DNA from: Methanobacteriota archaeon
GTDB taxonomy: Archaea; Thermoplasmatota; Thermoplasmata; RBG-16-68-12
Assembly (NCBI GenBank): GCA_005878615.1
Contig: VBLT01000105.1
Location: forward strand, 3,414 to 67,413
Length of the DNA stretch: 64,000 nucleotides
Reading direction: 5' to 3'
Translations under genes and position numbers: made by a program
Shown here: positions 1 through 64,000 of the stretch, piece after piece
How the letters are laid out: each line of letters starts with the position of its first letter
Numbering within the stretch: the first letter of the stretch is position 1
The notes under the pieces: model-generated
What the model saw: only the letters and a program-made list of their open reading frames with translations
Databases searched by the model: none
Told to the model about the DNA's origin: nothing

Positions 1-169
1 GATCGAGGGGCACTGCGAAGTCTGCGGCGTGTACTCCACGAATTTGATGTGGGATCGGAACTTGCTCGCGTGCCCGGAGTGTCGCGGCGGCTGAACGTCC
101 CGCCCGATGGAGCCACGGGAATAACCAGCGCGGAAGTTTTATAGTCCGCCCCCAGGTTCGTGCGGCCCA

Positions 170-577
170 GTGCCGCGCTCCGTGAAGGTCTCCCAGCAGG
201 AGCTCGATTCTATCCGGAAACTGTACGAGAGCGTCATGTCGTACGCGTGCCACGGCCTCTTCTTCCGCGAGGGGATGGTCCTCGCGGAGGACGTGACCCG
301 GAACCTGCCGCTCGGGGAAGATCCCCTCGAGGCGGGGAAGCAGGTGATCCTCGAGCGCGGCTGGGCCGAGGACGTGCTTTTCACGGACTCCGGCGCCCGG
401 GTGCGCGGCTCGATCGAGGCCATGCCGGGCGGGGAGATGGAGACCTGTCATCGCCTCCGCGGGATCCTCTCGAAGCTGTTGGAGGCGAAGACGAAACATC
501 GGGTTCGGCTCGCGGAAGTCGAGTGCGTCAGCACGGGAGCCCGCGAGTGCGTGTTCGAGCGGGAGGCCGGCGCATGA
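170..577 (+). CDS. V4R domain protein (4-vinyl reductase-like small-molecule-binding domain)
   Basis: 135 aa. C-terminal E-C-V-S-T-G-A-R-E-C-V-F-E matches the V4R Cys-x3-G-x3-C-x-F signature. 4-nt ATGA overlap with the next gene. Confidence 0.55.
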   Translation: MPRSVKVSQQELDSIRKLYESVMSYACHGLFFREGMVLAEDVTRNLPLGEDPLEAGKQVILERGWAEDVLFTDSGARVRGSIEAMPGGEMETCHRLRGILSKLLEAKTKHRVRLAEVECVSTGARECVFEREAGA

Positions 578-933
578 GCACGGTCCTCCGAGAAATGGTC
601 CACGCCCTCCGCACGGTGACGAAGGCGGAAGCGGTCGCCCTGATCAACCGCGACGGGTCCCTCGTGGCGACCGCCCTCCCGGAAGGCATCTCGCAAGAGA
701 CCTTCTCGATCATGTGCGCCGCGATCCTGGGAGCCGGGATGACGGCGGCGACCGAACTCGGTCATGCCGCCCCGCATCGCATCTTGATGGAGTCGGAGGA
801 TGCGACCTTCTTGATTCAGGAAGTAGGACGGCGGGCGATGCTCGTCCTCGTCGTACCTCCGGAACGCCGGCTCTCCGAGTTCGAGACGGCCCTGGAGCGA
901 TTCTCCCAAGCGGCCTCCAAGGATTTGGGCTGA
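574..933 (+). CDS. Roadblock/LC7 (MglB-like) domain protein
   Basis: 119 aa; start ATG at 574 is in frame inside listed ORF 160..933. Small alpha/beta protein with Roadblock-like hydrophobic pattern (AVALINRDGSLVATAL...AMLVLVV). Translationally coupled to the V4R gene. Confidence 0.55.
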   Translation: MSTVLREMVHALRTVTKAEAVALINRDGSLVATALPEGISQETFSIMCAAILGAGMTAATELGHAAPHRILMESEDATFLIQEVGRRAMLVLVVPPERRLSEFETALERFSQAASKDLG

Positions 934-977
934 ACCCTCCGAGAAGCCTTAATCCCTCCCCGCCGGTTCGTGGCCGC

Positions 978-1050
978 GGGCCCGTGGTCTAGTGGTTAGG
1001 ATGCGACTCTTACAAAGTCGAGATCGTCGGTTCGATTCCGACCGGGCCCA
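978..1050 (+). tRNA. tRNA-Val (anticodon UAC)
   Basis: Cloverleaf folded by hand. Acceptor gggcccg/cgggccc; anticodon stem cgact/agtcg; loop cttacaa (anticodon TAC). T arm gtcgg-ttcgatt-ccgac; discriminator A; no encoded CCA. Confidence 0.85.
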
Positions 1051-1074
1051 TGTTTTCTGCGGGGACGCAAGGCG

Positions 1075-1416
1075 TCAGACATGCCGTCGAAGGACGACGC
1101 TGATCACGCGTCGATAGAACGGCAGGCCGACGACGCAGCCGATGGTCGAGAGGACGGATCCGAGGCCGAGGGCGAACGAAGGCGGAAGGTACCGGAGGAA
1201 GTAACCCGCGGATCCGGCGATGCCCAGGAGCCAGAGGCCGAGGATGGCGAACAAGGACGGCCTCAGGGCGAGCATACCAACTAGGAGGGCGGACAGGAAG
1301 GCGGCGAGATAGCCGAGCGCTTCCCCCGGCAAATGAAGGACGAGTCCTCCCCATGCGAGGAACGGGATCTCCATCGCTCCGATCAGGACCAATCCGAGCT
1401 TCCATTTCCAACGCAC
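1075..1416 (-). CDS. hypothetical membrane protein (3-4 predicted TM helices)
   Basis: 113 aa, strongly hydrophobic (LGLVLIGAMEIPFLAWGGLVL..., LLGIAGSAGYFL). No recognisable family. Confidence 0.4.
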   Translation of the reverse strand: MRWKWKLGLVLIGAMEIPFLAWGGLVLHLPGEALGYLAAFLSALLVGMLALRPSLFAILGLWLLGIAGSAGYFLRYLPPSFALGLGSVLSTIGCVVGLPFYRRVISVVLRRHV

Positions 1417-1425
1417 GACACCGCC

Positions 1426-2196
1426 TCACTGCCGGTAGTCTTCTGGTCGAAAGCCCAGGTCGACCTGGATGTCCCGCAAGCGGCCCAGGTTCGTGCCGTC
1501 GAGCAGATGGATCGCGGCGTCGTCGACCCGGACGATGTCCTTTTCGAACAAGGGCCCGAGGAACCGCGCGCGAATGTCGTTGACGGGCATCCCTCCGCAG
1601 AGCTCGTTGAAGGCCGGCACGACGATCGCCTCTTTCGGCAGCTTCGGATATCGCTTGTGCTTCCGCAGGAAAGGGACGCGCATCCAACACGGCACGATTT
1701 GACGATGCCCCATCGCGTCCCGGAACGCGGCCGCGGGATGGTTGTGGCCCATCACGAGCACCTTCGATTCCATGACCTTCTTGTACGGCCACGCATGTCC
1801 GTGACAGAATCCGGCGTCATCGAGTCGGAACCCGTACGCGGGCTTGAACCGAACGTTACGCGGCACGATGTGCTTCAACTGGCCGTCGTGGTTCCCTTGG
1901 GCGATGTAGATTTCCTTGAAGACGGCCCCGAGGTCTCGGAAGAACACGTACACATCGCGTCGTTCGCGCGACGCCATCTTCGGGACGAGGTGCTTGACAT
2001 CGCCGAGGACGATGAGTCGGCTCGCACCGCGTCGGTCGGCGATCTCCGCGAGCTTTCGCCCCATGCCCTCCGCGCGGCTCGGGATGCGGATGCCTTTCTC
2101 CTGCAATTCCTCTTCGAGGCCGATGTGGAGGTCGGCCACGACGAGGGCGTCGTCCGCCATGAGCACCGGTTCATCGGGCACCGGTTCGAGTTCCAC
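1426..2196 (-). CDS. metallophosphoesterase (calcineurin-like phosphoesterase)
   Basis: 256 aa with metallophosphatase motifs: D-L-H-I-G, G-D-V-K-H, G-N-H-D, G-H-N-H, GHxH-like C-terminal signature. Confidence 0.7.
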   Translation of the reverse strand: MELEPVPDEPVLMADDALVVADLHIGLEEELQEKGIRIPSRAEGMGRKLAEIADRRGASRLIVLGDVKHLVPKMASRERRDVYVFFRDLGAVFKEIYIAQGNHDGQLKHIVPRNVRFKPAYGFRLDDAGFCHGHAWPYKKVMESKVLVMGHNHPAAAFRDAMGHRQIVPCWMRVPFLRKHKRYPKLPKEAIVVPAFNELCGGMPVNDIRARFLGPLFEKDIVRVDDAAIHLLDGTNLGRLRDIQVDLGFRPEDYRQ

Positions 2197-2265
2197 GGTG
2201 GCTCGAACGACCGAAGTTCGCTTAATAATTGTGCGACTTCGGCGGACTGCATCGCGCGCGAGCGA

Positions 2266-3702
2266 TCAGAGGAACTTCGCGAGGACCCGTCCGAGGTTGT
2301 TCGCCACGTCGACGGATGTGAGGCCGTAGCTCTTCTCCTCGAAGGCGAGGTCTCCCGCCGCCCCGTTCATGAACGCGGCGAGCCGCGCCGCGTCGTACGG
2401 CGTCATGCCCTTCGCGATCAGTCCCGCAGTCAGTCCGCACAAGACGTCTCCCGTCCCGCCCGTCGTCATCCCGGGATTCCCGGTGTAATTGAATTTCAGC
2501 CGGACTCCATCGGACACGATGTCGACCGCGCCTTTCAGGAGCACGGTCGCCCCGAGGCTCTTCGCGGCCTCCCGAACGATCGGCGCCCGCTCGTCGGGTC
2601 CCTCCGGCAGGGCCCTGCCGGTCAGGGTTTGGAACTCGCGGGAGTGCGGGGTCAGGACCACCTTCTTTCCGGCGAGGCATTTCGGATCGCCGGCGACGGC
2701 CCGAATCGCGTCCGCGTCGAGGACCATCGGGAGGTGGAGGCCTCGCACGACCTCGCGGATGGCGTCCAAGGTCCCTTCGACGTCGCCGAGGCCTGGACCG
2801 ATCGCGACCGCATCGGCCCGCGGGGCGAGTTCGAGGATCTGCCGCAGGTCTTCGCGGAGGAGGCGGTGGCCGACCAGGGGATGCACGATGAACGTCGGCG
2901 AGTATCCGGCGACGACGGTCGCCGCCAAGGCCGGCGTCGCGATGTGGGCCAAATCGATGCCGACTCCGAACGCGCCGAAAGCGACCAAGGCCGGGGCCCC
3001 CGTGTACGGCCCCCCGGCGATGACGAGGAGCCGGCCGTTTTCCCCCTTGTGGCTCGTCGCCTTCGGGATCGGGTAGAGGAGGAACTCGCCGGGACCGATC
3101 ATCGTGACGACTTTTGGCGGGATGCCGATGTCCACGATCCGGATTCGACCGGAGTTTTCCGGCGTCATTCCTTCCTTGGCGTCGTGGAGCGCGACGCTCA
3201 CCGTGGGCCGCACCATCAGATCGGTCCCGAATCCGCTCGGGACGTCCACGCTGATCACGGGCTTGCCCGATGCGTTCACCTGTCGCACGAGGGAGGCGAA
3301 CGGCTCGCGGAGGCTCCCCCCCGCTCCGATTCCCAGGAGCGCGTCGATGATGAGATCCGCCTCGGCGATCGCCTCTTCGCTCCGGTCGAGGCCCGCGAGG
3401 ATTTGGGCGTCCCGGAGGCGTTCGAAGTTCGTCTGGGCCTCCTTCGTGTCGAACTGGTCGGGCGACCGAGCGAGCAGGACCGTGATGCGCGCGTCCTTCG
3501 CGAGGTGGCGGGCCGCGACGAGCCCGTCGCCGCCGTTGTTGCCCGTCCCGCAGAGGACGAGCACCGCCTTGCGCGCGGCCCCGAACTCGGTCCGGGCGAC
3601 TTCCGCGACGGCCTTTCCCGCGTTCTCCATGAGATCCAAGGTGGGGACGCCGAAGGACTGGGCGTTCCGATCGAGGACGCGCATCTCGAGCGGAGAAATC
3701 AT
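2266..3702 (-). CDS. nnr: bifunctional NAD(P)H-hydrate repair enzyme Nnr (YjeF-N epimerase + YjeF-C ADP-dependent dehydratase)
   Basis: 478 aa. N-terminal MISPLEMRVLDRNA...LCGTGNNGGDG (YjeF-N). C-terminal carbohydrate-kinase-like GKKVVLTPH...GGTGDVLCGLTAGLIAKG (YjeF-C). Confidence 0.85.
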   Translation of the reverse strand: MISPLEMRVLDRNAQSFGVPTLDLMENAGKAVAEVARTEFGAARKAVLVLCGTGNNGGDGLVAARHLAKDARITVLLARSPDQFDTKEAQTNFERLRDAQILAGLDRSEEAIAEADLIIDALLGIGAGGSLREPFASLVRQVNASGKPVISVDVPSGFGTDLMVRPTVSVALHDAKEGMTPENSGRIRIVDIGIPPKVVTMIGPGEFLLYPIPKATSHKGENGRLLVIAGGPYTGAPALVAFGAFGVGIDLAHIATPALAATVVAGYSPTFIVHPLVGHRLLREDLRQILELAPRADAVAIGPGLGDVEGTLDAIREVVRGLHLPMVLDADAIRAVAGDPKCLAGKKVVLTPHSREFQTLTGRALPEGPDERAPIVREAAKSLGATVLLKGAVDIVSDGVRLKFNYTGNPGMTTGGTGDVLCGLTAGLIAKGMTPYDAARLAAFMNGAAGDLAFEEKSYGLTSVDVANNLGRVLAKFL

Positions 3703-3760
3703 CCGCCGCGGATTCGGCCGTCGCTAGTTAAACGTTGGCCGCGAGGTTAAGAACGGAGGC

Positions 3761-4846
3761 TTGTTTCCCCCGGCAATGGACCTCGGGCCCCTCCGCCCGT
3801 ACACCTGGGCGGTCCTCCTCGGCCTCTTCGTCCCTCTCAGCTGGATCCTCGAGGTAATGTTCGGGCCGGCCGCGATCGTGTTCGCGGCCGCTGGGATCGC
3901 GATCGTCCCGCTCGCCTGGTTCCTGGGACTTGCGACGGAAGAACTCGGCAAACACGCGGGCCCCGGCGTCGGCGGCCTCCTCAACGCGACCTTCGGCAAC
4001 GCGACCGAACTGATCATCGCGATCTTCGCCCTGTCGAGCGGCCTCACGGAGGTCGTCAAAGCCTCCCTCACGGGCTCGATCATCGGGAACGTCCTCCTCG
4101 TCCTCGGCGTGAGCATGCTCGCGGGAGGGTTGCGCCACAAATCGCAGACCTTCTCGCGGGAGGCGTCCGGGATCCAGGTCACGATGTTCGTCGTGGCCGT
4201 GATCGCCCTCGTGATGCCGGCCCTGTACGCGCTGTCGACCGGGGCCTCGCAGGACGTCGCCTTGCAGGAAATGAGCCTCGGCATCGCGGGGATCCTCCTC
4301 GTGGCCTACGGCTTGGGACTCCTGTTCTCCCTTCGCACGCATCGCGACATCTTCAATCCGGTGACGGAGGTCGTCGAGGAGCCGCGGTGGACGAAGCGCT
4401 TCGCCCTCGGCGTCTTGGTCGTGTCGACGACCCTCGTCGCGGTCGAAAGCGAACTGCTCGTTGGCTCGCTGGCGTCCGCGAGGACGGCCCTCGGTCTCAA
4501 GGACCTCTTCATCGGGGTGATCATCGTGGCCATCGTTGGCAATGCCGCGGAGCATGGCAGCGCGGTCCTCATGGCCTGGCGGAACAAGATGGATCTCAGC
4601 GTGGCGATCGCGACGACGTCTACGACGCAGGTGGCCCTCTTCGTCGCGCCCGTCCTCGTATTCGCATCCCTCCTGACGGGCCGCCTCATGACCCTCAACT
4701 TCGAAATCTTCGAGCTCGCGGCCCTCGCCCTCTCCGCCGCGGTCTTCGCCGCCGTCGTGTCCGACGGCCGAAGCAACTGGTACGAAGGGGCCCTCCTGAT
4801 CCTCGTGTACGCGGTGATGGCGGTGGCGTTCTTCTTCCACCCGTGA
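3761..4846 (+). CDS. Ca2+/H+ antiporter (CaCA/ChaA family)
   Basis: 361 aa polytopic. Two alpha-repeat signatures: GNATELIIAIFAL and GNAAEHGSAVLMAW. Confidence 0.85.
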   Translation: MFPPAMDLGPLRPYTWAVLLGLFVPLSWILEVMFGPAAIVFAAAGIAIVPLAWFLGLATEELGKHAGPGVGGLLNATFGNATELIIAIFALSSGLTEVVKASLTGSIIGNVLLVLGVSMLAGGLRHKSQTFSREASGIQVTMFVVAVIALVMPALYALSTGASQDVALQEMSLGIAGILLVAYGLGLLFSLRTHRDIFNPVTEVVEEPRWTKRFALGVLVVSTTLVAVESELLVGSLASARTALGLKDLFIGVIIVAIVGNAAEHGSAVLMAWRNKMDLSVAIATTSTTQVALFVAPVLVFASLLTGRLMTLNFEIFELAALALSAAVFAAVVSDGRSNWYEGALLILVYAVMAVAFFFHP

Positions 4847-4850
4847 TCCC

Positions 4851-6041
4851 ATGGCCTCCCGCAAGACCCTAGCCTACGGACTCACCGCGAACGTCGTCAT
4901 CCTCGGGGTCATCTCCCTCTTCACCGACGTCAGCAGCGAGATGATCCTGCCGATCCTTCCGTTCTTCCTGACGCAGGTCCTCCTGGCGAGCCCGCTCGTC
5001 GTCGGACTCGTGGAAGGCACGGCCGATAGCGTCGTCTCGTTCATGAAAATCTTCTCCGGCTGGTTTTCCGACGCCGCGGGAAAACGCAAGCGCTTCGTCG
5101 GCGTGGGATACGGACTCTCGACAGCGATGAAAGTCCTGTTCCCGTTCGCCCAGACCTGGCCTCAGTTCTTCGCGATGCGAATCGTCGAGCGCACCGGGAA
5201 GGGGATACGCGACGCCCCGCGGGACGCCCTCCTCACCGAATCGACGCCGCCGGAGACGCGCGGGAAAGCCTTCGGCTTCCACCGGAGCATGGACACCGCC
5301 GGTGCGATCGCGGGCCCGATCGTCACCCTGGTCCTGCTGAGTACGGTGGCGGCCGCTTTGACGCTCAACGACGCTTACCGGCTCATCCTCGGACTCGCGG
5401 CGATCCCCGCCGTGGTCTCCGTCCTCGTCATCCTGTTCGTCCGCGAGCCCGAACGGAAGCCCCAGAGACGGCAATCCCTTCGGATGACGTTCCGCGGGAT
5501 CCCGAGGCCCCTCCTCGTCTTCATCGGGATCGCGGCGGTCTTCTCCTTCGCCGATTTCTCCTACGTCTTCATCCTGCTGCGCGCCGGCCTCGTGTACGGG
5601 ACGACGATCGCGATCCTCCTCTACGTCCTGTACAACATCGTCTACGCAGCCCACGCGTTTCCTGCGGGGATCCTCTCCGATCGCTACGGCCGAAAGCCGG
5701 TGGTCCTCCTGGGATACATCGCGTTCGTCGCCATGGCGGCCCTCCTCGCCCTCTCCGCCGACCTCCGAGTCCTCGTCCTCGGATTCATCTTGTACGGGTT
5801 GAGCTACGGCATGGCGGAGGGCACCCAACGCGCCCTCGTGGCGGACTTCGCTCCGACGGAGACGAAGGCCACCGTCCTGGGCGCCTACCATACGAGCGTG
5901 GGCGTGGTAAAACTCGGCTCGGGTCTGGTCGCGGGATTGCTGTTCACGATTCAGCCTCAGGCGACGTTCCTGTTCGGGGCCGTGGTCGCGGCCGGTGCCA
6001 CGGTCGCGCTCTTCCTCTGGCGGCCTCCCGCTAGGTCCTGA
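4851..6041 (+). CDS. MFS transporter
   Basis: 396 aa, ~12 TM. MFS loop motifs (GWFSDAAGKRKR; DRYGRKP). Confidence 0.75.
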   Translation: MASRKTLAYGLTANVVILGVISLFTDVSSEMILPILPFFLTQVLLASPLVVGLVEGTADSVVSFMKIFSGWFSDAAGKRKRFVGVGYGLSTAMKVLFPFAQTWPQFFAMRIVERTGKGIRDAPRDALLTESTPPETRGKAFGFHRSMDTAGAIAGPIVTLVLLSTVAAALTLNDAYRLILGLAAIPAVVSVLVILFVREPERKPQRRQSLRMTFRGIPRPLLVFIGIAAVFSFADFSYVFILLRAGLVYGTTIAILLYVLYNIVYAAHAFPAGILSDRYGRKPVVLLGYIAFVAMAALLALSADLRVLVLGFILYGLSYGMAEGTQRALVADFAPTETKATVLGAYHTSVGVVKLGSGLVAGLLFTIQPQATFLFGAVVAAGATVALFLWRPPARS

Positions 6042-6339
6042 GTTTCCGGCCGAGACGGCGCTCCACGTCCTTGACCTTCGCGTCGAGCTGTCCGGAGACG
6101 CCTTTTCGATCGTCGATTTTCAGGATCGTCGACACGCGTTCGCAATCCTCCGCGACCGCCTTGTGGCATCGGGCGACGAGTTTCAAGACGTCGTCCAATT
6201 CGCCCTCGACGACCGTGCCCATCGCATTGAGTCGGTACGGCAAGCCGCTGCGGTCGACGATGTCGAGGCATCGTGCGACGTAGGCGCCGACGCTGGCACC
6301 TTTCCCCACGGGTGTCACGCTGAATTCGGCGACGGTCAT
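6031..6339 (-). CDS. MTH1187/YkoF family protein (DUF77, thiamine-binding-like)
   Basis: 102 aa. MTVAEFSVTPVGKGASVGAYVA... is the typical N-terminus of this ferredoxin-like-fold family. Confidence 0.65.
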   Translation of the reverse strand: MTVAEFSVTPVGKGASVGAYVARCLDIVDRSGLPYRLNAMGTVVEGELDDVLKLVARCHKAVAEDCERVSTILKIDDRKGVSGQLDAKVKDVERRLGRKLRT

Positions 6340-6386
6340 GTGGAATTCCCGTCAGACTGATATGCCGTCGGCCATTTGCAAGTTGC

Positions 6387-7118
6387 GTGGCGATCGACTA
6401 TTCGCGACGCGCCCCTGACTACGACGCAGTCCGAGCGGACGACCTCACCGATCGGGCCTTCTGGCTTCAGGGCCTGATCGAGGTCGGCGAGATCCAACCG
6501 CGAGAACGGGTGCTCGACCTGGGAGCGGGAACCGGGCGGTTCTCGGCCCTCCTGCAGACGACCAACCCGGTCGTGGCCCTCGATCGATCCGCCGAGATGC
6601 TCGCGGTCGCACGCGGGAAGGCTTCGTTCCCGTGCATCCGCGGCGATGGGCACGCGCTCCCCATCCGCCGAGGCGCCGTGGACGTCACGTTGCTCGTGAT
6701 GGTCCTGCAACACTTGGCGAACCCGGGCGCGGTGCTTAGCGAAGTCGCCCGCGTGTCTCGTCGGGTCGTCATCGCGACCGTGGACCTCGAAAGGCGGCCG
6801 AAGACGATCCTCGAGGAAGCCTTTCCGAGTCTCCTGGAAGTCGATCGCGCCCGCTTCCCGCGAATCGATGCGATCGTCGCCGACCTGACCTCGGCAGGAT
6901 TCGGCCGGATCCGAGTCGAGGAGAGGCCGTACCGGCGGACGTTCACGGTGGAACAACAACTGGATCGGGTACGCCGCAAGTACCTCTCGACGTTCGACCT
7001 GCTTCCGCCGGGGGAATTCGAGGAAGGCATGCGGTTCCTCGAGCGGGAAATGGCGAAGCGCTTCGGGGATCGGTTCGAGCTTGCGTCGAACATCACGTTC
7101 GTAGCCGGGACAAGGTGA
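6387..7118 (+). CDS. class I SAM-dependent methyltransferase
   Basis: 243 aa. Motif I VLDLGAGTGRFS; post-I acidic residue; motif II IRGDGHALP. Confidence 0.7.
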   Translation: MAIDYSRRAPDYDAVRADDLTDRAFWLQGLIEVGEIQPRERVLDLGAGTGRFSALLQTTNPVVALDRSAEMLAVARGKASFPCIRGDGHALPIRRGAVDVTLLVMVLQHLANPGAVLSEVARVSRRVVIATVDLERRPKTILEEAFPSLLEVDRARFPRIDAIVADLTSAGFGRIRVEERPYRRTFTVEQQLDRVRRKYLSTFDLLPPGEFEEGMRFLEREMAKRFGDRFELASNITFVAGTR

Positions 7119-7614
7119 AGGTCGCCATGGCTTCACACCGCGGGCAGAAAGCCCGGCCCTTGCGGTCCGTGTCCTCCAACTTCTCCGAGAAGTGCATCAC
7201 GCAGTCGGGGTTCGCATCGTCATGGTACAGGCCGAACGTGTGGCCGAGTTCATGGATTGCGGTCTTGGCGGATCGCTCCATCAGCTTGTCCGGTCCGTCG
7301 TCCCCGAATCGAGCGATCGAGATCACCGCGAACCGATCCCGGATCGTCGCGTGACCGAACACGAAATTGAGTCCCCCGTCGTACAGGTCGACATCGGTCA
7401 CGGCGAGGACACGGTCCCCCGGCTCTCTGGCCAGGGCTTTCTCGAACTCGGAGGCGAGGTACTGGACGTGGCCGTCCCGCTCCCGAGACGTGAAGGTGCG
7501 GGGGACGGCCGCCGCGGTGGAGAGGCCCACCTCGGCGATTTCGTCGAGCTCGTCGCGGAGGTACTCGAGGATTCGGGGATTGACGTTCCCGTAGGGCTTG
7601 ATTGTGAGGATCAA
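7093..7614 (-). CDS. amzA: archaemetzincin (zinc metallopeptidase AmzA)
   Basis: HELGHTFGLYHD...CVMH...CPRC zinc-binding signature. Only the last ~173 aa of listed ORF 7093..8199 is credible. Proposed TTG start at 7614 overlaps the RtcB stop; start uncertain. Confidence 0.7.
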   Translation of the reverse strand: MILTIKPYGNVNPRILEYLRDELDEIAEVGLSTAAAVPRTFTSRERDGHVQYLASEFEKALAREPGDRVLAVTDVDLYDGGLNFVFGHATIRDRFAVISIARFGDDGPDKLMERSAKTAIHELGHTFGLYHDDANPDCVMHFSEKLEDTDRKGRAFCPRCEAMATFTLSRLRT

Positions 7615-9092
7615 CCTTTCACGACCCCGAGGGGGACCATCCGGGCGACGATCTTCGTCAGGCCCGCTCCTTCGGCGACCCGGACGACGTCTTCCACGTT
7701 CTTGTAGGCACCGGGGGCCTCTTCGACGATCCCCGCGCGGGATGCCGCGTGCACGTAGATCCCGCGCCGCTCGAGGGACTGGAGGACCTCGTTGGCAGAA
7801 TAGGTGCGCGTCGCGGCCTTCCGCGACATCTGGCGGCCGGCCCCGTGGCAGCTCGAGCCGAAGGATAGGTCCATCGCGGCCGGCTGGCCGACGAGGACGA
7901 AGGAACAGGTGCCCATGTCGCCGGGGATGAGGACGGGTTGCCCCACGTCCCTGTAGGTCGCCGGCGTCTCCGGGTGACCGGCCGGGAAGGCTCGGGTCGC
8001 GCCCTTGCGGTGCACGAGGACCTTGCGCCGACCGCCCGCCGCGACGTGTTCCTCGACCTTGCCGATGTTGTGACACACGTCGTAGACGATCCCCATGCCA
8101 AGGGCGTCCGCGGGGCGACCGAGGACGTCCGCGAAGGCGTTCCGCACCCCGAAGGTGATCAGCTGCCGGTTGTTCCACGCGAAGTTCGCGCCGCAGCACA
8201 TGGCCTTCCAGTAGTCCTGTCCTTCCTTCGAGCCGATCGGAGCACAGGCCAACTGAAGGTCGGGCAATTCGATCTTCTCTCGCTTCACGACCCGTTCGCA
8301 GACGTCGATGTAGTCCGTCGCGATCTGATGTCCGAACCCCCGGGAACCGGTGTGCACCATGATCGCCACGCTCCCGACCGATTCGAGCCCGAGCGCTTTG
8401 GCGGCGCGTTCATCGTACACCCGGTCGACCTTCTGGATTTCCAGGAAATGGTTGCCCGCCCCGAGGCTGCCCACCTGGTCCTTGCCTCGCGTGGTGGCGC
8501 GGTCGCTCACGTGGGAGAAATCGGCGTCGGGCAGGCGACCTTTCGCCTCGATGTGGTCGGGATCCTCCGGCCACGCATACCCTTTGCCGACCGACCACTC
8601 GATTCCGTCGGTCGCCATCTTCGACAAGTCCTGCCGCGAGATCTTCACCAGACCTCCCTCCCCCACGCCGCTCGGGACGTTCTTGAAGCAGGCGTCCGTC
8701 AAGGCCCGGAGGTGCGGCCGCACCTCGGATTCCGTCAGGTTCGTCCGGATGAGCCGTACGCCGCAGTTGATGTCGTATCCGATCCCTCCCGGGGAAATCA
8801 CCCCGTCCTCGTAGTCGAAGGCGGCGACCCCGCCGATCGGAAACCCGTATCCCCAATGGATGTCCGGCATCGCCATCGATTGGCCGACGATCCCCGGCAT
8901 CGTCGCCACGTTGGCGACCTGTTCCGGAGCCCGGTCCTGGCGGAGCAGCGGGAGCAGCGGCTCATCGATGAAGATGAGGCCGTCCGTCCGCATTTCACGT
9001 TTGTAGGTCCGCGGGATCTGGTATCGAAAGCGGTCCACCTTTTCCAAGGGACCGTTCCAGCCTTCGACCATTGGCACCGGGAGGAGGAACAA
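7611..9092 (-). CDS. rtcB: RNA-splicing ligase RtcB (tRNA ligase)
   Basis: 493 aa with full-length RtcB hallmarks: N-terminal MFLLPVPMVEGWNGPLEKV, metal-binding His/Cys, NHAG and HRKGA segments. Confidence 0.9.
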   Translation of the reverse strand: MFLLPVPMVEGWNGPLEKVDRFRYQIPRTYKREMRTDGLIFIDEPLLPLLRQDRAPEQVANVATMPGIVGQSMAMPDIHWGYGFPIGGVAAFDYEDGVISPGGIGYDINCGVRLIRTNLTESEVRPHLRALTDACFKNVPSGVGEGGLVKISRQDLSKMATDGIEWSVGKGYAWPEDPDHIEAKGRLPDADFSHVSDRATTRGKDQVGSLGAGNHFLEIQKVDRVYDERAAKALGLESVGSVAIMVHTGSRGFGHQIATDYIDVCERVVKREKIELPDLQLACAPIGSKEGQDYWKAMCCGANFAWNNRQLITFGVRNAFADVLGRPADALGMGIVYDVCHNIGKVEEHVAAGGRRKVLVHRKGATRAFPAGHPETPATYRDVGQPVLIPGDMGTCSFVLVGQPAAMDLSFGSSCHGAGRQMSRKAATRTYSANEVLQSLERRGIYVHAASRAGIVEEAPGAYKNVEDVVRVAEGAGLTKIVARMVPLGVVKG

Positions 9093-9380
9093 ACGAAAGA
9101 GTGCACATAAACGTTCTTGCGGCTTTTGGGAGGCAGTCGCAAACTATATGGTCGGCCATGTCATCGTCTGCCACGGGTTGGGACGAGCTCCGGAACCGCT
9201 GCTCTCGCGCCGCCTTCGGGTGGGCATATGCGGCCGGGATTCGCGGGCCGAGGAAGCCCTGACGAGGGGGAGGAATCGGGTACGCCGCGGCCTTGCGAGC
9301 GACCTGAGCTCGTCGCTCCCTTTTCCCTGAAAACGTAAATGGGTCGCTCCTGGTGGCACACCGGTCGTGCGACGAACGCC

Positions 9381-10238
9381 TCAGGCGCGGGCCTCGCCGA
9401 TCGCCATGATCGCTTCGCGGATGAGGCGCGCCCCGAGCAACGCCGTCTGGCCGAAGTCCCAGGCAGGGCTGACTTCGTTCAGGTCCATGCCGACGAGGTG
9501 CGGGCCCAGCGTGCCGATCAGCTCCTTCACCTGGAAGGGCGAGAGGCCGAACGGCTCCGGGTTCCCGACCGCGGGGGCGTACGCGGGATCCACTCCGTCC
9601 ATGTCGATCGTCAGATAGATCTTGTCTCGGCTGACCGCCTTGAGCGCCCGCTCGGCCCCCGCCGTCATGCCCCGATCATGGATATCGTACACGCTGACAT
9701 AGGTGAGGCCCAACCGTTCGAGGTCTTCCCGTTCCTCGCGGCTGTACGAGCGGACCCCCAGGTATACCACATGCTCCACGCCGACGTGGTCCGCGATCCG
9801 GCGAGCGCTGCAGGCGTGCGACCATGAGTCGTTCAGGTAGGAGTCGCGGAAATCCAAGTGGGCGTCGATCCCGAGGACGCCGATGTCCTTGGCGAACCCG
9901 CGGACGACCGCAGGGGCGAGGCTGTGCTCGCCGCCAATGACGATCGGAATCTTCCCCGCGCGGACGATGTCGGAGGCCCGCTGGGTGACGCCCGCGACCA
10001 TGTCGACCGTGGGACCGTAGGCCGGGGTGTCGCCGAGGTCGGCGACGGGGACGTCGAGCAAGTCCCGCTGGTGATCCATCATGTAGGTCTCGAAGTTGTA
10101 CGAGGCTTCCCGGATTGCACGCGGTGCGAACCGGGACCCGCCGCGGAAGGAGCAGGTGTGATCGTACGGCACGCCGAACAAGGCGATGCGGGCGGCGTCG
10201 TACTTCGCGACGGCGTCCGCGAAGTGGGGCGCGGCCAT
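9381..10238 (-). CDS. agmatinase/arginase-family ureohydrolase
   Basis: 285 aa with Mn-binding ureohydrolase motifs (GGEHS, DAHLD, S-x-D-M-D). Immediately downstream of aIF5A, as commonly seen in archaea. Confidence 0.8.
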   Translation of the reverse strand: MAAPHFADAVAKYDAARIALFGVPYDHTCSFRGGSRFAPRAIREASYNFETYMMDHQRDLLDVPVADLGDTPAYGPTVDMVAGVTQRASDIVRAGKIPIVIGGEHSLAPAVVRGFAKDIGVLGIDAHLDFRDSYLNDSWSHACSARRIADHVGVEHVVYLGVRSYSREEREDLERLGLTYVSVYDIHDRGMTAGAERALKAVSRDKIYLTIDMDGVDPAYAPAVGNPEPFGLSPFQVKELIGTLGPHLVGMDLNEVSPAWDFGQTALLGARLIREAIMAIGEARA

Positions 10239-10281
10239 CCGGAGGCCGCAACGGCGTGGGCTTATTTGAGGACGAGGCCCC

Positions 10282-10668
10282 TCAGTTCGTCGTCATCTTG
10301 CGGCGGCCGAGCGTCTCCATGTACATGACCTCCTGGCCGGGCTGGATTTTTCCCTGCAAATCGTCCGGCACGGGAAGCTCGAACGTCTGGTACGTGGCCA
10401 TGTCCATGAGCTGCACGACGTTGGCGCGCATCGACAAGATCTGCGCCTTCCTCTTGTCGATCATCGGGACGCGGACCTTGTGGGTCACGGGGTGGACGAT
10501 CGATCGCTTCTGACCGTCGAAAAGGCCGACCACCTCGAGGCGGGCTTTCGCCTCGCCGTGTTTTCCGGGCTTCGAGGTCTGGATGCTGAGGATCCGACAC
10601 GGTTCGTCATCGACGACGATGTACCGGTTCACCTTGAGTTCGCGGATCTCCGCCTGCTCCCATGACAT
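10282..10668 (-). CDS. eif5a: translation initiation factor 5A (aIF-5A)
   Basis: 128 aa. Hypusine loop T-S-K-P-G-K-H-G-E-A-K. Confidence 0.9.
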   Translation of the reverse strand: MSWEQAEIRELKVNRYIVVDDEPCRILSIQTSKPGKHGEAKARLEVVGLFDGQKRSIVHPVTHKVRVPMIDKRKAQILSMRANVVQLMDMATYQTFELPVPDDLQGKIQPGQEVMYMETLGRRKMTTN

Positions 10669-10713
10669 CGAGATTCTCCGGCGGCGATACTGGCGGCTGC
10701 TTAAAATGTTTCC

Positions 10714-11784
10714 TCAGGGGCGCCGACCTTTTCGCGATCCATATTTCTTTCGCGGCACACTCCGAGCCGGACGAACCGGTCGCTCGGCCTTGCGCCGACG
10801 GATCTCTTCGACGGATACATCCAGGTCGCGCAGGAGGTCCGGCGCGATGTGTCGCTTCGTGTACGCGTCGGCGCGCGCGGCCATCGAGATGCGACCGGCG
10901 AGCGTTCGCGCGATGGCGCCCCGCTGCCATTTCGGCGCGCGGTGGACCAGGGGATGCTGGAATAGGACTCCGTGTTTCGGAGGCCGCGACCCGGTGCGCA
11001 GGTGCCGGAACAGGGCGCGCTCCGCCCCGAGCAATTGGACGGTGCCCGTAGGCGCGCGAGCGAGTTCCTCGACCCCTCCCGCCAACGTGACGAGCCGTGC
11101 GGCGATGAGGGGTCCTGCGAGTTCGGACACATTCGGCGCGAGCTCGCGGACGGATCGTTCCACATAGGCTTCGATGGACTTCCGTCGTTCCGCGACTTGT
11201 TGCGCCAAGCCCGCGAACGACTTGATCTCCGCTTCGTCCCGATCGGTGAGCGATGCGCCCACGCTCTCCTGGGACGCAATCGGCATACGTTCCCTGCGAC
11301 CGTGCGTCGCCACCAGGTCCAGGTACGTCGCCGTGTCGACGACCGGGGAGAGCTCCGGGAAGTGGAGCCCGTACCACTCCCGGAGGCGTTCGACGATCGC
11401 GTTCTCCTGCTCCTGAATCTCGTCGAGGGCGCCAACCGCTTGGCGGAGATGGTCCTCAGGCCCGACGGCCTCCCGCATCCGTTCCTTCCCGAGGCGGACC
11501 ATCGCCGCGTGGAGGAGGTCCCGACCGTACCCGAACGGCTCCGGATCGAGGAAGGGCGGCCGCTCCTTGGTCCGGTTTCCGCCGGCCCGTTCCAGCCGCG
11601 GCTCGAGGACGAAGACCTCGTCGGCGAGGCTCATCAGATCCCGCTCCTCGGGCAGGACCTTCCAATCCTCCACGAGGCTCAGTCGCTCCGCGATGGCCTT
11701 CTCGTCCTTCGGGAAGAGTCGCTGGTGGACGACCGTCCCTTCGTCCAGGAGGAAGGAGCCGAACCATGTCGTGACGAGCAGCAC
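10714..11784 (-). CDS. C/D box sRNP protein Nop5 (Nop56/58 homolog)
   Basis: 356 aa. Nop domain (AGPLIAARLVTLAGGVEELARAPTGTVQLLGAE...LFRHLRTG...PKHGVLFQHPLV) plus lysine/arginine-rich C-tail. No fibrillarin gene adjacent. Confidence 0.8.
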   Translation of the reverse strand: MLLVTTWFGSFLLDEGTVVHQRLFPKDEKAIAERLSLVEDWKVLPEERDLMSLADEVFVLEPRLERAGGNRTKERPPFLDPEPFGYGRDLLHAAMVRLGKERMREAVGPEDHLRQAVGALDEIQEQENAIVERLREWYGLHFPELSPVVDTATYLDLVATHGRRERMPIASQESVGASLTDRDEAEIKSFAGLAQQVAERRKSIEAYVERSVRELAPNVSELAGPLIAARLVTLAGGVEELARAPTGTVQLLGAERALFRHLRTGSRPPKHGVLFQHPLVHRAPKWQRGAIARTLAGRISMAARADAYTKRHIAPDLLRDLDVSVEEIRRRKAERPVRPARSVPRKKYGSRKGRRP

Positions 11785-11823
11785 GCCGTCGCGAAGAGGC
11801 TCGGTCCGTAAAAGCGTATGCGC

Positions 11824-12882
11824 TCAGCGAGCCTTCGGGCCCTTCCCTTTCTTCGAGGTCGCCTTCTTTGGACGCGATGGGGCCTTCTTCATCGAACGCA
11901 GCTGGGCGGGCTTCCACACTCCGGTCTCGGTGATGAAGCCCGTGATGTACTTCGCGGGCGTCACGTCGAAGGCCGGGTTCCGGGCCGGACTCCCCTTCGG
12001 GGCGATCGGCTGCCCGTCGAGGTGGAGGACCTCTTGAGGGGAGCGCTCCTCGATCGGGATTTTCCCTCCGGAAAGCAGACCGAAATCGATCGTGCTCGTC
12101 GGCGCCGCGACGTAGAACGGGACGCCGTTCTCCCGGGCGATCACGGCCAAGCCGTACGTCCCGATCTTGTTCGCCGTGTCCCCGTTCGCCGCGATTCGAT
12201 CCGCGCCGAGCAAGACCAGGTCCACTTCGCCGCGGCCCAGGAAGGCCCCCGCCGCCCCATCCGTGATGATGGAATGGTCGATCCCTTCCTGCAGCAGTTC
12301 CCACGAGGTGAGCCGGGCGCCTTGCAACCGGGGACGCGTCTCGTCGACGTAGACGAAGAAGCGCCGACCCTGCTCCTTCGCGACCCGCATCGGAGCCATC
12401 GCGGTCCCGTAGTCGACCGCCGCCAGGGCCCCGGCGTTGCAGTGGGTGAGGATCCTCGTCCCGTCGAGGATCAGCTTGGCGCCGTGCTCGCCGATTTTCC
12501 GGCAGCGTTCGATGTCTTCCTCGGCATATCGATTGGCGGCCGAAACCAGGTCGCCGCCATTGGCCGTGGCCTTCAGCATATATTCGATGGCGAAGAAGAG
12601 GTCCTGCCCGGTCGGCCGAGTCTTCCGAAGCCGGTCGGCGGCCGCCTTCAGGTCGAGCCCTTGGAGGCCGGCCTGGGCCAATCCGTAGGCCGCCGTCGCC
12701 CCGATCGCGGGTGCACCGCGGACGACCATGTCCTCGATCGCGACGGCGACGTCCTCCGTATTCTTCGCCTCGTAGATTCGGAGGTCGAAGGGCAGGTAAC
12801 GCTGGTCGATCAGCTTCACAAGACCGTCCTCGAGCCAGACGGTCCTCAGCTCGCGCGCGGTGCCATCGAGGGTGACGTGCAC
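11824..12882 (-). CDS. eIF-2B alpha/beta/delta-family protein (MTR-1-P isomerase / R15P isomerase-like)
   Basis: 352 aa. Family signatures THCNAGALA, GADRIAANGDTANKIGTY. Lys-rich C-terminal tail. Confidence 0.75.
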   Translation of the reverse strand: MHVTLDGTARELRTVWLEDGLVKLIDQRYLPFDLRIYEAKNTEDVAVAIEDMVVRGAPAIGATAAYGLAQAGLQGLDLKAAADRLRKTRPTGQDLFFAIEYMLKATANGGDLVSAANRYAEEDIERCRKIGEHGAKLILDGTRILTHCNAGALAAVDYGTAMAPMRVAKEQGRRFFVYVDETRPRLQGARLTSWELLQEGIDHSIITDGAAGAFLGRGEVDLVLLGADRIAANGDTANKIGTYGLAVIARENGVPFYVAAPTSTIDFGLLSGGKIPIEERSPQEVLHLDGQPIAPKGSPARNPAFDVTPAKYITGFITETGVWKPAQLRSMKKAPSRPKKATSKKGKGPKAR

Positions 12883-12892
12883 GAGGCTCCCC

Positions 12893-13353
12893 CTAGGGGC
12901 GTCGGAGGGAGGAAAGGAGGCTCGAGAGACCCGGCCGGCCCAACTCCCGCTTCATCTCGCGGGTGAGGGAGTCGTAGTAGGCGACCTGCTGCTCGACTTT
13001 GGCCAACTCGTCGTCGAGGCGGCGACGTTCGTCCGCCAGGCTCTGGAGCGCGTCGAGGATCCGCCGTTCGCGCTGCCGCCACCGTTCCATCTCCCGCTCG
13101 ATGCCGACGGGCCCGGGCAACCGCCTCACCTCCCCGGTACGATCGGGGGGACCGCGGTCCCGGGCTGGGTCCCCATGTGCCGATCGAGGAGGACCCGGCC
13201 GAATTCCAAGATTTTGTTCCGCACCCCCCCGAGTTCTTTCCGGAGGACGGACCGGCGGCGGTCGAGCTGCCGGATTCGCTCGCGGATCCGCTTTCGGCGT
13301 TCCCGCCATTTCTTCTGTTCTTCCAAGGCGAGGAGGACGTGGGAGGAATCCAT
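12893..13353 (-). pseudogene. coiled-coil protein gene interrupted by apparent +1 frameshift at a C6 homopolymer
   Basis: Listed ORFs 13126..13353 and 12893..13309 are both coiled-coil-like but in different frames. Adding one C in the C6 run (minus strand; plus G6 at 13145-13150) fuses them into a ~155-aa protein (MDSSHVLLALEEQKK...AVPPDRTGEVRRLPGP...QVAYYDSLTREMKREL). Confidence 0.4.
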
Positions 13354-13408
13354 CGAGTGCGATCCACTCCAGATGGTCCAGACTATTTAATCGTGCTGTC
13401 TCCGCTGT

Positions 13409-13690
13409 TCATTCCTCTTTTATCTGGGCGCCCGGAATCACGTACTTGAACAGGTCGAACAGGTTCATCGCCTGCGTCACGAAGTCTTTCGCGATCCCTT
13501 CGCCGGCGTCGAGCCCGAAAACGAGCTGGAGGTCATCGACCTTCCAGACGCTCACCAGATTGGCCACCGTGCGCTGGGTGCCGGCCTCGCTCACGCGAAG
13601 CTTGCCGATCAAGTTCTCACCATCCCGGCTCGTGGAGAGGGAGACCAGGTAACCGCGGCCCTGGAGCTGCTTCTTCGCGATCGTCGTCAT
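13409..13690 (-). CDS. hypothetical small protein
   Basis: 93 aa (MTTIAKKQLQGRGYLVSLSTSRDGENLIGKLRV...). AAGGAGGA Shine-Dalgarno-like sequence 10-14 nt upstream of ATG at 13690. TTTATTA TATA-like box ~50 nt upstream. No family recognised. Confidence 0.45.
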   Translation of the reverse strand: MTTIAKKQLQGRGYLVSLSTSRDGENLIGKLRVSEAGTQRTVANLVSVWKVDDLQLVFGLDAGEGIAKDFVTQAMNLFDLFKYVIPGAQIKEE

Positions 13691-13828
13691 GTCGGATTTG
13701 TCCTCCTTGGCCATCGAGGGTGACTCCGGCGCCGCTATCCCGACCATCGCTAATAAAGACTGTGAGGTGGCACCCATCGCAGCTCCCACCCTGGAGATTT
13801 ATACGGCCCGGCGTGTTCCACCGCCGTC

Positions 13829-13901
13829 GGGCTCGTGGTCTAGCGGTTATGACATCGCTCTCACACAGCGAAGGTCACCGGTTCGAATCCGGTCGAGCCC
13901 A
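13829..13901 (+). tRNA. tRNA-Val (anticodon CAC)
   Basis: Acceptor gggctcg/cgagccc; anticodon stem tcgct/agcga; loop ctcacac (CAC). T arm accgg-ttcgaat-ccggt; discriminator A. Confidence 0.85.
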
Positions 13902-13927
13902 CTCCGGTTCCGATTCGACCCGCGCCA

Positions 13928-14236
13928 TTAGTGTGCGACGGTCGCCGTGAGGGCCGCGACCAGCACCGCCACGAGGGCGAGGCCCGCCAACGGGATCAAC
14001 GCGACCCACCGCGGCTCGTATCGCAGGTGCATGTAGTAAGCGACCACCAAGCTCGCCTTCACGGTGGCGAGGATGACGAGGATGATGATCGTCTCCAGGT
14101 GAGGCAAGCCGAGGCTGTACACACTCAATTCGACGAGCGTCACCACCGCGAGGACGACGAACACGACCACATAGGGGCGCTTCTTCAGCTCCTCCACGGC
14201 CCCGGTGGCATGCGTCGCGGTCGCCGTCTCGCTCAT
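13928..14236 (-). CDS. cytochrome c oxidase subunit IV (prokaryotic small subunit)
   Basis: 102 aa with 3 TM helices, immediately downstream of CoxIII on the same strand. Resembles small aa3/caa3 subunit IV proteins. Confidence 0.55.
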   Translation of the reverse strand: MSETATATHATGAVEELKKRPYVVVFVVLAVVTLVELSVYSLGLPHLETIIILVILATVKASLVVAYYMHLRYEPRWVALIPLAGLALVAVLVAALTATVAH

Positions 14237-14244
14237 GCCCTACC

Positions 14245-15084
14245 TCAGATTAGATACACGATCGTGAAGAGGAAGATCCAGACCACATCGACGAAGTGCC
14301 AGTAGAGCCCCGCGAGTTCGACCGCCTCATGGTTCTCCTTCGTGAATCCTCCCTTGAACGCCTTCCTCGTGACGTACGCCATCGCGAGGACGCCGGCGGT
14401 GACGTGCGAGCCGTGAACGCCGGTCTGGGCATAGAATGTGGGACCGTACAGCGGGTTCACTCCCGACCCGGCAGGCGCGTGGGTGAAGGTGAGTCCCTCT
14501 CCAAAGAAGAGGTGTTGGTACTCGAACGCTTGGATGCTGAGGAAGGTGATGCCGAGGAGCAAGGTCGCGAGGAGGAAGAGCCGGAGTTTCGTCTGGTCGC
14601 CGCGTTCGATGGCGGCCAACGCCTCGACCATGGTCAGGCTGCTACAGATCAGGATGAACGTGTTGAGTCCCGTCAACGGCACGTTGAGGATCTGGTTCGG
14701 GGTCGCCCACGGACCTTGGAACGTCGGAAGGCCGACTGTGGCGGTCCGCAGGCGTAGGGTCCAAGAGGCGCCGATGATGGCGGAGAAGAACATGATCTCC
14801 GTCGCCAACATCAGCCACATGCCGAGTTTGCGGGCGCTCACCCGCGGGAGCCGCGACTCGACGGCCGCCGCAAGCCCATAGAAAGGGCTCGAGGGCCGTT
14901 GCAAGTCCTGATGGATCCAGCCTCCGATGCCGCCCGCGAAAATCACGACGCCGGCGAGGAGGAGCGGGATGCTTCCAGATACGATGCCGACGTACGCGAC
15001 GCCCATCCCGACCGCGATGATGACGGGCCAAGGGCTCCCGTGATGCTCCTCCTCGCCTTCTCCGACGGACTCCGGATGCGCCAT
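14245..15084 (-). CDS. cytochrome c oxidase subunit III
   Basis: Only the C-terminal 279 aa of listed ORF 14245..16275 is credible; start ATG at 15084. Canonical C-terminus ELAGLYWHFVDVVWIFLFTIVYLI and 7-TM pattern. Confidence 0.8.
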   Translation of the reverse strand: MAHPESVGEGEEEHHGSPWPVIIAVGMGVAYVGIVSGSIPLLLAGVVIFAGGIGGWIHQDLQRPSSPFYGLAAAVESRLPRVSARKLGMWLMLATEIMFFSAIIGASWTLRLRTATVGLPTFQGPWATPNQILNVPLTGLNTFILICSSLTMVEALAAIERGDQTKLRLFLLATLLLGITFLSIQAFEYQHLFFGEGLTFTHAPAGSGVNPLYGPTFYAQTGVHGSHVTAGVLAMAYVTRKAFKGGFTKENHEAVELAGLYWHFVDVVWIFLFTIVYLI

Positions 15085-15357
15085 CCGCCCGTTCCGGAGC
15101 CGTGGAACATCCAGGCCGCTATAACATCTTCGTTTGTACGCGCAAGGGGTCGTCAGTTCGGACGGAACACCCACGGATCGTGTGCGAGGGTCAGGAACAA
15201 GTCTCGCGACTTCGACCACTCGATGAGCCAATTCGGCACCGCAATTCGCGGTCCCTCGGGTCGAAATCGCATGGAGACTGCGTTTCCTATGAGGGGGATA
15301 AAAGCATCGACGCTCGTGCTGATTTTTATTCCCAGGACATAGAACGCAGGAGGTCGG

Positions 15358-16281
15358 ATGGTGGAATCCGAGGCGCCCACCGAGCGGAGAAAGACCGCAA
15401 GGAACACCGGAAGCGAACATCCGTTGGTAGGGACCAACGAAACGGCTTATACCCGGCCCTCGGATGGGGAGCCCCTCAGGTTTCTCATGCCGAACATCCA
15501 GCGGATGAAGACGAAGCTCGTGCTCCTGGGGGAGAGCGGAGTCGGGAAGACGTCCCTGGTCCGACGGTTCGTCATGAACGAGTACGAAGACGCCTACCTG
15601 CGTACGGTCGGGACTCGGGTCAGCAAGATCGAACTCGTGGTGCCCCATGGAGCGGATGTGGAGGTCCACATGGACATGTCGATCTTCGACATCATGGGCG
15701 AGAAAGGCTTTCGGGACCTTGTCCGGGAGACCTACTACCACGGTGCACAGGCCCTGATGGCGGTCTGCGACCTGACGCGGAAGGAGAGTTTGGACGCGCT
15801 GGCGGATTGGATTTCCGCGGCCCTGGAGGTGACCGGGGACGTGCCCCTCTATCTCGTCGTCAACAAGAAGGATCTCGAACCGCAGCGGGCGATCTCGGAA
15901 GAGGAGATCCGGCGGGCCGCCGAGGTCCACCGTGCGCCGTATGTCCTGACCTCCGCCCGGACCGGCGAATTCGTCGAGGACGTGTTCAATTCCCTCGCCA
16001 TCGAGATGGTCGATCGCGCGTTCCGGCATGAAGAGGAACGCATGGCACAGCGGAGCGTCCGGGACAAGGTGTTGGTGCTGCTGGAGAAACGGGGATCGAT
16101 CGGCTTGAAGAAGAATCAGTTCTTCGATATCCTGCGCGGTGTGCAGTTCGACGAAATCCAGGCCGAGCTCGATCGGCTCGAACGGGAGGGCCTGGTGACG
16201 ATCCTGTGGTACGGGGCCTCCGATTTCGCCGTCACGATCACCCCGCGCGGCGCGAAAGCCGTCCGGCAGGGTCAAGCGTGA
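15358..16281 (+). CDS. Rab/Ras-like small GTPase with N-terminal extension and C-terminal winged-helix-like domain
   Basis: G1 [11 protein letters not shown] (Rab5-like); switch I T in RTVG; G3 D-I-M-G; G4 NKKD; G5 TSAR. ~85-aa C-terminal domain ([42 protein letters not shown]) looks wHTH-like. TTTTTATT box ~30 nt upstream of ATG 15358 supports that start; alternative start 15487. Confidence 0.7.
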   Translation: [307 protein letters not shown]

Positions 16282-16315
16282 GGCGCGGCCTAAACCGCCG
16301 CTCGAGGACAGGGCG

Positions 16316-16921
16316 ATGAAGAAGGTCCAACTGGAGCGTACCTTACAGTCGCTCGACCCGATCGCCGATCCGACGGCCGCCTCGGAACAGTATCCGACGC
16401 CCGCGGGGATCGCGGCTGAGCTCGTCTATTTCGGGGCGGGACGCGGCGATATTGCGGGTCGATCCGTCGTAGACCTGGGGTGCGGGAATGGGATCCTCGC
16501 GATCGCCGCGAAACTCCTAGGCGCCGGTCGGGTGCTGGGAATCGATTCGGATTCAAAAGCCCTCGCGGTCGCCCGCCGCAACTCGGCCCGCGCCGGAGTC
16601 GAGGTGGAATGGGTTCGGAGGACCGTCGACGGATTCCACGAGCCCTTCGATACCGTCGTGATGAATCCTCCGTTCGGGGCCCAGACCCGAAAGGCCGATC
16701 GTCCGTTCCTCGACGCCGCGATCGCCAGCGGCCGGGTGGCCTACACGTTTCTCAATCCAGCGTCGGAGGAATTCGTGCGACGACGGATCGAGGCCTCCGG
16801 AGGTTCGATCACCGATCGCCTCGAGTACGCCTTTCCGATCGCACATCTGTTCCCTTTCCATCGGGACGAGCTCCGGACGATTGCCGTGCTCCTCTTCCGC
16901 TTCGAGGTGGCGAAGGACTAA
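16316..16921 (+). CDS. METTL5-like N6-adenine RNA methyltransferase (COG2263-type)
   Basis: 201 aa. SAM motif I VVDLGCGNGILA; catalytic N-P-P-F motif. Confidence 0.7.
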   Translation: MKKVQLERTLQSLDPIADPTAASEQYPTPAGIAAELVYFGAGRGDIAGRSVVDLGCGNGILAIAAKLLGAGRVLGIDSDSKALAVARRNSARAGVEVEWVRRTVDGFHEPFDTVVMNPPFGAQTRKADRPFLDAAIASGRVAYTFLNPASEEFVRRRIEASGGSITDRLEYAFPIAHLFPFHRDELRTIAVLLFRFEVAKD

Positions 16922-16968
16922 ATACCGAGGTCCCCTGTGCGTCCGGAACGAGGAGCGAATCGGTCCGA

Positions 16969-17727
16969 ATGGAAGCGAAGATGGTCCTCCCCGGAGACGA
17001 GATCGCCGTCGCGGAGGAGTTTGAACCCGGCGAGGGAACGTACGAGAAGAATGGCCGCGTGTACGCGGCGACCCCGGGCGTCCTCATCCTCGATCCGGCG
17101 AACCGCGTCGCCCGCGTTCGCGCCTTCAATCCTCCGGCCGAATTGAAAGTCGGCGATATCGTGTACGGGACGATCGACGACATCCGGGGGATGATGGCGA
17201 CCGCCACAGTCCTGGCGATCCACGGCCGAACCCGACAGGTCAGCGGGGAAGCCGAAGGGACCATCCACATCTCCAATGTCTCCGAGGACTACACGGAGGA
17301 CATCCACGACAAATTCCGCCTCGGCGACATCATCCGAGCGAAGGTCATCCAAGTCAAGCCGTCCGTCCAACTGACGACGGCCGAGGCGAACCTGGGTGTG
17401 GTCAAGGCGCTCTGTTCCGTCTGTCGCGGACCCCTCGAACTCCGAGGACACGACCTGTACTGTCCGAGAGACGAACGGACCGAGCGAAGGAAGGTCGCCG
17501 CAGACTACGCGGATCTTCGTCTCTTCGTTCCGGCGACGCAACTCGGCGGAGGAACGATCCCGGAGAAACATCGCGGAGGGCGTCCCGAAGGGGCGGACCG
17601 CGGAGGTCGGGACCGAGGCGGACGGGGCGGCGGCCGCGAACGGTTCCGCGATCGCGGCGGAGGCGGTAGGGGTCGCGACAGGCGAGGTGGCGGAGGCCGG
17701 GATCGCGATCGCGACCGTCGCCGGTGA
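16969..17727 (+). CDS. csl4: exosome complex RNA-binding protein Csl4 with C-terminal RGG/RG-rich tail
   Basis: N-terminal beta domain and S1 fold (GDIVYGTI...IHISNVSED...LGDIIRAKVIQV). Zn-ribbon (CSVCRGPLELRGHDLYC). Then ~55-aa tail GGRDRGGRGGGRERFRDRGGGGRGRDRRGGGGRDRDRDRRR. Start ATG at 16969, in frame with ORF 16480. Confidence 0.75.
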   Translation: MEAKMVLPGDEIAVAEEFEPGEGTYEKNGRVYAATPGVLILDPANRVARVRAFNPPAELKVGDIVYGTIDDIRGMMATATVLAIHGRTRQVSGEAEGTIHISNVSEDYTEDIHDKFRLGDIIRAKVIQVKPSVQLTTAEANLGVVKALCSVCRGPLELRGHDLYCPRDERTERRKVAADYADLRLFVPATQLGGGTIPEKHRGGRPEGADRGGRDRGGRGGGRERFRDRGGGGRGRDRRGGGGRDRDRDRRR

Positions 17728-17787
17728 CGAAAAATTTCTGACCGTTGCGTTCCGAGAATTAGCACCAAGAATCGAAGGCAAAAAGAT

Positions 17788-17991
17788 ATGAACCTTCCCC
17801 GTGATAGCAGCCCGAAGAAGTTGCCGATGTCTCCGTCCAACGAAGAACTCATGCGGGAGCTCAGCCGACTTCGCTCGGAAATTCAGCAGCTCCGGGAGGT
17901 CGTCAGCGCCCTGTTCAACGCGGTCTTCGAGGAAGGGGAAGAAGACTGGGACACGGTCCCTGAGAAGGACGAATTCAACCTTTACAACTGA
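17788..17991 (+). CDS. hypothetical small acidic coiled-coil protein
   Basis: 67 aa (LMRELSRLRSEIQQLREVVSALFNAVFEEGEEDWD). A-rich upstream region. No family recognised. Confidence 0.35.
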   Translation: MNLPRDSSPKKLPMSPSNEELMRELSRLRSEIQQLREVVSALFNAVFEEGEEDWDTVPEKDEFNLYN

Positions 17992-18048
17992 TCCGTGCCC
18001 GAAGGCCCGCCGTTCGTTGTTTAATATTCGCGGTGAGTATCCGGACCC

Positions 18049-19260
18049 GTGGCCGACCTCCACGACATCGTGAAAGCCCACGAAGAGTGGAGGCTCCGCG
18101 AGGCGCTCAACCTTCAAGCGTCGGAAAATGTGATGAGTGATGCCGCGCGATCTCTCCTCAGCTCGGACTTCGCGCATCGGTACACACTCCCCGACGACCT
18201 GGTCCCTTCTCTTGCAGGACTGAAGAACGCGTACCGCGGGACGAAACACACGGATGCGATGGAAGAGCTGGCCGAGCGGCACGCCCGTGAGGTGTTCCGC
18301 TCGGCGTTCGCTTCTCTCAAACCGTTGTCCGGCCACCTCGCGGGCTTCCTCTTACTGCAAGCCTGTTGCAAGCGAGGCGATCGGATCTTGGTCATCTCCG
18401 CCGCACACGGCGGATACGACGGCTACATGCCGGGGTTCCTGCCCGAGTACCTCGGCCTCGATGTCCAATTTCTCCCTTTCGACCCACCGGTGTGGAACGT
18501 CGATCCGAAGGCCGCCGCGGACCTGATCATCGAGACGAGGCCACGGCTCGTGCTCCTCGGCGCGAGCTTCATCCTGTTCCCGTACAACCTGCGGTGGCTC
18601 CGCGGAGCGTGCGACGACGTCGGAACGATCTTGGGCTACGATGCCTCCCATGTGCTCGGCCTGATCGCCGGGGGCGAATTCCAGAAGCCGATGTTGGAGG
18701 GCGTCGATGTCCTCAGCGCGAGCACCCACAAGTCGTTCCCGGGACCGCAGGGCGGCTTGTTCCTTTCGAACCGCAAGGACCTGTTCGAGCGGGCGATGGG
18801 CAGCTTCCTGTGGCGGATCCAAGATAATGCCCACTGGAACCGGATCGCTGCCACGGCACAGGTCCTCCGGGAGATGAAAGAGTTCGGGCCCGCCTACGCG
18901 AGACAGGTGGTCACCAACTCGAGAGTGCTCGCGAGCCAACTGGACAAATGGGGTTTGCCAGTGAAGTTTGCATCCCAGGGCTTTTCCGCGACGCATCAGA
19001 TCCACGTCGACCTGGAGGCGTTGAAAGAAAAATGGGGCCTCGGTCCCGCGGACTTCGCGGACCGGCTCGAGGCGAACAACCTCATCGTCGACGCGGTCGG
19101 CCGGATCGGGACGGCGGAGATCACCCGGATGGGCGCGACGGAGGACGACATGCAGGTCATCGCGGGGCTCATCGTCCGCGCGGGCCGCGCCGAAGATGTC
19201 CGGACCGAGGTCGCAGAGGTGCGCTCGCGACTCCGGCTCTCCTTCGCCTTCCCTCCTTGA
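18049..19260 (+). CDS. glyA: serine hydroxymethyltransferase (archaeal type)
   Basis: 403 aa. N-terminal LNLQASENV; PLP-lysine region T-H-K-S-F-P-G-P-Q-G-G. GTG start. Confidence 0.9.
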   Translation: MADLHDIVKAHEEWRLREALNLQASENVMSDAARSLLSSDFAHRYTLPDDLVPSLAGLKNAYRGTKHTDAMEELAERHAREVFRSAFASLKPLSGHLAGFLLLQACCKRGDRILVISAAHGGYDGYMPGFLPEYLGLDVQFLPFDPPVWNVDPKAAADLIIETRPRLVLLGASFILFPYNLRWLRGACDDVGTILGYDASHVLGLIAGGEFQKPMLEGVDVLSASTHKSFPGPQGGLFLSNRKDLFERAMGSFLWRIQDNAHWNRIAATAQVLREMKEFGPAYARQVVTNSRVLASQLDKWGLPVKFASQGFSATHQIHVDLEALKEKWGLGPADFADRLEANNLIVDAVGRIGTAEITRMGATEDDMQVIAGLIVRAGRAEDVRTEVAEVRSRLRLSFAFPP

Positions 19261-19415
19261 CCGCCGCAAGTCTTTAGCATCTCGCACTGATTCCGGGGAA
19301 GCCTTGTGGGGGCGGGTCGTCGTGCGATCTAACTTAACGGAGCGCAGCAACATAGGGGACGTGTCCCGGGAATTTCTGCAGGTAAACGAACGGTCGCGCG
19401 GACGGAGGCGCTAGG

Positions 19416-21128
19416 ATGGACATCGACCGCCGAGAATTCCTTCGCCTCGGGGCGACGGCCACGGCCGCGACGGCCGCTGCCGGGATCGCGCCGCCGCTTC
19501 TCCGTGCCGTCCCCGAGATGCGGCCTGAGGTGCCCGGCATGGAGATCGAAGAAGCGACGATCGCCGAGCTCCAAGCCGCGATGGCGGCGGGCCGGTTGTC
19601 GGCCGTCCGCCTGACGCGGACCTACGAGCACCGGATCGAGGCGCTCGATCGTAACGGTCCGAGCCTCAACTCGATTCTCCAAGTCAATCCCGATGCCGGA
19701 TCGATTGCGAGAGGGCTCGACCGGGAGCGGCGAGCGGGTCAGGTCCGCGGGCCCCTCCATGGGATCCCGGTGCTCCTGAAAGACAACATTGACACCGCGG
19801 ACCAGATGATGACCACCGCCGGATCTTTAGCGCTCGTCGGACCGGCCCCGGCCCAGGACGCGACCGTGGCCGCCAACCTTCGGGCGGCCGGCGCGATCAT
19901 CTTGGGGAAGACGAACATGAGCGAGTGGGCCAATTTCCGGTCCTTCCATTCGTCGAGCGGTTGGAGCGGGCGCGGAGGTCAGTGCCGAAACCCATACTAC
20001 TTGGACCGGAATCCCTGCGGATCCAGCTCGGGCTCCGGCATCGCGTCATCGGCGAACCTGACCGCCGGTTCCGTCGGCACCGAGACGGACGGTTCGATCG
20101 TATGTCCCGCGTCAATCTGCGGCATCGTTGGGATCAAGCCCACCGTCGGACTCACCAGCCGGGCCGGGGTTGTTCCGATCTCCCATAGCCAAGACACGAT
20201 TGGGCCGCACGCGCGGACCGTCGCCGACGCGGCCACCCTGCTCGGGGGCATGGCGAGCAAGGATCCCGACCCGCGAGACCCGGCCACGAACGACAACCGG
20301 GACAAAGTCTACTCCGACTACACCCAATTCCTCGATCCCACCGGGCTCAGCGGCGCCCGGATCGGGGTGGCTCGCAAAGGTGTGACGGGCTACAGCGAGG
20401 AGACCGACGGCGTTTTGGAATCCGCGATTCACTCGATCCAGAACGCAGGAGCGACGGTCGTCGACCCGGCCGACATCCCGACGATCGACCAGATCAATCA
20501 GGGCGCGGAGGAAATCACCGTCCTCGTCTATGAATTCAAGCGGGACCTGAACGCGTACCTCGCCTCGCGGAGCGGGGTGCCGATCGCCACGCTCGCGGAG
20601 GCCATCGCCTTCAACCTGGATCACAAGGATTCCGAACTGAAGTGGTTCGGGCAGGAATGGTTCGAGTTCGCGGAGTCCGATCCGTATTCCGAGGCAGACT
20701 ACAACACCGCCCTCGCCGAGGAGCGTCGAATCGGCGGTCCCGACGGCATCGATGCGGCCCTCGCGAAAGACAATCTGGACGCCCTAATCGCGCCGACCGG
20801 ATCTCCGGCTTGGCCGACCGATCTCGTGAACGGCGACCATTTCACCGGCGCGAGCTCGTCGCCCGCGGCGATCGCGGGGTATCCGGTCATCAACGTCCCG
20901 GCGGGGATGGCGTTCGGCCTCCCGGTGGGGATCTCCTTCATGGGGACCGCGTTCGGCGAACCGAAGCTCATCAAACTCGCGTCCGGTTTCGAGGCGGCCA
21001 CGAAAGCCCGCGTGAAACCGAAGTTCGTTCCGAGCCTCCCCCTCGACGGGTCCGTTCGGCGGCGCGATCGCGATGGGGACGAAGACCGGCTCTCGTCCGG
21101 ACCTTCACTCGCCCTGCGTCACATTTGA
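19416..21128 (+). CDS. amidase-signature family amidase with Tat signal peptide
   Basis: 570 aa. Twin-arginine motif RREFLRLGATATAATAAAG; amidase signature GGSSGG-like (CGSSSGSGIASSANL); Ser-cisSer-Lys triad context. Confidence 0.8.
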   Translation: MDIDRREFLRLGATATAATAAAGIAPPLLRAVPEMRPEVPGMEIEEATIAELQAAMAAGRLSAVRLTRTYEHRIEALDRNGPSLNSILQVNPDAGSIARGLDRERRAGQVRGPLHGIPVLLKDNIDTADQMMTTAGSLALVGPAPAQDATVAANLRAAGAIILGKTNMSEWANFRSFHSSSGWSGRGGQCRNPYYLDRNPCGSSSGSGIASSANLTAGSVGTETDGSIVCPASICGIVGIKPTVGLTSRAGVVPISHSQDTIGPHARTVADAATLLGGMASKDPDPRDPATNDNRDKVYSDYTQFLDPTGLSGARIGVARKGVTGYSEETDGVLESAIHSIQNAGATVVDPADIPTIDQINQGAEEITVLVYEFKRDLNAYLASRSGVPIATLAEAIAFNLDHKDSELKWFGQEWFEFAESDPYSEADYNTALAEERRIGGPDGIDAALAKDNLDALIAPTGSPAWPTDLVNGDHFTGASSSPAAIAGYPVINVPAGMAFGLPVGISFMGTAFGEPKLIKLASGFEAATKARVKPKFVPSLPLDGSVRRRDRDGDEDRLSSGPSLALRHI

Positions 21129-21179
21129 ACGCGGCGTTCGGTGGACAAAGGCCATATGTCGTGGCCTCGTTAGCCCGCT

Positions 21180-22190
21180 GTGGCTGGGCCGGATCGATAT
21201 CGCCGACAGACCGTCCTCCCGGAAATTGGGGCGAAGGGCCAGCGGGCCCTTGGCTCGTCCCGCGTCGCGATCGTCGGCCTGGGCGCCCTCGGGAGCGTGT
21301 CTTCCGACTTGCTGGTCCGAGCCGGGGTCGGTCGCGTGCGCCTCGTCGACCGTGATGTGGTCGAACTCGTGAACCTGCAGCGACAAACCTTGTACTCCGA
21401 GGCGGACGTCGAAACGCCGAAGGCGGAGGCCGCCGCGAGACGGCTTCAAAGCGTGAACGCCGCGGTCCGCGTGGAGGCGGTCCCTCGCGATGTCCACTCC
21501 GGAACCGTACGGGAGATTCTGGCCGACATCGATGCGATCATCGATGGGACCGACAATCTCGAGACGAGGTTCCTCTTGAACGAAGCGGCCATGGACCGCG
21601 GCATCCCTCTGGTCTACGGAGGCGCCATCGCAACGTACGGGATGGTCTTCGCGATCCGCTCTCCGGAGACGGCGTGCTTCCGCTGTTTCAATCCGAACGC
21701 GCCCCCACCGGGAAGCCTGCCGACCTGCGAGACCGCGGGCATCTTCAACGCGGTCTCCGCCGAGGTCGGAGCGATTCAGGCGGGAGAGGCGATTCGCGTC
21801 CTCGTTGGACAGGCCCCATCGGGCGACCTCCTCGTCATCGACGGATGGCGTCCGGAGATCCAGAGGATTCACCTCGCCCGCCGCCGCGATTGTGCCGCGT
21901 GCGGGAGGGGAGAGCGCGAATACCTCGGCGCACGACGATCCCAGGTACTCGCCTCAATTTGTGGCAGCGACACGATCTCGCTCGATCCGATCCGTTCGGG
22001 CACGATCGATCTGGACGGCCTCGGGCGTCGGCTGGAGGCACTCGGATCTGCCCGCAGGGCCGGGGGCGTCCTCCTCGTCGATGTCGAGGGTCGACGGCTC
22101 ACGGTGTTCGCGGACGGACGCGCGCTCATTCGAGGGGTCAAGGACGAGACGGAGGCGCGTGCAGTGTACGCCAAATATGTGGGGATCTGA
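21180..22190 (+). CDS. ThiF/MoeB/HesA-family E1-like adenylyltransferase with extra C-terminal domain
   Basis: Rossmann VAIVGLGALGS; ThiF core; CxxC (CAACGRG). Non-rhodanese ~90-aa C-terminal domain that is paralogous to the small ORF at 22860. Confidence 0.8.
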   Translation: MAGPDRYRRQTVLPEIGAKGQRALGSSRVAIVGLGALGSVSSDLLVRAGVGRVRLVDRDVVELVNLQRQTLYSEADVETPKAEAAARRLQSVNAAVRVEAVPRDVHSGTVREILADIDAIIDGTDNLETRFLLNEAAMDRGIPLVYGGAIATYGMVFAIRSPETACFRCFNPNAPPPGSLPTCETAGIFNAVSAEVGAIQAGEAIRVLVGQAPSGDLLVIDGWRPEIQRIHLARRRDCAACGRGEREYLGARRSQVLASICGSDTISLDPIRSGTIDLDGLGRRLEALGSARRAGGVLLVDVEGRRLTVFADGRALIRGVKDETEARAVYAKYVGI

Positions 22191-22191
22191 G

Positions 22192-22863
22192 ATGCCCCAC
22201 AAAGGAGTCCTCCTGTTGAGCGGGGGATTCGATAGTCCCGTCGCGGGCGATTTGATGGCCCGTCAGGGCCTCGGCCTCGTCGCGGCCCACTTTTCCCTCG
22301 AGCCGATCACCGACGAAGCCGCAGCGGTCAAGGCGCGGACCTTGTGCGGGATCCTTGGGATCCCGTCGCTCTATGTCGTGCGGGTCGGCACCGCCTTTGC
22401 GGAAGTGGCCCACGCCGCGAACCGCCGATTCTATTTCGTCCTGACGAAACGACTCATGGTGCGGCTCGCCGACGCCCTCGCGGACCGAGAACGCGCGGAC
22501 GTGCTGGTGACCGGCGAGAACCTCGGGCAAGTGTCGAGCCAGACGCTGGCGAGCCTCCGGGCGATCGACGCGGTCGCACGGCGCCCGGTGCTGCGTCCCC
22601 TGATTGGGTTCGACAAGCAGGAAGTGGTGGATCGCGCTCGGGAGATCGGGACGTACGAGGTCTCCAAGGGCCCCGAGATTTGCGATCTCCTCGGCCCGAG
22701 CCGACCGTCGACTCACGCGCGAATGGATCAGATCCTCGGCGAGGAAGCGAAACTCGATCTGGAGCGTCTCGTGGCGATGTGCCTTGACCGCGTGGAGGCG
22801 GAAAAGTTCATGGGGCACGGCCCCGCTCGATCAAGCTCCTCCGAATTGCAAGGGGCCTCATGA
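22192..22863 (+). CDS. ThiI-like PP-loop ATPase (ThiI C-terminal domain only; no THUMP)
   Basis: PP-loop SGGFDSPVA; ThiI-type VLVTGENLGQVSSQTLASL motif. ATG at 22192, 1 nt after the ThiF stop. Confidence 0.7.
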   Translation: MPHKGVLLLSGGFDSPVAGDLMARQGLGLVAAHFSLEPITDEAAAVKARTLCGILGIPSLYVVRVGTAFAEVAHAANRRFYFVLTKRLMVRLADALADRERADVLVTGENLGQVSSQTLASLRAIDAVARRPVLRPLIGFDKQEVVDRAREIGTYEVSKGPEICDLLGPSRPSTHARMDQILGEEAKLDLERLVAMCLDRVEAEKFMGHGPARSSSSELQGAS

Positions 22864-23144
22864 CCTACTATCTCCTCAAGCCCTGTCGGACGGCGACCGC
22901 TTTCATTTCGAGTCTGAAACAGGCGCGTCGCGTCGATCTGGGCGCGGCTGCAGAACGGCTCCGGCAGAACGGATGGGCCGTGACCGATGTGAAGGTCATG
23001 TTGATCCTCGAGGGTGAGCCCGAGCTCACCGTCTACGAGAGCGGGAAGATCCTCGTCAAAACCGACGACGAGAGGACGGCACGAACGGCGATTGATCGGG
23101 TGTATCAGGCCATGGGACTTTCCGCGCCCATCGCGACTGCGTGA
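22860..23144 (+). CDS. small stand-alone paralog of the ThiF C-terminal domain (possible beta-grasp-like E1 accessory domain)
   Basis: 94 aa. VMLILEGEPELTVYESGKILVKTDDERTARTAIDRVYQAMG aligns by eye with the ThiF C-terminus VLLVDVEGRRLTVFADGRALIRGVKDETEARAVYAKYVG. No C-terminal GG. Confidence 0.45.
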   Translation: MTYYLLKPCRTATAFISSLKQARRVDLGAAAERLRQNGWAVTDVKVMLILEGEPELTVYESGKILVKTDDERTARTAIDRVYQAMGLSAPIATA

Positions 23145-23168
23145 GTGTCGTCCTTCAACGCCGCCGCG

Positions 23169-24278
23169 TCAACCGCGGAATGCAAGGATGACGACGTCCA
23201 CGACGAAAAGGAGGACGACGAGGAGTTCCACGAGGAGGAGCCTCCGAGCCTCGAGTTCGGAGTGTGCCACTTCGTAGATCTCGCTGAGGTCCCTCATCTT
23301 GTCCGCGACGTTCTTTCTCCAGGACTCGAGTTCGAACTTGCGGACGCACGCCCGGTACACCTTCCCGAGAAACCAGTCGCCCCAGAGCTTCGAAATGTTG
23401 TCGACTTGAAACGTCGCCTCCGCTAGGTCCATTCGAATCTCCGCGAGCTCCTTGACCGTGTCGTGGCCGCTGCGGAGGATCGAGCTCCGGGCGAACAGGT
23501 CCTCCAGGTCATCATAGGCCTTGTCCACGACCTTGTCCAGGTATGCATCGTAGGTCCGCATCTCAAGGAGCTGAAGGTTCGCGAGTTCGAAGACGGTGAG
23601 CGTGTCTTCGTAGGCTGCACTCGGCTCCACGACGAGCGCCGCGTCCCACTCGAGGACGACGAGATCATCCTGGTAGTACGAAAACCAGTTTCGCCATGTG
23701 TCCTCGACCTCCTCGTCGCTGATCGCATCCGGCCGCGGATCGTTCGCCAGGAGAGCCGTGACCTCCCGCCGCCACGTCGTGGAGAACTCCCGGACCGGGG
23801 TCTCGGTGACGGAGACGCAGTACACCGTGTACGGCTCCGGTTCGACCCTCGCATCGTACGCGTCATGGAGGAACGGCACGAGGTCCTCGATGATTCGCTC
23901 GGCGAGCCCGCCACAGTATTCGTTCAGATTTCGCTCGCGGCCGTCCTCCAGGATCCGAAGGCTCGCGAAGGGCCTTAGGTCGCGGAGGACCGCCGCCTCG
24001 AAGGGAACTCGAACGACGATCGCGAGGGCGCCGACGCCATACAGTTTCACCCCGATCGAAGCGGTCAGGGGTCCGAGGTTCGTCGCAAGGCCCCGCTGAT
24101 CGAGGAACACGAGCAGCGGTTGCGCGAATCGGGCGTACCGCGGTGCGGCCCGCTCCGATGGGAAGCGACCGGAGAGGAAGGGCATGTCGATGGTCTTTTG
24201 GATTTCGTCGAGGTCCACTGAGGCACCGATGTCGAAGAGTCGGTAGAAGACGACTTCCCCCTTCATTGCCGCGCGCAA
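23169..24278 (-). CDS. DUF155/Rmd1-like protein with C-terminal TM anchor
   Basis: 369 aa soluble domain followed by a single C-terminal hydrophobic helix (LLLVELLVVLLFVVDVVILAF). Family assignment from memory of Rmd1/YagE architecture; moderate certainty. Confidence 0.45.
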   Translation of the reverse strand: MRAAMKGEVVFYRLFDIGASVDLDEIQKTIDMPFLSGRFPSERAAPRYARFAQPLLVFLDQRGLATNLGPLTASIGVKLYGVGALAIVVRVPFEAAVLRDLRPFASLRILEDGRERNLNEYCGGLAERIIEDLVPFLHDAYDARVEPEPYTVYCVSVTETPVREFSTTWRREVTALLANDPRPDAISDEEVEDTWRNWFSYYQDDLVVLEWDAALVVEPSAAYEDTLTVFELANLQLLEMRTYDAYLDKVVDKAYDDLEDLFARSSILRSGHDTVKELAEIRMDLAEATFQVDNISKLWGDWFLGKVYRACVRKFELESWRKNVADKMRDLSEIYEVAHSELEARRLLLVELLVVLLFVVDVVILAFRG

Positions 24279-24310
24279 GCTGGCGGGGCGTCTTAAGGGC
24301 TCCGGTAAGC

Positions 24311-25096
24311 CTACTCGCCGTACCGCCGCTGGCGCATTTGATAGGATCGAAGGGCCCGCAAGAAATCGATCTTACGGAATCCGGGCCAGTAGACATCGAC
24401 GAAGTAGAGTTCCGAGTACGCGAGTTGCCACAGGAGGAAATTCGAGATCCGCTCTTCCCCGCTCGTCCTAAGGACCAGGTCCGGGTCCGGGAGATCCGCG
24501 GTGTACAGCCGCTTCGAGAAGAATTTCTCGTCCACGTCTTCCGGGTCCACCTTGCCCGCCCGCGCATCCTGGACCACGTCGCGGATGGCCCGAAGGATCT
24601 CTTCGCGGCCGCCGTATGCGACCGCGACGTTGAAGCGATACTGGTCATAGGCCTTCGTCCGACCCTCCGCGTACTCGATCGCCTCGATGACTTCGGGCGG
24701 CAGCAGTTCGCGGTTTCCGAACACGCTCACGCGGATTTGGTGACGGTGGACCCGGTCGTCGTCGCCCACGCGCCGAAAGTTCTCCGCGAACAGGTGCATG
24801 AGGTGCTCGACTTCCTCGTTCGCGCGACGGATGTTTTCCGTCGAGAACGCGAACACGGTCAAGATCCGGACGCCCACCTCGAGGCACCATTCGAGGACCT
24901 CCTCGAGCTTGTCCCGACCTTTCACATGTCCGTCCAACACATTCCCCAGGCCGATCTCCCGGGCGAATCGGCGGTTCCCGTCCATGATGATCGCCACGTG
25001 GTGGGGGACCACGGCCTGCTTGACCTGATGGAGGAGCCGACGTTCGTAGGCCTGGTAGGCCGCGTCGCTGATGATCTTCGAGATGTCCGTCGGCAC
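24311..25096 (-). CDS. uppS: cis-prenyltransferase (undecaprenyl-diphosphate synthase family)
   Basis: HVAIIMDGNRRFA and FAFSTENIRR motifs. Confidence 0.85.
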   Translation of the reverse strand: MPTDISKIISDAAYQAYERRLLHQVKQAVVPHHVAIIMDGNRRFAREIGLGNVLDGHVKGRDKLEEVLEWCLEVGVRILTVFAFSTENIRRANEEVEHLMHLFAENFRRVGDDDRVHRHQIRVSVFGNRELLPPEVIEAIEYAEGRTKAYDQYRFNVAVAYGGREEILRAIRDVVQDARAGKVDPEDVDEKFFSKRLYTADLPDPDLVLRTSGEERISNFLLWQLAYSELYFVDVYWPGFRKIDFLRALRSYQMRQRRYGE

Positions 25097-25119
25097 CTAC
25101 GGATGCCCACGAATCACGC

Positions 25120-25129
25120 CCTATTTATC
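25120..25129 (-). promoter_or_regulatory. TATA-like box for leaderless uppS transcript
   Basis: CTATTTATCC centred ~27 nt upstream of uppS ATG (25096 on the minus strand). This geometry is typical of archaeal leaderless mRNAs. Confidence 0.35.
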
Positions 25130-25232
25130 CATTCGCGGCGGGCTATCCCACCATTGGGACCACCGACGCAGCCTTGTGAATTTCCGACCGGTGGGAAGCG
25201 GCGTTCTCGGGCCCGTCGTTCACCCGCAAACC

Positions 25233-25263
25233 TTTAAGTACGGTGCCTAGTTGGTCCAACTAG
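25233..25263 (+). promoter_or_regulatory. TATA-like box (TTTAAGTA) followed by perfect 8-1-8 palindrome CTAGTTGG-t-CCAACTAG upstream of the TPD-family gene
   Basis: Palindrome 25247..25263 lies between the putative TATA (25233-25240) and ATG 25301, overlapping the expected TSS. This position is consistent with an operator. Confidence 0.4.
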
Positions 25264-25300
25264 TTCCCCCGTCTTTCAGTGTGGTCTAGTGGCCTTATCG

Positions 25301-26137
25301 ATGAAATTAGTTGAATATCAAGACCTCTACGGCAAGCTCGGGACGGCGCAGGACATCGATTTCTTGGCCGAAAACTTCGGCTATGACAAGGAACTCCTGC
25401 TCGTGATCTACACCCAGCGGGTCGTCCGAGACACGACGAAGAAGTTCTATCGAGTGAAGGCGCAAGCCCGTCGGTTGGCCTTCATGTGGCAGAACGGGAC
25501 GAGCCTCCTCGAGATCGCGCGGCGTTTCGACTTCCCCGCGATCCTCACCGCCCTCATGGTCTTGGAACAGCGTCGGATCTCCCGCAAGAATTTCTGGAAG
25601 ATGATCAACGACATCGACTCGGTCAAGGATCGGCGCCTGCGCCGCGAGCTCGACGAGGTCAATCGAGCCGACATCGTGTACTCGCCCGGGGGGACGGCCC
25701 GGCAGTATGCCCGCGGTCGATGGGGGGAGGCGAAACTTCACACATGGCTGAACGCCCGCGGCCTTGAATACGAAACGGAGAAGGACCTCCGAGCGAAGTA
25801 CGACAAGACTCCCGACATCCTCCTCCACAAACCCCTCGAGATGAACGGTTCCAGGAAGTACTGGATCGAATCGAAGGCCACGTTCGGCGACCCGTACGAA
25901 ATCCGGCGGCACATCAAGAAACAGCTCCAGCCGTACAGCGACCTGTTCGGGGACGGGGCCGTCGTCTACTGGTTCGGGCACGTGGACGATCAGCCGTACG
26001 CCCTGCCGGAAGGGGTCGACATCGTGAGCCCGACGTTCTTCGAGGCGCCGCCCGTTCCGTTTCCGTACGCGCCCGTCGGCGAGACCCGGCCCGAGGATCG
26101 GTCTCTCGTCGCGGACGCCGTCGATCTCCCGGAGTGA
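25301..26137 (+). CDS. TPD-domain protein (C15orf41/CDIN1-like predicted PD-(D/E)xK nuclease with N-terminal HTH)
   Basis: Contains the family-naming T-P-D motif within D-K-T-P-D-I-L-L-H-K-P ... W-I-E-S-K (PD...ExK arrangement). N-terminal helical region. ATG 25301 preferred over listed GTG 25289. Confidence 0.55.
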   Translation: MKLVEYQDLYGKLGTAQDIDFLAENFGYDKELLLVIYTQRVVRDTTKKFYRVKAQARRLAFMWQNGTSLLEIARRFDFPAILTALMVLEQRRISRKNFWKMINDIDSVKDRRLRRELDEVNRADIVYSPGGTARQYARGRWGEAKLHTWLNARGLEYETEKDLRAKYDKTPDILLHKPLEMNGSRKYWIESKATFGDPYEIRRHIKKQLQPYSDLFGDGAVVYWFGHVDDQPYALPEGVDIVSPTFFEAPPVPFPYAPVGETRPEDRSLVADAVDLPE

Positions 26138-26149
26138 TGGACCCCGCAA

Positions 26150-26488
26150 ATGTTTAAGCCATCCCTCCCCATCGATGCGGGAGTGGTGGAAGAAGAGGTC
26201 GTCCGCGTCCGGATGCCTCGCACGAAAGACGGCGAGATTCTCGGGATTGCGGACCAGCTCCTCGGCGCGTCCCGGGTCCGCGTCATGTGCGCGGACGGGA
26301 AGAGCCGGCTCGGTCGGATCCCGGGGAAGCTGAAGAAGCGGATGTGGATCCGCGAGGGGGACCTCCTCGTCGTCAAGGTCTGGCAATTCCAGGACGAGAA
26401 GTGCGACATCAAGCACCGATACACGAAGACCGAGGCCAGCTACATGGCCCGTCGCGGCGTCATCCCCAAGTCGATCAACGTCTTCTGA
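26150..26488 (+). CDS. eif1a: translation initiation factor 1A (aIF-1A)
   Basis: 112 aa S1-like OB fold (VVRVRMPRTKDGEILGIADQLLGASRVRVMCADGKSRLGRIPGKLKKRMWIREGD). Confidence 0.9.
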   Translation: MFKPSLPIDAGVVEEEVVRVRMPRTKDGEILGIADQLLGASRVRVMCADGKSRLGRIPGKLKKRMWIREGDLLVVKVWQFQDEKCDIKHRYTKTEASYMARRGVIPKSINVF

Positions 26489-26504
26489 CCCCACAAAGCT
26501 CTTA

Positions 26505-27296
26505 GTGGACCGGGCCGTTCGTTTTTCCGACGTGATCGACGACCGACGCATGCGGCATCTCGAGTCCCAGGTCGATGCGCTCCGGACGAGGCAGAAAGAC
26601 AGCGCGACGCGCAAGACCTACGACCAAGTGTTCGACCACGCCGCCCTTCTGACCATCGCCTCCCTCATCAGCGACGGCGTCATCTCGACCCTCGATTATC
26701 CGGTGAGCACCGGCAAGGAGGCGAACGTGTTCCACGCGACCGACGGGTCCGGCCGGGGCAAGGCGTTGAAGATCTACCGGATCGCGACGGCCACCTTTCG
26801 AAACATCGCCATGTATATCGAGGGCGATCCCCGGTTCAAACGCATCAAGAGGGCCACGAAACCGACGATCTTCGCTTGGGCCCAAAAGGAATACAAGAAT
26901 CTCGTCCGAATGGGCGATGCGGGGGTTCGCGTGCCGATTCCGGAGCGGGTCTTGGACAACATCGTGGTCATGGAATACATCGGCGACGAGACGCAGCCTG
27001 CGCCTTCTTTGCGGGAGGTGTCGTTGGATTCACCGGCGTCCGCCTATCGAGACGTCGTCACGAACTTGCGGGGCATCCGGAAGTCGAAGCTCGTTCACGC
27101 CGACATGAGCGAGTACAACCTCCTCTGGTGGCAGGACCGTATCGTCGTGATCGATGTGGGCCAGGCGGTTCCGCTGGATCATCCTCGTGCCGAGGAATGG
27201 TTTCGGCGGGACGTGGCGAATATCGCCCGGTTCTTCAAACGACTCCGTGTCGATGTGACGCCGGCATCGCTCGAGCAAGAGATCCTCCGAGACTGA
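26505..27296 (+). CDS. rio1: RIO-type serine/threonine kinase (Rio1)
   Basis: STGKEANVF ATP-binding motif; catalytic LVHADMSEYN; metal-binding IDVGQAV. Confidence 0.85.
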   Translation: MDRAVRFSDVIDDRRMRHLESQVDALRTRQKDSATRKTYDQVFDHAALLTIASLISDGVISTLDYPVSTGKEANVFHATDGSGRGKALKIYRIATATFRNIAMYIEGDPRFKRIKRATKPTIFAWAQKEYKNLVRMGDAGVRVPIPERVLDNIVVMEYIGDETQPAPSLREVSLDSPASAYRDVVTNLRGIRKSKLVHADMSEYNLLWWQDRIVVIDVGQAVPLDHPRAEEWFRRDVANIARFFKRLRVDVTPASLEQEILRD

Positions 27297-27297
27297 C

Positions 27298-27834
27298 ATG
27301 CTGTACGCACGGATTCCATCGGATCGGCTGGGCGTCCTGATCGGGCCGGAGGGCGCCACCAAGAAACGGCTCCAAGAGTCAACGGGAACGCGGATCGCGG
27401 TCGATTCCGCGACCGGGGACGTCACCATCGACGAGACCGCCGCGGCCGATCCCGTGCTGGCCCTGAAGGCCCGAGATGTCGTGCAGGCGATGGCCCGCGG
27501 GTTCTCCGAAGACCGGGCATTCCGTCTCCTCGACGAAGAGAGCTACCTGGAGATCCTCGATATCAAAGACTTCGCGCACTCCAAGAACCGGGTGGCCCAG
27601 GTCCGGGCGCGGCTGATCGGCACCCGGGGGAAGACGCGACGGATCATCGAAGAGCTCACCGGCGTGGACGTCAGCGTCTCCGGCCACACGGTCGCGATGA
27701 TCGGCGGTGCCTTCGAGATGGCGATCGCCCGCGAGGCGGTTTTCATGCTCCTCAGGGGGAGCGAACACAGGACGGTGTACCGGTTCCTCGAGCGGAAGCG
27801 CGCCGACCTGAAAGTGTATCAGATGGGGTTCTAG
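27298..27834 (+). CDS. KH-domain RNA-binding protein (Pno1/Dim2-like)
   Basis: Two KH-like modules (IGPEGATKKRLQESTG; IGTRGKTRRIIEELTG). Conserved archaeal aIF1A-Rio1-KH arrangement. Confidence 0.75.
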   Translation: MLYARIPSDRLGVLIGPEGATKKRLQESTGTRIAVDSATGDVTIDETAAADPVLALKARDVVQAMARGFSEDRAFRLLDEESYLEILDIKDFAHSKNRVAQVRARLIGTRGKTRRIIEELTGVDVSVSGHTVAMIGGAFEMAIAREAVFMLLRGSEHRTVYRFLERKRADLKVYQMGF

Positions 27835-27870
27835 GGCCTTCCGCCAAACACCTTTAGAGACCGGAGTCCC

Positions 27871-28542
27871 ATGCCGTCCCGAATGTCGGCGGGGGACGAG
27901 ATTGCGGTCGTGGAGGGGTACCGTACCACCTTGCGGGACTGCCTCGCGACCCTGGATCCCGCGGCGGTGTTAAGGCTCCGCGGGGAACTCCAAGTCCTCT
28001 CCCGCTGGCTGGCCGTTCAGAAGAAGTCCGCGCTCCAGCGGACCGCGGACGAAGCCCTCGATGCGGTCTCTCGCTTCTATCTGTACGGGCAGGAGATCGA
28101 CGGCCTCCGGGCATCGAACCGGTCCGCGGAGACCGCCAGCTACTACGACCTCGCCTCCGTCGGCGTGCTCGCCGTGGAGAACGTACTGACCGCAGGGCAT
28201 CCGAGCCTCATGCGCTTCTTGATGAGCGGTCTATCGGAAGGGCTCATGTTCCTGGGAAGTCGTCAGTACGTATCCGGAAGCGATGCCGTCCTGCTCGCTT
28301 CGTGGCGGAAGCACTCGACCGCGGTCCGGGACGCGCTCTGGTCCCTCGTGACGGACTTCCGAGACCTCGAGAGCCTCGGCTCGATCCGGGCGGCCCGCGC
28401 CGCGATCGACGAACTGTTCGCCAAGTTCGACGACCCGGGGGTCGCCTTGGCCACGCGGCTCGCCCTCCTCTACCAGCTGTACGCGCTCCTCGCCATCATC
28501 CGCTGCGCCGAGCTCCTCGAGGATCTGCGAGGGCTCGCCTGA
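27871..28542 (+). CDS. hypothetical alpha-helical protein
   Basis: 223 aa with protein-like composition. No recognisable motif. Confidence 0.4.
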   Translation: MPSRMSAGDEIAVVEGYRTTLRDCLATLDPAAVLRLRGELQVLSRWLAVQKKSALQRTADEALDAVSRFYLYGQEIDGLRASNRSAETASYYDLASVGVLAVENVLTAGHPSLMRFLMSGLSEGLMFLGSRQYVSGSDAVLLASWRKHSTAVRDALWSLVTDFRDLESLGSIRAARAAIDELFAKFDDPGVALATRLALLYQLYALLAIIRCAELLEDLRGLA

Positions 28543-28550
28543 TTCCGTTC

Positions 28551-28567
28551 GGAAAATTGTTATATAA
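28551..28567 (+). promoter_or_regulatory. BRE/TATA promoter for ppdK (GGAAAA + TTATATAA)
   Basis: Canonical archaeal TATA box preceded by a purine-rich BRE. Predicted TSS is ~28590, upstream of the conserved in-frame N-terminal codons of PPDK. Confidence 0.5.
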
Positions 28568-28639
28568 CGCCCTCAGCTACTACGACAGGGGAACGGGCTG
28601 CCGAAGTACGTCTACCTATTCGAAGAAGGAAACGCCTCG

Positions 28640-31498
28640 ATGCGGGACCTGCTCGGCGGCAAGGGTGCCGGGCTCGCCGAGATGACCCGGCTCGGCCTCC
28701 CCGTCCCGCCCGGCTTCACGATCACCACGAAAGCCTGCAACGCGTTCGCTCGGACGGGTCGGTTCCCGCCAGGCCTGTGGAAACAGGTCGAATCGGCGCT
28801 GTCGACCGTCGAAACGAAGATTGGGCGTCGGTTCGGCGACCCGTCGAATCCCCTCCTCGTCTCCGTCCGATCGGGCGCGAAGTTCTCCATGCCGGGGATG
28901 ATGGACACGGTCCTCAACCTCGGATTGAACGACGAGACGGTCGAGACGCTCGGGCGGATCTCGAATGAACGATTCGCGTGGGACTCCTATCGACGGCTCA
29001 TCGCGATGTTCGGTCGGATCGTCAAAGATGTCGACGGCCGCAAGTTCGAGGCGCTCCTCGAACGACGTAAGGAAGCATCCCACGCGGCGAAGGACACCGA
29101 GCTTTCCTCCGACGATCTGAAGGCCATCGTGGCAGAGTTCAAGGAACTCTACCAAGCCGAGGTCGGTGAGCCCTTTCCGCAGAATGGCCGCGAGCAGCTG
29201 CAACAGGCGATCGCCGCGGTCTTCCGTTCCTGGAACGGGAAGCGCGCGGTGGATTACCGGAACTTCAACAAGATCCCCCACGACCTCGGGACCGCTGCGA
29301 ACGTGCAGACGATGGTCTTCGGGAACATGGGACCCGACTCCGGCACGGGCGTCGCGTTCACCCGGAATCCTTCGACGGGAGAGAAGCAGCTGTACGGGGA
29401 GTTCCTGTCGAACGCCCAGGGCGAGGACGTCGTCGCGGGGATCCGCACGCCCTTGACCATCGGCCAGCTGCGGGAGACCTTCCCCGTCGTGTACGACCAG
29501 TTCTCGGAGGCCGCCGACCACCTGGAGAGGCACTACCGAGACATCCAAGACATCGAGTTCACGGTGGAGCGGGGGAAGCTTTGGATGCTCCAGACCCGGA
29601 CCGGGAAGCGGTCCGCCCGGGCCGCGGTGAAGGCGGCCGTCGACATGGCGCGGGAGGGTCTCATCACGAAGCAGGAGGCCATCCTCCGCGTCGAGCCGGC
29701 GCACGTGATCCAGCTCCTCCTGCCCCAGTTCGACGAGCGCGCGAAGGGTGGGGCGCGGAAGGAAGGCCGATTCTTGGCTCGGGGCCTCAACGCCTCTCCC
29801 GGGGCCGCCGCGGGGTTCGCGTCGTTCGACCCGGACGAAGCCGAGAGGATGGGACGCGACGAGAAGAAACCGGTCGTGCTCGTCCGGGTGGAGACATCTC
29901 CCGACGACGTCCACGGGATCTTGCACTCGAAAGGCGTCCTGACCGCTCGAGGGGGCGCGACGAGCCATGCCGCGGTCGTGACCCGGGGCCTCGGGATTCC
30001 CTGCGTCACCGGCTGCGAATCGATCGTCGTCGACTACGACGAGGGTCTTTTCCGGGTCGGCGGGAAGGTGGTTCATCGCGGCGACTTCGTGTCCATCGAC
30101 GGCAGCTCCGGGGAGGTCTTCGAAGGTCGCATCCCCACGATCGATCCGGATTTCCAGAAGGAGACCGACCTCCAGACCCTCCTGCGGTGGGCGGACGAGG
30201 AGCGTCGCCTCCAGGTCTGGGCGAACGCCGACTATCCGCGCGACGCGGAACGCGCCCGGGCATTCGGCGCCCAAGGGATCGGCTTGGACCGGACCGAGCA
30301 CATGTTCATGGAGACGGATCGGCTCGGCATCGTCCACGAAATGATCTTGGCGGCCCCGGACTACCGGAAGGTCTCGGGCGAGGTTCGGGCGATCAAGGCC
30401 GAGATCGACACCGCGAAGGAGGACCGTCGGTCCACGCTCGGGAAGCGCCTTGCGACCCTCGAACCAGCCTTGGAGGGCCTCTCGCGCCGCTACCTCGGGT
30501 CCCTCGAGAAGCTCGGCCGGCTCCAGAAGAAGGACTTCGAAGGCATCCTCCGGGCGATGCAAGGACTCCCGGTCATCATCCGGCTCATCGACCCGCCGCT
30601 CCATGAATTCCTCCCGAAATACGAGACCTTGCTCGTCCAGGTGACGAAACTGACGATGGCGCAGGGGAACCCGGAGGTGCTCGTCCGGAACGCCCATTCC
30701 GACGAAGACAAGGAGTTCCTCGAAGAGGTCCGGAAGGCGGGCGGCGGCGACCTCGGCCGAGGGATCGAGACGCTCCTACCGGAGAAGCAGCGCCTCCTCG
30801 AGGCGGTCGCGGCGACCCGCGAGGCGAACCCGATGCTGGGCCTCCGGGGGTGCCGCCTGGGCATCACCTTCCCCGAAATCACGGAGATGCAGGTCCGGGC
30901 GATCTTCGAGGCGTCCTGCGCCCTGACGAAGGAGGGAGTCGTCGTGAAGCCCGAAATCATGATCCCCCTCGCGGGCCACGTGAACGAACTCAAGGTCGAG
31001 CGGGAAGCCCTCGAGAGGGAGGCGAAGAAGGTCATGGAGCGCGAGGGCGTCACGATCGCCTACAAGTTCGGGACGATGATCGAGCTTCCGCGGGCCGCAC
31101 TCACCGCCGATGCGATTGCCCGACATGCGGAGTTCTTCTCCTTCGGGACGAACGATCTCACGCAGACGACGTTCGGGTACAGCCGTGACGACGCGGAGGG
31201 CAAGTTCCTCCTGGACTTCGTGGAACGGGGGATCCTCCCCTTCAATCCGTTCCAGACCCTGGACCGCGAGGGCGTCGGCCAGCTCATGCGCACCTGCGTC
31301 CAGAAGGGTCGAAGAGTCCGCAAGGACCTGGAGATCGGGATCTGCGGCGAGCACGGCGGGGATCCGTCGAGCATCGAACTGTGCCACCTCCTCGGCCTCA
31401 ACTATGTGTCGTGTTCTCCCTTCCGGGTCCCGGTCGCCCGCCTCGCGGCGGCCCATGCAAAGCTTCGAGAACAGGTCGGCGAATTCGGGGACCGCTGA
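28640..31498 (+). CDS. ppdK: pyruvate, phosphate dikinase
   Basis: 952 aa from first ATG. LLGGKGAGLAEM nucleotide-binding N-terminus; central phosphohistidine domain (GGATSHAAVV); PEP-utilising C-terminal TIM barrel. The conserved N-terminal LPKYVYLFEEGNAS is encoded in frame upstream (28598-28639) with no ATG/GTG/TTG, so the start may be CTG at 28598. Confidence 0.9.
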   Translation: MRDLLGGKGAGLAEMTRLGLPVPPGFTITTKACNAFARTGRFPPGLWKQVESALSTVETKIGRRFGDPSNPLLVSVRSGAKFSMPGMMDTVLNLGLNDETVETLGRISNERFAWDSYRRLIAMFGRIVKDVDGRKFEALLERRKEASHAAKDTELSSDDLKAIVAEFKELYQAEVGEPFPQNGREQLQQAIAAVFRSWNGKRAVDYRNFNKIPHDLGTAANVQTMVFGNMGPDSGTGVAFTRNPSTGEKQLYGEFLSNAQGEDVVAGIRTPLTIGQLRETFPVVYDQFSEAADHLERHYRDIQDIEFTVERGKLWMLQTRTGKRSARAAVKAAVDMAREGLITKQEAILRVEPAHVIQLLLPQFDERAKGGARKEGRFLARGLNASPGAAAGFASFDPDEAERMGRDEKKPVVLVRVETSPDDVHGILHSKGVLTARGGATSHAAVVTRGLGIPCVTGCESIVVDYDEGLFRVGGKVVHRGDFVSIDGSSGEVFEGRIPTIDPDFQKETDLQTLLRWADEERRLQVWANADYPRDAERARAFGAQGIGLDRTEHMFMETDRLGIVHEMILAAPDYRKVSGEVRAIKAEIDTAKEDRRSTLGKRLATLEPALEGLSRRYLGSLEKLGRLQKKDFEGILRAMQGLPVIIRLIDPPLHEFLPKYETLLVQVTKLTMAQGNPEVLVRNAHSDEDKEFLEEVRKAGGGDLGRGIETLLPEKQRLLEAVAATREANPMLGLRGCRLGITFPEITEMQVRAIFEASCALTKEGVVVKPEIMIPLAGHVNELKVEREALEREAKKVMEREGVTIAYKFGTMIELPRAALTADAIARHAEFFSFGTNDLTQTTFGYSRDDAEGKFLLDFVERGILPFNPFQTLDREGVGQLMRTCVQKGRRVRKDLEIGICGEHGGDPSSIELCHLLGLNYVSCSPFRVPVARLAAAHAKLREQVGEFGDR

Positions 31499-31510
31499 CC
31501 TGGTGCAACG

Positions 31511-32290
31511 TTGGCGGGCTTCGCGGATTCGCCATATTTTCTCGGCGTCCTCTTGATCTCCGCCTTCACGATGCCGATCGTCTTCATGGTGTGGATCCGG
31601 AACACGGCCCGATATGGGAGAGAACCGTGGCGAAACGTGATCCGTGCCTTCCTGTGGGGCGCCGTGTTCAGCGTGATCGTCGCGGTCATCTTCAGCCTGA
31701 TTTTAGCCGCGACCCTCGGTCAAGTTGGGCCGCTGAACACGTTTCTCATCCGTCGTTTCCACGATCCGGACGTCGTGTTCCTGATCATCGGGGCCCTGAT
31801 CGTTGCGCCGATCGTCGAGGAGGCCGCGAAGGGCCTGGGGGTCCGCGAGGGGCGGCCGGAAATTCAAGGGCTGCTCGATGGGCTCGTCTACGGGGCCGCC
31901 GCGGGGTTGGGGTTCTCGGCGACGGAGAATCTGATCTACGGGGTGAACACCCTCCTGTCCCCCGACGGCGGGGCCACGGCCTCCTTGGCGGTGATTGCGA
32001 TTCGGTCCTTTTCCTCGTCGTTCCTTCATGCGAGCTCGAGCGCGACCTTCGGCTACGGACTCGCGAAGGCATGGCTCACCCGCCGCACTTGGGCCTTCGT
32101 CCCGTACTATCTGCTCGCGGTGATCATGCACTCGACCTTCAATCTCCTGACGACGATCGGGGTGTTGTACGCGACCCCGTACGGCGAGACGGTCGGCTTC
32201 GTGGCCGCGGTCGCCTTCGCGCTCGTCGCCATCACGATCGTTCGGCTCAAGCTCGCCGCGCATCCGCGGACGGTGGCGGGTAATCGATGA
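31511..32290 (+). CDS. PrsW-family intramembrane protease
   Basis: 259 aa polytopic. PrsW motifs E-E-A-A-K, F-S-A-T-E-N, H-S-T-F-N. Confidence 0.7.
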   Translation: MAGFADSPYFLGVLLISAFTMPIVFMVWIRNTARYGREPWRNVIRAFLWGAVFSVIVAVIFSLILAATLGQVGPLNTFLIRRFHDPDVVFLIIGALIVAPIVEEAAKGLGVREGRPEIQGLLDGLVYGAAAGLGFSATENLIYGVNTLLSPDGGATASLAVIAIRSFSSSFLHASSSATFGYGLAKAWLTRRTWAFVPYYLLAVIMHSTFNLLTTIGVLYATPYGETVGFVAAVAFALVAITIVRLKLAAHPRTVAGNR

Positions 32291-32952
32291 TTTCGGAAGT
32301 CGCAGTGGGAGATCGGGTCGTCCGGGTTCCGAAGATCCTCTGCGTCGCCCGGAACTACGCGGACCACGCAAAAGAGATGGGGACCCCGGTCCCACAGGAG
32401 CCGATCTTCTTCCTCAAGCCGACCACCGCCCTCTTACCTGGCGGCGGGACGATCCTCCTTCCGCCGGAATCGAAACGGGTCGAAGTCGAGACCGAACTCG
32501 CGGTGATCCTGAAGGCTGGCGGTCGAGATGTGTCGGCCGCGAAGGCGATGGATCTCGTGGGCGGTTACGCTGTGTTCTTCGACATCACGGCCCGAGATCT
32601 CCAAGCGAAGGCGCGGGAGGAGGGCGGACCATGGACGGCCGCCAAGGGCTTCGACACCTTCGCACCGATTTCCAAGGGCGTCGTCGCGCACCGAGGAATC
32701 GATCCGCACGGCCTGTCGATTCGCCTTCGGGTGAACGGCGTCGTTCGGCAGGACTCGAACACGAGTCAGATGGTCTTCCGAATCCCCGAGCTGATCGAAG
32801 CGAGTTCAAGGATCATGACGCTCGAGCAAGGGGATGTCTTTGCGACGGGCACGCCTGCCGGTGTGTGGCCAATCGTCCCCGGCGACGTCCTCGAGGCCGA
32901 GATTTCCCGGGTCGGAACCCTGCGCTGCAACGTCGCTTCGCGAAACCGTTAA
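32287..32952 (+). CDS. fumarylacetoacetate hydrolase (FAH) family protein
   Basis: 221 aa FAH fold signature (IFFLKPTTAL...ETELAVIL...GDVFATGTPAGV). Confidence 0.8.
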   Translation: MISEVAVGDRVVRVPKILCVARNYADHAKEMGTPVPQEPIFFLKPTTALLPGGGTILLPPESKRVEVETELAVILKAGGRDVSAAKAMDLVGGYAVFFDITARDLQAKAREEGGPWTAAKGFDTFAPISKGVVAHRGIDPHGLSIRLRVNGVVRQDSNTSQMVFRIPELIEASSRIMTLEQGDVFATGTPAGVWPIVPGDVLEAEISRVGTLRCNVASRNR

Positions 32953-32980
32953 CTATCTCGGACCGCGTGCATGGCAGGGC

Positions 32981-33451
32981 ATGCGTTTTCGCTTTGAGAT
33001 GGACGGAGACGTCTACTCAAAACACAAGGATTCGTTCAAGCGCCTCCTGGCGAGGCACGGCCTCCGTTGGCGCGGCAGTCTGGACCGTCCGTTCTGGGCG
33101 AGCGCGACGGAACGGGTCACTGGCCTCTTCGACCGAGATGCGGAAAAGGACCTCCTGAAGTCCGCCACTCTGACGTGGGAGAGCGCCGGAAAGTCGCGGC
33201 TACTCGAGGACCTGAAGGCGTGGGCGTGGGAGGTCGGCGCGAGGGCGGTGGAGGATCGTTCTCCCTCCGCCGAGGAAGTGACGGACGAGGTCGAGCAAGC
33301 CCTCCGCTACTGGGACATCGTGTGGAAGCCCAACGAGGATATCCTGAAGGCTCAGGGTCGGCCTCAGGCGTGGATCGATGCGGACGTGAAGCGGTGGAAG
33401 CAACAGCGACAGGAACGACGCCGCGAACTCATCGGTCAGGCGACCGACTAA
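32981..33451 (+). CDS. hypothetical protein
   Basis: 156 aa starting MRFRFEMDGDVY; Trp-rich, charged. No family recognised. Confidence 0.4.
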   Translation: MRFRFEMDGDVYSKHKDSFKRLLARHGLRWRGSLDRPFWASATERVTGLFDRDAEKDLLKSATLTWESAGKSRLLEDLKAWAWEVGARAVEDRSPSAEEVTDEVEQALRYWDIVWKPNEDILKAQGRPQAWIDADVKRWKQQRQERRRELIGQATD

Positions 33452-33666
33452 GGCAGTCCAATCGAGTGGACTTCGAACGAGTCATAGCAGTCGAAACAGA
33501 ATCCTTGGCGCCGATCGTCGGGCAGAAGGACGATCCGCGTGTGGCATTTCCGGCAGCGCCCGTCGCGATCGCCTCCATCGGAAATCCTCCGGAGATCCGG
33601 ACGAAGCTTCCATGAAATCGTTCCCGCCCCCGAGCCAGTCTCGGCGCCGCCACGGAGCCGATGCAC
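33448..33666 (-). CDS. putative small zinc-ribbon protein
   Basis: 72 aa with C-x2-C-x17-C-x2-C (CRKCH...CFDCY). Convergent 4-nt overlap with the upstream gene. Weak. Confidence 0.3.
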   Translation of the reverse strand: MHRLRGGAETGSGAGTISWKLRPDLRRISDGGDRDGRCRKCHTRIVLLPDDRRQGFCFDCYDSFEVHSIGLP

Positions 33667-33742
33667 GCTATAAGAACGTTGTGCGAATCGGAAACGACGG
33701 CGGTCGGCGACGGTTTAATGCGCAAACGATTGTTCCTCTTCC

Positions 33743-34357
33743 GTGCTCTCCGGTTTCGTCACGTTCGAGGGAATTGACGGGTCCGGCAAGACCACCGTGA
33801 GTCGGCTCGTGAAGGACCGCCTCCGGTCCCGGGGCCACTCCGTCTTCCTGACGAGCGAACCGACGGGCGACTGGCTGGGGGAGACCGTTCGTCGGGGAAT
33901 CGAGAAGGGCGTCAGCCCTCTCACGGAGTCCTTCCTGTTCCTCGCGGATCGCGCCGCACACATCCCAGAGATTCGTTCGCACCTCGAGGGCGGGGAGATC
34001 GTCCTTTGCGACCGCTATGCGGATTCCACCTATGCCTACCAGGGCGCGCACTTGGTCGGAGTCCTGCACGATCCCATCCGCTTCCTCCAGCGGGCGAGCG
34101 AGGATTGGATCCTTCCTCCCGATCTGACGATCCTGCTTCGGGTCTCGCCGGAGGTCGGATTCGAACGGATCAAGGATCGACCCCACAAGATTCCGTTCGA
34201 GGACATCGCGTTCCTCCGTCGGGTCGCCGCGAATTACGATCGCCTCGCGAAGGCGCGACGGTTCGTCGTCTTGGACGCCGCCCGGCCGGCCGAGATCGTC
34301 AGCGAGGAGGCCGTCGCGACGATTGAACGGCGCCTCGTCTCGCGGAAGCCGTCCTGA
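33743..34357 (+). CDS. tmk: thymidylate kinase
   Basis: P-loop FEGIDGSGKTT at residues 8-18; DRY motif (CDRYADSTYAYQG); lid region. Confidence 0.85.
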   Translation: MLSGFVTFEGIDGSGKTTVSRLVKDRLRSRGHSVFLTSEPTGDWLGETVRRGIEKGVSPLTESFLFLADRAAHIPEIRSHLEGGEIVLCDRYADSTYAYQGAHLVGVLHDPIRFLQRASEDWILPPDLTILLRVSPEVGFERIKDRPHKIPFEDIAFLRRVAANYDRLAKARRFVVLDAARPAEIVSEEAVATIERRLVSRKPS

Positions 34358-34607
34358 TTGCGGACCGTCCCGCGAGGGAAGCTTTGCGAAGGAGAAACGC
34401 GCGGGCGAAGACGGTCGCCATTTCCATGTTGCCTCGCTACAGTTCGAGGAGAAACGCCTTGCCGAACAGGACTTGAACCGCGTCCTCCCCCGTCCGATCC
34501 CCCATCGCGCGGTGCGATGGGCCGGTGGGGACCATGAAACGGCGTCCCAAGAATATCATCGGCGATTCTCAATTCCTCCAGATGAATAGGCCTCGGTCCT
34601 GGACAAA

Positions 34608-34615
34608 GCTATTTA
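34608..34615 (+). promoter_or_regulatory. TATA-like box upstream of HerA-like ATPase gene
   Basis: CTATTTAT ~41 nt upstream of ATG 34656. The same octamer appears at the uppS promoter. Confidence 0.3.
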
Positions 34616-34655
34616 TGCGGTCGCCCGGTTATCGCGCCACGAATGGGATGCACGC

Positions 34656-36146
34656 ATGGAATCCGCGGCTCACCATAGGCCTTCTTCTCACCATGGCGAT
34701 GGGTTCGTTGGCGTGATCTACGGGGACATCGGGACGACCGCGTTCCGATGTTCGGTCGCGGAAGATGTGGAGCGCAACGAGTTCGTCCAAGTCCAACACG
34801 AGACCTGCGGCATCGTCCTCGGCCGCGTCGACGAGGTCCAGCGAAAGACGGACCTGTCCCTGGATCGGGCCCAAGCCCTCGGGGATGGCGACCCCGTCGA
34901 CGTGGAGGAGCGAGTCTCGGCGCAAATCAGCGTAATCGGATACCGCGACGACCGCGGCCTCCTGCAAGTCCCGAGGACGCCGTTTCGCGCGGGGGAACCC
35001 GTGCGTCGCGCGGAGACGGCCACGATTCAGGACGTCATCGGGCTGACGGAGGACAAGAAGCACGGAGCTTACGTGGGTCTCCTCGCGGGCCACGAAGTGC
35101 CGGTCTACCTGGACATCAATGCGTTGGTCCAGAAACATGTGTCGATCCTGGCGAAGACGGGCGGCGGAAAATCCTACATCGCAGGCGTCATGATCGAGGA
35201 ACTGATGAAGCATCACGTGACCTGCGTCATCCTCGATCCCCACGGCGAGTACGCCTCCCTCCGAGAGAAGGGGAAGGTCGTCCATGGCGCCACTCGGTTT
35301 CGGGTCGAGCCTCATGCGTACGCCGAGATCATCCAAGTCTTTTCCCCGGACACCAAGGTGAATCCGGGGACCCGGCCGTTGAAGTTCACGTTGAGCAACC
35401 TCGATGCGCGGGACATCCTGTCCCTCACCGGCTCGGCCCGAGTCCGGACGCATCTCACGGCGTTGCGAAAAGCCCTCGATCTGCTACGGCAGGCCGCGAA
35501 GGATTACACAATCCAAGATGTCGTCCGAGTGCTCGAGCGGGAGGAGGACCCGCAGAATGCCTCCTTGATCGACGAGCTCGAATACCTGAGCGAGGTCGAG
35601 ATCTTCGCGAAAGAGGGGACGCGGATCGACGAGCTGGTGATCAAGGGAAAGACGACGATCATCAATTTGAAGGGCGTGCCCCCTGACATTCAGGAACTCG
35701 TCGTGAACCGGCTTGCGACCGCGATGTTCGAGTTGCGAAAAGTCGGTCGGATCCCGCCGATGATGCTCGTCGTCGAAGAGGCTCACAACTTCTGCCCCCA
35801 AGTCGGCCAGGTCGCATCGTCGAAGGTGTTTCGAACGCTGGCTTCAGAAGGCCGCAAGTTCGGCCTGGGACTCGTCATCATCACGCAGCGCGCTGCGAAG
35901 GTCGACAAGAACGTGCTCAGCCAGTGCAACACGCAAGTGATTCTGAAGGTCACGAATCCGAATGACCTGAAGGCGATCATCGCCAGTGTGGAAGGCCTTA
36001 CGACATCGATGGCGGAGGAAATTTCCCGCCTCCCGATCGGGGTCGCAATCATGACCGGAGGAGGCCTCGAGATGCCCCTGATGGTAGAAGTGCGTCCGCG
36101 AGAAACGCGACACGGCGGAGAGAGCGTCAAGGTCATCGACGATTGA
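34656..36146 (+). CDS. HerA/FtsK-like P-loop ATPase (DUF87-type)
   Basis: 496 aa. N-terminal beta-barrel-like region; Walker A LAKTGGGKSY; Walker B MMLVVEEAH; C-terminal TQR...VIL arginine-finger-like region. No NurA partner nearby. Confidence 0.7.
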   Translation: MESAAHHRPSSHHGDGFVGVIYGDIGTTAFRCSVAEDVERNEFVQVQHETCGIVLGRVDEVQRKTDLSLDRAQALGDGDPVDVEERVSAQISVIGYRDDRGLLQVPRTPFRAGEPVRRAETATIQDVIGLTEDKKHGAYVGLLAGHEVPVYLDINALVQKHVSILAKTGGGKSYIAGVMIEELMKHHVTCVILDPHGEYASLREKGKVVHGATRFRVEPHAYAEIIQVFSPDTKVNPGTRPLKFTLSNLDARDILSLTGSARVRTHLTALRKALDLLRQAAKDYTIQDVVRVLEREEDPQNASLIDELEYLSEVEIFAKEGTRIDELVIKGKTTIINLKGVPPDIQELVVNRLATAMFELRKVGRIPPMMLVVEEAHNFCPQVGQVASSKVFRTLASEGRKFGLGLVIITQRAAKVDKNVLSQCNTQVILKVTNPNDLKAIIASVEGLTTSMAEEISRLPIGVAIMTGGGLEMPLMVEVRPRETRHGGESVKVIDD

Positions 36147-36228
36147 AAATTCCTCTCGGAATTTCTCGCGGTCGGATCCGTCGCGGAGGGCGTCTCCCGG
36201 AAGCTCGCGCGAGACGCGGTGTGTGCCT

Positions 36229-36300
36229 AATGAATACATAGAATCCATAGTGAGTCAATTAAAAACGTGTTTCTCAAAAGAGATAGCGTCGTGCGAGCGG
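36229..36300. promoter_or_regulatory. AT-rich island (~35% GC) in the intergenic region ahead of the GT-kinase-ABC operon
   Basis: TAATGAATACATAGAATCCATAGTGAGTCAATTAAAAACGTGTTTCTCAAAAGAGATAG within a ~65% GC genome. Contains a CATAG direct repeat and TTAAAAA. Preceded by hairpin AAATTCC-tctc-GGAATTT right after the ATPase stop. Confidence 0.45.
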
Positions 36301-36451
36301 AGTAGTTGGCGAAATCAAATGCTCTGTTTGTACGGAAGGGGACAATGGCGGTCAAAGAAGTGCCTGATGTGGCGGTCTGCAACTCGAGGATCGTCGAGCG
36401 ACCTTGGGACCGGACGTCCAATTCAACAGAAATCCCATCGAGGAATCTAGG

Positions 36452-37741
36452 ATGGTCGAGGCTCGTCACATTCCGGTCACTGCCGATGTCCCGAATGAAG
36501 CCGGGAGCAAGACGGCCTCGAAGGCCCCGGTCCACTCGCGTCGGGCTCCTCGTATCGCCCTCTACTCTGAAGGCATGATGGGCTTCGGTCACATCCGGCG
36601 CAACGCGTCGATTGCCCAAGCACTCCGCCGCTCCGCACTCCAGCCTGCGATCGTCATGATTGCGGAGGCCTGGCAGGCGGGGGCGCTGCTCATGCCCGCG
36701 GGGATTGACTGCGTCACCCTTCCCGCCCTCCGAAAGGAAGCCAACGGGGAATACAATCCACGCTTTCTCCTGGACGTCTCAGACGCGGAACTCATCGCCC
36801 TCCGGACCCAGGTGATCCGGAGTGCCATGGAGGTCTTCGAGCCCGATGTGCTGATCGTGGACTACTTGCCGCTCGGGGTGGCCGGTGAATTGACCTCGAC
36901 CCTCGAACACTTGCGGAGTCGCGGGAACACCCACTGCGTCCTCGGACTTCGAGACGTCCTCTACGATCCGGAGACGGTGCGGCGCTCCTGGGCGAACCCC
37001 GCGAACGTGGAGGCGATCCGAAAATACTACGACGCGGTCTGGATCTATGGCGATCCGACCGTCTTCGACCCGGTTCGAGAGTACGAACTCAACGGTCCGA
37101 TCGCGGCGAAGGCGCGGCATGTCGGTTATCTTGACCAGCGCCCGCGGCTCGAGTTTGCGAAAGCCGAGGCCGAACCGTTTGTCACCAATCTTCCGCAGGG
37201 CCGGATCGTGTTGTGCCTCGTCGGAGGGGGCCACGATGGGGGTGCCCTCGGGGAGGCCTTCCTCCAGGCGACGTTGCCGCCCGATGCCACCGGCATCCTG
37301 GTCGCCGGTCCTTTGATGCCCTGGGAGGAGCGGGAGCGGATTCGCCGGCGTGCGGAGGGAAAGTCCCAGATCCGCGTGCTCGACTTCGTGCACGACCCGA
37401 CCCCGCTAATTGAGCGCGCGGATCGGATCATCGCGATGGGCGGCTACAATACGGTTTGCGAGGCCCTCTCCTTCGAGAAGCACGCCCTCATCGTCCCGCG
37501 CGTGAGCCCGGAACCGGAGCAGTGGATCCGGGCGCAGCGCTTTCGGAACCTCGGGCTGGTCGACGTCCTGCATCCCAGCGAACTCGACGCCCGAAAACTG
37601 ACGGAGTGGCTCGCCCGCGATCTGGGTCCGCCCCCCGCGGGCCGCAGCAAGATTGACTTCGAAGGTTTGACCCGCATCCCGGCGTTGGTCGCCGAGCTGT
37701 TGGCCAGCCCTCCGGTCCACGAGGTACCCCTGGCCCCATGA
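36452..37741 (+). CDS. GT-B fold glycosyltransferase (MGT/GT28-like), paralog 1
   Basis: Glycine-rich N-terminal loop GMMGFGHIRR; C-terminal MGGYNTVCEAL nucleotide-sugar motif. Start uncertain (36404 or 36452). Stop overlaps the next start (ATGA). Confidence 0.7.
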   Translation: MVEARHIPVTADVPNEAGSKTASKAPVHSRRAPRIALYSEGMMGFGHIRRNASIAQALRRSALQPAIVMIAEAWQAGALLMPAGIDCVTLPALRKEANGEYNPRFLLDVSDAELIALRTQVIRSAMEVFEPDVLIVDYLPLGVAGELTSTLEHLRSRGNTHCVLGLRDVLYDPETVRRSWANPANVEAIRKYYDAVWIYGDPTVFDPVREYELNGPIAAKARHVGYLDQRPRLEFAKAEAEPFVTNLPQGRIVLCLVGGGHDGGALGEAFLQATLPPDATGILVAGPLMPWEERERIRRRAEGKSQIRVLDFVHDPTPLIERADRIIAMGGYNTVCEALSFEKHALIVPRVSPEPEQWIRAQRFRNLGLVDVLHPSELDARKLTEWLARDLGPPPAGRSKIDFEGLTRIPALVAELLASPPVHEVPLAP

Positions 37742-39006
37742 CGGATCGCCGCGACGATGGGATGCGCACCTGTCTGATGTATGCCCAGGACAGCAAAGGC
37801 ATGGGACACATCGTCCGGAGTGTGACGATCGCCCGCCACATCCTGGCCGCCTTTCCGAAGACCGTCGCGTACTTGGCGACGGAGTCACCGATCGCGGGCG
37901 ACTTCCCGTTGCCGGATCGATGCGACTACGTCAAGCTCCCGATGCGCCTCTCCCTCAACGGCGGCTTCGCGCCCGATCCGGAGGAACTCGAGGCCCGCGA
38001 CCGCTTTCGGGGCGTCCGATCGCGCATCCTGCAGGAGGTGGCCCTGGGCCTGTCGCCCGATCTCGTCCTCGTCGACCACGAGCCTCTCGGGCGAAAGGGA
38101 GAGTTCCGCGACGGCCTCTTCGCGCTGAAGGAGCAGTCCCCGGAGACGAAGTTCGTCTTCGGACTGCGCGACATCATGGACGGCGTCGAGCGAACGCGGA
38201 CGATGTGGGAGCAACTCGGGGTCTACGATGCCCTCGAAAACCTGTACGATGGGATCGCGGTGTACGGGTCCCGCGATCTGTTCGACGTCGCGAAGGCCTA
38301 TGCGATCCCGCCGTCCGTGCGTCCAAAGCTCCACTACTGCGGCTTCGTGATCCGCGAACCGCCGAGGGGCGACCCCACCGCGATCCGACGGGAGCACCGC
38401 CTCCCCGCGGAAGGGCCTCTGGTCGTCGCGACGGTGGGGGGAGGAAGCGACGGGTTCCCGGTGCTCGATGCCACACTCGACGCGGTCGCGAAACTGCAGA
38501 AGGAGCGACCGAATCTCAACGCGATCCTGGTAACCGGACCGTTGATGCCCTCGGGCTTTCAGGATCGCTTGAGGGCGAGGGCACCGCGGAGGTGCCGGGT
38601 CATCTCGCGCGCGGACAACTTTCAACTCATGGCAGCGGCCGACGCGATCGTCAGCATGGGGGGCTACAACAGCGTCTGCGAGGCCCTATCTCTCGGTCGA
38701 CCCCTCGTGATCGTACCGCGGGCCACGCACAAGATCGAGCAGCAGATTCGAGCGGAGACGCTCGCGGCGCGCGGGCTCGCCCAATGGGTCCACCCGAAGG
38801 AACTGGACGGGGCACGTCTCGCCGAGGCCCTCCGGTGGGCCTTGGCCCGCGATCCGGACGCTCACGGGCGGCTCGTCCGTTCGTTGATTCCATCGTTCGA
38901 CGGGGCGGCCCGTCTCACGGAGTATCTCGCCCGGTGGCTTCGGCCTCTCGAAGACCGGGAACGTACGCCGCTCGAGATCCCGCCGCTCGCGGAGGGTTCC
39001 GCATGA
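37738..39006 (+). CDS. GT-B fold glycosyltransferase (MGT/GT28-like), paralog 2
   Basis: SKGMGHIVRS N-loop; MGGYNSVCEAL motif. Clearly paralogous to the preceding gene. ATGA overlap at both ends. Confidence 0.75.
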   Translation: MTDRRDDGMRTCLMYAQDSKGMGHIVRSVTIARHILAAFPKTVAYLATESPIAGDFPLPDRCDYVKLPMRLSLNGGFAPDPEELEARDRFRGVRSRILQEVALGLSPDLVLVDHEPLGRKGEFRDGLFALKEQSPETKFVFGLRDIMDGVERTRTMWEQLGVYDALENLYDGIAVYGSRDLFDVAKAYAIPPSVRPKLHYCGFVIREPPRGDPTAIRREHRLPAEGPLVVATVGGGSDGFPVLDATLDAVAKLQKERPNLNAILVTGPLMPSGFQDRLRARAPRRCRVISRADNFQLMAAADAIVSMGGYNSVCEALSLGRPLVIVPRATHKIEQQIRAETLAARGLAQWVHPKELDGARLAEALRWALARDPDAHGRLVRSLIPSFDGAARLTEYLARWLRPLEDRERTPLEIPPLAEGSA

Positions 39007-39983
39007 CCCCGGCCCCGATTGCTCTGGCGCCCGACGAGACTGAGGCGGTCCTCGCGGGAGCCCTCCACGAATTGGAAGGGTACGACGCGAAGCTCGAGAC
39101 CTGGACCTCGGATACGCAGTTCACGGAATACGGCAAGCGGAGGGTCGTGCGCTTCGACCTCCAAGCCGAGGTGGGTGGGATCCCGCAGCATCGACGTTAC
39201 CAGTGGCTGGGGAAATTCTACGATCGAGACGAAGACGCCCGTCGGGTCGCGGCGGTCCTTCAACAGGTCGCGTCCTCGGACGGTGGGAAAAAGGCCGGCG
39301 TGGCCGTCCCGAGCGTCCTCGGATATCACGCGCGGCGGCGCCTCCTGTTGCTGACGTACGAGCCGGGGGAGGCCGTCACGTACGCGCTGGCCAGGGACCG
39401 CGAGGCGATCCTGACCGCGATCGGACGCACCTTGGCGACGCTGCATGGGCTGCCGATCGCCCCGAACCGAATCCACTCTCCGAACTTGGTCCTCGAAGAC
39501 CTTCGGCCGAGGGTGGGGGACCTTTGCCGGCGGTTCCCGACCGAGGCGAAGTCGTTACGGAGCGCTTTGCGGGCCCTCGAGCGCGATGCGGCCTCGGTCG
39601 CGTCCCCGACGTTCGTGCACGGCGACTTCGGCCCGGCGAATCTCCTATGGAGGGACGGACGCATCGTCGTCTTGGATTTCGACAAGTGCGCTCGAGGAGA
39701 TCCCGCCTTCGACCTTGGAAACCTGTTCGCGCAATTGTTTCGGATGTCGATCAAGAAACCGAAGAATATCCCCGACCTCGCGATCGCCTTGACCACGGTC
39801 CTCGATGCCTACCGACGTTCGTCCCGACCAGACCCTGAGTTGGAAGCCCGGGTCGCCTGGTACGAGCGGGCGACGCTCCTCCGTAAGATTCACGGCCTCA
39901 TCTTCAGCAAAAACCGATCGCAAGAGCCGGAGGCGGTCCAACAACGGCACACGGAAGCCGTCCAACTGTTGAGGTTGGCATAG
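39003..39983 (+). CDS. APH/ChoK/Kdo-kinase-like phosphotransferase, paralog 1
   Basis: 326 aa. Brenner motif FVHGDFGPANLL; metal-binding VLDFD. In frame within listed ORF 37920..39983; ATG at 39003 overlaps the GT2 stop. Confidence 0.7.
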   Translation: MTPAPIALAPDETEAVLAGALHELEGYDAKLETWTSDTQFTEYGKRRVVRFDLQAEVGGIPQHRRYQWLGKFYDRDEDARRVAAVLQQVASSDGGKKAGVAVPSVLGYHARRRLLLLTYEPGEAVTYALARDREAILTAIGRTLATLHGLPIAPNRIHSPNLVLEDLRPRVGDLCRRFPTEAKSLRSALRALERDAASVASPTFVHGDFGPANLLWRDGRIVVLDFDKCARGDPAFDLGNLFAQLFRMSIKKPKNIPDLAIALTTVLDAYRRSSRPDPELEARVAWYERATLLRKIHGLIFSKNRSQEPEAVQQRHTEAVQLLRLA

Positions 39984-39985
39984 TC

Positions 39986-41473
39986 GTGGACGAAAGCGAT
40001 TCGGTTCGGTCCGCAGCGGCCGGGATGGGCCCCCGGTCAACGAGCCCTGGCGCCGATCCCACCCTTTCCAGTCCGCCGCGCATTCGGGCCGACTCGGACG
40101 GCTATCCCATCGACTCCGCGTTCCCGGAATTGCCCGTCGCCACGGATTGCGGTCAGATGCTCGGGGTGTTCCGCGAGCACCTGGAGCCTCTCGCGGGGAA
40201 GGCGATCGAGATCCGTTCCTGCCGGCCGTTCCGCTTCCGATGCCACCAGTCCGACTCCCGGTCCGTGCTCCAGTACACCCTGCACGTCGCGGACCGAGCG
40301 ACCGGACGTGAGTGGGACCAGTGGGTCACCGGGCTCCTGTACGCGGAGAACGCCAAGGCGGAGCAGCTCTGGAAGGAACTCCAAGACGAGGACCCCTCCG
40401 GCGAAATCCCGGAGCGCTGGCGCTCGTTTCGACCGATCGCCTTCGTCCCTGACCTTCGGATGATCGTGGAGGTGTTCCCGTACGATCGAAAACTCCGGAA
40501 CCTGCGGCGCGTCATGGGCATGGAGAGGGGCCTCCTCGAGTCTGTCGCGCGGGAGCGGCTCGGCCCCGGGTCCTGGTATCTCGACTTCCCGACGATCCGG
40601 CCGACGCGATATCGGACCGAGCTGGGGGCCACACTCCGGTACACGGTCCGGGCCCGCGAATTGAAATCAAATCGGCTGGAAACCGTCCGGCTTTATCTCA
40701 AAGTCTATCGGGAGCGAAATCAACGCGGCGCGGAGACGTTCCAAACGCTCCGCGCGATTCGAGACAAGGTGAGGCGCTCGCCGGCCGCCTATGCGGTCGT
40801 GGAGCCGATCGCCTATCTGAAGGACGTCCGGACCCTGATCCTCGCCGAGGCCCCGGGGCAGTCCTTGACGCACTTCCTCCGACGCGTCTCCGATCCGGCC
40901 GACGCCATGCGACGCGTGGCGAGGGCGCTCGCGGAGTTCAACCAAGACGACCTGCCGTTCTCCCGAAGTCTATCGCTGGCCGACCGCCTCAGCCTGGTTC
41001 GCCGATCCTCCGACCTGCTTGAGTGGGCTTGCCCCGAACGGAAGGCGACCGTCCAATCGCTTGCCGAGAAGGTCCTCCGAGAATCGGAGGAGGTGCCCTC
41101 CTCCCCTATCCACGGAGACATGAAGCCCGACCACGTCTTCCTGGACGACGACTCCATCACGTTCATCGATTTCGACTCGATCGTCCTCGGCGATCCGCTC
41201 TACGACCCGTCCCATTTGTTCGCCTACCTTGTCGGCGGAGCTCGTACCGAGTCCTATCGGAAGTCGGTCGAGGGCCGAGCCGCGGAGACGTTCGTCAAGG
41301 AGTATTTCCGGCTCGTGCCGGCCGCCTGGGAGCCCCGCTTCCCGATCGCTGCGGCCGGAGCACTCCTCGAGGTCGGCTGCAGCATCTTCCGAAGGCACGA
41401 GCCCGGCTGGCGCGAGCAGCTCCGTCGGGTCGTCGGATATGGCGAGGAGGTCCTCTCCGAAGGAGGCCTGTGA
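39986..41473 (+). CDS. APH/ePK-like phosphotransferase, paralog 2 (longer N-terminal region)
   Basis: IHGDMKPDHVF catalytic loop (HRDLKPEN-like, with N replaced by H); FIDFD metal-binding motif. GTG start 2 nt after the previous stop. Confidence 0.65.
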   Translation: MDESDSVRSAAAGMGPRSTSPGADPTLSSPPRIRADSDGYPIDSAFPELPVATDCGQMLGVFREHLEPLAGKAIEIRSCRPFRFRCHQSDSRSVLQYTLHVADRATGREWDQWVTGLLYAENAKAEQLWKELQDEDPSGEIPERWRSFRPIAFVPDLRMIVEVFPYDRKLRNLRRVMGMERGLLESVARERLGPGSWYLDFPTIRPTRYRTELGATLRYTVRARELKSNRLETVRLYLKVYRERNQRGAETFQTLRAIRDKVRRSPAAYAVVEPIAYLKDVRTLILAEAPGQSLTHFLRRVSDPADAMRRVARALAEFNQDDLPFSRSLSLADRLSLVRRSSDLLEWACPERKATVQSLAEKVLRESEEVPSSPIHGDMKPDHVFLDDDSITFIDFDSIVLGDPLYDPSHLFAYLVGGARTESYRKSVEGRAAETFVKEYFRLVPAAWEPRFPIAAAGALLEVGCSIFRRHEPGWREQLRRVVGYGEEVLSEGGL

Positions 41474-41476
41474 TCG

Positions 41477-42616
41477 ATGGAGCCGAACTTCGAGCTTCCG
41501 GACGATATCTCCCCCACCGGGCCATGGCGATCCGCCCCGCCGATGACGGACGATCCCGCGCTGCCCGCGTTGGAGATCCTCCGGGACACGGGTCTCGCGG
41601 ACGCCTTCCCGGAGCTGCGTCTCGGGGACATACCACCGGACCTCCGTCTCTGCAACTATGTCCCGGGGTCCCGTGCGACGTTTGAAATTCGGGCGGGGGA
41701 CCGCCGGTTCGCGGTCAAGATGTACGTGGACGATCCGAGCTCTGAAGTTCAGTTGTATCGGAAGTTGGCCCGCCTCGGGCTCTCGAAAGATTTCGGGGCT
41801 CGGGCGCCGCGCCTGCTGGCATGGGATCCCGAGCTCAAGATGATCGTCACCAGCTGGCTCGACGGGCCCACGGTGGCCCACTTGGTCAAGGAAGGGCACG
41901 GGGCCCGCGGGGGGACGCTCGCGGCCCAGTGGCTCTGGCATGCGACGAGGCGCCGGGTCAGGTTGGGTCCTCCCCGAGGGCGAACCCACGCGCTCTATCA
42001 GGCGGGCCTCGCCGCTGGCGCCCTGAGCGCAGTCGATTCGAATCTCGGCGCCGCCGCCAAAGCGGTGGCCAAAGTCCTCGTCCAGACAAAGATCCGGGAG
42101 CAATCGCCGAACTTGGTCCACGGCACGCTGTATGCTCGTCACATCTTCGACCTCGGCGACGGTCCTGGGGTCATTGATTGGCAGCAATTCGGGCAGGGCC
42201 CCGTCGAAGTCGATGCGGGGATGTTCCTCGCCACGATTTCTCGAATCGGTCTGCGCCAAGAATCCGTGGCTCGGGAGGCGACGCGGGCGAAGGAGGTGTT
42301 CCTCGAAAAGACCGAACACCTGTTGGACCTGCACGCCTTGTCCTGGTATTGGGCGGCGGGCCTCCTCCATCGGGCCGCGAGCGGCTTGAGGACCGGGAGG
42401 AAAGAGAAGCCGTCTGCGGATGCGGAGGCGCTCGTCGAAGAAGCGGCGGCACACGCCCGGGCGGCGGAAAGGGATCGTTCGGGCGACGCGAAGGAGCCAC
42501 GAGCCTCCCTCGTGCGAATCCGTTCCCTGTTCCACCGGACGGTCGCGCTAGACCCGGCAAACCCAGGGGACGTCGTGTCACCCGCGCCCGAAAGCAGCGG
42601 GGATCGGAGGGACTAA
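41477..42616 (+). CDS. APH-like kinase-fold protein with degenerate catalytic loop (predicted pseudokinase)
   Basis: VHGTLYARHIF in place of HGDxxxxN (catalytic Asp replaced by Thr); VIDWQQF in place of DFD. Overall length and layout parallel paralogs 1 and 2. Confidence 0.55.
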   Translation: MEPNFELPDDISPTGPWRSAPPMTDDPALPALEILRDTGLADAFPELRLGDIPPDLRLCNYVPGSRATFEIRAGDRRFAVKMYVDDPSSEVQLYRKLARLGLSKDFGARAPRLLAWDPELKMIVTSWLDGPTVAHLVKEGHGARGGTLAAQWLWHATRRRVRLGPPRGRTHALYQAGLAAGALSAVDSNLGAAAKAVAKVLVQTKIREQSPNLVHGTLYARHIFDLGDGPGVIDWQQFGQGPVEVDAGMFLATISRIGLRQESVAREATRAKEVFLEKTEHLLDLHALSWYWAAGLLHRAASGLRTGRKEKPSADAEALVEEAAAHARAAERDRSGDAKEPRASLVRIRSLFHRTVALDPANPGDVVSPAPESSGDRRD

Positions 42617-44680
42617 GTGGAGCCGACGGTGGCGAAGTTCGAGGGCGCGGCCGAGCCCGCGGTCGCCGTCGGACGCAGCGCGACGAAGGTCAAGCGCATC
42701 CTCCAGTCCGCCGGGCTCGGATTGGTCGTGCAGCACTGGATTGCCCTCGAGACCCGGGCGATCCCCTCCCTGTTCATCCTCATTGCCCAAGCATTTCCCT
42801 CCTTGGCGTTCCTGGTTTCGTTCCTTTCCGATCGGATCCGCTTCTATTGGCTGCTCATCGTCTTCCTCGTCGTGTATCTTCTTTGGAGGACCCGGAAGCA
42901 TCAGTTGGAGCCGAAGCAGAAGGCCACCCTTCGCCGGATCCTGTCCTACCTGAAACCGCACTGGCCGTACGTGGCAGCGCTCTCGACCGCCATCGTCGCC
43001 GCCGCGGCCCTCGACTTGGCCCAGCCGTGGATCATCGCGATTCTCCTGGTCGGCGAGGTGCTCCTGAAATCCAATCTAGGGTTCCTGCCGCTCGTCGTCG
43101 GCCTGCTCGTGGGCACTTTCGTCGTCAAGGAGATCGCCTCGTTCTTCAAGGACTACCTGTCGGAGGTCCTCAGCCAGAAGACGGTTCATCGACTCCGAAC
43201 CGACCTGTACCAGACCGTCGAGCTCCTCCCGGTGACCTACCTCGATTCGTCCCGGACGGGGGAGATGATCTCCCGGGTCGTCAGCGACACGAACGAGGTC
43301 GAGAAGGTCCTGAGCGACGACATGGCGAACTTGATCTCGAACGCGGTCACCGTGTCGGGGGCGATCGTCCTCCTATTCGTCGTCGACTTCAACCTCGCCC
43401 TTTTCGTGGCGCCGTTCGCGGCCGTCATGGTCATCGTCGTGAACTTGTTCAAGAAGCGAATCAAGCAGGCCTCCCGGAGGATCCGCGAGGCGGTCGCGGA
43501 ATTGACGGCCAAGGCGTTCGAGGTCGTCTCCGGCCTGCGGATTGTGAAGAGTTTCGTGATGGAGCACCACGAGGCGAACGCCTTCCGCGAACGTTCCTTC
43601 GCCATCTCCAAGGCTCGGGTGCGCCTCGCTCGTCTGGCGGGCGCCTACGGTTCGACGGTGGACTTCCTCACCCTCTGCGCCCTCGTGGCCGTCGTCTGGG
43701 TCGGCGCGCCCGCCGTCGTCTCCCGCGGGCTGAGTTTGGCGGCGTTCATCGCCTTCCTGAGCTACATGGACAAGATGTTCAAACCGCTCGTCCTGCTGAG
43801 CAAGGTCAATCTCACCTTCCAAAAGGTGAGCGCGGCGGGCGACAGGATATTCGAACTGATGGACTCGGAGGTCGAGGTCCTGGAAACGCCGGACGCCTTG
43901 GTCCCGACGACCACGGAGGGCCGGATCGAGTTCGATCACGTGACGTTCGGGTACCGCCCGAATCACAACGTCCTCGAGGACTTCTCCCTCGTCATCGAGC
44001 CGGGCGAGACGGTCGCGGTCGTCGGGTCGAGCGGCACCGGGAAATCGACCGTCGTCAACCTCCTCCTCCGGTTCTACCAGCCGGCCTCCGGTCGAATCCT
44101 GATCGACGACTATCCGGTGGACCGGCTGAATCTGAAAAGCCTCCGCGGCATGATCGGTCTCGTGCTCCAGGAGCCGGTCCTGTTCTCCGGCACGATCCGG
44201 GAGAATATCCTCTATGGGGATCCGGAGGCCTCGGACGAGGACGTCGTGCGGGCCGCTCGACTCGCGAATGCGCACGACTTCATCGCGGGTTTGCCCAAAA
44301 GTTACGAGACCGAAATCGGCGAGCGCGGCGTAACCCTGTCCGTGGGGCAGCGGCAGCGGATTGCGATCGCCCGCGCGCTCCTCAAGGACCCGAAGATTCT
44401 GATCCTTGACGAGGCGACCTCGAACATCGACTCCGAGTCCGAGTCCCTGATCCAGGACGCCCTACGACGATTGACGGGGCAGAGGACGATGATCGTGATC
44501 GGTCACCGCCTCTCCTCGATCATGGATGCGGACCGGATTGTCGTCCTCGAGGATGGGGGCATCGCCGAGGTGGGAACCCACGAGGACCTGCTCGGCAAGA
44601 GGGGCGTGTACAGTCGCCTGTATGAAGCCCAGATCGCGCGTGGGACGTCCGACGGGGAGACTCGCGACGAGTTGCTCTAA
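42617..44680 (+). CDS. ABC exporter, fused TMD-NBD (MsbA/type I exporter-like) with extra N-terminal membrane segment
   Basis: Walker A GSSGTGKST; Q-loop; signature LSVGQRQR; Walker B ILILDEAT; H-loop IGHRL. Six-helix TMD plus ~100-aa N-terminal hydrophobic extension. GTG start abuts the upstream stop. Confidence 0.85.
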   Translation: MEPTVAKFEGAAEPAVAVGRSATKVKRILQSAGLGLVVQHWIALETRAIPSLFILIAQAFPSLAFLVSFLSDRIRFYWLLIVFLVVYLLWRTRKHQLEPKQKATLRRILSYLKPHWPYVAALSTAIVAAAALDLAQPWIIAILLVGEVLLKSNLGFLPLVVGLLVGTFVVKEIASFFKDYLSEVLSQKTVHRLRTDLYQTVELLPVTYLDSSRTGEMISRVVSDTNEVEKVLSDDMANLISNAVTVSGAIVLLFVVDFNLALFVAPFAAVMVIVVNLFKKRIKQASRRIREAVAELTAKAFEVVSGLRIVKSFVMEHHEANAFRERSFAISKARVRLARLAGAYGSTVDFLTLCALVAVVWVGAPAVVSRGLSLAAFIAFLSYMDKMFKPLVLLSKVNLTFQKVSAAGDRIFELMDSEVEVLETPDALVPTTTEGRIEFDHVTFGYRPNHNVLEDFSLVIEPGETVAVVGSSGTGKSTVVNLLLRFYQPASGRILIDDYPVDRLNLKSLRGMIGLVLQEPVLFSGTIRENILYGDPEASDEDVVRAARLANAHDFIAGLPKSYETEIGERGVTLSVGQRQRIAIARALLKDPKILILDEATSNIDSESESLIQDALRRLTGQRTMIVIGHRLSSIMDADRIVVLEDGGIAEVGTHEDLLGKRGVYSRLYEAQIARGTSDGETRDELL

Positions 44681-45095
44681 CCGCAGGACTGAACAACCGT
44701 GTCCCAGGGGAGAGACAATTTCGTACACCGATTCGCGCGAATTCGACAGCCGTCAAAACACAACGGTGACACATGTGGCCCCAGTTGTGGCCAAACCGAT
44801 TGCACCTGACAGCGCCCCGGCGACGAGGCCTTGATACGCCCCAGTCCGTACGGTTCGGGAATCCGTGCGGGGGAAGGCGGTGACAACGCCCGGAGGCGGA
44901 GAACCAGGATCGCCTTGGAAGAGGCAGACGCCACTCCGGCCGCGAGCCCGATGGCGCGGACGGGTCGATCGTCCGCTCCACCCTCCGATGATGAAGACCC
45001 GCGTCGGCTACGGTCCCCAGCAAGCCGCCCGGAGCCGGCGTCACCGTCACCCTCTCGATCCGGAAGGCGAGTTGCTCGAGGAGCTCCGGAAAACG

Positions 45096-46532
45096 ATGGA
45101 GCGCATGAGGGCCCTCGAGAAGCTTAAGCCCGGCATCGATCGAGTGGCCCGGTCGCGGCGAACCCCAAACATAGACGAGACAGGGCCTAAGCGGCCTCCG
45201 CGAAGGGCCCCCCGGGCGCGCCCGTTCCCCGGGAGGAAAGCGACGGCGCTCGTCGTCGTCACTCTCTTCGTCGCAACGGCCGTCGCCCTCGTGCTGTACA
45301 ATTCCCCAACGGAGACCCCGATCCAAGTCAATCCGCCTCGGTGGAAAGACGAGACCGCGACCCACTTTACCTTCGCGGCGGCCGGCGATTTCGGGGGACC
45401 CGAGAGCGTCGATTCGATTGCCCTCATGCAGCGCGCTCGGACGGCCGGCATGTCCTTCGTCCTCGCCCTCGGAGACCTGGGGTACACGACGGACGAGGCG
45501 GGATGGTGCCATCAGCTGAGGCGTTACGTGCCGGAACTCGTCATCATCGCGGGGAACCACGACGACGGAGAGGGCGACGGAGGCAACCTTTCCCACTACA
45601 TCGCGAACTGCCCCTATCCTTGGTCCTCCGGGCCCGTCGCGGGAAATGGGACGCCGGGCTACGGATACGAGTACTATTTCGATTACCCCGCGGCCAAACC
45701 ACTGGCGCGGTTCATCATGCTAGCGGCGGGCCTCGAAGGCGCGATCAATTACAACTACGGCGAGGACTCGCCCCACACCGAGTGGTTCGAAGGGGCGGTC
45801 CAGGACGCGCGGCAGCACGGTATTCCCTGGGTGATCGTCGGGGCGCACCGACAGTGCGTCACGGTCGGCAAGAAGGACCGCTGCTCGATGGGCCAAACGA
45901 TTTTCGATGAGATCGTGGAGGCGAAGGTGGACTTGGTCCTGACGGGACACGATCACGTGTATGAACGGAGCAATCTGCTCGCTCGATCGGCCCGATGTCG
46001 GTCGGTGAACACCACGGACAATGTCGACCTGTCCTGCGTCGTCGGGAACGGGCGGCATGGGCGGTATCCTGCGGGCAATGGGACCGTCGTTGTCGTACAA
46101 GGCGTCGGCGGGAACGAGATCGACAATGTCACGATTGACGGAAGCGATCCCGAGATCGGTTACATCGCCGAGGCGATGGGCGGAAATGCGAACACGAGAT
46201 CGGGGGCGCCCGGGTTTGGATCGGTCTTCTACACCGTTGACGCCCGGTCGATCCGGGCCGTAACCAACTTCTGCCCACCCGGAGAGGTCGGGGCGGATGG
46301 ACAATGCACCGTCAACCCGACGACCGTCTTCTCGGACCAATTTTCCATTGCGAATTCGACCAACCCGCCGGCCCCGACGGACCTCTCCTCGTCGGCCATG
46401 CCCGAGTTCGGCGGGGCATTCGTGGCTCCTCACATGACCGAAGCCGCCATGCTAGTCGTCGCCGTGGAAATTCCCGTCCTCCTACTCTCTTGGCTTGGAG
46501 CCCGAGGTTCCCGCGGGAGCCGGCCTCGTTAG
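45096..46532 (+). CDS. membrane-anchored extracellular metallophosphoesterase (purple-acid-phosphatase-like)
   Basis: N-terminal TM (ATALVVVTLFVATAVALVLY). Metallophosphatase motifs GDFG, GDLGY, GNHD, GHDH. At least 6 N-glycosylation sequons. C-terminal PEF + hydrophobic helix + Arg-rich tail. Start uncertain (44988/45096/45102). Confidence 0.65.
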   Translation: MERMRALEKLKPGIDRVARSRRTPNIDETGPKRPPRRAPRARPFPGRKATALVVVTLFVATAVALVLYNSPTETPIQVNPPRWKDETATHFTFAAAGDFGGPESVDSIALMQRARTAGMSFVLALGDLGYTTDEAGWCHQLRRYVPELVIIAGNHDDGEGDGGNLSHYIANCPYPWSSGPVAGNGTPGYGYEYYFDYPAAKPLARFIMLAAGLEGAINYNYGEDSPHTEWFEGAVQDARQHGIPWVIVGAHRQCVTVGKKDRCSMGQTIFDEIVEAKVDLVLTGHDHVYERSNLLARSARCRSVNTTDNVDLSCVVGNGRHGRYPAGNGTVVVVQGVGGNEIDNVTIDGSDPEIGYIAEAMGGNANTRSGAPGFGSVFYTVDARSIRAVTNFCPPGEVGADGQCTVNPTTVFSDQFSIANSTNPPAPTDLSSSAMPEFGGAFVAPHMTEAAMLVVAVEIPVLLLSWLGARGSRGSRPR

Positions 46533-46611
46533 TCGCTTCGATGGAGGGTCGCCTGAATCCTTCCCCCGGGAAGGGGAAAGGTTTTCGGCCGATTCGTCGA
46601 ATACCCAGCCC

Positions 46612-46896
46612 GTGGAATTGCAATCCCTCGTGGACCGGGACATCTCCCTCACGGACCAAGCGCTCGGGAAAGCGACGATCGCCGTCCCCGCCCGGTCGCA
46701 TCTGCGAAAGGTCGCCGAAGACTTCCTGACGATGGCCCGCGCATACGCGTCGGATGCGAAGCACTTCCGGCAGACCGGGGAGCTGGAGAAGGCCCTCGCG
46801 AACATCAACTACGCCCACGGCTGGCTTGACGCCGGCGCCCGGCTCGGCCTTTTCGACGTGGGCGGCGACGACCGCCTCTTTACCTTGAGCGAGTGA
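46612..46896 (+). CDS. DUF357 family protein
   Basis: ~94 aa from GTG 46612. LAKTYLSDAKHFxxxGExxxALAxxxYAHGWLDAG-like signature (MARAYASDAKHFRQTGELEKALANINYAHGWLDAGARLGL). Typically linked to CoA genes in archaea. Confidence 0.5.
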   Translation: MELQSLVDRDISLTDQALGKATIAVPARSHLRKVAEDFLTMARAYASDAKHFRQTGELEKALANINYAHGWLDAGARLGLFDVGGDDRLFTLSE

Positions 46897-47769
46897 CTAG
46901 AGCACTCGCGCACCCTCGTTATCGACCTCGCACCGCTGCAGCGTCCCGAACTTTCGGTACAGCGTCGCGAGCTGCTCCGTGTTCCCCGTGGCGAAGACGG
47001 AGTTGCCGAGCATGGCCATCGTCGCGCGCCCGAACATCCGGGAAGCTTGAATGACCTCGAGGACCGTCCGGTTCGCAAGGCCCGTTTCCTGAGCAAATCG
47101 AATTCCTAAATCGAACAGCCGCTCGAGCGTCGGCGCTTGTGCGAATTCGTCGACGAAGCCCCCACCCACGCGATTGATGGCGGCGATTTTCCCGGGATCT
47201 CGTAGGACTCCTCGCGTCGGCATTTCTGGACCGAGCACCGCAAGGAGGAGATCGGCCTTCACCGGAAAGGTCCGGACTTCTCCGTGGCCCGGCGCTCCCG
47301 GTTTCCAGCGAAGATCCATTCCACCAATCGAAGCCGGGACGACGTCCCCGAGACCCGTCCCACACTCGACCTCGGTCTCGTGCGCGAGGGCGACGAGTTC
47401 CTGGCGGGACACTCCCAAGCCGAGGGCGTCGTTCATCGCGAGCGCGGTGCTGAGGGCCGCCGCCGCGCTTACTCCGAACCCCTGGGATACGGGAAGCGGC
47501 GTCTCGCTCAAGATCTTGATTTCCATGGAGCGGGAACCGACCATTTTTTCGACGACGCGCCGGGTCACCTCGGCCGGCCGATGTCGCTCGTTCACGAGGA
47601 TATCAATCGCCGGCCGCGAGGCGTCTCGCGCCCTCGCGACCGTCTGGACTCCAAGGCTCAACGAGAGGCCGGCGCCGCGGGAACCCTTTACTCGTGGGTT
47701 CGGATTCTCAACGACCTCAAAGAAGGCCGTGACATGTCCAGGGCAAAAAGCCTCACCCTCGGACACCAT
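46897..47769 (-). CDS. pantoate kinase (archaeal GHMP-family PoK)
   Basis: 290 aa. GHMP motifs (CPGHVTAFFEV; GLGVSAAAALSTALAMN); overlaps and is co-oriented with coaBC. Confidence 0.7.
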   Translation of the reverse strand: MVSEGEAFCPGHVTAFFEVVENPNPRVKGSRGAGLSLSLGVQTVARARDASRPAIDILVNERHRPAEVTRRVVEKMVGSRSMEIKILSETPLPVSQGFGVSAAAALSTALAMNDALGLGVSRQELVALAHETEVECGTGLGDVVPASIGGMDLRWKPGAPGHGEVRTFPVKADLLLAVLGPEMPTRGVLRDPGKIAAINRVGGGFVDEFAQAPTLERLFDLGIRFAQETGLANRTVLEVIQASRMFGRATMAMLGNSVFATGNTEQLATLYRKFGTLQRCEVDNEGARVL

Positions 47770-48922
47770 GCAGGATTGCCCGCCAAATCCGCTCCGCCGC
47801 GAGCGCTTTCGATCCCTCGAACGACTCGGAGTGACCTTTCCGGTCGAAGATCGTGATCGCCGTCGCGTCTCCCTTGACCTGCGACACGTCGTTCGCCACG
47901 ACGAAATCCAGATCGGCTTCTTTCGCGAGGACCATCGCCTTCGTCTTCAGCTCCGACTCGCCCACGGCGGCCTCCGCTTTGAACCCGACCAGGGCCTTTC
48001 GCGTCCCTTTTCGGAAGTGCGCCAGGAGTTTCGGGGTTGGTTCCAGCTCGAGGGTCAGCCCGCCCTTCCGACTCGGGATTTTTCCTTTCTGTTTTTTCGC
48101 CGGCGTGAAATCCGAGACGGCGGCGGGTACGAGACAGATGTCCGCGTCCGCTTTCTCCGCCATGGTCGCGAGGCTCTCGGTCGTATCGAATGACTTGGAG
48201 GGCAACCACGTCGGAACCGTCGTCTCATGGCGGCCGAGCCACAGCTCCACGTCGGCGCCGTGCTCGAAGGCGGCCTTCGCGAGTTCAATTCCGGTCCCCC
48301 CGGTCGACCGGTTCGTCACCACGCGGACGTCGTCGATCGGCTCGACGGTCGCTCCCGCGACCACGAGGACCCGCACGTCTTGAAGGTCCCTCGGCCCGAG
48401 ACGTCGGAGGACCCTCGCGACGATCGTCTCCACGTCCGCCATCTTCGCCTTGTCCTCCTCCCGCTTCGCTTCGACAAATTCCACGCCCAGTTCCCGGAGA
48501 CGACGGATGTTCGCCGCGACCGCGGGATTGTCCATCATGGATTCGTGGGCCGCCGGCGCGAGGAGGATCGGGATGCCGGAACCGAGGGCGTTGGCCGCGT
48601 ACGTCGTCACGGTCGTATCATCGATCCCTTGGGCGATTTTCCCCATCGTGTTCGCCGTGCACGGCGCGATTAGGAGGAGGTTCGCCTTCCCGTCCCGCCC
48701 GCACATGGTCAGGTACTCCATCGAACCGGTGATGGCCGTGACCACGGGGTTGCCGGTCGCGAACTGCAGGGCGTTGGGATGAACGATTTCGGTTGCGGAT
48801 CGAGTGAGGACGGCGTGGACCTCCGCACCGTGGCGAATCAACTCGTGCGCGAGCTTCACCGTCTCGACGGCCGCGATGCTGCCCGTGATGCCCAGGACAA
48901 TCGTCTTGCCTTGGAGCTTCAT
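47753..48922 (-). CDS. coaBC: bifunctional phosphopantothenoylcysteine decarboxylase / phosphopantothenate-cysteine ligase
   Basis: N-terminal flavoprotein domain (KTIVLGITGSIAAVE...PCTANTM); C-terminal CoaB domain (VTNRSTGGTG; AVSDF; GFKAE). Start ATG 48922 (MKLQGK) preferred over 48958. Confidence 0.85.
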   Translation of the reverse strand: MKLQGKTIVLGITGSIAAVETVKLAHELIRHGAEVHAVLTRSATEIVHPNALQFATGNPVVTAITGSMEYLTMCGRDGKANLLLIAPCTANTMGKIAQGIDDTTVTTYAANALGSGIPILLAPAAHESMMDNPAVAANIRRLRELGVEFVEAKREEDKAKMADVETIVARVLRRLGPRDLQDVRVLVVAGATVEPIDDVRVVTNRSTGGTGIELAKAAFEHGADVELWLGRHETTVPTWLPSKSFDTTESLATMAEKADADICLVPAAVSDFTPAKKQKGKIPSRKGGLTLELEPTPKLLAHFRKGTRKALVGFKAEAAVGESELKTKAMVLAKEADLDFVVANDVSQVKGDATAITIFDRKGHSESFEGSKALAAERIWRAILHGVRG

Positions 48923-49079
48923 GCTCTTCCGTCCACGGAGACGTTCCGCGGGATGCATTCTCTCAACAATTTCTCATGCGCGATATATAGCTATGGGCCT
49001 CGTTCGAATGGGGGAAGAGCCCGCGCGCTCGTCCCCGAGGAACCTTTAATCCGCCCGCTCCGTTAGCCCCGCCGCTCCG

Positions 49080-50366
49080 ATGGATTACGCGACGACTCTC
49101 GACCATCTCTATCGTCTCGAGCGGTTCGGGATCAAGCTGGGCCTCGAGAACATCCGGCGCCTCCTGTCGTTGCTCGGAGACCCGCATCGCGGCCTGAGGA
49201 TCCTGCACGTCACCGGGACCAACGGCAAGGGCTCCGTATGCGCTTACGCCGCCTCCGCTCTGCAGCAGGCGGGGTATCGCGTGGGCCTGTACACCTCGCC
49301 CCATCTCGTGCGTTTCAACGAACGGATCCAGGTCAATCGTACCCCGATCGCCGACGACGATGTCCTCCGCCTCTGGTCGGGGATGCAGCCGGCGATTCAT
49401 GCGATGACCTCTGCACGGGCGATCGATCATCCCACCTTCTTCGAGGTCACCACCGCCATGGCCTTCGAATACTTCCGCGAACGCCAGGTCGACGTGGCGG
49501 TGATCGAAGTGGGAATGGGAGGCCGAATGGATGCCACGAATGTGGCGGACGGTCTCGTCTCGGTCCTCACCCGCGTGGATCTGGAGCACACCGAGCACCT
49601 CGGAAAGACCGTGAACCGGATTGCCCGGGAGAAAGCGGGGATTGTCAAACCCTCATCCCGCGCTGTGACCGTCGCGCAACCCGCCCTGTCCGTCATCGAG
49701 GCCCGCTGCCGGGAGGTCCATGCTCCCCTTTTGGTCGTCGGCCGGGACGTGTATGCGGAACGCGGCGCCCGGGACCTGCGGGGCCAGGACCTGCGGGTTC
49801 GCGGGTCCTTTGGAGAGATCGAGGTCCACACGCCGCTGCTGGGGGATTTCCAGGCCGAAAACGTCGCGCTCGCGGTCACCGCCCTCACCGAACTCCGTCA
49901 ACAAGGATTCGCCGTCTCGGACGATGCGATTCGAAAGGGCATCGCATCGACCCGCTGGCCCGCACGCCTCGAGCTCGTCCGGGAGCGACCTCTCGTCTTG
50001 GTGGACGGCGCTCACAATCGGCCCGCGACGGAGGCCCTCGCGACCTCCATCGCCGACCTGTTCCCGAATCGAAAGATCTCGCTCGTCGTGGGCATCCTGA
50101 ACGACAAGGACCTGAAAGGGATGGCCGCCGCCCTGGGTCCCCGTGCAACCCACGTCTATGCGTGCCGACCGAAAACGCATCGGGCGTTCGCGGCCGACGA
50201 GGTCGCCTCGGCTTTCGCACCCTACGCCAAAGCCGAGTCGATGCCTCTGGTGAAAGACGCGATCGACGCCGCGATCTCGGAGGCAGGCGAGGGGCAGGTC
50301 GTGCTGATCACCGGGTCCATCTACACGGCGGGGGAGGCCCTTGACCACCTCGGCGCCCGCCCGTGA
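49080..50366 (+). CDS. folC: folylpolyglutamate synthase/dihydrofolate synthase (Mur ligase family)
   Basis: P-loop HVTGTNGKGS; Mur-ligase middle and C domains. Confidence 0.8.
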   Translation: MDYATTLDHLYRLERFGIKLGLENIRRLLSLLGDPHRGLRILHVTGTNGKGSVCAYAASALQQAGYRVGLYTSPHLVRFNERIQVNRTPIADDDVLRLWSGMQPAIHAMTSARAIDHPTFFEVTTAMAFEYFRERQVDVAVIEVGMGGRMDATNVADGLVSVLTRVDLEHTEHLGKTVNRIAREKAGIVKPSSRAVTVAQPALSVIEARCREVHAPLLVVGRDVYAERGARDLRGQDLRVRGSFGEIEVHTPLLGDFQAENVALAVTALTELRQQGFAVSDDAIRKGIASTRWPARLELVRERPLVLVDGAHNRPATEALATSIADLFPNRKISLVVGILNDKDLKGMAAALGPRATHVYACRPKTHRAFAADEVASAFAPYAKAESMPLVKDAIDAAISEAGEGQVVLITGSIYTAGEALDHLGARP

Positions 50367-50382
50367 GCGAATCCCCTTCATC

Positions 50383-51102
50383 ATGCGAGACCTCGCGGCT
50401 CGGTATCTCCCCGCCGGCGACCTTCACGAAGGAGAGACGGCCCTGGCGAAGATTGTGGCGGAGCGCGAGGACCCGTTCCTCGTACTGATCTCGACGATCC
50501 TCTCACAACGGACTCGGGACGAGATGACGGAGCGCGCCTCCCGGCAGCTCTTCGCGAAGTACGACACGCCGGAGGCGATCGCGAACGCCGACCCGGCGAA
50601 TCTGGTGCGCTTGATCCAGCCGGTCGGCTTCTACCGCCAGAAGGCGCTCCAGATTCAGAACGTGAGCCGGGTCCTCCTCGATCAATACCGCGGCACAGTC
50701 CCCGGGACCTACGAGGAACTGATTGCGCTTCCTCAAGTCGGGCCGAAGACGGCGAACTGCGTGCTCGTGTACGGGTTCGGCGAACCTCGGATTCCCACGG
50801 ACACCCACGTGCACCGGGTCAGCAACCGGCTCGGTCTGGTCCGCACGAAAACCCCTGAAAAGACGGAACAGCGTCTCATGAAGACCGTCCCGAAAGAATT
50901 CTGGCTTCACATCAATGAACTCTTCATCCGCTTCGGAAAGGACATCTGCCGCCCGATCGGCCCACGGTGCGAGGCTTGCTCGTTCACCTCTTTCTGTCGT
51001 TACTATCGCACCGTCTTCGCACCGAAACGACGCCGGCTCGATCAGGACCGTCGGAAGCGCTCTCCGGGGACGAAGGCCTCCCGGTCGATGGCTTCGAAAT
51101 AG
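50383..51102 (+). CDS. nth: endonuclease III (HhH-GPD glycosylase with 4Fe-4S cluster)
   Basis: HhH-GPD (LPQVGPKTANCVL...D); catalytic Lys region; C-x6-C-x2-C-x5-C cluster (CRPIGPRCEACSFTSFC). Confidence 0.85.
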   Translation: MRDLAARYLPAGDLHEGETALAKIVAEREDPFLVLISTILSQRTRDEMTERASRQLFAKYDTPEAIANADPANLVRLIQPVGFYRQKALQIQNVSRVLLDQYRGTVPGTYEELIALPQVGPKTANCVLVYGFGEPRIPTDTHVHRVSNRLGLVRTKTPEKTEQRLMKTVPKEFWLHINELFIRFGKDICRPIGPRCEACSFTSFCRYYRTVFAPKRRRLDQDRRKRSPGTKASRSMASK

Positions 51103-51179
51103 CTTCCGCGTCGCTCGACCGTGCAGATTTCGAGAATGAATCGGGCAGTTTCATATGGACCTGGTATGTTCGGGGCGCG

Positions 51180-52241
51180 ATGCGGATCGACATGATGGAA
51201 TTCATCCCGGTCACCCTCCAAAGGAAGGAGACGTTCGCCATCGCCCGCAGTTCGTCCGCCATCGCGGAGGTCGTGTTCCTCGCCGTCCATTCGGGGCGAC
51301 GTGTAGGGCATGGGTGCGCGGCCCCGACCGAGGTCACGCGGGAGAACGTCCACTCGGTCATGAATACGCTCCAATCCTTCGCCCGCTCGTTGCCGGGGAT
51401 TGAATTCGAGAAGCCGTACCAGCTCCAGGAGCGAATGGACAAGCTCGCGGCGAATCAGCCCAGCGCGCGGGCCGCCCTCGAAATGGCTTTGTTCGATCTC
51501 GCCGCTCAAGCCGCCGGTGTGCCCCTCTTCGCCTATCTCGGAGGTCGACGGGATCGGATGCCGACCGACATGACGATCGGGATCATGGACAAAGATGCCG
51601 CCGTCGACCGGGCCCGCCGATGGGTCCAGGTCGGCTTTCAGGCGTTGAAGATCAAGGTCGGGCGGGATTGGAAGGCCGATGCGAAACGCGTGAAGGCGAT
51701 CCGCGACGCCGTGGGCAAGCACGTCGAGCTCCGCGTCGACGGGAACCAAGGTTACTCGATGTCCGATGCGTTGGCATTCGCACGGTATGCGCGGTCCGAG
51801 GATGTCGCGTTCTTCGAGCAGCCGGTCTCCGTGGACGATTGGGAAGGGATGCGGGCCCTGACCGAATCGTCACCGATCCCGATCATGGCCGACGAGATGG
51901 TCCTCACGCCCGACGACGTCAAGAAACTCCGATGGAGCAACGCGGCGCGGGCCGTGAACATGAAGTTGATGAAACACGGCGGCATCTTGCGGTCGATGGA
52001 AGTGAACACGCTCTGCGAATCCGCCGGGTACCCGACCATGGTCGGATGCATGGGGGAGCCTCAGCTCTCGATCGCCGCGGGCCTGCATTTCGCACTCGCG
52101 CAGAAGAACGTGCGGTGGCTAGACCTCGATTCGCACTTCAATTTCGCTTCGGATCCCACATCCGGCTTGAGGTTCGAGAACGGCCAACTGATCGCGCCTT
52201 CGGGGCCTGGCCTAGGAATCGACGTGCAATTCCCGACCTGA
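51180..52241 (+). CDS. enolase-superfamily enzyme (MLE/dipeptide-epimerase-like)
   Basis: KIKVG Lys-x-Lys; metal ligands D (VDGNQG), E (FFEQP), D (ADEM); second catalytic K (MKLMKHGG). Confidence 0.75.
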   Translation: MRIDMMEFIPVTLQRKETFAIARSSSAIAEVVFLAVHSGRRVGHGCAAPTEVTRENVHSVMNTLQSFARSLPGIEFEKPYQLQERMDKLAANQPSARAALEMALFDLAAQAAGVPLFAYLGGRRDRMPTDMTIGIMDKDAAVDRARRWVQVGFQALKIKVGRDWKADAKRVKAIRDAVGKHVELRVDGNQGYSMSDALAFARYARSEDVAFFEQPVSVDDWEGMRALTESSPIPIMADEMVLTPDDVKKLRWSNAARAVNMKLMKHGGILRSMEVNTLCESAGYPTMVGCMGEPQLSIAAGLHFALAQKNVRWLDLDSHFNFASDPTSGLRFENGQLIAPSGPGLGIDVQFPT

Positions 52242-52259
52242 GCTACGCCCTCGCCTAGG

Positions 52260-54755
52260 CTACGCCGGTGGAGACGGTTCCCCGACCGCAGCCGCTTCCT
52301 CTTTCGGTCGCACGAGCCGCACGACGGCGGTGACCTTGTCCCCTTCGTTCAGGCGCTGGATCCGCACGCCGCGCGCGGCCCGTCCGGTCTCGCGGATGTC
52401 CTGAACAGGACACCGGATCACGATGCCGCCGACCGTGGTGACCAAAAGCTCGTCGTCGGCCTCGACCTCGAGGACCGCGACCACGGGACTCTTCGCGATC
52501 TTCATGTTCGTCGTCACGACGCCCTGGCTCCCGCGCCGGGTCTTGCGGTACTCCTTCACCTTCGTCCGCTTGCCGTATCCGCTCTCGAGGACCGTCAGGA
52601 GTTCGGCCTCTTCGCTCCGCACAAGGGCCATCGAGATGACGCGATCCTCTTTCCGGAGCCGCATCCCGCGGACGCCCGCCGCGGTCCGCCCCATCGGGCG
52701 GACGTCGGTCAGGGGGAACCGGTTCGCGTAGCCCCCGGCGGATGCGAGGATGACTTCCTCGTCTCCCTCCGAGATCCGGGCCTCCACGAGCTCGTCCCCG
52801 GGGTTCAACGCGATCGCCCGGATCCCCCGGATGTTCGGTCGCTTGAAGGAGTCGAGGCGCGTCCGCTTGATCTTCCCGAGTTTCGTCGCGAACACGATCG
52901 TGCGACGTTCGTCGAATTCCCGCACCGCGATCATATCGAGGATCCGCTCGCTCGGCTCCAATCGCGGCAGGAGGTTCACGATCGGCTTGCCCTTCGCGTA
53001 CCGACTTCCGACCGGGAGTCGATAGGTCTTGAGCCAGTAGCACTGCCCTTTGCTCGAGAAGAATAGGATGTAGTCATGCGTCGAGGCCGTGAAGAGATTG
53101 ACGACGAAGTCCTCCTCCTTCGTCTCCATCCCCGTCACCCCCTTGCCGCCCCGCCGCTGCGTATGGTACATCTGCGACGGCACGCGCTTGATGTAGCCTG
53201 TGTTCGTGATTGGGACGACGACGTGCTCCTCGGGGATCAGGTCCTCGATCTCCATGTCGAAGGCCTCGGCCTCGACTTTCGTTCGGCGTTCGTCTCCGTA
53301 CTCGTCCTTCATCTCGAGGAGTTCGGTCTTGATGATGTCTAAGACCCGTTCCCGGGAGGCAAGGATGGCCTCGAGTTCCTCGATGTTCTTCTTGAGGCCC
53401 GTCTGCTCGGCCCGGAGCTTCTCGATCTCGAGTCCGGTGAGCTGCCGCAGGGCCATGGCGAGGATCGCCTTCGCCTGCGCCTCGGATAGCAGGTAGCGGC
53501 TTGTGAGTCCGGCCTCGGCTTCCGCCGCATCCCGGGCTCGCCGGATCAGGCGGATCACCTCATCGAGGTGGTCGACCGCGGTGATCAGGCCCTCGACGAT
53601 GTGGAGCCGCTCGCGGGCCTTCCGGAGATCGAACTCCGTCCGCCGCCGGACCATCATGATGCGATGGTCGACGTGGGATTGGAGGACCTCTTTCAGCGTC
53701 AGGACCTTCGGCTCGCCGCCAACGAGGGCGAGGTTGATCACGCCGAAGGTCTGCTCCATCTGGGTGTGATGGTACAGCTGGTTGAGGACGACGTCTTCGA
53801 CGGCATCGCGCTTCAACTCGAGGACGATCCGCATGCCTTCCCGGTCGCTCTCATCCCGGAGGTCCACCACGCCCTCGATCTTTTTCGACTTGACCAGGAG
53901 GGCGATCGATTCGACGAGGGCCGCCTTGTTGACGAGGTACGGGATCTCCGTGATCACGATCCGGGCCTTGTCGTGGCCGGCCTCTTCGACGTGCGCGGCC
54001 GCCCGGATGCTGATCAGCCCGCGGCCGGTCTTGTACGCCTCGGTGACGCCCGCCGCCCCATACAGGATGCCCCCCGTCGGGAAATCCGGACCCCGGATGG
54101 GTCCGGCCTCGGGGTTGTAGAGGTCTTGCAGCTCCGCAGCGGGATTGCCGATCAGCAGGACCAGGGCGTCCACGACTTCGCCGAGGTTGTGCGGCGGAAT
54201 GTTCGTCGCCATCCCGACCGCGATCCCGCTGGATCCGTTCACGAGCAGGTTCGGGAATTTCGATGGCAGGACGACCGGCTCCCGCATCGTCCCATCGAAG
54301 TTGGCCATCCAGTCGACGGTGTCCTTCTCGAGGTCCTGTAGGATCTCTTCGGCGACTTTCGAGAGCCGGCATTCCGTGTACCGCATCGCGGCGGGCTCGT
54401 CCTCCGTGCTGCCCCAGTTCCCCTGCCCCTGGACGAGCGGGTAGCGGAGGGAGAAGTCCTGCACCATGCGCGCGAGGGCGTCGTAGATCGCGGTGTCGCC
54501 GTGGGGATGGTATCGACCGAGGCAGTCCCCCACCACGCGCGCCGCCTTCCGCCATTGGCTCGCCGACGTCGCGCCCGTCTCGTTCATCGTGTGCAGGATC
54601 CGCCGCTGGACCGGCTTCAGCCCGTCCCGGACGTCCGGCAAGGCCCGGCCCACGATGACGGACATCGCGTAATCGATGTACGACCGGTGCATCTCTTCTT
54701 CAATCGGTCGCGGTCGGATCCGCCGCGACGGCTCTTGCGTGGCCTCGTCCGGCAT
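52260..54755 (-). CDS. gyrA: DNA gyrase subunit A
   Basis: 831 aa. N-terminal [38 protein letters not shown]; active-site Tyr region; C-terminal beta-pinwheel repeats. Confidence 0.95.
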
Positions 54756-54762
54756 CGATCAC

Positions 54763-56661
<1,899 letters not shown>

Positions 56662-56846
56662 CTATTTCGCAACCTCAAGATCGGCTGCCACGGCCCTCTC
56701 GCAGCCCATCCCAAATGACACGCCAAGTATACGGTGGGTATTGATAAAGGTTCGGACCCTAGTTTCTATGGAGAAAACAGGCCCTTGGACGGGTCCGAAT
56801 CCGGGTCCCTTTCTTTAAATACTGTAGCACGGGCGCTGTCCGACCT

Positions 56847-56868
56847 CCATTCTCATCTTCGAGAATGG
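56847..56868 (-). other. inverted repeat CCATTCTC-n6-GAGAATGG downstream of cysS stop
   Basis: 8-bp perfect arms, followed on the minus strand by a TATTTAAAG T/A-rich stretch. Candidate terminator or part of the gyrB upstream region. Confidence 0.3.
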
Positions 56869-56902
56869 CGAAGAAGGCCCCATAACGGACCCCGAAACCG
56901 CT

Positions 56903-58312
56903 TCACTTGAGCTTCCAACGGACGCCATCGCGGGCGTCCTCCAGCACGATGCCCAGGGCCGCGAGCGCGTCCCGGATTCGGTCGGCCGTGCCGAAGTCTT
57001 TTCGCTTCCTCGCGTCCTCGCGCAATCCCACGATGAGGTCCAGGACCCCGTCGAGTCGGTGGGTTTCCGAAGGCTTCGTTTGGAACAGGCCGAGGACGTC
57101 CCCGAACGTCCGAAAGGCCTCCGCGGCACCGTCGAGCGGCCCTCGACCGACGCCGCTCTCGATCGCCTTGTTCACGTCCCGCGAGTATTCGAACAGGACA
57201 GCGATCGCCTCGCGTGTGTTGAAGTCGTCCGACATCGCGGCGTCGAATCCCGCGAGGGATTTCTTCGTCGCATCTCGGAGTTCGGGGTCCGCTTTCCCTT
57301 TCTGCGGCGCACGGCGGCGCTCGGCCTCCACCGAGCGAACCGTTTCCCGGAGGCGCTCGTAGGATCGCTTGGCCTCCTCGAGCAGTTCAGGCGTGAAGTC
57401 GATCGGCCCGCGGTACTGCACGTTAATCAGGAAGAACCGGAGGACCTCGGGCTCGTAGCGCTCGAGGGCCGCTAGGACCGGCCAGAAGTTCCCGAGCGAC
57501 TTGTGCATCTCGGCGCCGCTCACCATGACCATGCCGCCGTGCATCCAGTACCGGACGAACGGTGTGACGCCCGTGAAGGATTCCGCCTGCGCGATCTCCG
57601 CCTCGTGATGGGGGAAGGCGAGTTCGGTCCCGCCGCCATGTAAGTCGTACTGCGCCCCGAAGTGTCGGATCGTGATCGCCGTGTCCTCGATGTGCCACCC
57701 GGGCCGGCCCGGTCCCCAGGGACTGTCCCAGGCGGGCTCCCCCGGCTTCTGGGCCCTCCAGAGGACGAAGTCCGCCGGATGTCGCTTGCGCTCCTCGATT
57801 TCGATGCGGGCACCCGGGCGGAGCTCCTCGACTTTCTGACCGCTGAGCTTGCCCCATCCGGAGAAGGTCGTCGTGTCGAAATAGACGCTCTGGTCCTCCG
57901 CGATGTAGGCGTGTCCCTTCTTGATGAGTCCCTGAATCTGCTCCACGATCTCGTCCATATAGTCCGTTGCGAAGGCGTACAGGTCGACGGACGTGCAGTG
58001 CAGCCGCTCCATCACGTCCCGGAATTCCGCGAAATACTGCGCGACGATCTCGTCCCACGGCCTCCCGGTCGACTTCATCTTCGCGATGATGCGGTCCTCG
58101 ATGTCCGTCACGTTTTGCAGATAGAAGACGTGGAAGCCCTTGGAGCGGAGGTACCGGGCGATGACGTCGAACGCGACGTAGGTCTTCGCGTGACCGAGAT
58201 GAGTCTGGTCCTGCGGCGTGATGCCGCAGACGAACATCGACACGCGCTTCCCATGGAGGGGGACGAACGCCTCCTTCTTCCGCGAGAGGGTGTTGTACAC
58301 TCGAAGAGGCAT
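56903..58312 (-). CDS. cysS: cysteinyl-tRNA synthetase
   Basis: HIGH (HLGHA); KMSKS (MHKSLGN); Zn-binding Cys residues; class I anticodon-binding C-domain. Confidence 0.9.
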   Translation of the reverse strand: MPLRVYNTLSRKKEAFVPLHGKRVSMFVCGITPQDQTHLGHAKTYVAFDVIARYLRSKGFHVFYLQNVTDIEDRIIAKMKSTGRPWDEIVAQYFAEFRDVMERLHCTSVDLYAFATDYMDEIVEQIQGLIKKGHAYIAEDQSVYFDTTTFSGWGKLSGQKVEELRPGARIEIEERKRHPADFVLWRAQKPGEPAWDSPWGPGRPGWHIEDTAITIRHFGAQYDLHGGGTELAFPHHEAEIAQAESFTGVTPFVRYWMHGGMVMVSGAEMHKSLGNFWPVLAALERYEPEVLRFFLINVQYRGPIDFTPELLEEAKRSYERLRETVRSVEAERRRAPQKGKADPELRDATKKSLAGFDAAMSDDFNTREAIAVLFEYSRDVNKAIESGVGRGPLDGAAEAFRTFGDVLGLFQTKPSETHRLDGVLDLIVGLREDARKRKDFGTADRIRDALAALGIVLEDARDGVRWKLK

Positions 58313-58427
58313 TCTCTCTCCGGATGAGAGGCGCGTGTATTAAGGTTCTTTCCGAGTGGCCCGCGGCCCGACGATGGGCGGCAGAGATCCTTTGTCAACG
58401 CGCTTCGCGGACGCCTGACAACAGCTT

Positions 58428-59186
58428 ATGGAGAGTGGGACCGGATGCGGTCGGGTCATGGCGGGCCTCTTTCTCCTTCCGCGCGCGGCCCGTCGTCGTC
58501 CGTTCTGGCCCCGCGAGTTGCGTCGCGGAGCCTTGCTGCTCGGCGTGAGCGCCGCGCTCTTCTGGTCCTCCTTCGCAATCGGCCGATGGATCGTCTTCTT
58601 CCCCGAGTCCGGGCCGATCTACGTCGACCTCCTCCTCGGCTGGATTGCCGTGATCCTCCATGTCTCAGCGTGGCCGAATCTCTGGGTCGGATTGCGCGAC
58701 CTGCGCGGACGTCAGCCCCGCGACGACCACCCGATCATCGCCTGGCGCTCCTTCCTCATGACGCTCGTCATGATCGTCGCCGCGGTGGTGGTCCTCCCCC
58801 TCGAGTACCACTCCCTGTCGGCGACGGATGCGTGGATCTTCGTCGCGTACGTGAGCGCTTTTCCGTATCTTGGCTGGACATTCGTCCCGATCCTCGCCCT
58901 TCACGGCGTCCTGTTCGGTCGGGTCGCTTGGTACCTCGAGTCTCGATCGCGGAGGATCGCGGACGCGGGGGCCATGCTCCTGTTCGCAGTCGCGGCGGCG
59001 ACGACCGCGGTGATCTTGCAGAACCCTGGGGAGACCGCGTTCGTCCGTTCGTGGAGCGTCGGGCAGGGACTGCTTCCCGCGGCGGCCCTTGGCGGGTATG
59101 TGCTCATCGCCCTCGGGATTACGGCTTCGTCTACGGCATCCTTCTCGCGGGTCCCATCGTGGACTCCGCGCCGGACCCGGTGGTAG
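58428..59186 (+). CDS. hypothetical polytopic membrane protein
   Basis: 252 aa with ~6 hydrophobic helices. No family recognised. Start uncertain (58428 or 58458). Confidence 0.4.
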   Translation: MESGTGCGRVMAGLFLLPRAARRRPFWPRELRRGALLLGVSAALFWSSFAIGRWIVFFPESGPIYVDLLLGWIAVILHVSAWPNLWVGLRDLRGRQPRDDHPIIAWRSFLMTLVMIVAAVVVLPLEYHSLSATDAWIFVAYVSAFPYLGWTFVPILALHGVLFGRVAWYLESRSRRIADAGAMLLFAVAAATTAVILQNPGETAFVRSWSVGQGLLPAAALGGYVLIALGITASSTASFSRVPSWTPRRTRW

Positions 59187-59189
59187 GCC

Positions 59190-60314
59190 TCAAGCCAGGG
59201 CCCGTCCCAGGTCGTCCTGTAGATCCTGCGGGTCCTCCAGTCCGACCGAGAAACGGACCAAGCCGTCGGTGATCCCTTGCGCCTGGCGTTGCTCCTTCGG
59301 GACGCTTGCGTGCGTCATCGTCGCCGGGTGCTCGATGAGCGACTCGACGCCCCCCAGGCTCTCCGCGAGGATGATGACCTCGAGTTTCCGCAGGCGGTCC
59401 GCGACCTTGGCCGAATCTCGGAGTTCAAAACTGAGCATGCCACCGAATCCGCGCATCTGTTTCTTCGCGGTCCGATGGCCCGGATCGTCGGGCAGACCTG
59501 GATAGTGGACCGCGGAGACGGCCTTGTGGCCCGCGAGGAATCGCGCCATCGCCTGGGCGTTGGCGGAGTGCCGTTCCATGCGGATCGCCAAGGTCTTGAT
59601 GCCGCGGAGGGTGAGCCAACAGTCAAACGGGCTCGGCACCGCGCCGAGGGCGTTTTGTGCGAACTTCAGTTTCTCGTAAAGGTCGCCGCGGTTCATGATG
59701 AGCGCCCCGCCCAAGAGGTCCGCGTGGCCCCCGAGGTACTTCGTCGTGCTGTGGACGACCAGGTCGACGCCGAGGCCCAAAGGGTTCTGCAACGCCGGCG
59801 ACGCGAAGGTGTTGTCGCACACGCTGACCGCGTCGTGGGCCTTCGAGATCACGGCGAGCTCCCGCAAGTCGGCGACCTTCATGAGGGGGTTCGTGGGCGA
59901 CTCCATCCACAGCATCTTCGTCTCCGGGCGAAAGGCATCCTCGACGTCGACGAGGTCCCGCAGGTCCACGAAGGTGGACTCGACGCCGTACCCGCTCATG
60001 ATCCGCGTGAAGATCCTGTGGACGCCGCCGTAGCAGTCATCCGTCACTACGGCGTGATCGCCTTTCTTGAGGAGGGTGAGGGCCGTCGTGATCGCGCCCA
60101 TGCCGCTCGAGAAGCAAAGGGCCTGCTGGGCTTCCTCGAGGGCCGCGAGGCTCTGCTGGAGCGCATCGCGGGTCGGGTTGTCGCCCCTCCCGTAGACGTA
60201 GTCGTGCTGGACCTTCTGGGAGTACGTCGAGGTCATGTAGATCGGCGGCGTGACCGCGCCGGTCCGAGGGTCCGGTTCCTGTCCAGTGTGGATGGCCTTC
60301 GTCGCAAAGTGCAT
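59190..60314 (-). CDS. cystathionine gamma-lyase/gamma-synthase family PLP enzyme
   Basis: 374 aa from ATG 60314. The upstream part of listed ORF 59190..60788 is composition junk overlapping CBS. PLP-Lys region STTKYLGGH. Confidence 0.85.
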   Translation of the reverse strand: MHFATKAIHTGQEPDPRTGAVTPPIYMTSTYSQKVQHDYVYGRGDNPTRDALQQSLAALEEAQQALCFSSGMGAITTALTLLKKGDHAVVTDDCYGGVHRIFTRIMSGYGVESTFVDLRDLVDVEDAFRPETKMLWMESPTNPLMKVADLRELAVISKAHDAVSVCDNTFASPALQNPLGLGVDLVVHSTTKYLGGHADLLGGALIMNRGDLYEKLKFAQNALGAVPSPFDCWLTLRGIKTLAIRMERHSANAQAMARFLAGHKAVSAVHYPGLPDDPGHRTAKKQMRGFGGMLSFELRDSAKVADRLRKLEVIILAESLGGVESLIEHPATMTHASVPKEQRQAQGITDGLVRFSVGLEDPQDLQDDLGRALA

Positions 60315-60361
60315 CGCGATCGCCGGAGGCGGAGTCGCCCGCCTGGCGTAAAAGCCTTGCC

Positions 60362-61738
60362 TCAGGCCCGGCCCGCGAGGTACTCGATCACGTCGATGCG
60401 GGTGATGATCCCCTCGAGTCGGTTCTCCTTGCCGACGATGACGGCGGGATTGCCGCGCATCAAGAGTTTGTAGACCTGCTCGAGATCGGCGCCGGGTTCG
60501 ACGAGCGGGAACGGCTTCTCCATGACCTTCGCGACGTAGTCGTCGTACATCTTCGGATGCTCGAGCAAGGCTTTCATCAGAATCTCTTCGCGCAAGCTCC
60601 CGACGAGGATCCCCGTGTCCAGGACCGGGAGCTGGGACACGTTGTATTGGCGCATCATGTCGACCGCTTCCCGCACTCGGGCCGCGACGTCGATCGTGAC
60701 GACCCCGGGAATCGTCCGCTCCTTCGCCCTCAGGATTGTCATGAGAGGCGCGACGGGTTCCTCCAGGTACCCTTGCTCCTTCAGCCACTCCTCGTTGTGC
60801 GCCTTGGAGAGGTAGCGTTCCCCCGTGTCCGGAAGCAGGACGACCAGGACGTCCTTCGGGCCCAACGTCTCCGCAATCCGGCGCGCGGCCACCACGGCGG
60901 CCCCGCTCGAACTCCCGGCGAGGATTCCCTCCTCCCGGGCAAGGCGCCGAGTCATCAGATAGGCCTCCTTGTCCGCGACCTTGACGACGTCGTCAATGTA
61001 CTGGAACCAGGTCGATTCCGGGATGAAGTCCTCCCCGATCCCTTCGATCTTGTACGTGTGAGCTTTTATCATCTCCTTCTTATAGAAATAGTCCTTCAGG
61101 ATCGAGCCGAGGGGGTCCACGCCGATGATCCGAACCTTCGGGTTCTGCTCCTTCAGGTAGCTGCCGACCCCGCTGATCGTCCCGCCGGTCCCCATCCCGC
61201 AGACGAAATGGGTGATGGTGCCGTCCGTGTCTCGCCAGATCTCCGGGCCGGTCGTCTCGTAGTGGGCCCGCGGATTGGCCTGGTTGGCGTACTGGTTCGG
61301 CAGGATCGAGTTCGGCGTCTCACGGTGAATCCGTTCAGCGACTCGGTAGTAGGAGTCCGGATGGTCCGGCGGCACGGCGGTCGGCGTGACGACCACGCGC
61401 GCGCCGAAGGCCTTCAGCAGGTCGATTTTCTCGCGGCTCATCTTGTCGGGCATCGTGAACACGGCGCGATACCCCTTGATCGCGGCCACCATCGCGAGCC
61501 CGAGCCCCGTGTTCCCGCTCGTCGGCTCGATGATCGTCCCACCGGGCTTCAGCGTCCCCTTCGCCTCGGCATCCTCGATCATCTTCTCACCAATCCGGTC
61601 CTTGACGCTCCCGCCAGGGTTCATCATCTCGAGTTTGGCGAGGACGAGGCCCTTGACGCCGCCCATGACCTTCGGCAGCTGGACGAGCGGCGTATTCCCG
61701 ATCGTCTCGAGGATGTTCGAGTAGTAGCGCATGGCCAC
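60362..61738 (-). CDS. cystathionine beta-synthase with C-terminal CBS-domain pair
   Basis: PLP fold (SVKDRIG; TSGNTG; GTGGT) plus two CBS domains in the last ~120 aa. Confidence 0.85.
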   Translation of the reverse strand: MAMRYYSNILETIGNTPLVQLPKVMGGVKGLVLAKLEMMNPGGSVKDRIGEKMIEDAEAKGTLKPGGTIIEPTSGNTGLGLAMVAAIKGYRAVFTMPDKMSREKIDLLKAFGARVVVTPTAVPPDHPDSYYRVAERIHRETPNSILPNQYANQANPRAHYETTGPEIWRDTDGTITHFVCGMGTGGTISGVGSYLKEQNPKVRIIGVDPLGSILKDYFYKKEMIKAHTYKIEGIGEDFIPESTWFQYIDDVVKVADKEAYLMTRRLAREEGILAGSSSGAAVVAARRIAETLGPKDVLVVLLPDTGERYLSKAHNEEWLKEQGYLEEPVAPLMTILRAKERTIPGVVTIDVAARVREAVDMMRQYNVSQLPVLDTGILVGSLREEILMKALLEHPKMYDDYVAKVMEKPFPLVEPGADLEQVYKLLMRGNPAVIVGKENRLEGIITRIDVIEYLAGRA

Positions 61739-61763
61739 CGTGGAGCATGCAAGACGGTTAACG

Positions 61764-61769
61764 TTATAA
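61764..61769 (-). promoter_or_regulatory. TATA box (TTATAA) for leaderless CBS-CGL transcript
   Basis: Centred ~29 nt upstream of CBS ATG (61738, minus strand). Lies between tRNA-Cys and CBS. Confidence 0.35.
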
Positions 61770-61845
61770 GAAGGTGCGCGCCCGGTTCGTTCACGTTGGT
61801 CGGCGACGCCTCGCGTCCACGGGATCCGGGAGGCAAACCGGGACG

Positions 61846-61918
61846 TGCCGGGGGAGGGAGTCGAACCCCCAGGAAACCGATCTGCAGTCGGTCACATTAG
61901 CCGCTCTGTCACCCCGGC
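61846..61918 (-). tRNA. tRNA-Cys (anticodon GCA)
   Basis: Minus-strand fold: acceptor gccgggg/ccccggc; anticodon stem accga/tcggt; loop ctgcaga (GCA). T arm ggggg-ttcgact-ccctc; discriminator A. D stem has one mismatch. Confidence 0.8.
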
Positions 61919-62141
61919 GCAGCTCGCGCATCCGAGGAAACCGTATTGAAGCTTTGGAGCGGCGCTCCCCGTCTCGCGGCGATGCGTTCCGGAGACCATG
62001 CCAAGTCCGACGCGAGGCAACGCCTCGCCGCACGCGCAGGTTTCACTTCCTCCCCAACCGGTTTGAACGTTGTTTCAAAACGTATTAAGCAAGACCCGCC
62101 GTTGGCTCATTTTACCACTCGCTCAAGGGGGAGGCATATGA

Positions 62142-64000
62142 TTGGACACTGAACCGCAGGCGGAAGGCTCGCCCTCCGGTTCCGGCGCCTCGCCGGCGTC
62201 GCGGGCCCTTCGATCCCGTTGGGGAAAGGTCGCCGCGGTCGCGGTCGTCGCCATCGCAGTGGCCGCCGCGTCGGCCTACGTGCTTCGAGCATCGAATCAG
62301 GCACCGGCGATCACCCAAGCAACCGTGAGTTCGGAGTTTGCGACGACTGGTCAGAGCCTGACCTTCACCGGACAGGCTGCGGATCCCGATGGGGACCCGC
62401 TCCGGTACACCTGGAACTTCGGCGACAATTCAACCGCGGTCGGCGCGGTCGCGACCCATGCCTACTCGATCCCGGGGCGGTACGTCGGCCTCCTCACGGT
62501 GACGGACGGCCGGGGCGGCGAAGCGACGAACGACGGGAAGCTCCTCTTCGTCCAGGCCCAGCTTCCCCCGTCGGAGATCGCCTCGCCCTCCAGGCCGCCG
62601 AATGGTTCGTGCGCGGCGGACTGCATCCTCGGTCCAGGGGCCGCGATCCTGACGGCGAATCAAACGACCGTGGTCACCGGGACCCCCGTCCGGTTCAACG
62701 GGAACGCCTCCTGGGCCTACGGTTGGAATTGGAACAACGTTTCGAATCGATCCGAAGGAGGTTCCTCGGTCGTGATCCCCGCCGCGGACGACGGATCCCT
62801 CTTCACGACGTTCACCTATGGCTGGGGGGACGGTACGCCGGAGGGCGGGGGAAGTTCGGAGACGGTCGGGACCACAAGCCACGTCTTCACCTCTCCCGGG
62901 AATTTTTTCGTCCGCTTGACGCTGACGCTGCCCACCGTCTCCGGCGTGGGGACCTTGGCCGCCGGATACACCATCCGCGTGACGCCGACGGCTTCCGCAG
63001 CGGTCCTGAAACATCCGGGAGTCTTCACGACGGCGACATTCGGAGAACCGGATTCCCTCGATCCCGCGGCGGACATCGAGACCGCTGGCGTCGAGATCCT
63101 CCAGAATGTGTACGAGACGCTCGTTTGGTATGAACCGGGCGTCGAGAACGTCACCGTCCTCGTCCCGCGTCTCGCGATGGAGGTGCCGACCGCCGCGAAC
63201 GGGGGCATCTCCCCGGATGGGAAGAACTACACCTTCACGATTCGGCCGGACGTCAAATTCCACAGCGGCAACGTCCTCTCGTCGGACGACGTCGTCTACT
63301 CGCTCCGTCGGGTCCTCGCCATGCACGACCCGAATGGACCCTCGTGGATCCTGGAACAGACCCTCACGAACTACGTCTCGAAATACCTGGGCCCCTGCGG
63401 ACCCGCGGCGAACCGGACCTGTTCGCTCGCGGACTATGCGGACACCGCGTTCCCGTCCCGGGCGGCGATCCCGACGAACATTCGGGCCGTCCTGGAGAGC
63501 GCCGCCCAAGGGGCGAACTGGTCCGCGAGGCCGCTGAATCGATCCGTCGCGTGGGCCGTGAGCAATTCCACGGTGGAGAAGGTCGGGACGGACCAGGTCC
63601 GGATTCACCTCAGCCGACCGTATCCGGCGTTCCTCCAGTCGATCGCCTTCACCGTCGGCTCCATCGTCGAGAAGGCCTGTGCCGCGACCTGGGACGATTG
63701 GGGGGCCCGCAATCCGATGCTGGACCGCCGCCGCGATTGCGGCACCGGCCCGTATCGGCTCACCGGATGGGTGCCGAACCAAGCGATCGTCCTGAGCCGC
63801 TTCGACGGATACTGGGGAACGCCCGCGGCCCTCGACGGGGTGCGCATCGAGAAGGCGAACGATGTCACCGCCCGAGAGTTCCTCCTGCTCTCCGGAGACG
63901 CGGACACCGCGGTCATCAACCGCGATCATCAGTTCGACGTGGTGAATCCGGACGGCACGCCGCGGTACCCATGGCTCCGGATCCCGGGCTCCCGACCCTC
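62142..64000 (+). CDS. ABC transporter substrate-binding protein (SBP family 5, Opp/Dpp-like) with two N-terminal PKD-like domains; partial (runs off window end)
   Basis: Not in the ORF track because there is no stop in the window. TTG start at 62142 follows an in-frame TGA and a GGGGGAGG RBS-like element. Signal/anchor KVAAVAVVAIAVAAASAYVL. PKD motifs (DPDGDPLRYTWNFGDNST...HAYSIPGRYVGLLTVTDGRGG). SBP_5 core (ILQNVYETLVWYEP...KNYTFTIRPDVKFHSGNVLSSDDVVYSLRR). Many N-x-S/T sequons. Confidence 0.7.
   Translation, partial: MDTEPQAEGSPSGSGASPASRALRSRWGKVAAVAVVAIAVAAASAYVLRASNQAPAITQATVSSEFATTGQSLTFTGQAADPDGDPLRYTWNFGDNSTAVGAVATHAYSIPGRYVGLLTVTDGRGGEATNDGKLLFVQAQLPPSEIASPSRPPNGSCAADCILGPGAAILTANQTTVVTGTPVRFNGNASWAYGWNWNNVSNRSEGGSSVVIPAADDGSLFTTFTYGWGDGTPEGGGSSETVGTTSHVFTSPGNFFVRLTLTLPTVSGVGTLAAGYTIRVTPTASAAVLKHPGVFTTATFGEPDSLDPAADIETAGVEILQNVYETLVWYEPGVENVTVLVPRLAMEVPTAANGGISPDGKNYTFTIRPDVKFHSGNVLSSDDVVYSLRRVLAMHDPNGPSWILEQTLTNYVSKYLGPCGPAANRTCSLADYADTAFPSRAAIPTNIRAVLESAAQGANWSARPLNRSVAWAVSNSTVEKVGTDQVRIHLSRPYPAFLQSIAFTVGSIVEKACAATWDDWGARNPMLDRRRDCGTGPYRLTGWVPNQAIVLSRFDGYWGTPAALDGVRIEKANDVTAREFLLLSGDADTAVINRDHQFDVVNPDGTPRYPWLRIPGSRP

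Follow-up and report, generated by a model that had tools for sequence, protein, structure and literature searches.

What does a Rab-like small GTPase do in an archaeon when a winged helix (wH) is fused to its C-terminus? The question is raised by a gene in a 64,000-nucleotide stretch of DNA, here called the window, from a soil archaeon of the class Thermoplasmata. There are many Rab/Ras-like GTPases beyond the eukaryotes and Asgard archaea. Most of them are single-domain proteins without conserved neighbours and so offer no handle on their partners, and the one functional study of a euryarchaeal small GTPase that we found deals with ArvA, which is Arf-like and unrelated (PMC10927574). The GTPase described here differs in three ways: its presumed output domain is covalently attached, that domain is strongly conserved, and its gene stands in a near-invariant operon with those for an rRNA m6A methyltransferase and an exosome subunit. 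The nearest genomes, Thermoplasmata MAGs, agree with the non-Asgard archaeal setting given in the first-pass annotation.

The GTPase gene and its start

The 307-aa reading frame first annotated is present, with the sequence quoted for it (Table 1), but its 43-aa N-terminal extension is not borne out. A length of 268 aa is found for 58 of the 120 listed homologues, and the aligned 268-aa homologues start with MP(T/N/D)VRRMK, at M44 of the 307-aa frame. Compared with the 93%-identical locus L086, the core of the gene has a pN/pS of 0.09, with 14, 5 and 57 differences by codon position, while the extension has a pN/pS of 0.66, with 2, 3 and 4, and thus evolves like non-coding DNA. Its sequence is common to the 93%-identical homologue P0001 only. 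Gene callers differ among themselves over the N-terminus.

The extension also contains a BRE/TATA promoter of its own, aligned in the window and eight orthologous loci. The TATA box is centred 38 nt upstream of ATG 15487, and transcription is predicted to start at about 15473-15478. Of 44 distinct upstream regions, 40 have C[TA]TATA at a similar distance, centred 35-41 nt before the short-form start. The promoter earlier proposed for the long form, TTTTTATT about 30 nt upstream of ATG 15358, lies at 15324-15331 within a promoter element of the divergent unit formed by a small ORF and cox3. At locus L007 this element stays with the 39-aa-ORF/cox3 promoter although the GTPase gene is 1.4 kb away. 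The homologue starts, the internal BRE/TATA, the pN/pS and L007 together rule out the long form with the TTTTTATT promoter. The gene thus encodes 264 aa and has its own conserved promoter, and the sequence comparisons make the former extension most likely an untranslated promoter/5' region rather than coding.

Table 1. Positions of the GTPase gene, its domains and its neighbours in the window
Feature	Position	Strand	Evidence
ORF as first read, 307 aa	15358..16281	+	Reading frame with quoted sequence present
Gene from revised start to stop codon, 264 aa (Rab-like GTPase with winged helix)	15487..16281	+	Homologue starts, conserved BRE/TATA, core pN/pS 0.09
43-codon N-terminal extension of long form	15358..15486	+	pN/pS, own BRE/TATA inside, homologue starts
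GTPase operon promoter: BRE-like CGAAAC 15438-15443, TATA box CTTATAC 15446-15452	15438..15452	+	Alignment
G domain, short-form residues 1-162: G1 GESGVGKT, switch-I T40, G3 DIMGE, G4 NKKD, G5 TSAR	15487..15972	+	Pfam, motifs, Foldseek
Extended alpha5 helix/linker, residues 163-190, G domain to wH	15973..16056	+	AF2 helix 163-188
Winged-helix core, residues 191-252: alpha1, beta1, alpha2, alpha3, beta2-beta3 wing with W-x-G-P-x-D-F	16057..16242	+	AF2, Foldseek, dN/dS
C-terminal helix + variable tail, residues 253-264	16243..16278	+	AF2 helix 253-263
METTL5-like rRNA N6-adenosine methyltransferase (NPPF motif)	16316..16921	+	Full-length matches, synteny
Exosome cap subunit Csl4 with RG-rich C-terminal tail	16984..17727	+	NCBIfam Csl4 E=1.5e-56, synteny
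Conserved unannotated 39-aa ORF heading cox3-cox4 unit; outside GTPase unit	15153..15272	-	Amino-acid identity, position
Promoter + operator-like region of 39-aa-ORF/cox3 unit	15297..15346	-	Alignments
TATA GCTTTTATC of 39-aa-ORF/cox3 unit	15297-15305	-	
Conserved, partly palindromic element, contains TTTTTATT	15313-15346		Alignments

The G domain and the winged helix

Complete G1-G5 motifs and family HMM matches above threshold place the G domain in the Ras superfamily: Pfam Ras (PF00071) matches long-form residues 53-217 with E=3e-32 and 111.8 bits against a cut-off of 21.6, and TIGR00231 scores 48.2 against 42.5. The switch-I Thr, DxxG, NKKD and TSAR motifs recognised in the first reading are intact, and in 95 homologues the columns for G1 (GxxxxGKT), switch-I Thr, DxxG, NKxD and SA(K/R) are invariant or nearly so. 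The G3 Asp is kept in 94 of these 95 sequences. The position of Ras Q61 is Q in 82 of them and E (E72) in the window protein.

The best solved relatives of the domain are Rabs, first the Thorarchaeota Rab 7ezb (E=1e-23), then Rab5, Rab1 and Rab4, and its top Foldseek matches are Rabs as well (TMt 0.76-0.89). The description 'Rab5-like' was nevertheless too narrow. It came from the G1 box, where the likeness is peculiar to the window sequence, the family consensus being KLALMGEGGVGKTSLIRRFV. Foldseek identity is 31-33% to Rab5 and 26-31% to Rab1, 8, 21, 27 and 30, and phmmer ranks Thor-Rab, Rab1, Rab4 and Sec4 beside Rab5. Eukaryotic Rabs are recognised by the RabF1-F5 signatures IGVDF, KLQIWDTAGQE, RFRSIT, YYRGA and LVYDIT, which the family consensus matches in part, F3-F5 more closely than F1-F2. 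The hallmark of a Rab in the strict sense, a prenylatable Cys motif on a hypervariable tail, is absent: the protein ends ...AVRQGQA, neither it nor the homologues shown have a C-terminal Cys motif, and the C-terminus is a folded wH. A rough neighbour-joining tree with uncurated reference sequences puts the GTPase in a prokaryotic clade outside ThorRab and the eukaryotic Ras, Rab, Rho and Ran proteins, with Arf1 distant from it.

Two other families were candidates for the domain. Arf fits poorly: the Pfam Arf model (PF00025) gives E=1e-10, far behind Ras, and in the AF2 model the N-terminus, where Arf proteins carry an amphipathic helix, runs directly into beta1. MglA proteins have lost the G3 aspartate and are coupled to an MglB/roadblock gene (PMC4316618), whereas here the Asp is retained and a Pfam scan of ten neighbouring genes, at 11.8-21.1 kb of the window, shows no roadblock domain. 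The evidence supports a Ras-superfamily, Rab/Ras-like G domain that is neither Arf nor MglA, the placements that would have told against the original reading.

The suspected wHTH-like extension proved to be a genuine winged helix. In two AF2 models, DSSP assigns the C-terminal ~75-90 residues an alpha-beta-alpha-alpha-beta-beta order plus a terminal helix, with the hairpin wing of the wHTH fold (alpha1-beta1-alpha2-alpha3-beta2-beta3); pLDDT is 87.7 for the full-length protein and 83.1 for the wH domain alone. The placement of the two domains relative to each other comes from a single AF2 model with a pTM of 0.71. The nearest PDB folds found by Foldseek are MarR, MepR, ArsR and PadR proteins (TMq 0.65-0.73, 72-100 of 89 residues including flanking helices), and the Foldseek probability is 1.00 against many wHTH structures. 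Selection agrees with the fold: dN/dS is 0.00-0.18 in the wH core, as low as in the G domain (0.09-0.16), with the alpha5 linker under weaker constraint (0.19-0.32) and the C-terminal tail varying among homologues in sequence and length. The AF2 fold and dN/dS rule out a disordered C-terminus or a canonical hypervariable Rab tail.

By sequence, the wH belongs to no curated family. Pfam, NCBIfam and PDB sequence and profile searches returned only scattered sub-threshold wH matches; no curated wHTH Pfam family reached its threshold, and MarR gave no Pfam match even at E<=10. A wH profile found 77 proteins in an exhaustive search of 1.84 billion representatives, and nine fragments only when a wH-only profile was run through a word-index search. 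The wH is thus a narrow archaeal family without a Pfam model. Its members also stand alone, occur in tandem or are fused to long acidic or disordered regions.

The conserved residues of the wH are unusual for a DNA reader. The helix in the recognition position (helix 3) is conserved as D-E-L-Q-x-E-L, and D222, E/D223, E227, E232 and E234 are each acidic in at least 93% of the aligned homologues. In MarR proteins, the recognition helix is basic and a D-x-R motif in the wing contacts DNA. The residues here that correspond to D-x-R are D246-F247-T248, F247 being kept in 93 of 95 sequences, and the wing has no basic residues. The conserved basic residues cluster instead at the end of alpha1, beta1 and alpha2. 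With an acidic recognition-position helix and a conserved Phe in place of the MarR wing Arg, classical operator binding is doubtful, as far as it can be read from the residues. The wH may still bind DNA, as its top structural neighbours are all DNA-binding regulators and its core, with a mean net charge of +1.1 where the G domain has about -8, is slightly basic.

The direct fusion of a Ras-superfamily GTPase to a wH is real. Homologues number 812 at E<=1e-3, all 120 listed being at least 61% identical, and a survey of architectures found the G domain and wH contiguous in one frame in 56 distinct, independent loci from many assemblies, under purifying selection. The fusion recurs in about seven or more clusters at 50% identity, with G+wH representatives in several (P0135, P0136, P0160-P0162, P0170 and P0187), and the fusion is kept at about 35-40% identity in L015. 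Match lengths had suggested longer fusion paralogues of '390 aa', which turned out to be separate tandem GTPase genes. In a 'Rosetta-stone' search, no GTPase was found beside a stand-alone wH (P0150) or a protein with an N-terminal wH (P0142) in the two contexts examined. The fusion is apparently undescribed so far: we found no published description in the searchable literature, and no solved structure among the top 50 matches spans both domains. An earlier survey left out small GTPases longer than 240 aa (PMC4316618), and archaeal Rab-like proteins have been stated to have short C-termini (PMC4915359).

We conclude that this small GTPase genuinely consists of two domains and is conserved in one Thermoplasmata lineage. 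The same genomes hold tandem arrays of 2-7 stand-alone Rab-like GTPases, 40-50% identical in the G domain. Besides Asgard archaea, the Thermoplasmata have therefore diversified Rab-like switches, through both tandem arrays and domain fusions, a point relevant to how frequently archaea elaborated 'eukaryote-like' GTPase signalling.

The operon and the divergent cox unit

The GTPase gene is followed by genes for a METTL5-like methyltransferase and Csl4, a 67-aa ORF and an SHMT-like gene. The methyltransferase matches PH1948 (5e-29), Ta1320 and human METTL5 (1e-24) over its full length. It and Csl4 lie downstream of the GTPase in 50 of 51 assessable loci, down to ~50% identity. The linkage is absent in L015, the most distant locus with the fusion. 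The gap between GTPase and methyltransferase is about 19-35 nt, mostly 19-26 nt, with GAGG 10-13 nt upstream of the methyltransferase ATG, and the genes are apparently co-transcribed. At locus L082, a GTPase of another lineage with a different C-terminal extension holds the place upstream of METTL5-Csl4, which hints that the position matters. The neighbourhood may instead be the inherited synteny of a fairly narrow clade and carry no function. Our search of the literature for a documented Csl4/methyltransferase operon yielded nothing usable. Koonin et al. reportedly described the gene pair as ancient in 2001; its antiquity also rests on the contexts of L068 and L082.

The first-pass annotation had looked to the other side of the gene, where it saw a 400-bp intergenic region, and had taken the divergent orientation as a hint that the GTPase regulates coxIII-coxIV. 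The region is not empty: it contains a conserved 39-aa ORF on the minus strand, which keeps 72-100% amino-acid identity between orthologous loci and in every case directly precedes cox3; in L004 a 39-aa gene is called at the same position. Its promoter includes the partly palindromic element, which reads ATTCTTAAGAAT in L004 and L006. Rfam shows only tRNAs over the window. The conserved intergenic block therefore belongs to no known RNA family, and the 39-aa ORF together with the two promoters accounts for it. Besides the corrected gene model, the analysis thus brings to light an unannotated 39-aa gene and a control region upstream of cox3.

The link to cox is weaker than the adjacency suggested. 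The cox genes adjoin the GTPase in 36 of 42 assessable loci, and the six without them include all the most divergent orthologues, so the adjacency is clade-limited. The operator-like element travels with cox, and no conserved operator is visible in the alignment near the GTPase promoter itself. The near-universal partners of the GTPase are the METTL5-like methyltransferase and Csl4, not coxIII-coxIV.

Possible function and comparison with known systems

We hold with moderate confidence that the protein is a GTP switch that carries its own partner-binding module and may have to do with RNA processing. It would cycle between GTP and GDP, with the nucleotide state of the G domain relayed to the wH, its output module, through the alpha5 helix. 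The helices that flank the wH probably dimerise the protein, by analogy with MarR, ArsR and PadR protomers, which have the same helix-wH-helix layout. The wH of the dimer would then offer a conserved basic surface (K201, R202, K208, K209 and R217) to a macromolecular partner. Given the acidic recognition-position helix and the Phe that replaces the wing Arg, this partner is more likely to be protein or RNA than operator DNA. The neighbours, conserved and apparently co-transcribed, suggest that the protein most likely acts in rRNA modification or in RNA metabolism linked to the exosome.

A rather unlikely alternative is that the wH serves solely for dimerisation or as a protein adaptor, in a role like that of COR in Roco proteins or roadblock in Rag GTPases, that the protein works in a process shared with its stand-alone Rab-like paralogues, and that the METTL5/Csl4 synteny is meaningless. 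The tandem arrays of such paralogues fit this reading, as do the acidic recognition-position helix and the occurrence of the wH alone, in tandem or next to acidic and disordered regions, as is typical of protein-interaction modules; L015 moreover retains the fusion away from METTL5 and Csl4. It does not account for the conserved basic patch, nor readily for a linkage to METTL5 and Csl4 that persists in 50 of 51 loci with operon-like spacing, or for the different GTPase in the same position at L082.

It is unlikely, though worth stating, that the GTPase directly gates RNA or DNA binding, whether in rRNA m6A modification or exosome function or as a transcription factor switched by GTP. In that case a MarR-like helix-wH-helix dimer would shift its geometry, and hence its affinity for RNA or DNA, with the GTP or GDP state of the fused G domains. 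If true, a prokaryotic Rab-like ('Rup') GTPase would thereby gain a definite function; no member of that family had been characterised as of a 2014 survey (PMC4316618).

The specific case of a one-polypeptide transcription factor, a MarR-like dimer that binds an operator according to its nucleotide state and regulates the cox unit, its own operon or both, is quite improbable. In its favour, the nearest structures are without exception wHTH regulators that bind DNA, several of which were solved in complex with it, and the layout resembles a MarR protomer; basic residues are conserved in and around the HTH, and the wH core has a charge near +1 and the G domain one near -8; and in 36 of 42 loci a conserved, partly palindromic element separates the divergent promoters. 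There is also a precedent in trans, as Group 3 MglA GTPases are linked to a protein with receiver-like and wHTH domains (PMC4316618). However, the acidic recognition-position helix and a wing with D-F-T where MarR has D-x-R argue against operator binding, and all curated wHTH Pfam families stay below threshold. The palindrome remains with cox3 when the GTPase lies elsewhere (L007), the GTPase promoter has no conserved operator, and cox is missing from the most divergent loci. A canonical Rab-like GTPase with a disordered tail, or two genes joined by gene calling or assembly, has next to no probability: apart from the discrepant N-terminal calls, it is refuted by a C-terminus that is folded (pLDDT 83-88), under purifying selection and free of a prenylation Cys, and by the recurrence of the single frame.

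Returning to the switch with a built-in partner-binding module, its closest counterparts in sequence and structure are the archaeal Rab-like or 'Rup' GTPases (7ezb; PMC4915359; PMC4316618), among them Rab-like proteins of Thermoplasmatales and Aciduliprofundum (PMC4915359) and the Rup family (PMC4316618). They share with it a Ras/Rab-type G domain, complete G1-G5 motifs, the G3 Asp and the absence of a prenylation Cys, and in the rough tree its prokaryotic clade is sister to ThorRab plus the eukaryotic Ras, Rab, Rho and Ran proteins. These proteins are single-domain and have been described with short C-termini, whereas the present GTPase has a folded module of ~100 aa (extended helix, wH and terminal helix) and, unlike them, a conserved METTL5-like/Csl4 operon. 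Rab5 and the strict Rabs resemble it in the G1 box of the window sequence, in partial RabF-like residues (YYHGAQ, FRDL) and in fold (TMt 0.84-0.89). They differ in overall sequence (~31% identity), in the consensus G1 and in RabF1 and RabF2, which match poorly; the present GTPase has no hypervariable tail or CC/CxC and is not nested among eukaryotic Rabs in the rough tree.

MarR, ArsR and PadR proteins share the fold (TMq 0.65-0.73), the helix-wHTH-helix order and a ...LE..G(L/I)V...T..G pattern. The wH described here departs from them in its acidic recognition-position helix, in the wing Phe and in having no Pfam family at threshold, and it is fused to a GTPase where they carry a ligand-binding dimerisation domain. 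ArvA, the archaeal vesiculating small GTPase (HVO_3014/OapA), is also a euryarchaeal Ras-superfamily protein with conserved operon partners, but it consists of a single, Arf-like domain with an amphipathic helix at the N-terminus, and the genes after it are arvB (DUF2073) and arvC (DUF2072) (PMC10927574). The present protein is Rab/Ras-like and wH-fused, and where arvB would lie directly downstream and arvC nearby there are METTL5-like, Csl4, the 67-aa ORF and the SHMT-like gene; description and operon content set the two apart.

A further group of GTPases offers a parallel in design. Era joins a Ras-like G domain to a KH domain, SelB is a translational GTPase whose C-terminal winged helices bind SECIS RNA, Roco proteins combine Roc with the COR dimerisation device, and Rag/Gtr proteins join a G domain to roadblock. 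In all of them, an output or dimerisation domain is covalently joined to the G domain and controlled by the nucleotide bound there. Their G domains belong to other families and their attached folds or arrangements differ, and the wH showed no homology to SelB, KH, COR or roadblock domains. Pfam Roc and Gtr1_RagA matches are confined to the G domain (Roc to long-form residues 53-172), and the protein, only 264 aa long, has no Pfam match to the COR or LRR regions of a Roco protein. What it shares with these systems is the design principle, and SelB shows that a winged helix attached to a GTPase can read RNA.

The GTPase gene and the genes downstream

The first-pass annotation read the GTPase as a 307-aa protein, the translation of the ORF at 15358..16281 (+), with a 43-aa extension preceding the G domain. 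That ORF is present and translates to the 307 aa stated. A search of 5.8 billion proteins gave 812 homologues, and the 120 listed, labelled 'Rab family GTPase' or 'GTP-binding protein' of Thermoplasmata archaea by a few of their sources, all showed at least 61% identity. Fifty-eight of these 120 are 268 aa long, and those aligned start MP(T/N/D)VRRMK, at Met44 of the window ORF (ATG 15487). Among the matches listed, only P0001, a 93% identical protein, has the extension in common; the remaining over-called homologues have N-termini unrelated to it. Upstream of the shorter start, a BRE-like CGAAA and then CTTATA are common to nine loci; in the window both elements fall within the supposed extension. 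When all fetched loci are considered, 40 of 44 distinct upstream regions have C[TA]TATA with its centre 35-41 nt 5' of the start; the other four belong to the most divergent orthologues. Compared with the homologous locus L086, the extension has a pN/pS of 0.66 (differences 2/3/4 over codon positions), against 0.09 (14/5/57) for the core coding sequence. The shared start, the conserved BRE/TATA and the pN/pS of the extension therefore define the predicted gene as 15487-16281, 264 aa, and the extension has to be abandoned.

The GTPase is followed on the same (+) strand by a class-I methyltransferase with an NPPF motif, Csl4, a 67-aa ORF and an SHMT-like gene. The methyltransferase is homologous over its full length to human METTL5 (E=1e-24), Pyrococcus PH1948 and Thermoplasma Ta1320. 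Pooled genome and metagenome scans gave 56 distinct loci encoding a small GTPase fused to the C-terminal winged helix; the METTL5-like gene and Csl4 directly follow the GTPase in 50 of the 51 that could be assessed, the exception being the distant L015. In most loci 19-26 nt separate the GTPase stop from the predicted methyltransferase start, and in the window 34 nt, leaving no room for an independent BRE/TATA in the spacer. Together with a GAGG 10-13 nt 5' of the window methyltransferase ATG, this makes co-transcription of the two genes likely. On these comparisons the GTPase is expressed from a predicted promoter of its own, heading a conserved gene string with a putative rRNA m6A methyltransferase and an exosome cap subunit.

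Two further features of this gene string were seen. At L082 (6043-6798), in a more distant Thermoplasmata genome, a GTPase of another branch, with an unrelated C-terminal extension of about 90 aa that has no Pfam match, occupies the same place directly upstream of METTL5-like, Csl4 and SHMT genes. The window Csl4 carries a C-terminal tail of about 60 Arg/Gly/Asp-rich residues (~17550-17727 (+); ...GGRPEGADRGGRDRGGRGGGRERFRDRGGGGRGRDRRGGGGRDRDRDRRR) that recalls eukaryotic RGG boxes and falls outside residues 1-176, the part matched by the Csl4 model.

Features of the GTPase and of the region upstream (residues numbered on the 264-aa form)
Feature	Position	Strand	Basis or remark
cox4	13928-14236	-	upstream of GTPase
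cox3	14245-15084	-	upstream of GTPase
Unannotated 39-aa ORF, MRFRPEGPRIAVPNWLIEWSKSRDLFLTLAHDPWVFRPN	15153-15272	-	seven-locus alignment
Putative TATA of 39-aa ORF, GCTTTTATC	15297-15305	-	29 nt upstream of its ATG
Conserved, partly palindromic element	15313-15346		minus-strand consensus GTTCTAnnTCnTAAGAATnGAAATCAG; upstream of TATA GCTTTTATC
BRE-like element of GTPase promoter	15438-15443	+	nine-locus comparison
TATA of GTPase promoter	15446-15452	+	nine-locus comparison
Ras Q61 equivalent (Glu)	15700-15702	+	residue 72
Long alpha5 extension	residues 163-188		AF2
alpha1	residues 191-205		AF2, two models
beta1 (short)	between alpha1 and alpha2		AF2, two models
alpha2	residues 209-215		AF2, two models
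alpha3	residues 221-233		AF2, two models
beta2-beta3 hairpin	residues 237-251		AF2, two models
Terminal helix	residues 253-263		AF2, two models

The G domain and the winged helix

That the G domain belongs to the Ras superfamily, as first proposed, is borne out by Pfam (Ras family, long-form residues 53-217, E=3e-32; Roc and Arf weaker) and by 95 aligned homologues (alignment A1), in which G1, the switch-I Thr, G3 DxxG, G4 NKxD and G5 SA vary little or not at all; NCBIfam matched only its generic small_GTP domain. Of the 95, 82 have Gln at the position of Ras Gln61 and 11 have Glu; the latter include the window protein and its closest relatives, and intrinsic hydrolysis may differ in this sub-lineage.

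The nearest solved sequences are Rabs, namely Thorarchaeota Rab 7ezb (E=1e-23), Rab5 (8xtu), Rab1, Rab4 and Sec4/Ypt1, with RalA just after. The full-length AF2 model (pLDDT 87.7, pTM 0.71) matches Rab structures at TMt 0.76-0.89 over only about 165-187 residues, and none of its best 50 structural matches covers both domains. The more specific label 'Rab5-like' does not hold: identity to Rab5 (31-33%) is about equal to that to other Rabs (26-31%), and as the consensus G1 box across the fusion homologues is KLALMGEGGVGKTSLIRRFV, the Rab5-like P-loop is a trait of the window sequence alone. The protein lacks a C-terminal cysteine or prenylation motif, which sets it apart from Rabs proper, and matches the RabF motifs only in part.

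In a rough neighbour-joining tree with uncurated reference sequences, the Thermoplasmata GTPases form a prokaryotic clade with the Chloroflexi hits and one Heimdallarchaeote. This clade is sister to ThorRab and eukaryotic Ras/Rab/Rho/Ran and lies away from Arf1 and MglA, with weak support for that split (50/100). The orthologues bearing a winged helix form one clade (84/100), which L015 joins in the point estimate only (18/100). An Arf-like identity was rejected on the weaker Pfam match and the tree, an MglA-like one because the G3 Asp is kept and the neighbours scanned include no MglB gene, and an ArvA-like one as arvB and arvC are lacking. The domain is Rab/Ras-like in the broad sense of archaeal 'Rab-like' or 'Rup' proteins.

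Stand-alone Rab-like GTPase genes, ~33-53% identical to the window G domain, occur in tandem arrays of 2-7 in many Thermoplasmata MAGs (L014-L035, L027/L028, L072 at 518-6519 with seven copies in a row, L078 at 2160-7596 with six), a lineage-specific expansion of Rab-like switches outside Asgard archaea. The JGI metagenome contig L090 (Ga0209808_1002572) matches window 13.4-19.3 kb, the entire cox-GTPase-SHMT block, with proteins 97-100% identical; window and sample therefore represent one population. JGI metagenome contigs and WNG*/SMAG/EA-series Thermoplasmata assemblies account for most of the other close relatives.

The last ~90 residues of the long form have no Pfam match. Both AF2 models give an identical layout from the alpha5 extension to the terminal helix. 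Foldseek against the PDB matched this domain to MarR, MepR, MftR/PecS, ArsR/SqrR, PadR-like and HxlR-like regulators (TMq 0.65-0.73), so that structure prediction favours the winged helix first suggested, and its fusion to the GTPase recurs across the 56 loci. The domain shares its fold with the MarR/ArsR class and lacks the signature of that family. No curated family was found (best Pfam match DUF6293_C, sub-threshold at E=0.09), fifteen diverse members gave only scattered sub-threshold winged-helix matches in Pfam, and all PDB profile matches had E>0.2.

When 1.84 billion representatives were searched exhaustively with the domain profile, just 77 proteins were returned, in four groups: several divergent clusters of the GTPase fusion; stand-alone proteins of 75-135 aa and tandem-winged-helix proteins; 300-390-aa proteins with an N-terminal winged helix, a long acidic/disordered region and a C-terminal Cys-rich motif; and one protein with two copies and an extra C-terminal domain. 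In the third group (P0140-P0145, P0152, P0138) the long region is of low complexity and the motif, C-x-W-E...C-P...C-x-x-C-x-L-x-x-I-K, is possibly a zinc-binding module; these proteins matched no Pfam family, and nothing informative came from the genomic context of P0142.

The winged-helix core is under constraint similar to that of the G domain (dN/dS 0.00-0.18 against 0.09-0.16), the linker and tail being looser. The protein couples an intact GTP-binding switch domain covalently, by way of an extended helix, to a strongly conserved winged helix, and in the model the link appears rigid.

The region between the GTPase and cox3

The first-pass annotation described this as a 400-bp intergenic region, placed the GTPase promoter at TTTTTATT and saw in the divergent arrangement a hint that the GTPase regulates coxIII-coxIV. 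Between the window and L086, 15085-15486 differs by only 3-7%, against 31% at synonymous sites of the GTPase gene. A seven-locus alignment explains this: the region holds a 39-aa ORF with its promoter and palindromic element. The ORF is 72-100% identical across loci whose GTPases are about 61-75% identical, directly precedes cox3 on the same strand in all loci compared, and is already called as a gene in L004. Its product matches no Pfam or NCBIfam family and shows no obvious transmembrane segment; it may be a small protein associated with the oxidase, or else a leader peptide with a regulatory role. The transcript of the ORF looks leaderless.

The palindromic element, perfect as ATTCTTAAGAAT in L004 and L006, looks like a transcription-factor binding site, and TTTTTATT sits within it. 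In L007 a further gene lies between the two units, and there the element remains beside the 39-aa ORF and cox3; 15297-15346 is therefore the control region of the 39-aa-ORF/cox3/cox4 unit, tied to the GTPase only by proximity in one sub-clade. Cox3 lies within 3 kb upstream of the GTPase in 36 of 42 loci, at 1.4-1.7 kb in L007/L130 and L152, and is missing upstream in L009, L011, L013, L015, L131 and L148; the upstream gene in L011 is an 854-aa ORF unrelated to cox. The gene model is thus corrected and the genomic association moved from cox to METTL5-like/Csl4.

Beyond cox4, a mechanically called 138-aa ORF (12893-13353 (-)) corresponds to two adjacent genes of about 76 and 75 aa in L001, L002, L004 and L086. 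With the next gene of ~101 aa (inside window ORF 13409-13789) they form a conserved small-ORF trio between IF-2B-like and tRNA/cox4. A family search detected none for the two window ORFs, and an Rfam scan of the whole window found three tRNAs only.

Possible function and comparison with known systems

MarR/ArsR/PadR protomers dimerise through flanking helices, and the similar helix-winged helix-helix layout suggests that this protein may do likewise, bringing two G domains and two winged helices into communication. The nucleotide state of the G domain would control what the winged helix does. A purely dimerising or adaptor role for the winged helix, unrelated to the neighbouring genes, we consider unlikely.

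In MarR-type proteins helix 3 is the DNA-recognition position and the wing carries a minor-groove Arg. Here helix 3 is conserved as D222-E/D223-L-Q-x-E227-L...E232-x-E234, and the wing, W241-x-G-P-x-D246-F247-T, has Phe in place of that Arg. The transcription-factor model first proposed is quite improbable, as operator reading of the canonical kind is hard to square with the acidic helix 3 and the Arg-less wing, and the palindromic element follows cox3 rather than the GTPase. Conserved basic residues lie away from helix 3 and the wing (R189, R192, K194, K201, R202, K208, K209, R217), and the mean net charge is about +1 for the winged-helix core and about -8 for the G domain. Given this basic patch and the genes that share the operon, our best guess for the partner of the winged helix is RNA, or else a protein that belongs to the rRNA-modification or exosome machinery. 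We give about an even chance to the overall picture, a GTP switch with a winged-helix output module acting on such a partner; we are much more confident of the architecture, gene model and operon, and less confident of the RNA link.

The architecture is not described in the literature we found, key surveys included. One survey of small GTPases left out proteins >240 aa (PMC4316618), and archaeal Rab-likes have been described as having short C-termini (PMC4915359). As hundreds of members already stand in sequence databases with generic labels, the sequences as such are not novel; the fusion is a real, conserved domain architecture that is apparently undescribed. In design it is analogous, with no homology implied, to Era, which joins a G domain to a KH domain, SelB (a GTPase with RNA-binding winged helices), Roco (Roc with COR) and Rag (a G domain with roadblock).

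Follow-up and report, generated by a model that had tools for sequence, protein, structure and literature searches.

The window analysed here, a 64,000-nucleotide stretch of DNA from a soil archaeon of the Thermoplasmata, contains an island gained by horizontal transfer. The core of this island is a cassette found in circulation among bacteria and archaea of soils; it comprises a glycosyltransferase (GT2), three kinase-fold proteins (K3, K4 and K5) and an ABC exporter, with a second glycosyltransferase (GT1) being optional. Tentatively, and with a little less than even confidence, we read the cassette as a system in which a fixed acceptor is glycosylated from UDP-hexose and phosphorylated, and the product is then exported by the ABC protein.

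Gene organisation and site of insertion

The six genes are co-oriented on the + strand between 36452 and 44680, with neighbours either overlapping at an ATGA or lying 0-3 nt apart, which confirmed the block that an earlier, sequence-only reading had described as a tightly coupled series of two glycosyltransferases, two kinases, a pseudokinase and an ABC transporter. GT1 (36452..37741), a GT-B enzyme of the GT1/GT28 superfamily that is paralogous to GT2, shares an ATGA overlap with the core UGT/MurG-like inverting glycosyltransferase GT2 (37738..39006), which in turn overlaps in the same manner with K3 (39003..39983), an APH-fold kinase with intact motifs. K4 (39986..41473), also an APH-fold kinase with intact motifs, begins with GTG after a 2-nt gap, the APH-fold pseudokinase K5 (41477..42616) follows after 3 nt, and the GTG start of the ABC half-transporter (42617..44680; exporter type, type IV fold) lies directly behind the K5 TAA. 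Public gene calls on six identical contigs agree with these coordinates. The Pfam families that had been predicted were all recovered, namely Glyco_tran_28_C for GT1 and GT2 (31.9 and 46.9 bits; cut-off 22 bits), PF01636 (APH) for K3, K4 and K5 (91.4, 54.4 and 35.4 bits; cut-off 23.2 bits), ABC_membrane and ABC_tran (130.7 and 115.3 bits) for the transporter, and DUF87 (126 bits) for a HerA-like ATPase to the left (34656..36146, + strand). Overall, the earlier interpretation was partly supported.

Upstream of GT1 on the + strand, the previously noted AT-rich segment (36220..36290) has a GC content of 35.2% relative to 64.5% for the whole window, and we infer that it acts as a promoter or other regulatory element. 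It contains a block, ...AATACATAG...CTCA...AAAACGTGTTTCTCAA(A/T)AG, that is kept in the related loci L010 and L016; an Rfam search with the segment gave no match. This block is missing from L092, a 467-kb syntenic Thermoplasmata contig with a HerA 82% identical to that of the window, in which the DUF357 gene follows 182 bp after HerA and there is no cassette. Synteny between the two is otherwise identical from RIO1 to gyrB, and sequence similarity stops at the HerA stop codon. Since HerA is followed directly by DUF357 in L092, the window holds an insertion of approximately 10.4 kb (36147..46611, + strand) between these genes. The inserted unit extends beyond 44680, as a Metallophos/purple-acid-phosphatase-like gene (44988..46532, + strand; Metallophos 40.2 bits), which is also absent from the empty site, belongs to the same segment. 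The GC and GC3 values of the island genes are equal to those of host genes.

HerA forms the left flank and lies outside the module. Its homologues are 63-95% identical across the Thermoplasmata, including the Methanomassiliicoccales, and it occupies the same chromosomal position in the cassette-free L092 and L093; no HerA was found beside the cassette in Bathyarchaeia (L033) or in any bacterial locus, and the ATPase does not travel with the cassette. HerA is a vertically inherited core housekeeping gene of the Thermoplasmata and is unrelated to the cassette. That both form one defence-type or secretion-type module is hardly credible: ATPase and cassette lie side by side in the same orientation in the window and its closest relatives, and HerA families are known in defence systems, but this ATPase is conserved class-wide, keeps its position where the cassette is missing, and is separated from GT1 by 305 bp that hold the island's own AT-rich promoter-like block. 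PADLOC searches matched no cassette protein except the ABC protein, which resembled the mads models mad3 and mad8 as ATPases generally do. A single HerA-cassette unit is effectively refuted by the empty-site comparison.

Distribution among soil bacteria and archaea

Related cassettes, at 45-75% protein identity, are common to many soil bacterial phyla. Hosts include Gemmatimonadota, Acidobacteriota, Verrucomicrobiota, Rokubacteria, Eisenbacteria, Chloroflexota, Myxococcota and Bathyarchaeia, although some bacterial phylum labels depend on MAG binning and may be wrong, the "Chloroflexi" locus L036 being nearly identical to Bathyarchaeia L033. The bacterial and Bathyarchaeia relatives are soil MAGs or metagenome contigs throughout. 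GT2, the most conserved cassette protein, is 60-69% identical to same-cassette proteins of other phyla and the kinases 43-63%, and GT1 is 60-75% identical to its bacterial orthologues. The cassette had been taken for an archaeal system; judged by these identities, it is not specifically archaeal nor an archaeal invention, and has moved between domains.

More than 70 independent loci contain this gene set, an arrangement that exceeds chance, and the block is co-conserved across genomes, so that the earlier reading withstood the neighbourhood comparison which it had itself proposed as a check. Approximately 33 GT2-anchored loci contained the cassette. When K5 served as the anchor, K4 lay immediately upstream in 40 of 54 independently retrieved loci, and among those with at least 6.5 kb of upstream sequence GT2, K3 and K4 were present in 20/20 and the ABC gene in 19/20. 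Copy number varied between loci, from one to two glycosyltransferases and three to six kinases, with duplicated sets in L125, L127 and L151 (in L125 and L151 each glycosyltransferase is followed by its own K3-K4 pair), and some genomes harboured two cassettes. GT1 is dispensable in some loci, being absent from L024, L033, L013/14 and others. The nearest outgroup loci encode a homologous glycosyltransferase together with a GT4 enzyme, a heparinase II/III-like protein, a polysaccharide deacetylase, two APH-like kinases and an ABC exporter, and one of these loci lies near a GT9-like gene.

Glycosyltransferases and kinases

GT1 and GT2 are predicted to be UGT/MurG-like inverting GT-B enzymes. In agreement with their initial description as MGT-type, they group with MGT/OleD/UGT-type enzymes, with MurG close behind, and the closest solved structures are OleD, CalG, Gtf, YjiC and UGTs. 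The shared MGGYN(T/S)VCEAL motif noticed earlier is present in both and invariant across the family; the enzymes bear a PSPG-like MGGYNS...E...EQ motif and a His/Asp dyad, and GT1 retains the G-x-G-H and D catalytic positions. Identity between GT1 and GT2 is 31% overall (26% in the N-terminal and 41% in the C-terminal domain), K3 and K4 share 27% over 186 aa, and similarity of K5 to either is barely detectable (E ~0.01); these proteins are ancient paralogues, and the tandem duplication of both enzyme classes that had been noted is not a recent one. Across 32 GT2 orthologues the acceptor (N-terminal) domain is as conserved as the donor domain (68.4% vs 68.2%), which argues for a single fixed acceptor, as does the concentration of GT1/GT2 divergence in the acceptor domain. 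The PSPG-like motif, the dyad and a GalU-like NTP_transferase gene found within many archaeal cassettes point to a UDP-hexose donor; absence of the GalU-like gene from the window and from all bacterial cassettes counts against the favoured reading.

K3 and K4 are predicted, from their intact catalytic motifs, to be active APH-fold kinases. In K3 the HGDxxxx(N/Q) and DFD motifs and the Lys of GKFY are kept in 26 orthologues; in bacterial K3 proteins Gln replaces Asn (HGDLxxxQ), which presumably resembles the maltokinase motif. The K3 AF2 model (pLDDT 90.8) had MphH, APH(3'), LicA, APH(4), choline kinase, PsiK and 25-hydroxysteroid kinase as Foldseek neighbours. K4 conserves H(G/R)DLKxDH and D(L/F)D, its PF01636 match spanning residues 235-427, and its N-terminal region of approximately 230 aa is conserved, with many invariant columns, yet a profile search of this region against the PDB gave no match. 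K3 and K4 are fused into one protein in several archaeal loci. K5 carries HGT for HGD and DWQ for DFD, as had been recognised, and HG(T/S)LYxRH and IDW(Q/E/H/N) occur in every aligned orthologue and paralogue, bacterial and archaeal, such that the catalytic Asp is Thr or Ser in all orthologues examined, whilst K81 (the ATP-site Lys) and D234 (the metal-binding Asp) are invariant. K5 is thus a conserved APH-fold pseudokinase, predicted to be catalytically dead with a retained ATP site. The closest solved kinase structures are MphH, MPH(2'), APH(3'), APH(4) and the capreomycin and corramycin kinases. By fold, the kinases belong with the APH, MPH and choline kinases that act on small molecules and stand apart from protein kinases and MTR kinase, as the original assignment had it.

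These folds admit a donor-side salvage pathway, which we regard as unlikely, in which APH-fold sugar kinases (anomeric or 6-) would feed a GalU-like uridylyltransferase supplying unusual UDP-sugars to GT1 and GT2, the final product bearing no phosphate. The bacterial K3 motif, the GalU-like genes inside many archaeal cassettes and the K3-K4 pairs of L125 and L151 fit such a scheme. Genuine sugar kinases exist among APH/maltokinase-fold enzymes, and an actinobacterial glucosamine kinase of this fold is encoded in an operon with a GT1-family glycosyltransferase, a UDP-glucose pyrophosphorylase and a phosphoglucomutase (bioRxiv 10.1101/482810). However, the window and all bacterial cassettes have no GalU-like gene, a mutase or isomerase is absent from the cassette, three to five kinases for one or two glycosyltransferases would be excessive, maltokinase, NahK and AmgK models or structures were not among the sequence or fold matches listed, and the linkage of pseudokinase and ectophosphatase is not accounted for.

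The best NCBIfam match of K3 and of the K3-K4 fusion was the class V lanthipeptide kinase LxmK, at 48 bits against a 315-bit cut-off, and TvaE was among the kinase fold matches. Together with an N-terminal RimK-like ATP-grasp domain on the Gemmatimonadota version of GT1, these matches could suggest that LxmK/TvaE-like kinases and GT1-type glycosyltransferases decorate a ribosomal peptide or protein that the ABC protein secretes. This is very improbable, as the LxmK score is far below cut-off, only one bacterial lineage has the ATP-grasp domain, lyase, cyclase and peptidase domains are absent, and the genes abut or overlap in the window and in loci with examined gene calls, such that a precursor gene cannot fit. 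Upstream, the window offers only one small ORF (36346-36450), and its relatives do not conserve it.

Proposed export, accessory genes and the nature of the substrate

The ABC protein is 60-78% identical to those of other archaeal cassettes, and only 30-39% identical to the bacterial-cassette ABC, whose gene sits between K3 and K4. Its extra N-terminal membrane segment, correctly noted before, consists of two hydrophobic stretches (residues 48-72 and 74-92), and this two-helix extension is restricted to the closest Thermoplasmata relatives. MsbA_lipidA was the top NCBIfam model for both ABC types, scoring 479.8 bits for the window protein against a 602-bit cut-off. In 10 bacterial loci the gene immediately upstream of the cassette encodes a DUF5916 protein with a signal peptide, a CBM9-like domain, an outer-membrane barrel and a C-terminal ...YLIRF. 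Several bacterial loci have a convergent gene for a BlaR1-like M56 membrane protease next to the cassette, and near the Bathyarchaeia copy an M48/M56 protease is encoded. It is mainly in Gemmatimonadota that DUF5916, M56 and trehalose genes adjoin the cassette, and their presence could be a matter of synteny within that lineage.

The likeness to LPS-core assembly, where cytoplasmic glycosyltransferases and sugar kinases act ahead of an MsbA-like flippase, holds as an analogy in logic, as first proposed, but not in family membership, since the Kdo/WaaP family PF06293 stayed below threshold and the MsbA equivalog below its cut-off. An actual inner-core-like route, with MurG/MGD-like enzymes glycosylating an inner-leaflet lipid, kinases acting like WaaP/WaaY and the ABC protein flipping the phosphoglycolipid, is quite improbable. 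Glyco_tran_28_C is the best Pfam family for both glycosyltransferases, whose N-terminal domains share invariant basic residues (R27, R94, R144 and K197), and these features favour the route, as do the MsbA_lipidA matches and the outgroup combination of GT4 (the CAZy family of WaaG), two kinases and ABC, once near a GT9-like gene. Against it, the hosts include Thermoplasmata, Bathyarchaeia and Chloroflexota, which are not known to have LPS, glycosyltransferases of 60-75% identity would need both ester-linked bacterial and ether-linked archaeal lipid acceptors, and lipid-synthesis or Lpt-type genes are absent. Furthermore, the best glycosyltransferase fold matches are soluble-acceptor GT1 enzymes, and the outer-membrane barrel with its CBM9-like domain suggests a soluble glycan.

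Under the favoured fixed-acceptor reading, GT2 and GT1 would transfer UDP-hexose in the cytoplasm onto one defined acceptor in two successive, different steps, and K3 and K4 would phosphorylate the resulting glycoside, probably in a complex for which K5, catalytically dead but with its ATP site kept, would serve as the scaffold. An ABC homodimer would carry the anionic product over the membrane; in diderm bacteria the adjacent CBM9/DUF5916 outer-membrane barrel would pass it onward, and in the Thermoplasmata lineage of the window phosphates would be trimmed off outside the cell by a purple-acid-phosphatase-like enzyme anchored at the surface. The K3-K4 fusions and the pseudokinase in every orthologue examined suggest functional coupling, the exporter-type fold and upstream DUF5916 genes point to an export apparatus, and the GT4, heparinase II/III-like and deacetylase genes of the outgroup loci are consistent with a glycan-type ancestry. 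Because the cassette has no scaffold-building enzymes, it must draw on a common metabolite or lipid as acceptor; this lack of acceptor-building genes also counts against the fixed-acceptor reading.

Variable copy number and double cassettes are likewise commoner in detoxification families than in fixed pathways, and for both enzyme classes the proteins of similar structure are mainly modifiers of xenobiotics or natural products, which fits detoxification equally well. On that view, an exogenous toxin or antibiotic from the soil might be glucosylated by the glycosyltransferases and phosphorylated by the kinases, either directly or as its glucoside, before the ABC pump expels the conjugate. Prokaryotes would thereby have an equivalent of macrolide inactivation by MGT and MPH enzymes, or of the phase II/III route of animals that combines UGT, EcKL kinase and ABC proteins. 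A detoxification route in which glucosylation precedes phosphorylation has been documented in insects (PMC10859841, PMC8225905), and the spread across domains and phyla within one habitat, the patchiness in close relatives, the missing scaffold-biosynthesis genes and the neighbouring M56 and M48/M56 proteases also agree with this proposal. We nevertheless consider it somewhat unlikely, as the equal conservation of the GT2 domains in all hosts is unusual for broad-range detoxifying enzymes, the fusions of K3 with K4 and the conservation of the pseudokinase point to a complex that works as an assembly line, the outgroup loci are of glycan type, and a dedicated GalU-like gene and an ectophosphatase would be unexpected. 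ORF clustering revealed no TetR- or MerR-type regulators among conserved neighbours, and PADLOC and NCBIfam resistance models gave nothing above cut-off.

The phosphatase has a basic N-terminus followed by a TM helix and a second TM helix at its C-terminus, consistent with a membrane-anchored extracellular phosphoesterase, and its PDB sequence matches are all purple acid phosphatases. Its gene lies behind the ABC gene in the window, L010, L089/90, L091, L094/95, L125 and L151, and it is probably an accessory component that the island carries in this lineage of archaea. Its linkage to the cassette supports the fixed-acceptor reading; its restriction to that lineage and its distance of 307 bp from the ABC gene weigh against it. 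A paralogous pair of K5-like and purple-acid-phosphatase-like genes is also present elsewhere in relatives, for instance in L108.

Gene layout and protein families of the cassette

An ORF scan with direct translation placed a HerA-like (DUF87) ATPase gene at 34656-36146 and, after an intergenic gap of 305 bp, six co-oriented genes on the same (+) strand. These are the glycosyltransferase genes GT1 (36452-37741) and GT2 (37738-39006), joined by an ATGA overlap; the APH-fold kinase genes K3 (39003-39983), which shares a second ATGA overlap with GT2, and K4 (39986-41473), with a GTG start and a 2-nt gap after K3; the pseudokinase gene K5 (41477-42616), 3 nt after K4; and the half-transporter gene ABC (42617-44680), whose GTG start abuts the TAA of K5. 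In six identical metagenome contigs the publicly available gene calls place these genes at the same boundaries, confirming the tightly joined layout described in a sequence-only reading of this DNA, whose gene descriptions were accurate overall. A 514-aa phosphoesterase (Metallophos) is encoded at 44988-46532, the last gene of the island. A scan of bacterial type, whose value in an archaeon is limited, found no internal promoters or terminators in the cassette.

The AT-rich island noted upstream of GT1 is real (35.2% GC at 36220-36290 vs 64.5% GC for the window), and the block is kept in the homologous loci L010 and L016. An Rfam search of this region for a riboswitch or leader RNA returned no match, even at E <= 1. 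A 34-codon ORF at 36346-36450 (MAVKEVPDVAVCNSRIVERPWDRTSNSTEIPSRN), ending 1 nt before the GT1 start, was the sole candidate for a RiPP precursor; L010, L016 and L024 lack a conserved counterpart, hence it is probably not a gene and was rejected. That the cassette serves the modification of a RiPP or a protein is highly improbable, given that the window holds no conserved precursor ORF and that the intergenic space in the bacterial cassettes examined is too small for a precursor-peptide gene. The class V lanthipeptide kinase model LxmK (NF038156, NCBIfam) was matched at 48.2 bits vs 315, and neither LxmX/LxmY partner genes nor precursor genes are present with the cassette.

Both glycosyltransferases passed the Pfam Glyco_tran_28_C model (31.9 and 46.9 bits vs a cut-off of 22), in agreement with the earlier family call, and have the two-Rossmann-domain GT-B fold of the GT1/GT28 superfamily (UGT/MGT/MurG-like). 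The MurG equivalog TIGR01133 was not reached (35.4 bits vs 250). The motif previously noted as shared by the two proteins, MGGYN(S/T)VCEAL, belongs to a longer pattern, MGGYN(S/T)VCEAL...PR...EQ..R, that proved invariant across 33 sequences. G23-H24 and D113 are invariant in both paralogues and, by alignment position and fold, may form the catalytic His/Asp dyad of an inverting mechanism. The structural model of GT2 is confident (pLDDT 88), and the protein carries a UGT-like donor motif (MGGYNS...E...EQ) together with invariant G-x-G-H and Asp positions. Since the acceptor domain of GT2 is as conserved as its donor domain over 32 orthologues (68.4% vs 68.2%), and GT1 and GT2 have diverged most in the acceptor domain (26% identity vs 41% in the donor domain), we read the two enzymes as probably performing successive steps on one defined acceptor with the same donor class.

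The Pfam APH model PF01636 was passed by all three kinase-like proteins (K3, 91.4; K4, 54.4; K5, 35.4 bits; cut-off 23.2), again as previously assigned. The Brenner (HxDxxxxN) and DFD motifs of the APH superfamily are intact in K3 and K4, and are kept across orthologues as HGDxxxx(N/Q) and DFD in the former and as H(G/R)DLKxDH and D(L/F)D in the latter. In all copies of K5 examined, from bacteria and archaea alike, these motifs read HG(T/S)LYxRH and IDW(Q/E/H/N), an APH fold signature without the catalytic Asp in which the ATP-site Lys and the metal-binding Asp are retained; from these motifs, K5 appears to be a conserved pseudokinase or a non-canonical enzyme. The K3 model (pLDDT 90.8) had as fold neighbours MphH/MPH(2'), APH(3'), LicA, APH(4), choline kinases, PsiK, 25-hydroxysteroid kinase, TvaE and corramycin kinase, with TM-scores of 0.5-0.65 and identities of 14-21%. 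The fold comparison proposed in the sequence-only reading thus placed K3 among small-molecule kinases (APH, MPH, LicA, ChoK), and the modelled protein is a generic fold of this kind with no close characterised relative.

Conservation is high over the first 230 residues of K4 (39986-40680), where numerous Cys, Arg, Trp and Pro positions are invariant; this region gave neither a Pfam match nor a hit in a profile search against PDB sequences. A similar extension was also observed in the APH proteins of the outgroup cassette type. K3-K4 fusion proteins of ~810-830 aa are encoded in many archaeal loci. The tandem duplication suggested earlier is not a recent one, in that the copies are ancient paralogues: K3 and K4 are 27% identical, GT1 and GT2 31%, and K5 matches either kinase only at E ~0.01.

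The ABC protein is, as proposed, an exporter, with fused ABC_membrane (130.7 bits) and ABC_tran (115.3 bits) domains typical of a type IV fold half-transporter, and the additional hydrophobic sequence at its N-terminus comprises two segments.

Insertion site, distribution and transfer between domains

The ATPase passed the Pfam DUF87 model, as expected from the earlier assignment, and did not reach the HerA helicase equivalogs of NCBIfam (160 bits vs 970, 122 vs 800). The reported lack of a nuclease partner was confirmed, with no NurA, nuclease or defence gene adjacent in the window or its syntenic relatives. Its association with the cassette did not hold: the gene occupies the same position in L092 and L093, two syntenic Thermoplasmata contigs lacking the cassette, has homologues of 63-95% identity throughout the Thermoplasmata, Methanomassiliicoccales included, and is not beside the cassette in Bathyarchaeia or bacteria. 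This empty-site synteny and class-wide conservation rule out HerA as part of the module, and a functional unit coupled to it has next to no likelihood.

In the 467-kb contig L092, where the HerA-like protein is 82% identical to that of the window, the DUF357 gene follows only 182 bp after the HerA-like gene. Synteny extends on both sides, from RIO1-KH-PPDK-PrsW-FAA hydrolase-Tmk-HerA to DUF357-GHMP kinase-CoaBC-Mur ligase...gyrA-gyrB, and beyond the HerA stop codon no similarity to the window is left; the window therefore has ~10.4 kb inserted at this point (36147-46611), including the island's own AT-rich upstream block. In L093 (HerA 68% identical) other small genes follow HerA. The HerA/DUF357 site is a variable spot in this archaeal family: L092 (11495-11675) has nothing there, L093 (11492-13240) has glyoxalase and DUF7577 genes, and the window has the cassette. 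The borders showed no sign of an integrase, a repeat or a tRNA.

The host is an archaeon: the window has genes for an Rrp4-type exosome subunit, gyrase and CysRS, and nearby lie those for a Pno1-type KH protein, for DUF357 and, adjoining CoaBC, for a kinase of the GHMP family that was taken to be pantoate kinase. The syntenic contigs are labelled in GenBank as Thermoplasmata or Methanobacteriota archaeon, and all originate from soil. Two further ORFs were recorded in the window: an 805-aa ORF at 1333-3750 (+) with no Pfam family at E <= 1e-5, and a 676-aa ORF at 14245-16275 (-) with DUF7541 and a C-terminal cytochrome c oxidase subunit III domain, which is either a COX3-containing protein of unusual length or an ORF that was called too long. 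PADLOC gave no specific match for any cassette protein, and a defence-system reading of the cassette was rejected on this result.

The cassette had been framed as archaeal, a view that the distribution contradicts. When GT2 was used to scan a single genome from each GTDB species, copies of 60-69% identity were retrieved from archaeal MAGs ('Methanobacteriota' EA_13 and EA_22, Thermoplasmata and Bathyarchaeota), and others from Gemmatimonadota, Terriglobales and gp11 Acidobacteria, Verrucomicrobia, Eisenbacteria, Rokubacteria, Chloroflexi, Haliangiales and one Betaproteobacteria MAG. The orthologous set was mapped by tblastn in about 33 loci, where identities between the window proteins and their bacterial orthologues span 43-75% (GT1, 60-75%; GT2, 55-69%; K3, 43-57%; K4, 44-55%; K5, 44-63%), far above the values usual for vertically inherited archaeal and bacterial orthologues. 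K3 homologues in Gemmatimonadales, for instance, are 50-57% identical and lie in contexts of the form [ATP-grasp-]GT1-GT2-APH(x1-3)-ABC-APH(~480 aa)-APH(~365 aa). The ABC gene is the exception to this shared orthology: archaeal cassettes carry at the 3' end a type 60-78% identical to that of the window, whereas bacterial cassettes carry a different type between K3 and K4, only 30-39% identical to it.

In neighbour-joining trees of GT2 and K4, an archaeal clade (Thermoplasmata and Bathyarchaeia) was sister to a phylum-mixed bacterial clade; some phylum labels of these hosts depend on MAG binning. One 3.7-kb contig binned as Chloroflexi CF_61 (L036) was nearly identical in both trees to a 118-kb Bathyarchaeota contig (L033, BA_2), and was probably mis-binned in the public MAG. 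The island lacks a compositional signature of transfer, with GC and GC3 of its genes matching the host, so that the case for horizontal transfer rests on phylogeny and the empty site.

A second scan, of a metagenome collection, was anchored on K5, the most cassette-specific protein. K4 directly preceded K5 in 40 of the 54 loci whose upstream sequence was 1.6 kb or longer; all 20 K5 loci with at least 6.5 kb upstream also held GT2, K3 and K4, and 19 of these 20 an ABC gene. By these counts the cassette genes are co-conserved rather than split, as the sequence-only reading had predicted of a genuine unit. The remaining 14 of the 54 were solo K5-like genes in archaeal contexts, some paired with a phosphoesterase gene. 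A solo K5-like APH-fold gene with the HGT motif (L103, 6247-7434), in an archaeal context, adjoins genes for the RFC small subunit and adenylosuccinate synthetase, indicating that the pseudokinase family also exists outside the cassette.

There were instances of more than one cassette copy in a MAG, with two divergent copies in Thermoplasmata SMAG_U11048 (L016 and L026) and in Gemmatimonadetes AG34 (L019 and L039). Three loci (L125, L127 and L151) showed a duplicated archaeal architecture, HerA-GT1-K3-K4-K5-GT2-K3-K4-ABC-phosphoesterase, with a separate K3-K4 pair behind each GT. Hundreds of metagenomic homologues are annotated with generic family names only, and full-text literature searches found analogies and no description of the cassette.

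Accessory genes and wider relatives

Many archaeal cassettes contain a GalU-like NTP_transferase gene, before GT2 or between K5 and ABC, that scores 179 bits with TIGR01099, below the cut-off of that model, and is lacking from the window cassette. Its presence in these cassettes points to a UDP-hexose as the likely donor for the cassette GTs.

The phosphoesterase gene follows ABC in every close relative with enough downstream sequence and is missing from the empty site. Its product passed the Pfam Metallophos model (40.2 bits vs 21.5), and its PDB sequence matches were all purple acid phosphatases (E 1e-5 to 5e-4); because it has a basic N-terminus with a TM helix and a C-terminal TM helix, its catalytic domain should face outward. 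A paralogous pair occurs elsewhere in relatives of the window's organism, between HhH-GPD and MR_MLE genes, which ties the pseudokinase family to the phosphatase family. In L108, for example, a K5-like gene (8983-10101) is followed after 16 nt by a Metallophos/PAP-like membrane protein gene (10117-12027), and the pair is also present in L102, L110 and L111. No second copy of this pair was found in the window.

Ten bacterial loci encode a DUF5916 protein just ahead of the cassette; it has a signal peptide, its N-terminal region is CBM9-like, and its C-terminus (...SYLIRF) is that of an outer-membrane barrel. A RimK/LysX-like ATP-grasp domain is fused to GT1, or encoded directly upstream of it, in nine Gemmatimonadota loci (e.g. 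L007, 4573-5640), which hints that an amino acid may be ligated to a substrate carboxylate in that lineage; the domain is real, but being confined to these nine loci it was not accepted as core chemistry. Also specific to Gemmatimonadota is a convergent gene for a BlaR1-like M56 protease downstream of the cassette, and otsA-otsB-GH15 genes lie near it, on different sides, in five loci of this phylum. As the latter are absent from other phyla and from archaea, a link to trehalose was treated as a lead and not as evidence. These Gemmatimonadota additions (ATP-grasp, M56 and otsA-otsB-GH15) may reflect lineage synteny rather than function.

More distant GT2 homologues (32-39% identity) in Deltaproteobacteria, Cyanobacteria, Chloroflexi, Proteobacteria and Acidobacteria nearly always have a GT4 gene behind them. 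A second cassette type was recognized in about ten loci (L067, 9929-21095; L068, 9977-21095; also L056, L058, L061, L069, L072, L077 and L080) of Zoogloeaceae, Methylococcales, Acidobacteria and Binatia, with the order GT28C-like - GT4 - heparinase II/III-like - APH(~500 aa) - APH(~440 aa) - (GT28C-like, polysaccharide deacetylase) - ABC; no characterisation of this type was found. Because these outgroup units pair a GT28C-like enzyme with GT4, two APH proteins and an ABC transporter, the association of GT, two kinases and ABC exporter is old, and its ancestral setting looks glycan- or glycoconjugate-like.

Candidate functions and comparison with known systems

The reading that we favour, tentatively, is glycosylation with a UDP-hexose and phosphorylation of a defined acceptor, followed by ABC export and a lineage-specific onward route. 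GT2, with GT1 where present, would transfer the hexose in the cytoplasm; K3 and K4 would phosphorylate the glycosylated acceptor in a complex organised by K5; and the half-transporter would export the product, which might then pass an outer-membrane barrel in diderm bacteria or meet an ectophosphatase in these Thermoplasmata. Since the cassette has no scaffold genes, the acceptor would have to be a common metabolite or lipid.

Two bacterial parallels had been drawn in the sequence-only reading, and each stands in part. Macrolide inactivation and self-resistance (MGT/OleD/OleI, MPH(2') and OleB/C-type ABC proteins, with extracellular reactivation by OleR) involves the same enzyme superfamilies, a GT1-type inverting GT-B enzyme and an APH-fold kinase, with an ABC exporter in one unit with the enzymes, and the archaeal islands similarly hold an extracellular hydrolase that could undo the modification. 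However, the GTs fell below the NCBIfam cut-offs of the macrolide families (TIGR01426, NF033129 and NF000362, covering MGT and Mgt/OleI; 19.6-29.8 bits vs 260, 20-22 vs 700), as did the kinases for named drug-kinase models (APH_3p, 26.3 bits vs 205; capreomycin Cph, 18.3 vs 390; no Mph match), and the cassette proteins are 14-21% identical to solved enzymes. The cassette further differs in its three to five kinases, fused or overlapping and including a conserved pseudokinase, in its highly conserved GT acceptor domain, in having no antibiotic gene cluster attached and in counting archaea among its hosts.

The second parallel, the LPS inner core (WaaG of GT4, WaaC/F of GT9, WaaP/WaaY/KdkA and MsbA), matches in its logic of cytoplasmic GTs, protein-kinase-like sugar kinases and an MsbA-like half-transporter, and the outgroup cassettes add GT4. 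The cassette GTs are nevertheless GT1/GT28-like, not GT9 or GT4; K3 scored 17.5 bits vs 21.3 for the Kdo/WaaP family PF06293, which K4 and K5 did not match; and the ABC protein did not reach the MsbA lipid A flippase equivalogs (TIGR02203, 479.8 bits vs 602; PRK11176, 399.7 vs 867). With lipid A and Kdo machinery absent from the cassette, and with some of its hosts lacking LPS, a lipid-linked, LPS-core-like route is decidedly improbable.

Prodrug schemes of phosphorylation, export and dephosphorylation are known for streptomycin 6-phosphate (StrA kinase, StrK extracellular phosphatase) and amicoumacin (AmiN/AmiO). The island likewise unites an APH-fold kinase of the cytoplasm, an exporter and a phosphatase at the surface or outside the cell, but has no biosynthetic core, and its phosphatase is purple-acid-phosphatase-like, occurs in one archaeal lineage only and has a predicted role. 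It is a speculative proposal, and on balance a doubtful one, that the cassette is a previously undescribed inter-domain mobile soil pathway that makes and secretes small phosphorylated glycosides of a new class, possibly bioactives masked like a prodrug and unmasked outside by the linked ectophosphatase, and that is run by a kinase-pseudokinase complex without a characterised counterpart. A secreted phosphoglycoside would represent a habitat-specific metabolite that is widespread in uncultured lineages of soil (Gemmatimonadota, Acidobacteriota, Thermoplasmata and Bathyarchaeia), and its cassette a clear example of an entire pathway passed recently between bacteria and archaea. The protein superfamilies are ordinary, and the cassette reveals neither a new protein fold nor a new genetic principle; as far as we can tell, the novelty lies in how these families are combined in a single unit, in the conservation of the pseudokinase, in the fusion of K3 with K4, in a spread across domains inside one habitat and in the linked ectophosphatase.

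Donor-side sugar salvage, in which the kinases would act on the sugar rather than the acceptor, has a precedent in an Actinobacterial operon that clusters an APH/maltokinase-fold GlcN kinase with a GT1-family GT and a GalU-type enzyme, UDP-glucose pyrophosphorylase, in a proposed route of sugar activation and transfer (bioRxiv 10.1101/482810). That operon differs in its single kinase, in its SIS and PGM genes and in lacking both an ABC exporter and a pseudokinase, and is found in Actinobacteria only, inside larger gene clusters (10.1101/482810). No close sequence relationship to the cassette was detectable, and salvage is an improbable explanation.

Conjugative detoxification with efflux, which we regard as rather unlikely, draws on the fold neighbours, the pattern of horizontal transfer, the variation in copy number and the M56 neighbours. 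Animal phase II/III xenobiotic handling offers a precedent, with the same three biochemical steps and protein superfamilies in UGT glucosylation, EcKL-family phosphorylation and ABC export (PMC10859841, PMC8225905), yet these are dispersed eukaryotic gene families and not an operon, so that the likeness is an analogy only. If true, detoxification would be equally new, as the first operon-encoded prokaryotic 'phase II/III' module of glucosylation, phosphorylation and efflux, and would add to the soil resistome a transferable resistance or detoxification mechanism working in both domains. Under either detoxification or the favoured export of a phosphoglycoside, the conserved APH-fold pseudokinase and the K3-K4 fusions provide a tractable prokaryotic kinase-pseudokinase model, and the 6-7 genes form a compact construct that can be expressed and tested. 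A weak match to the EcKL Pfam family was also observed for an outgroup kinase.
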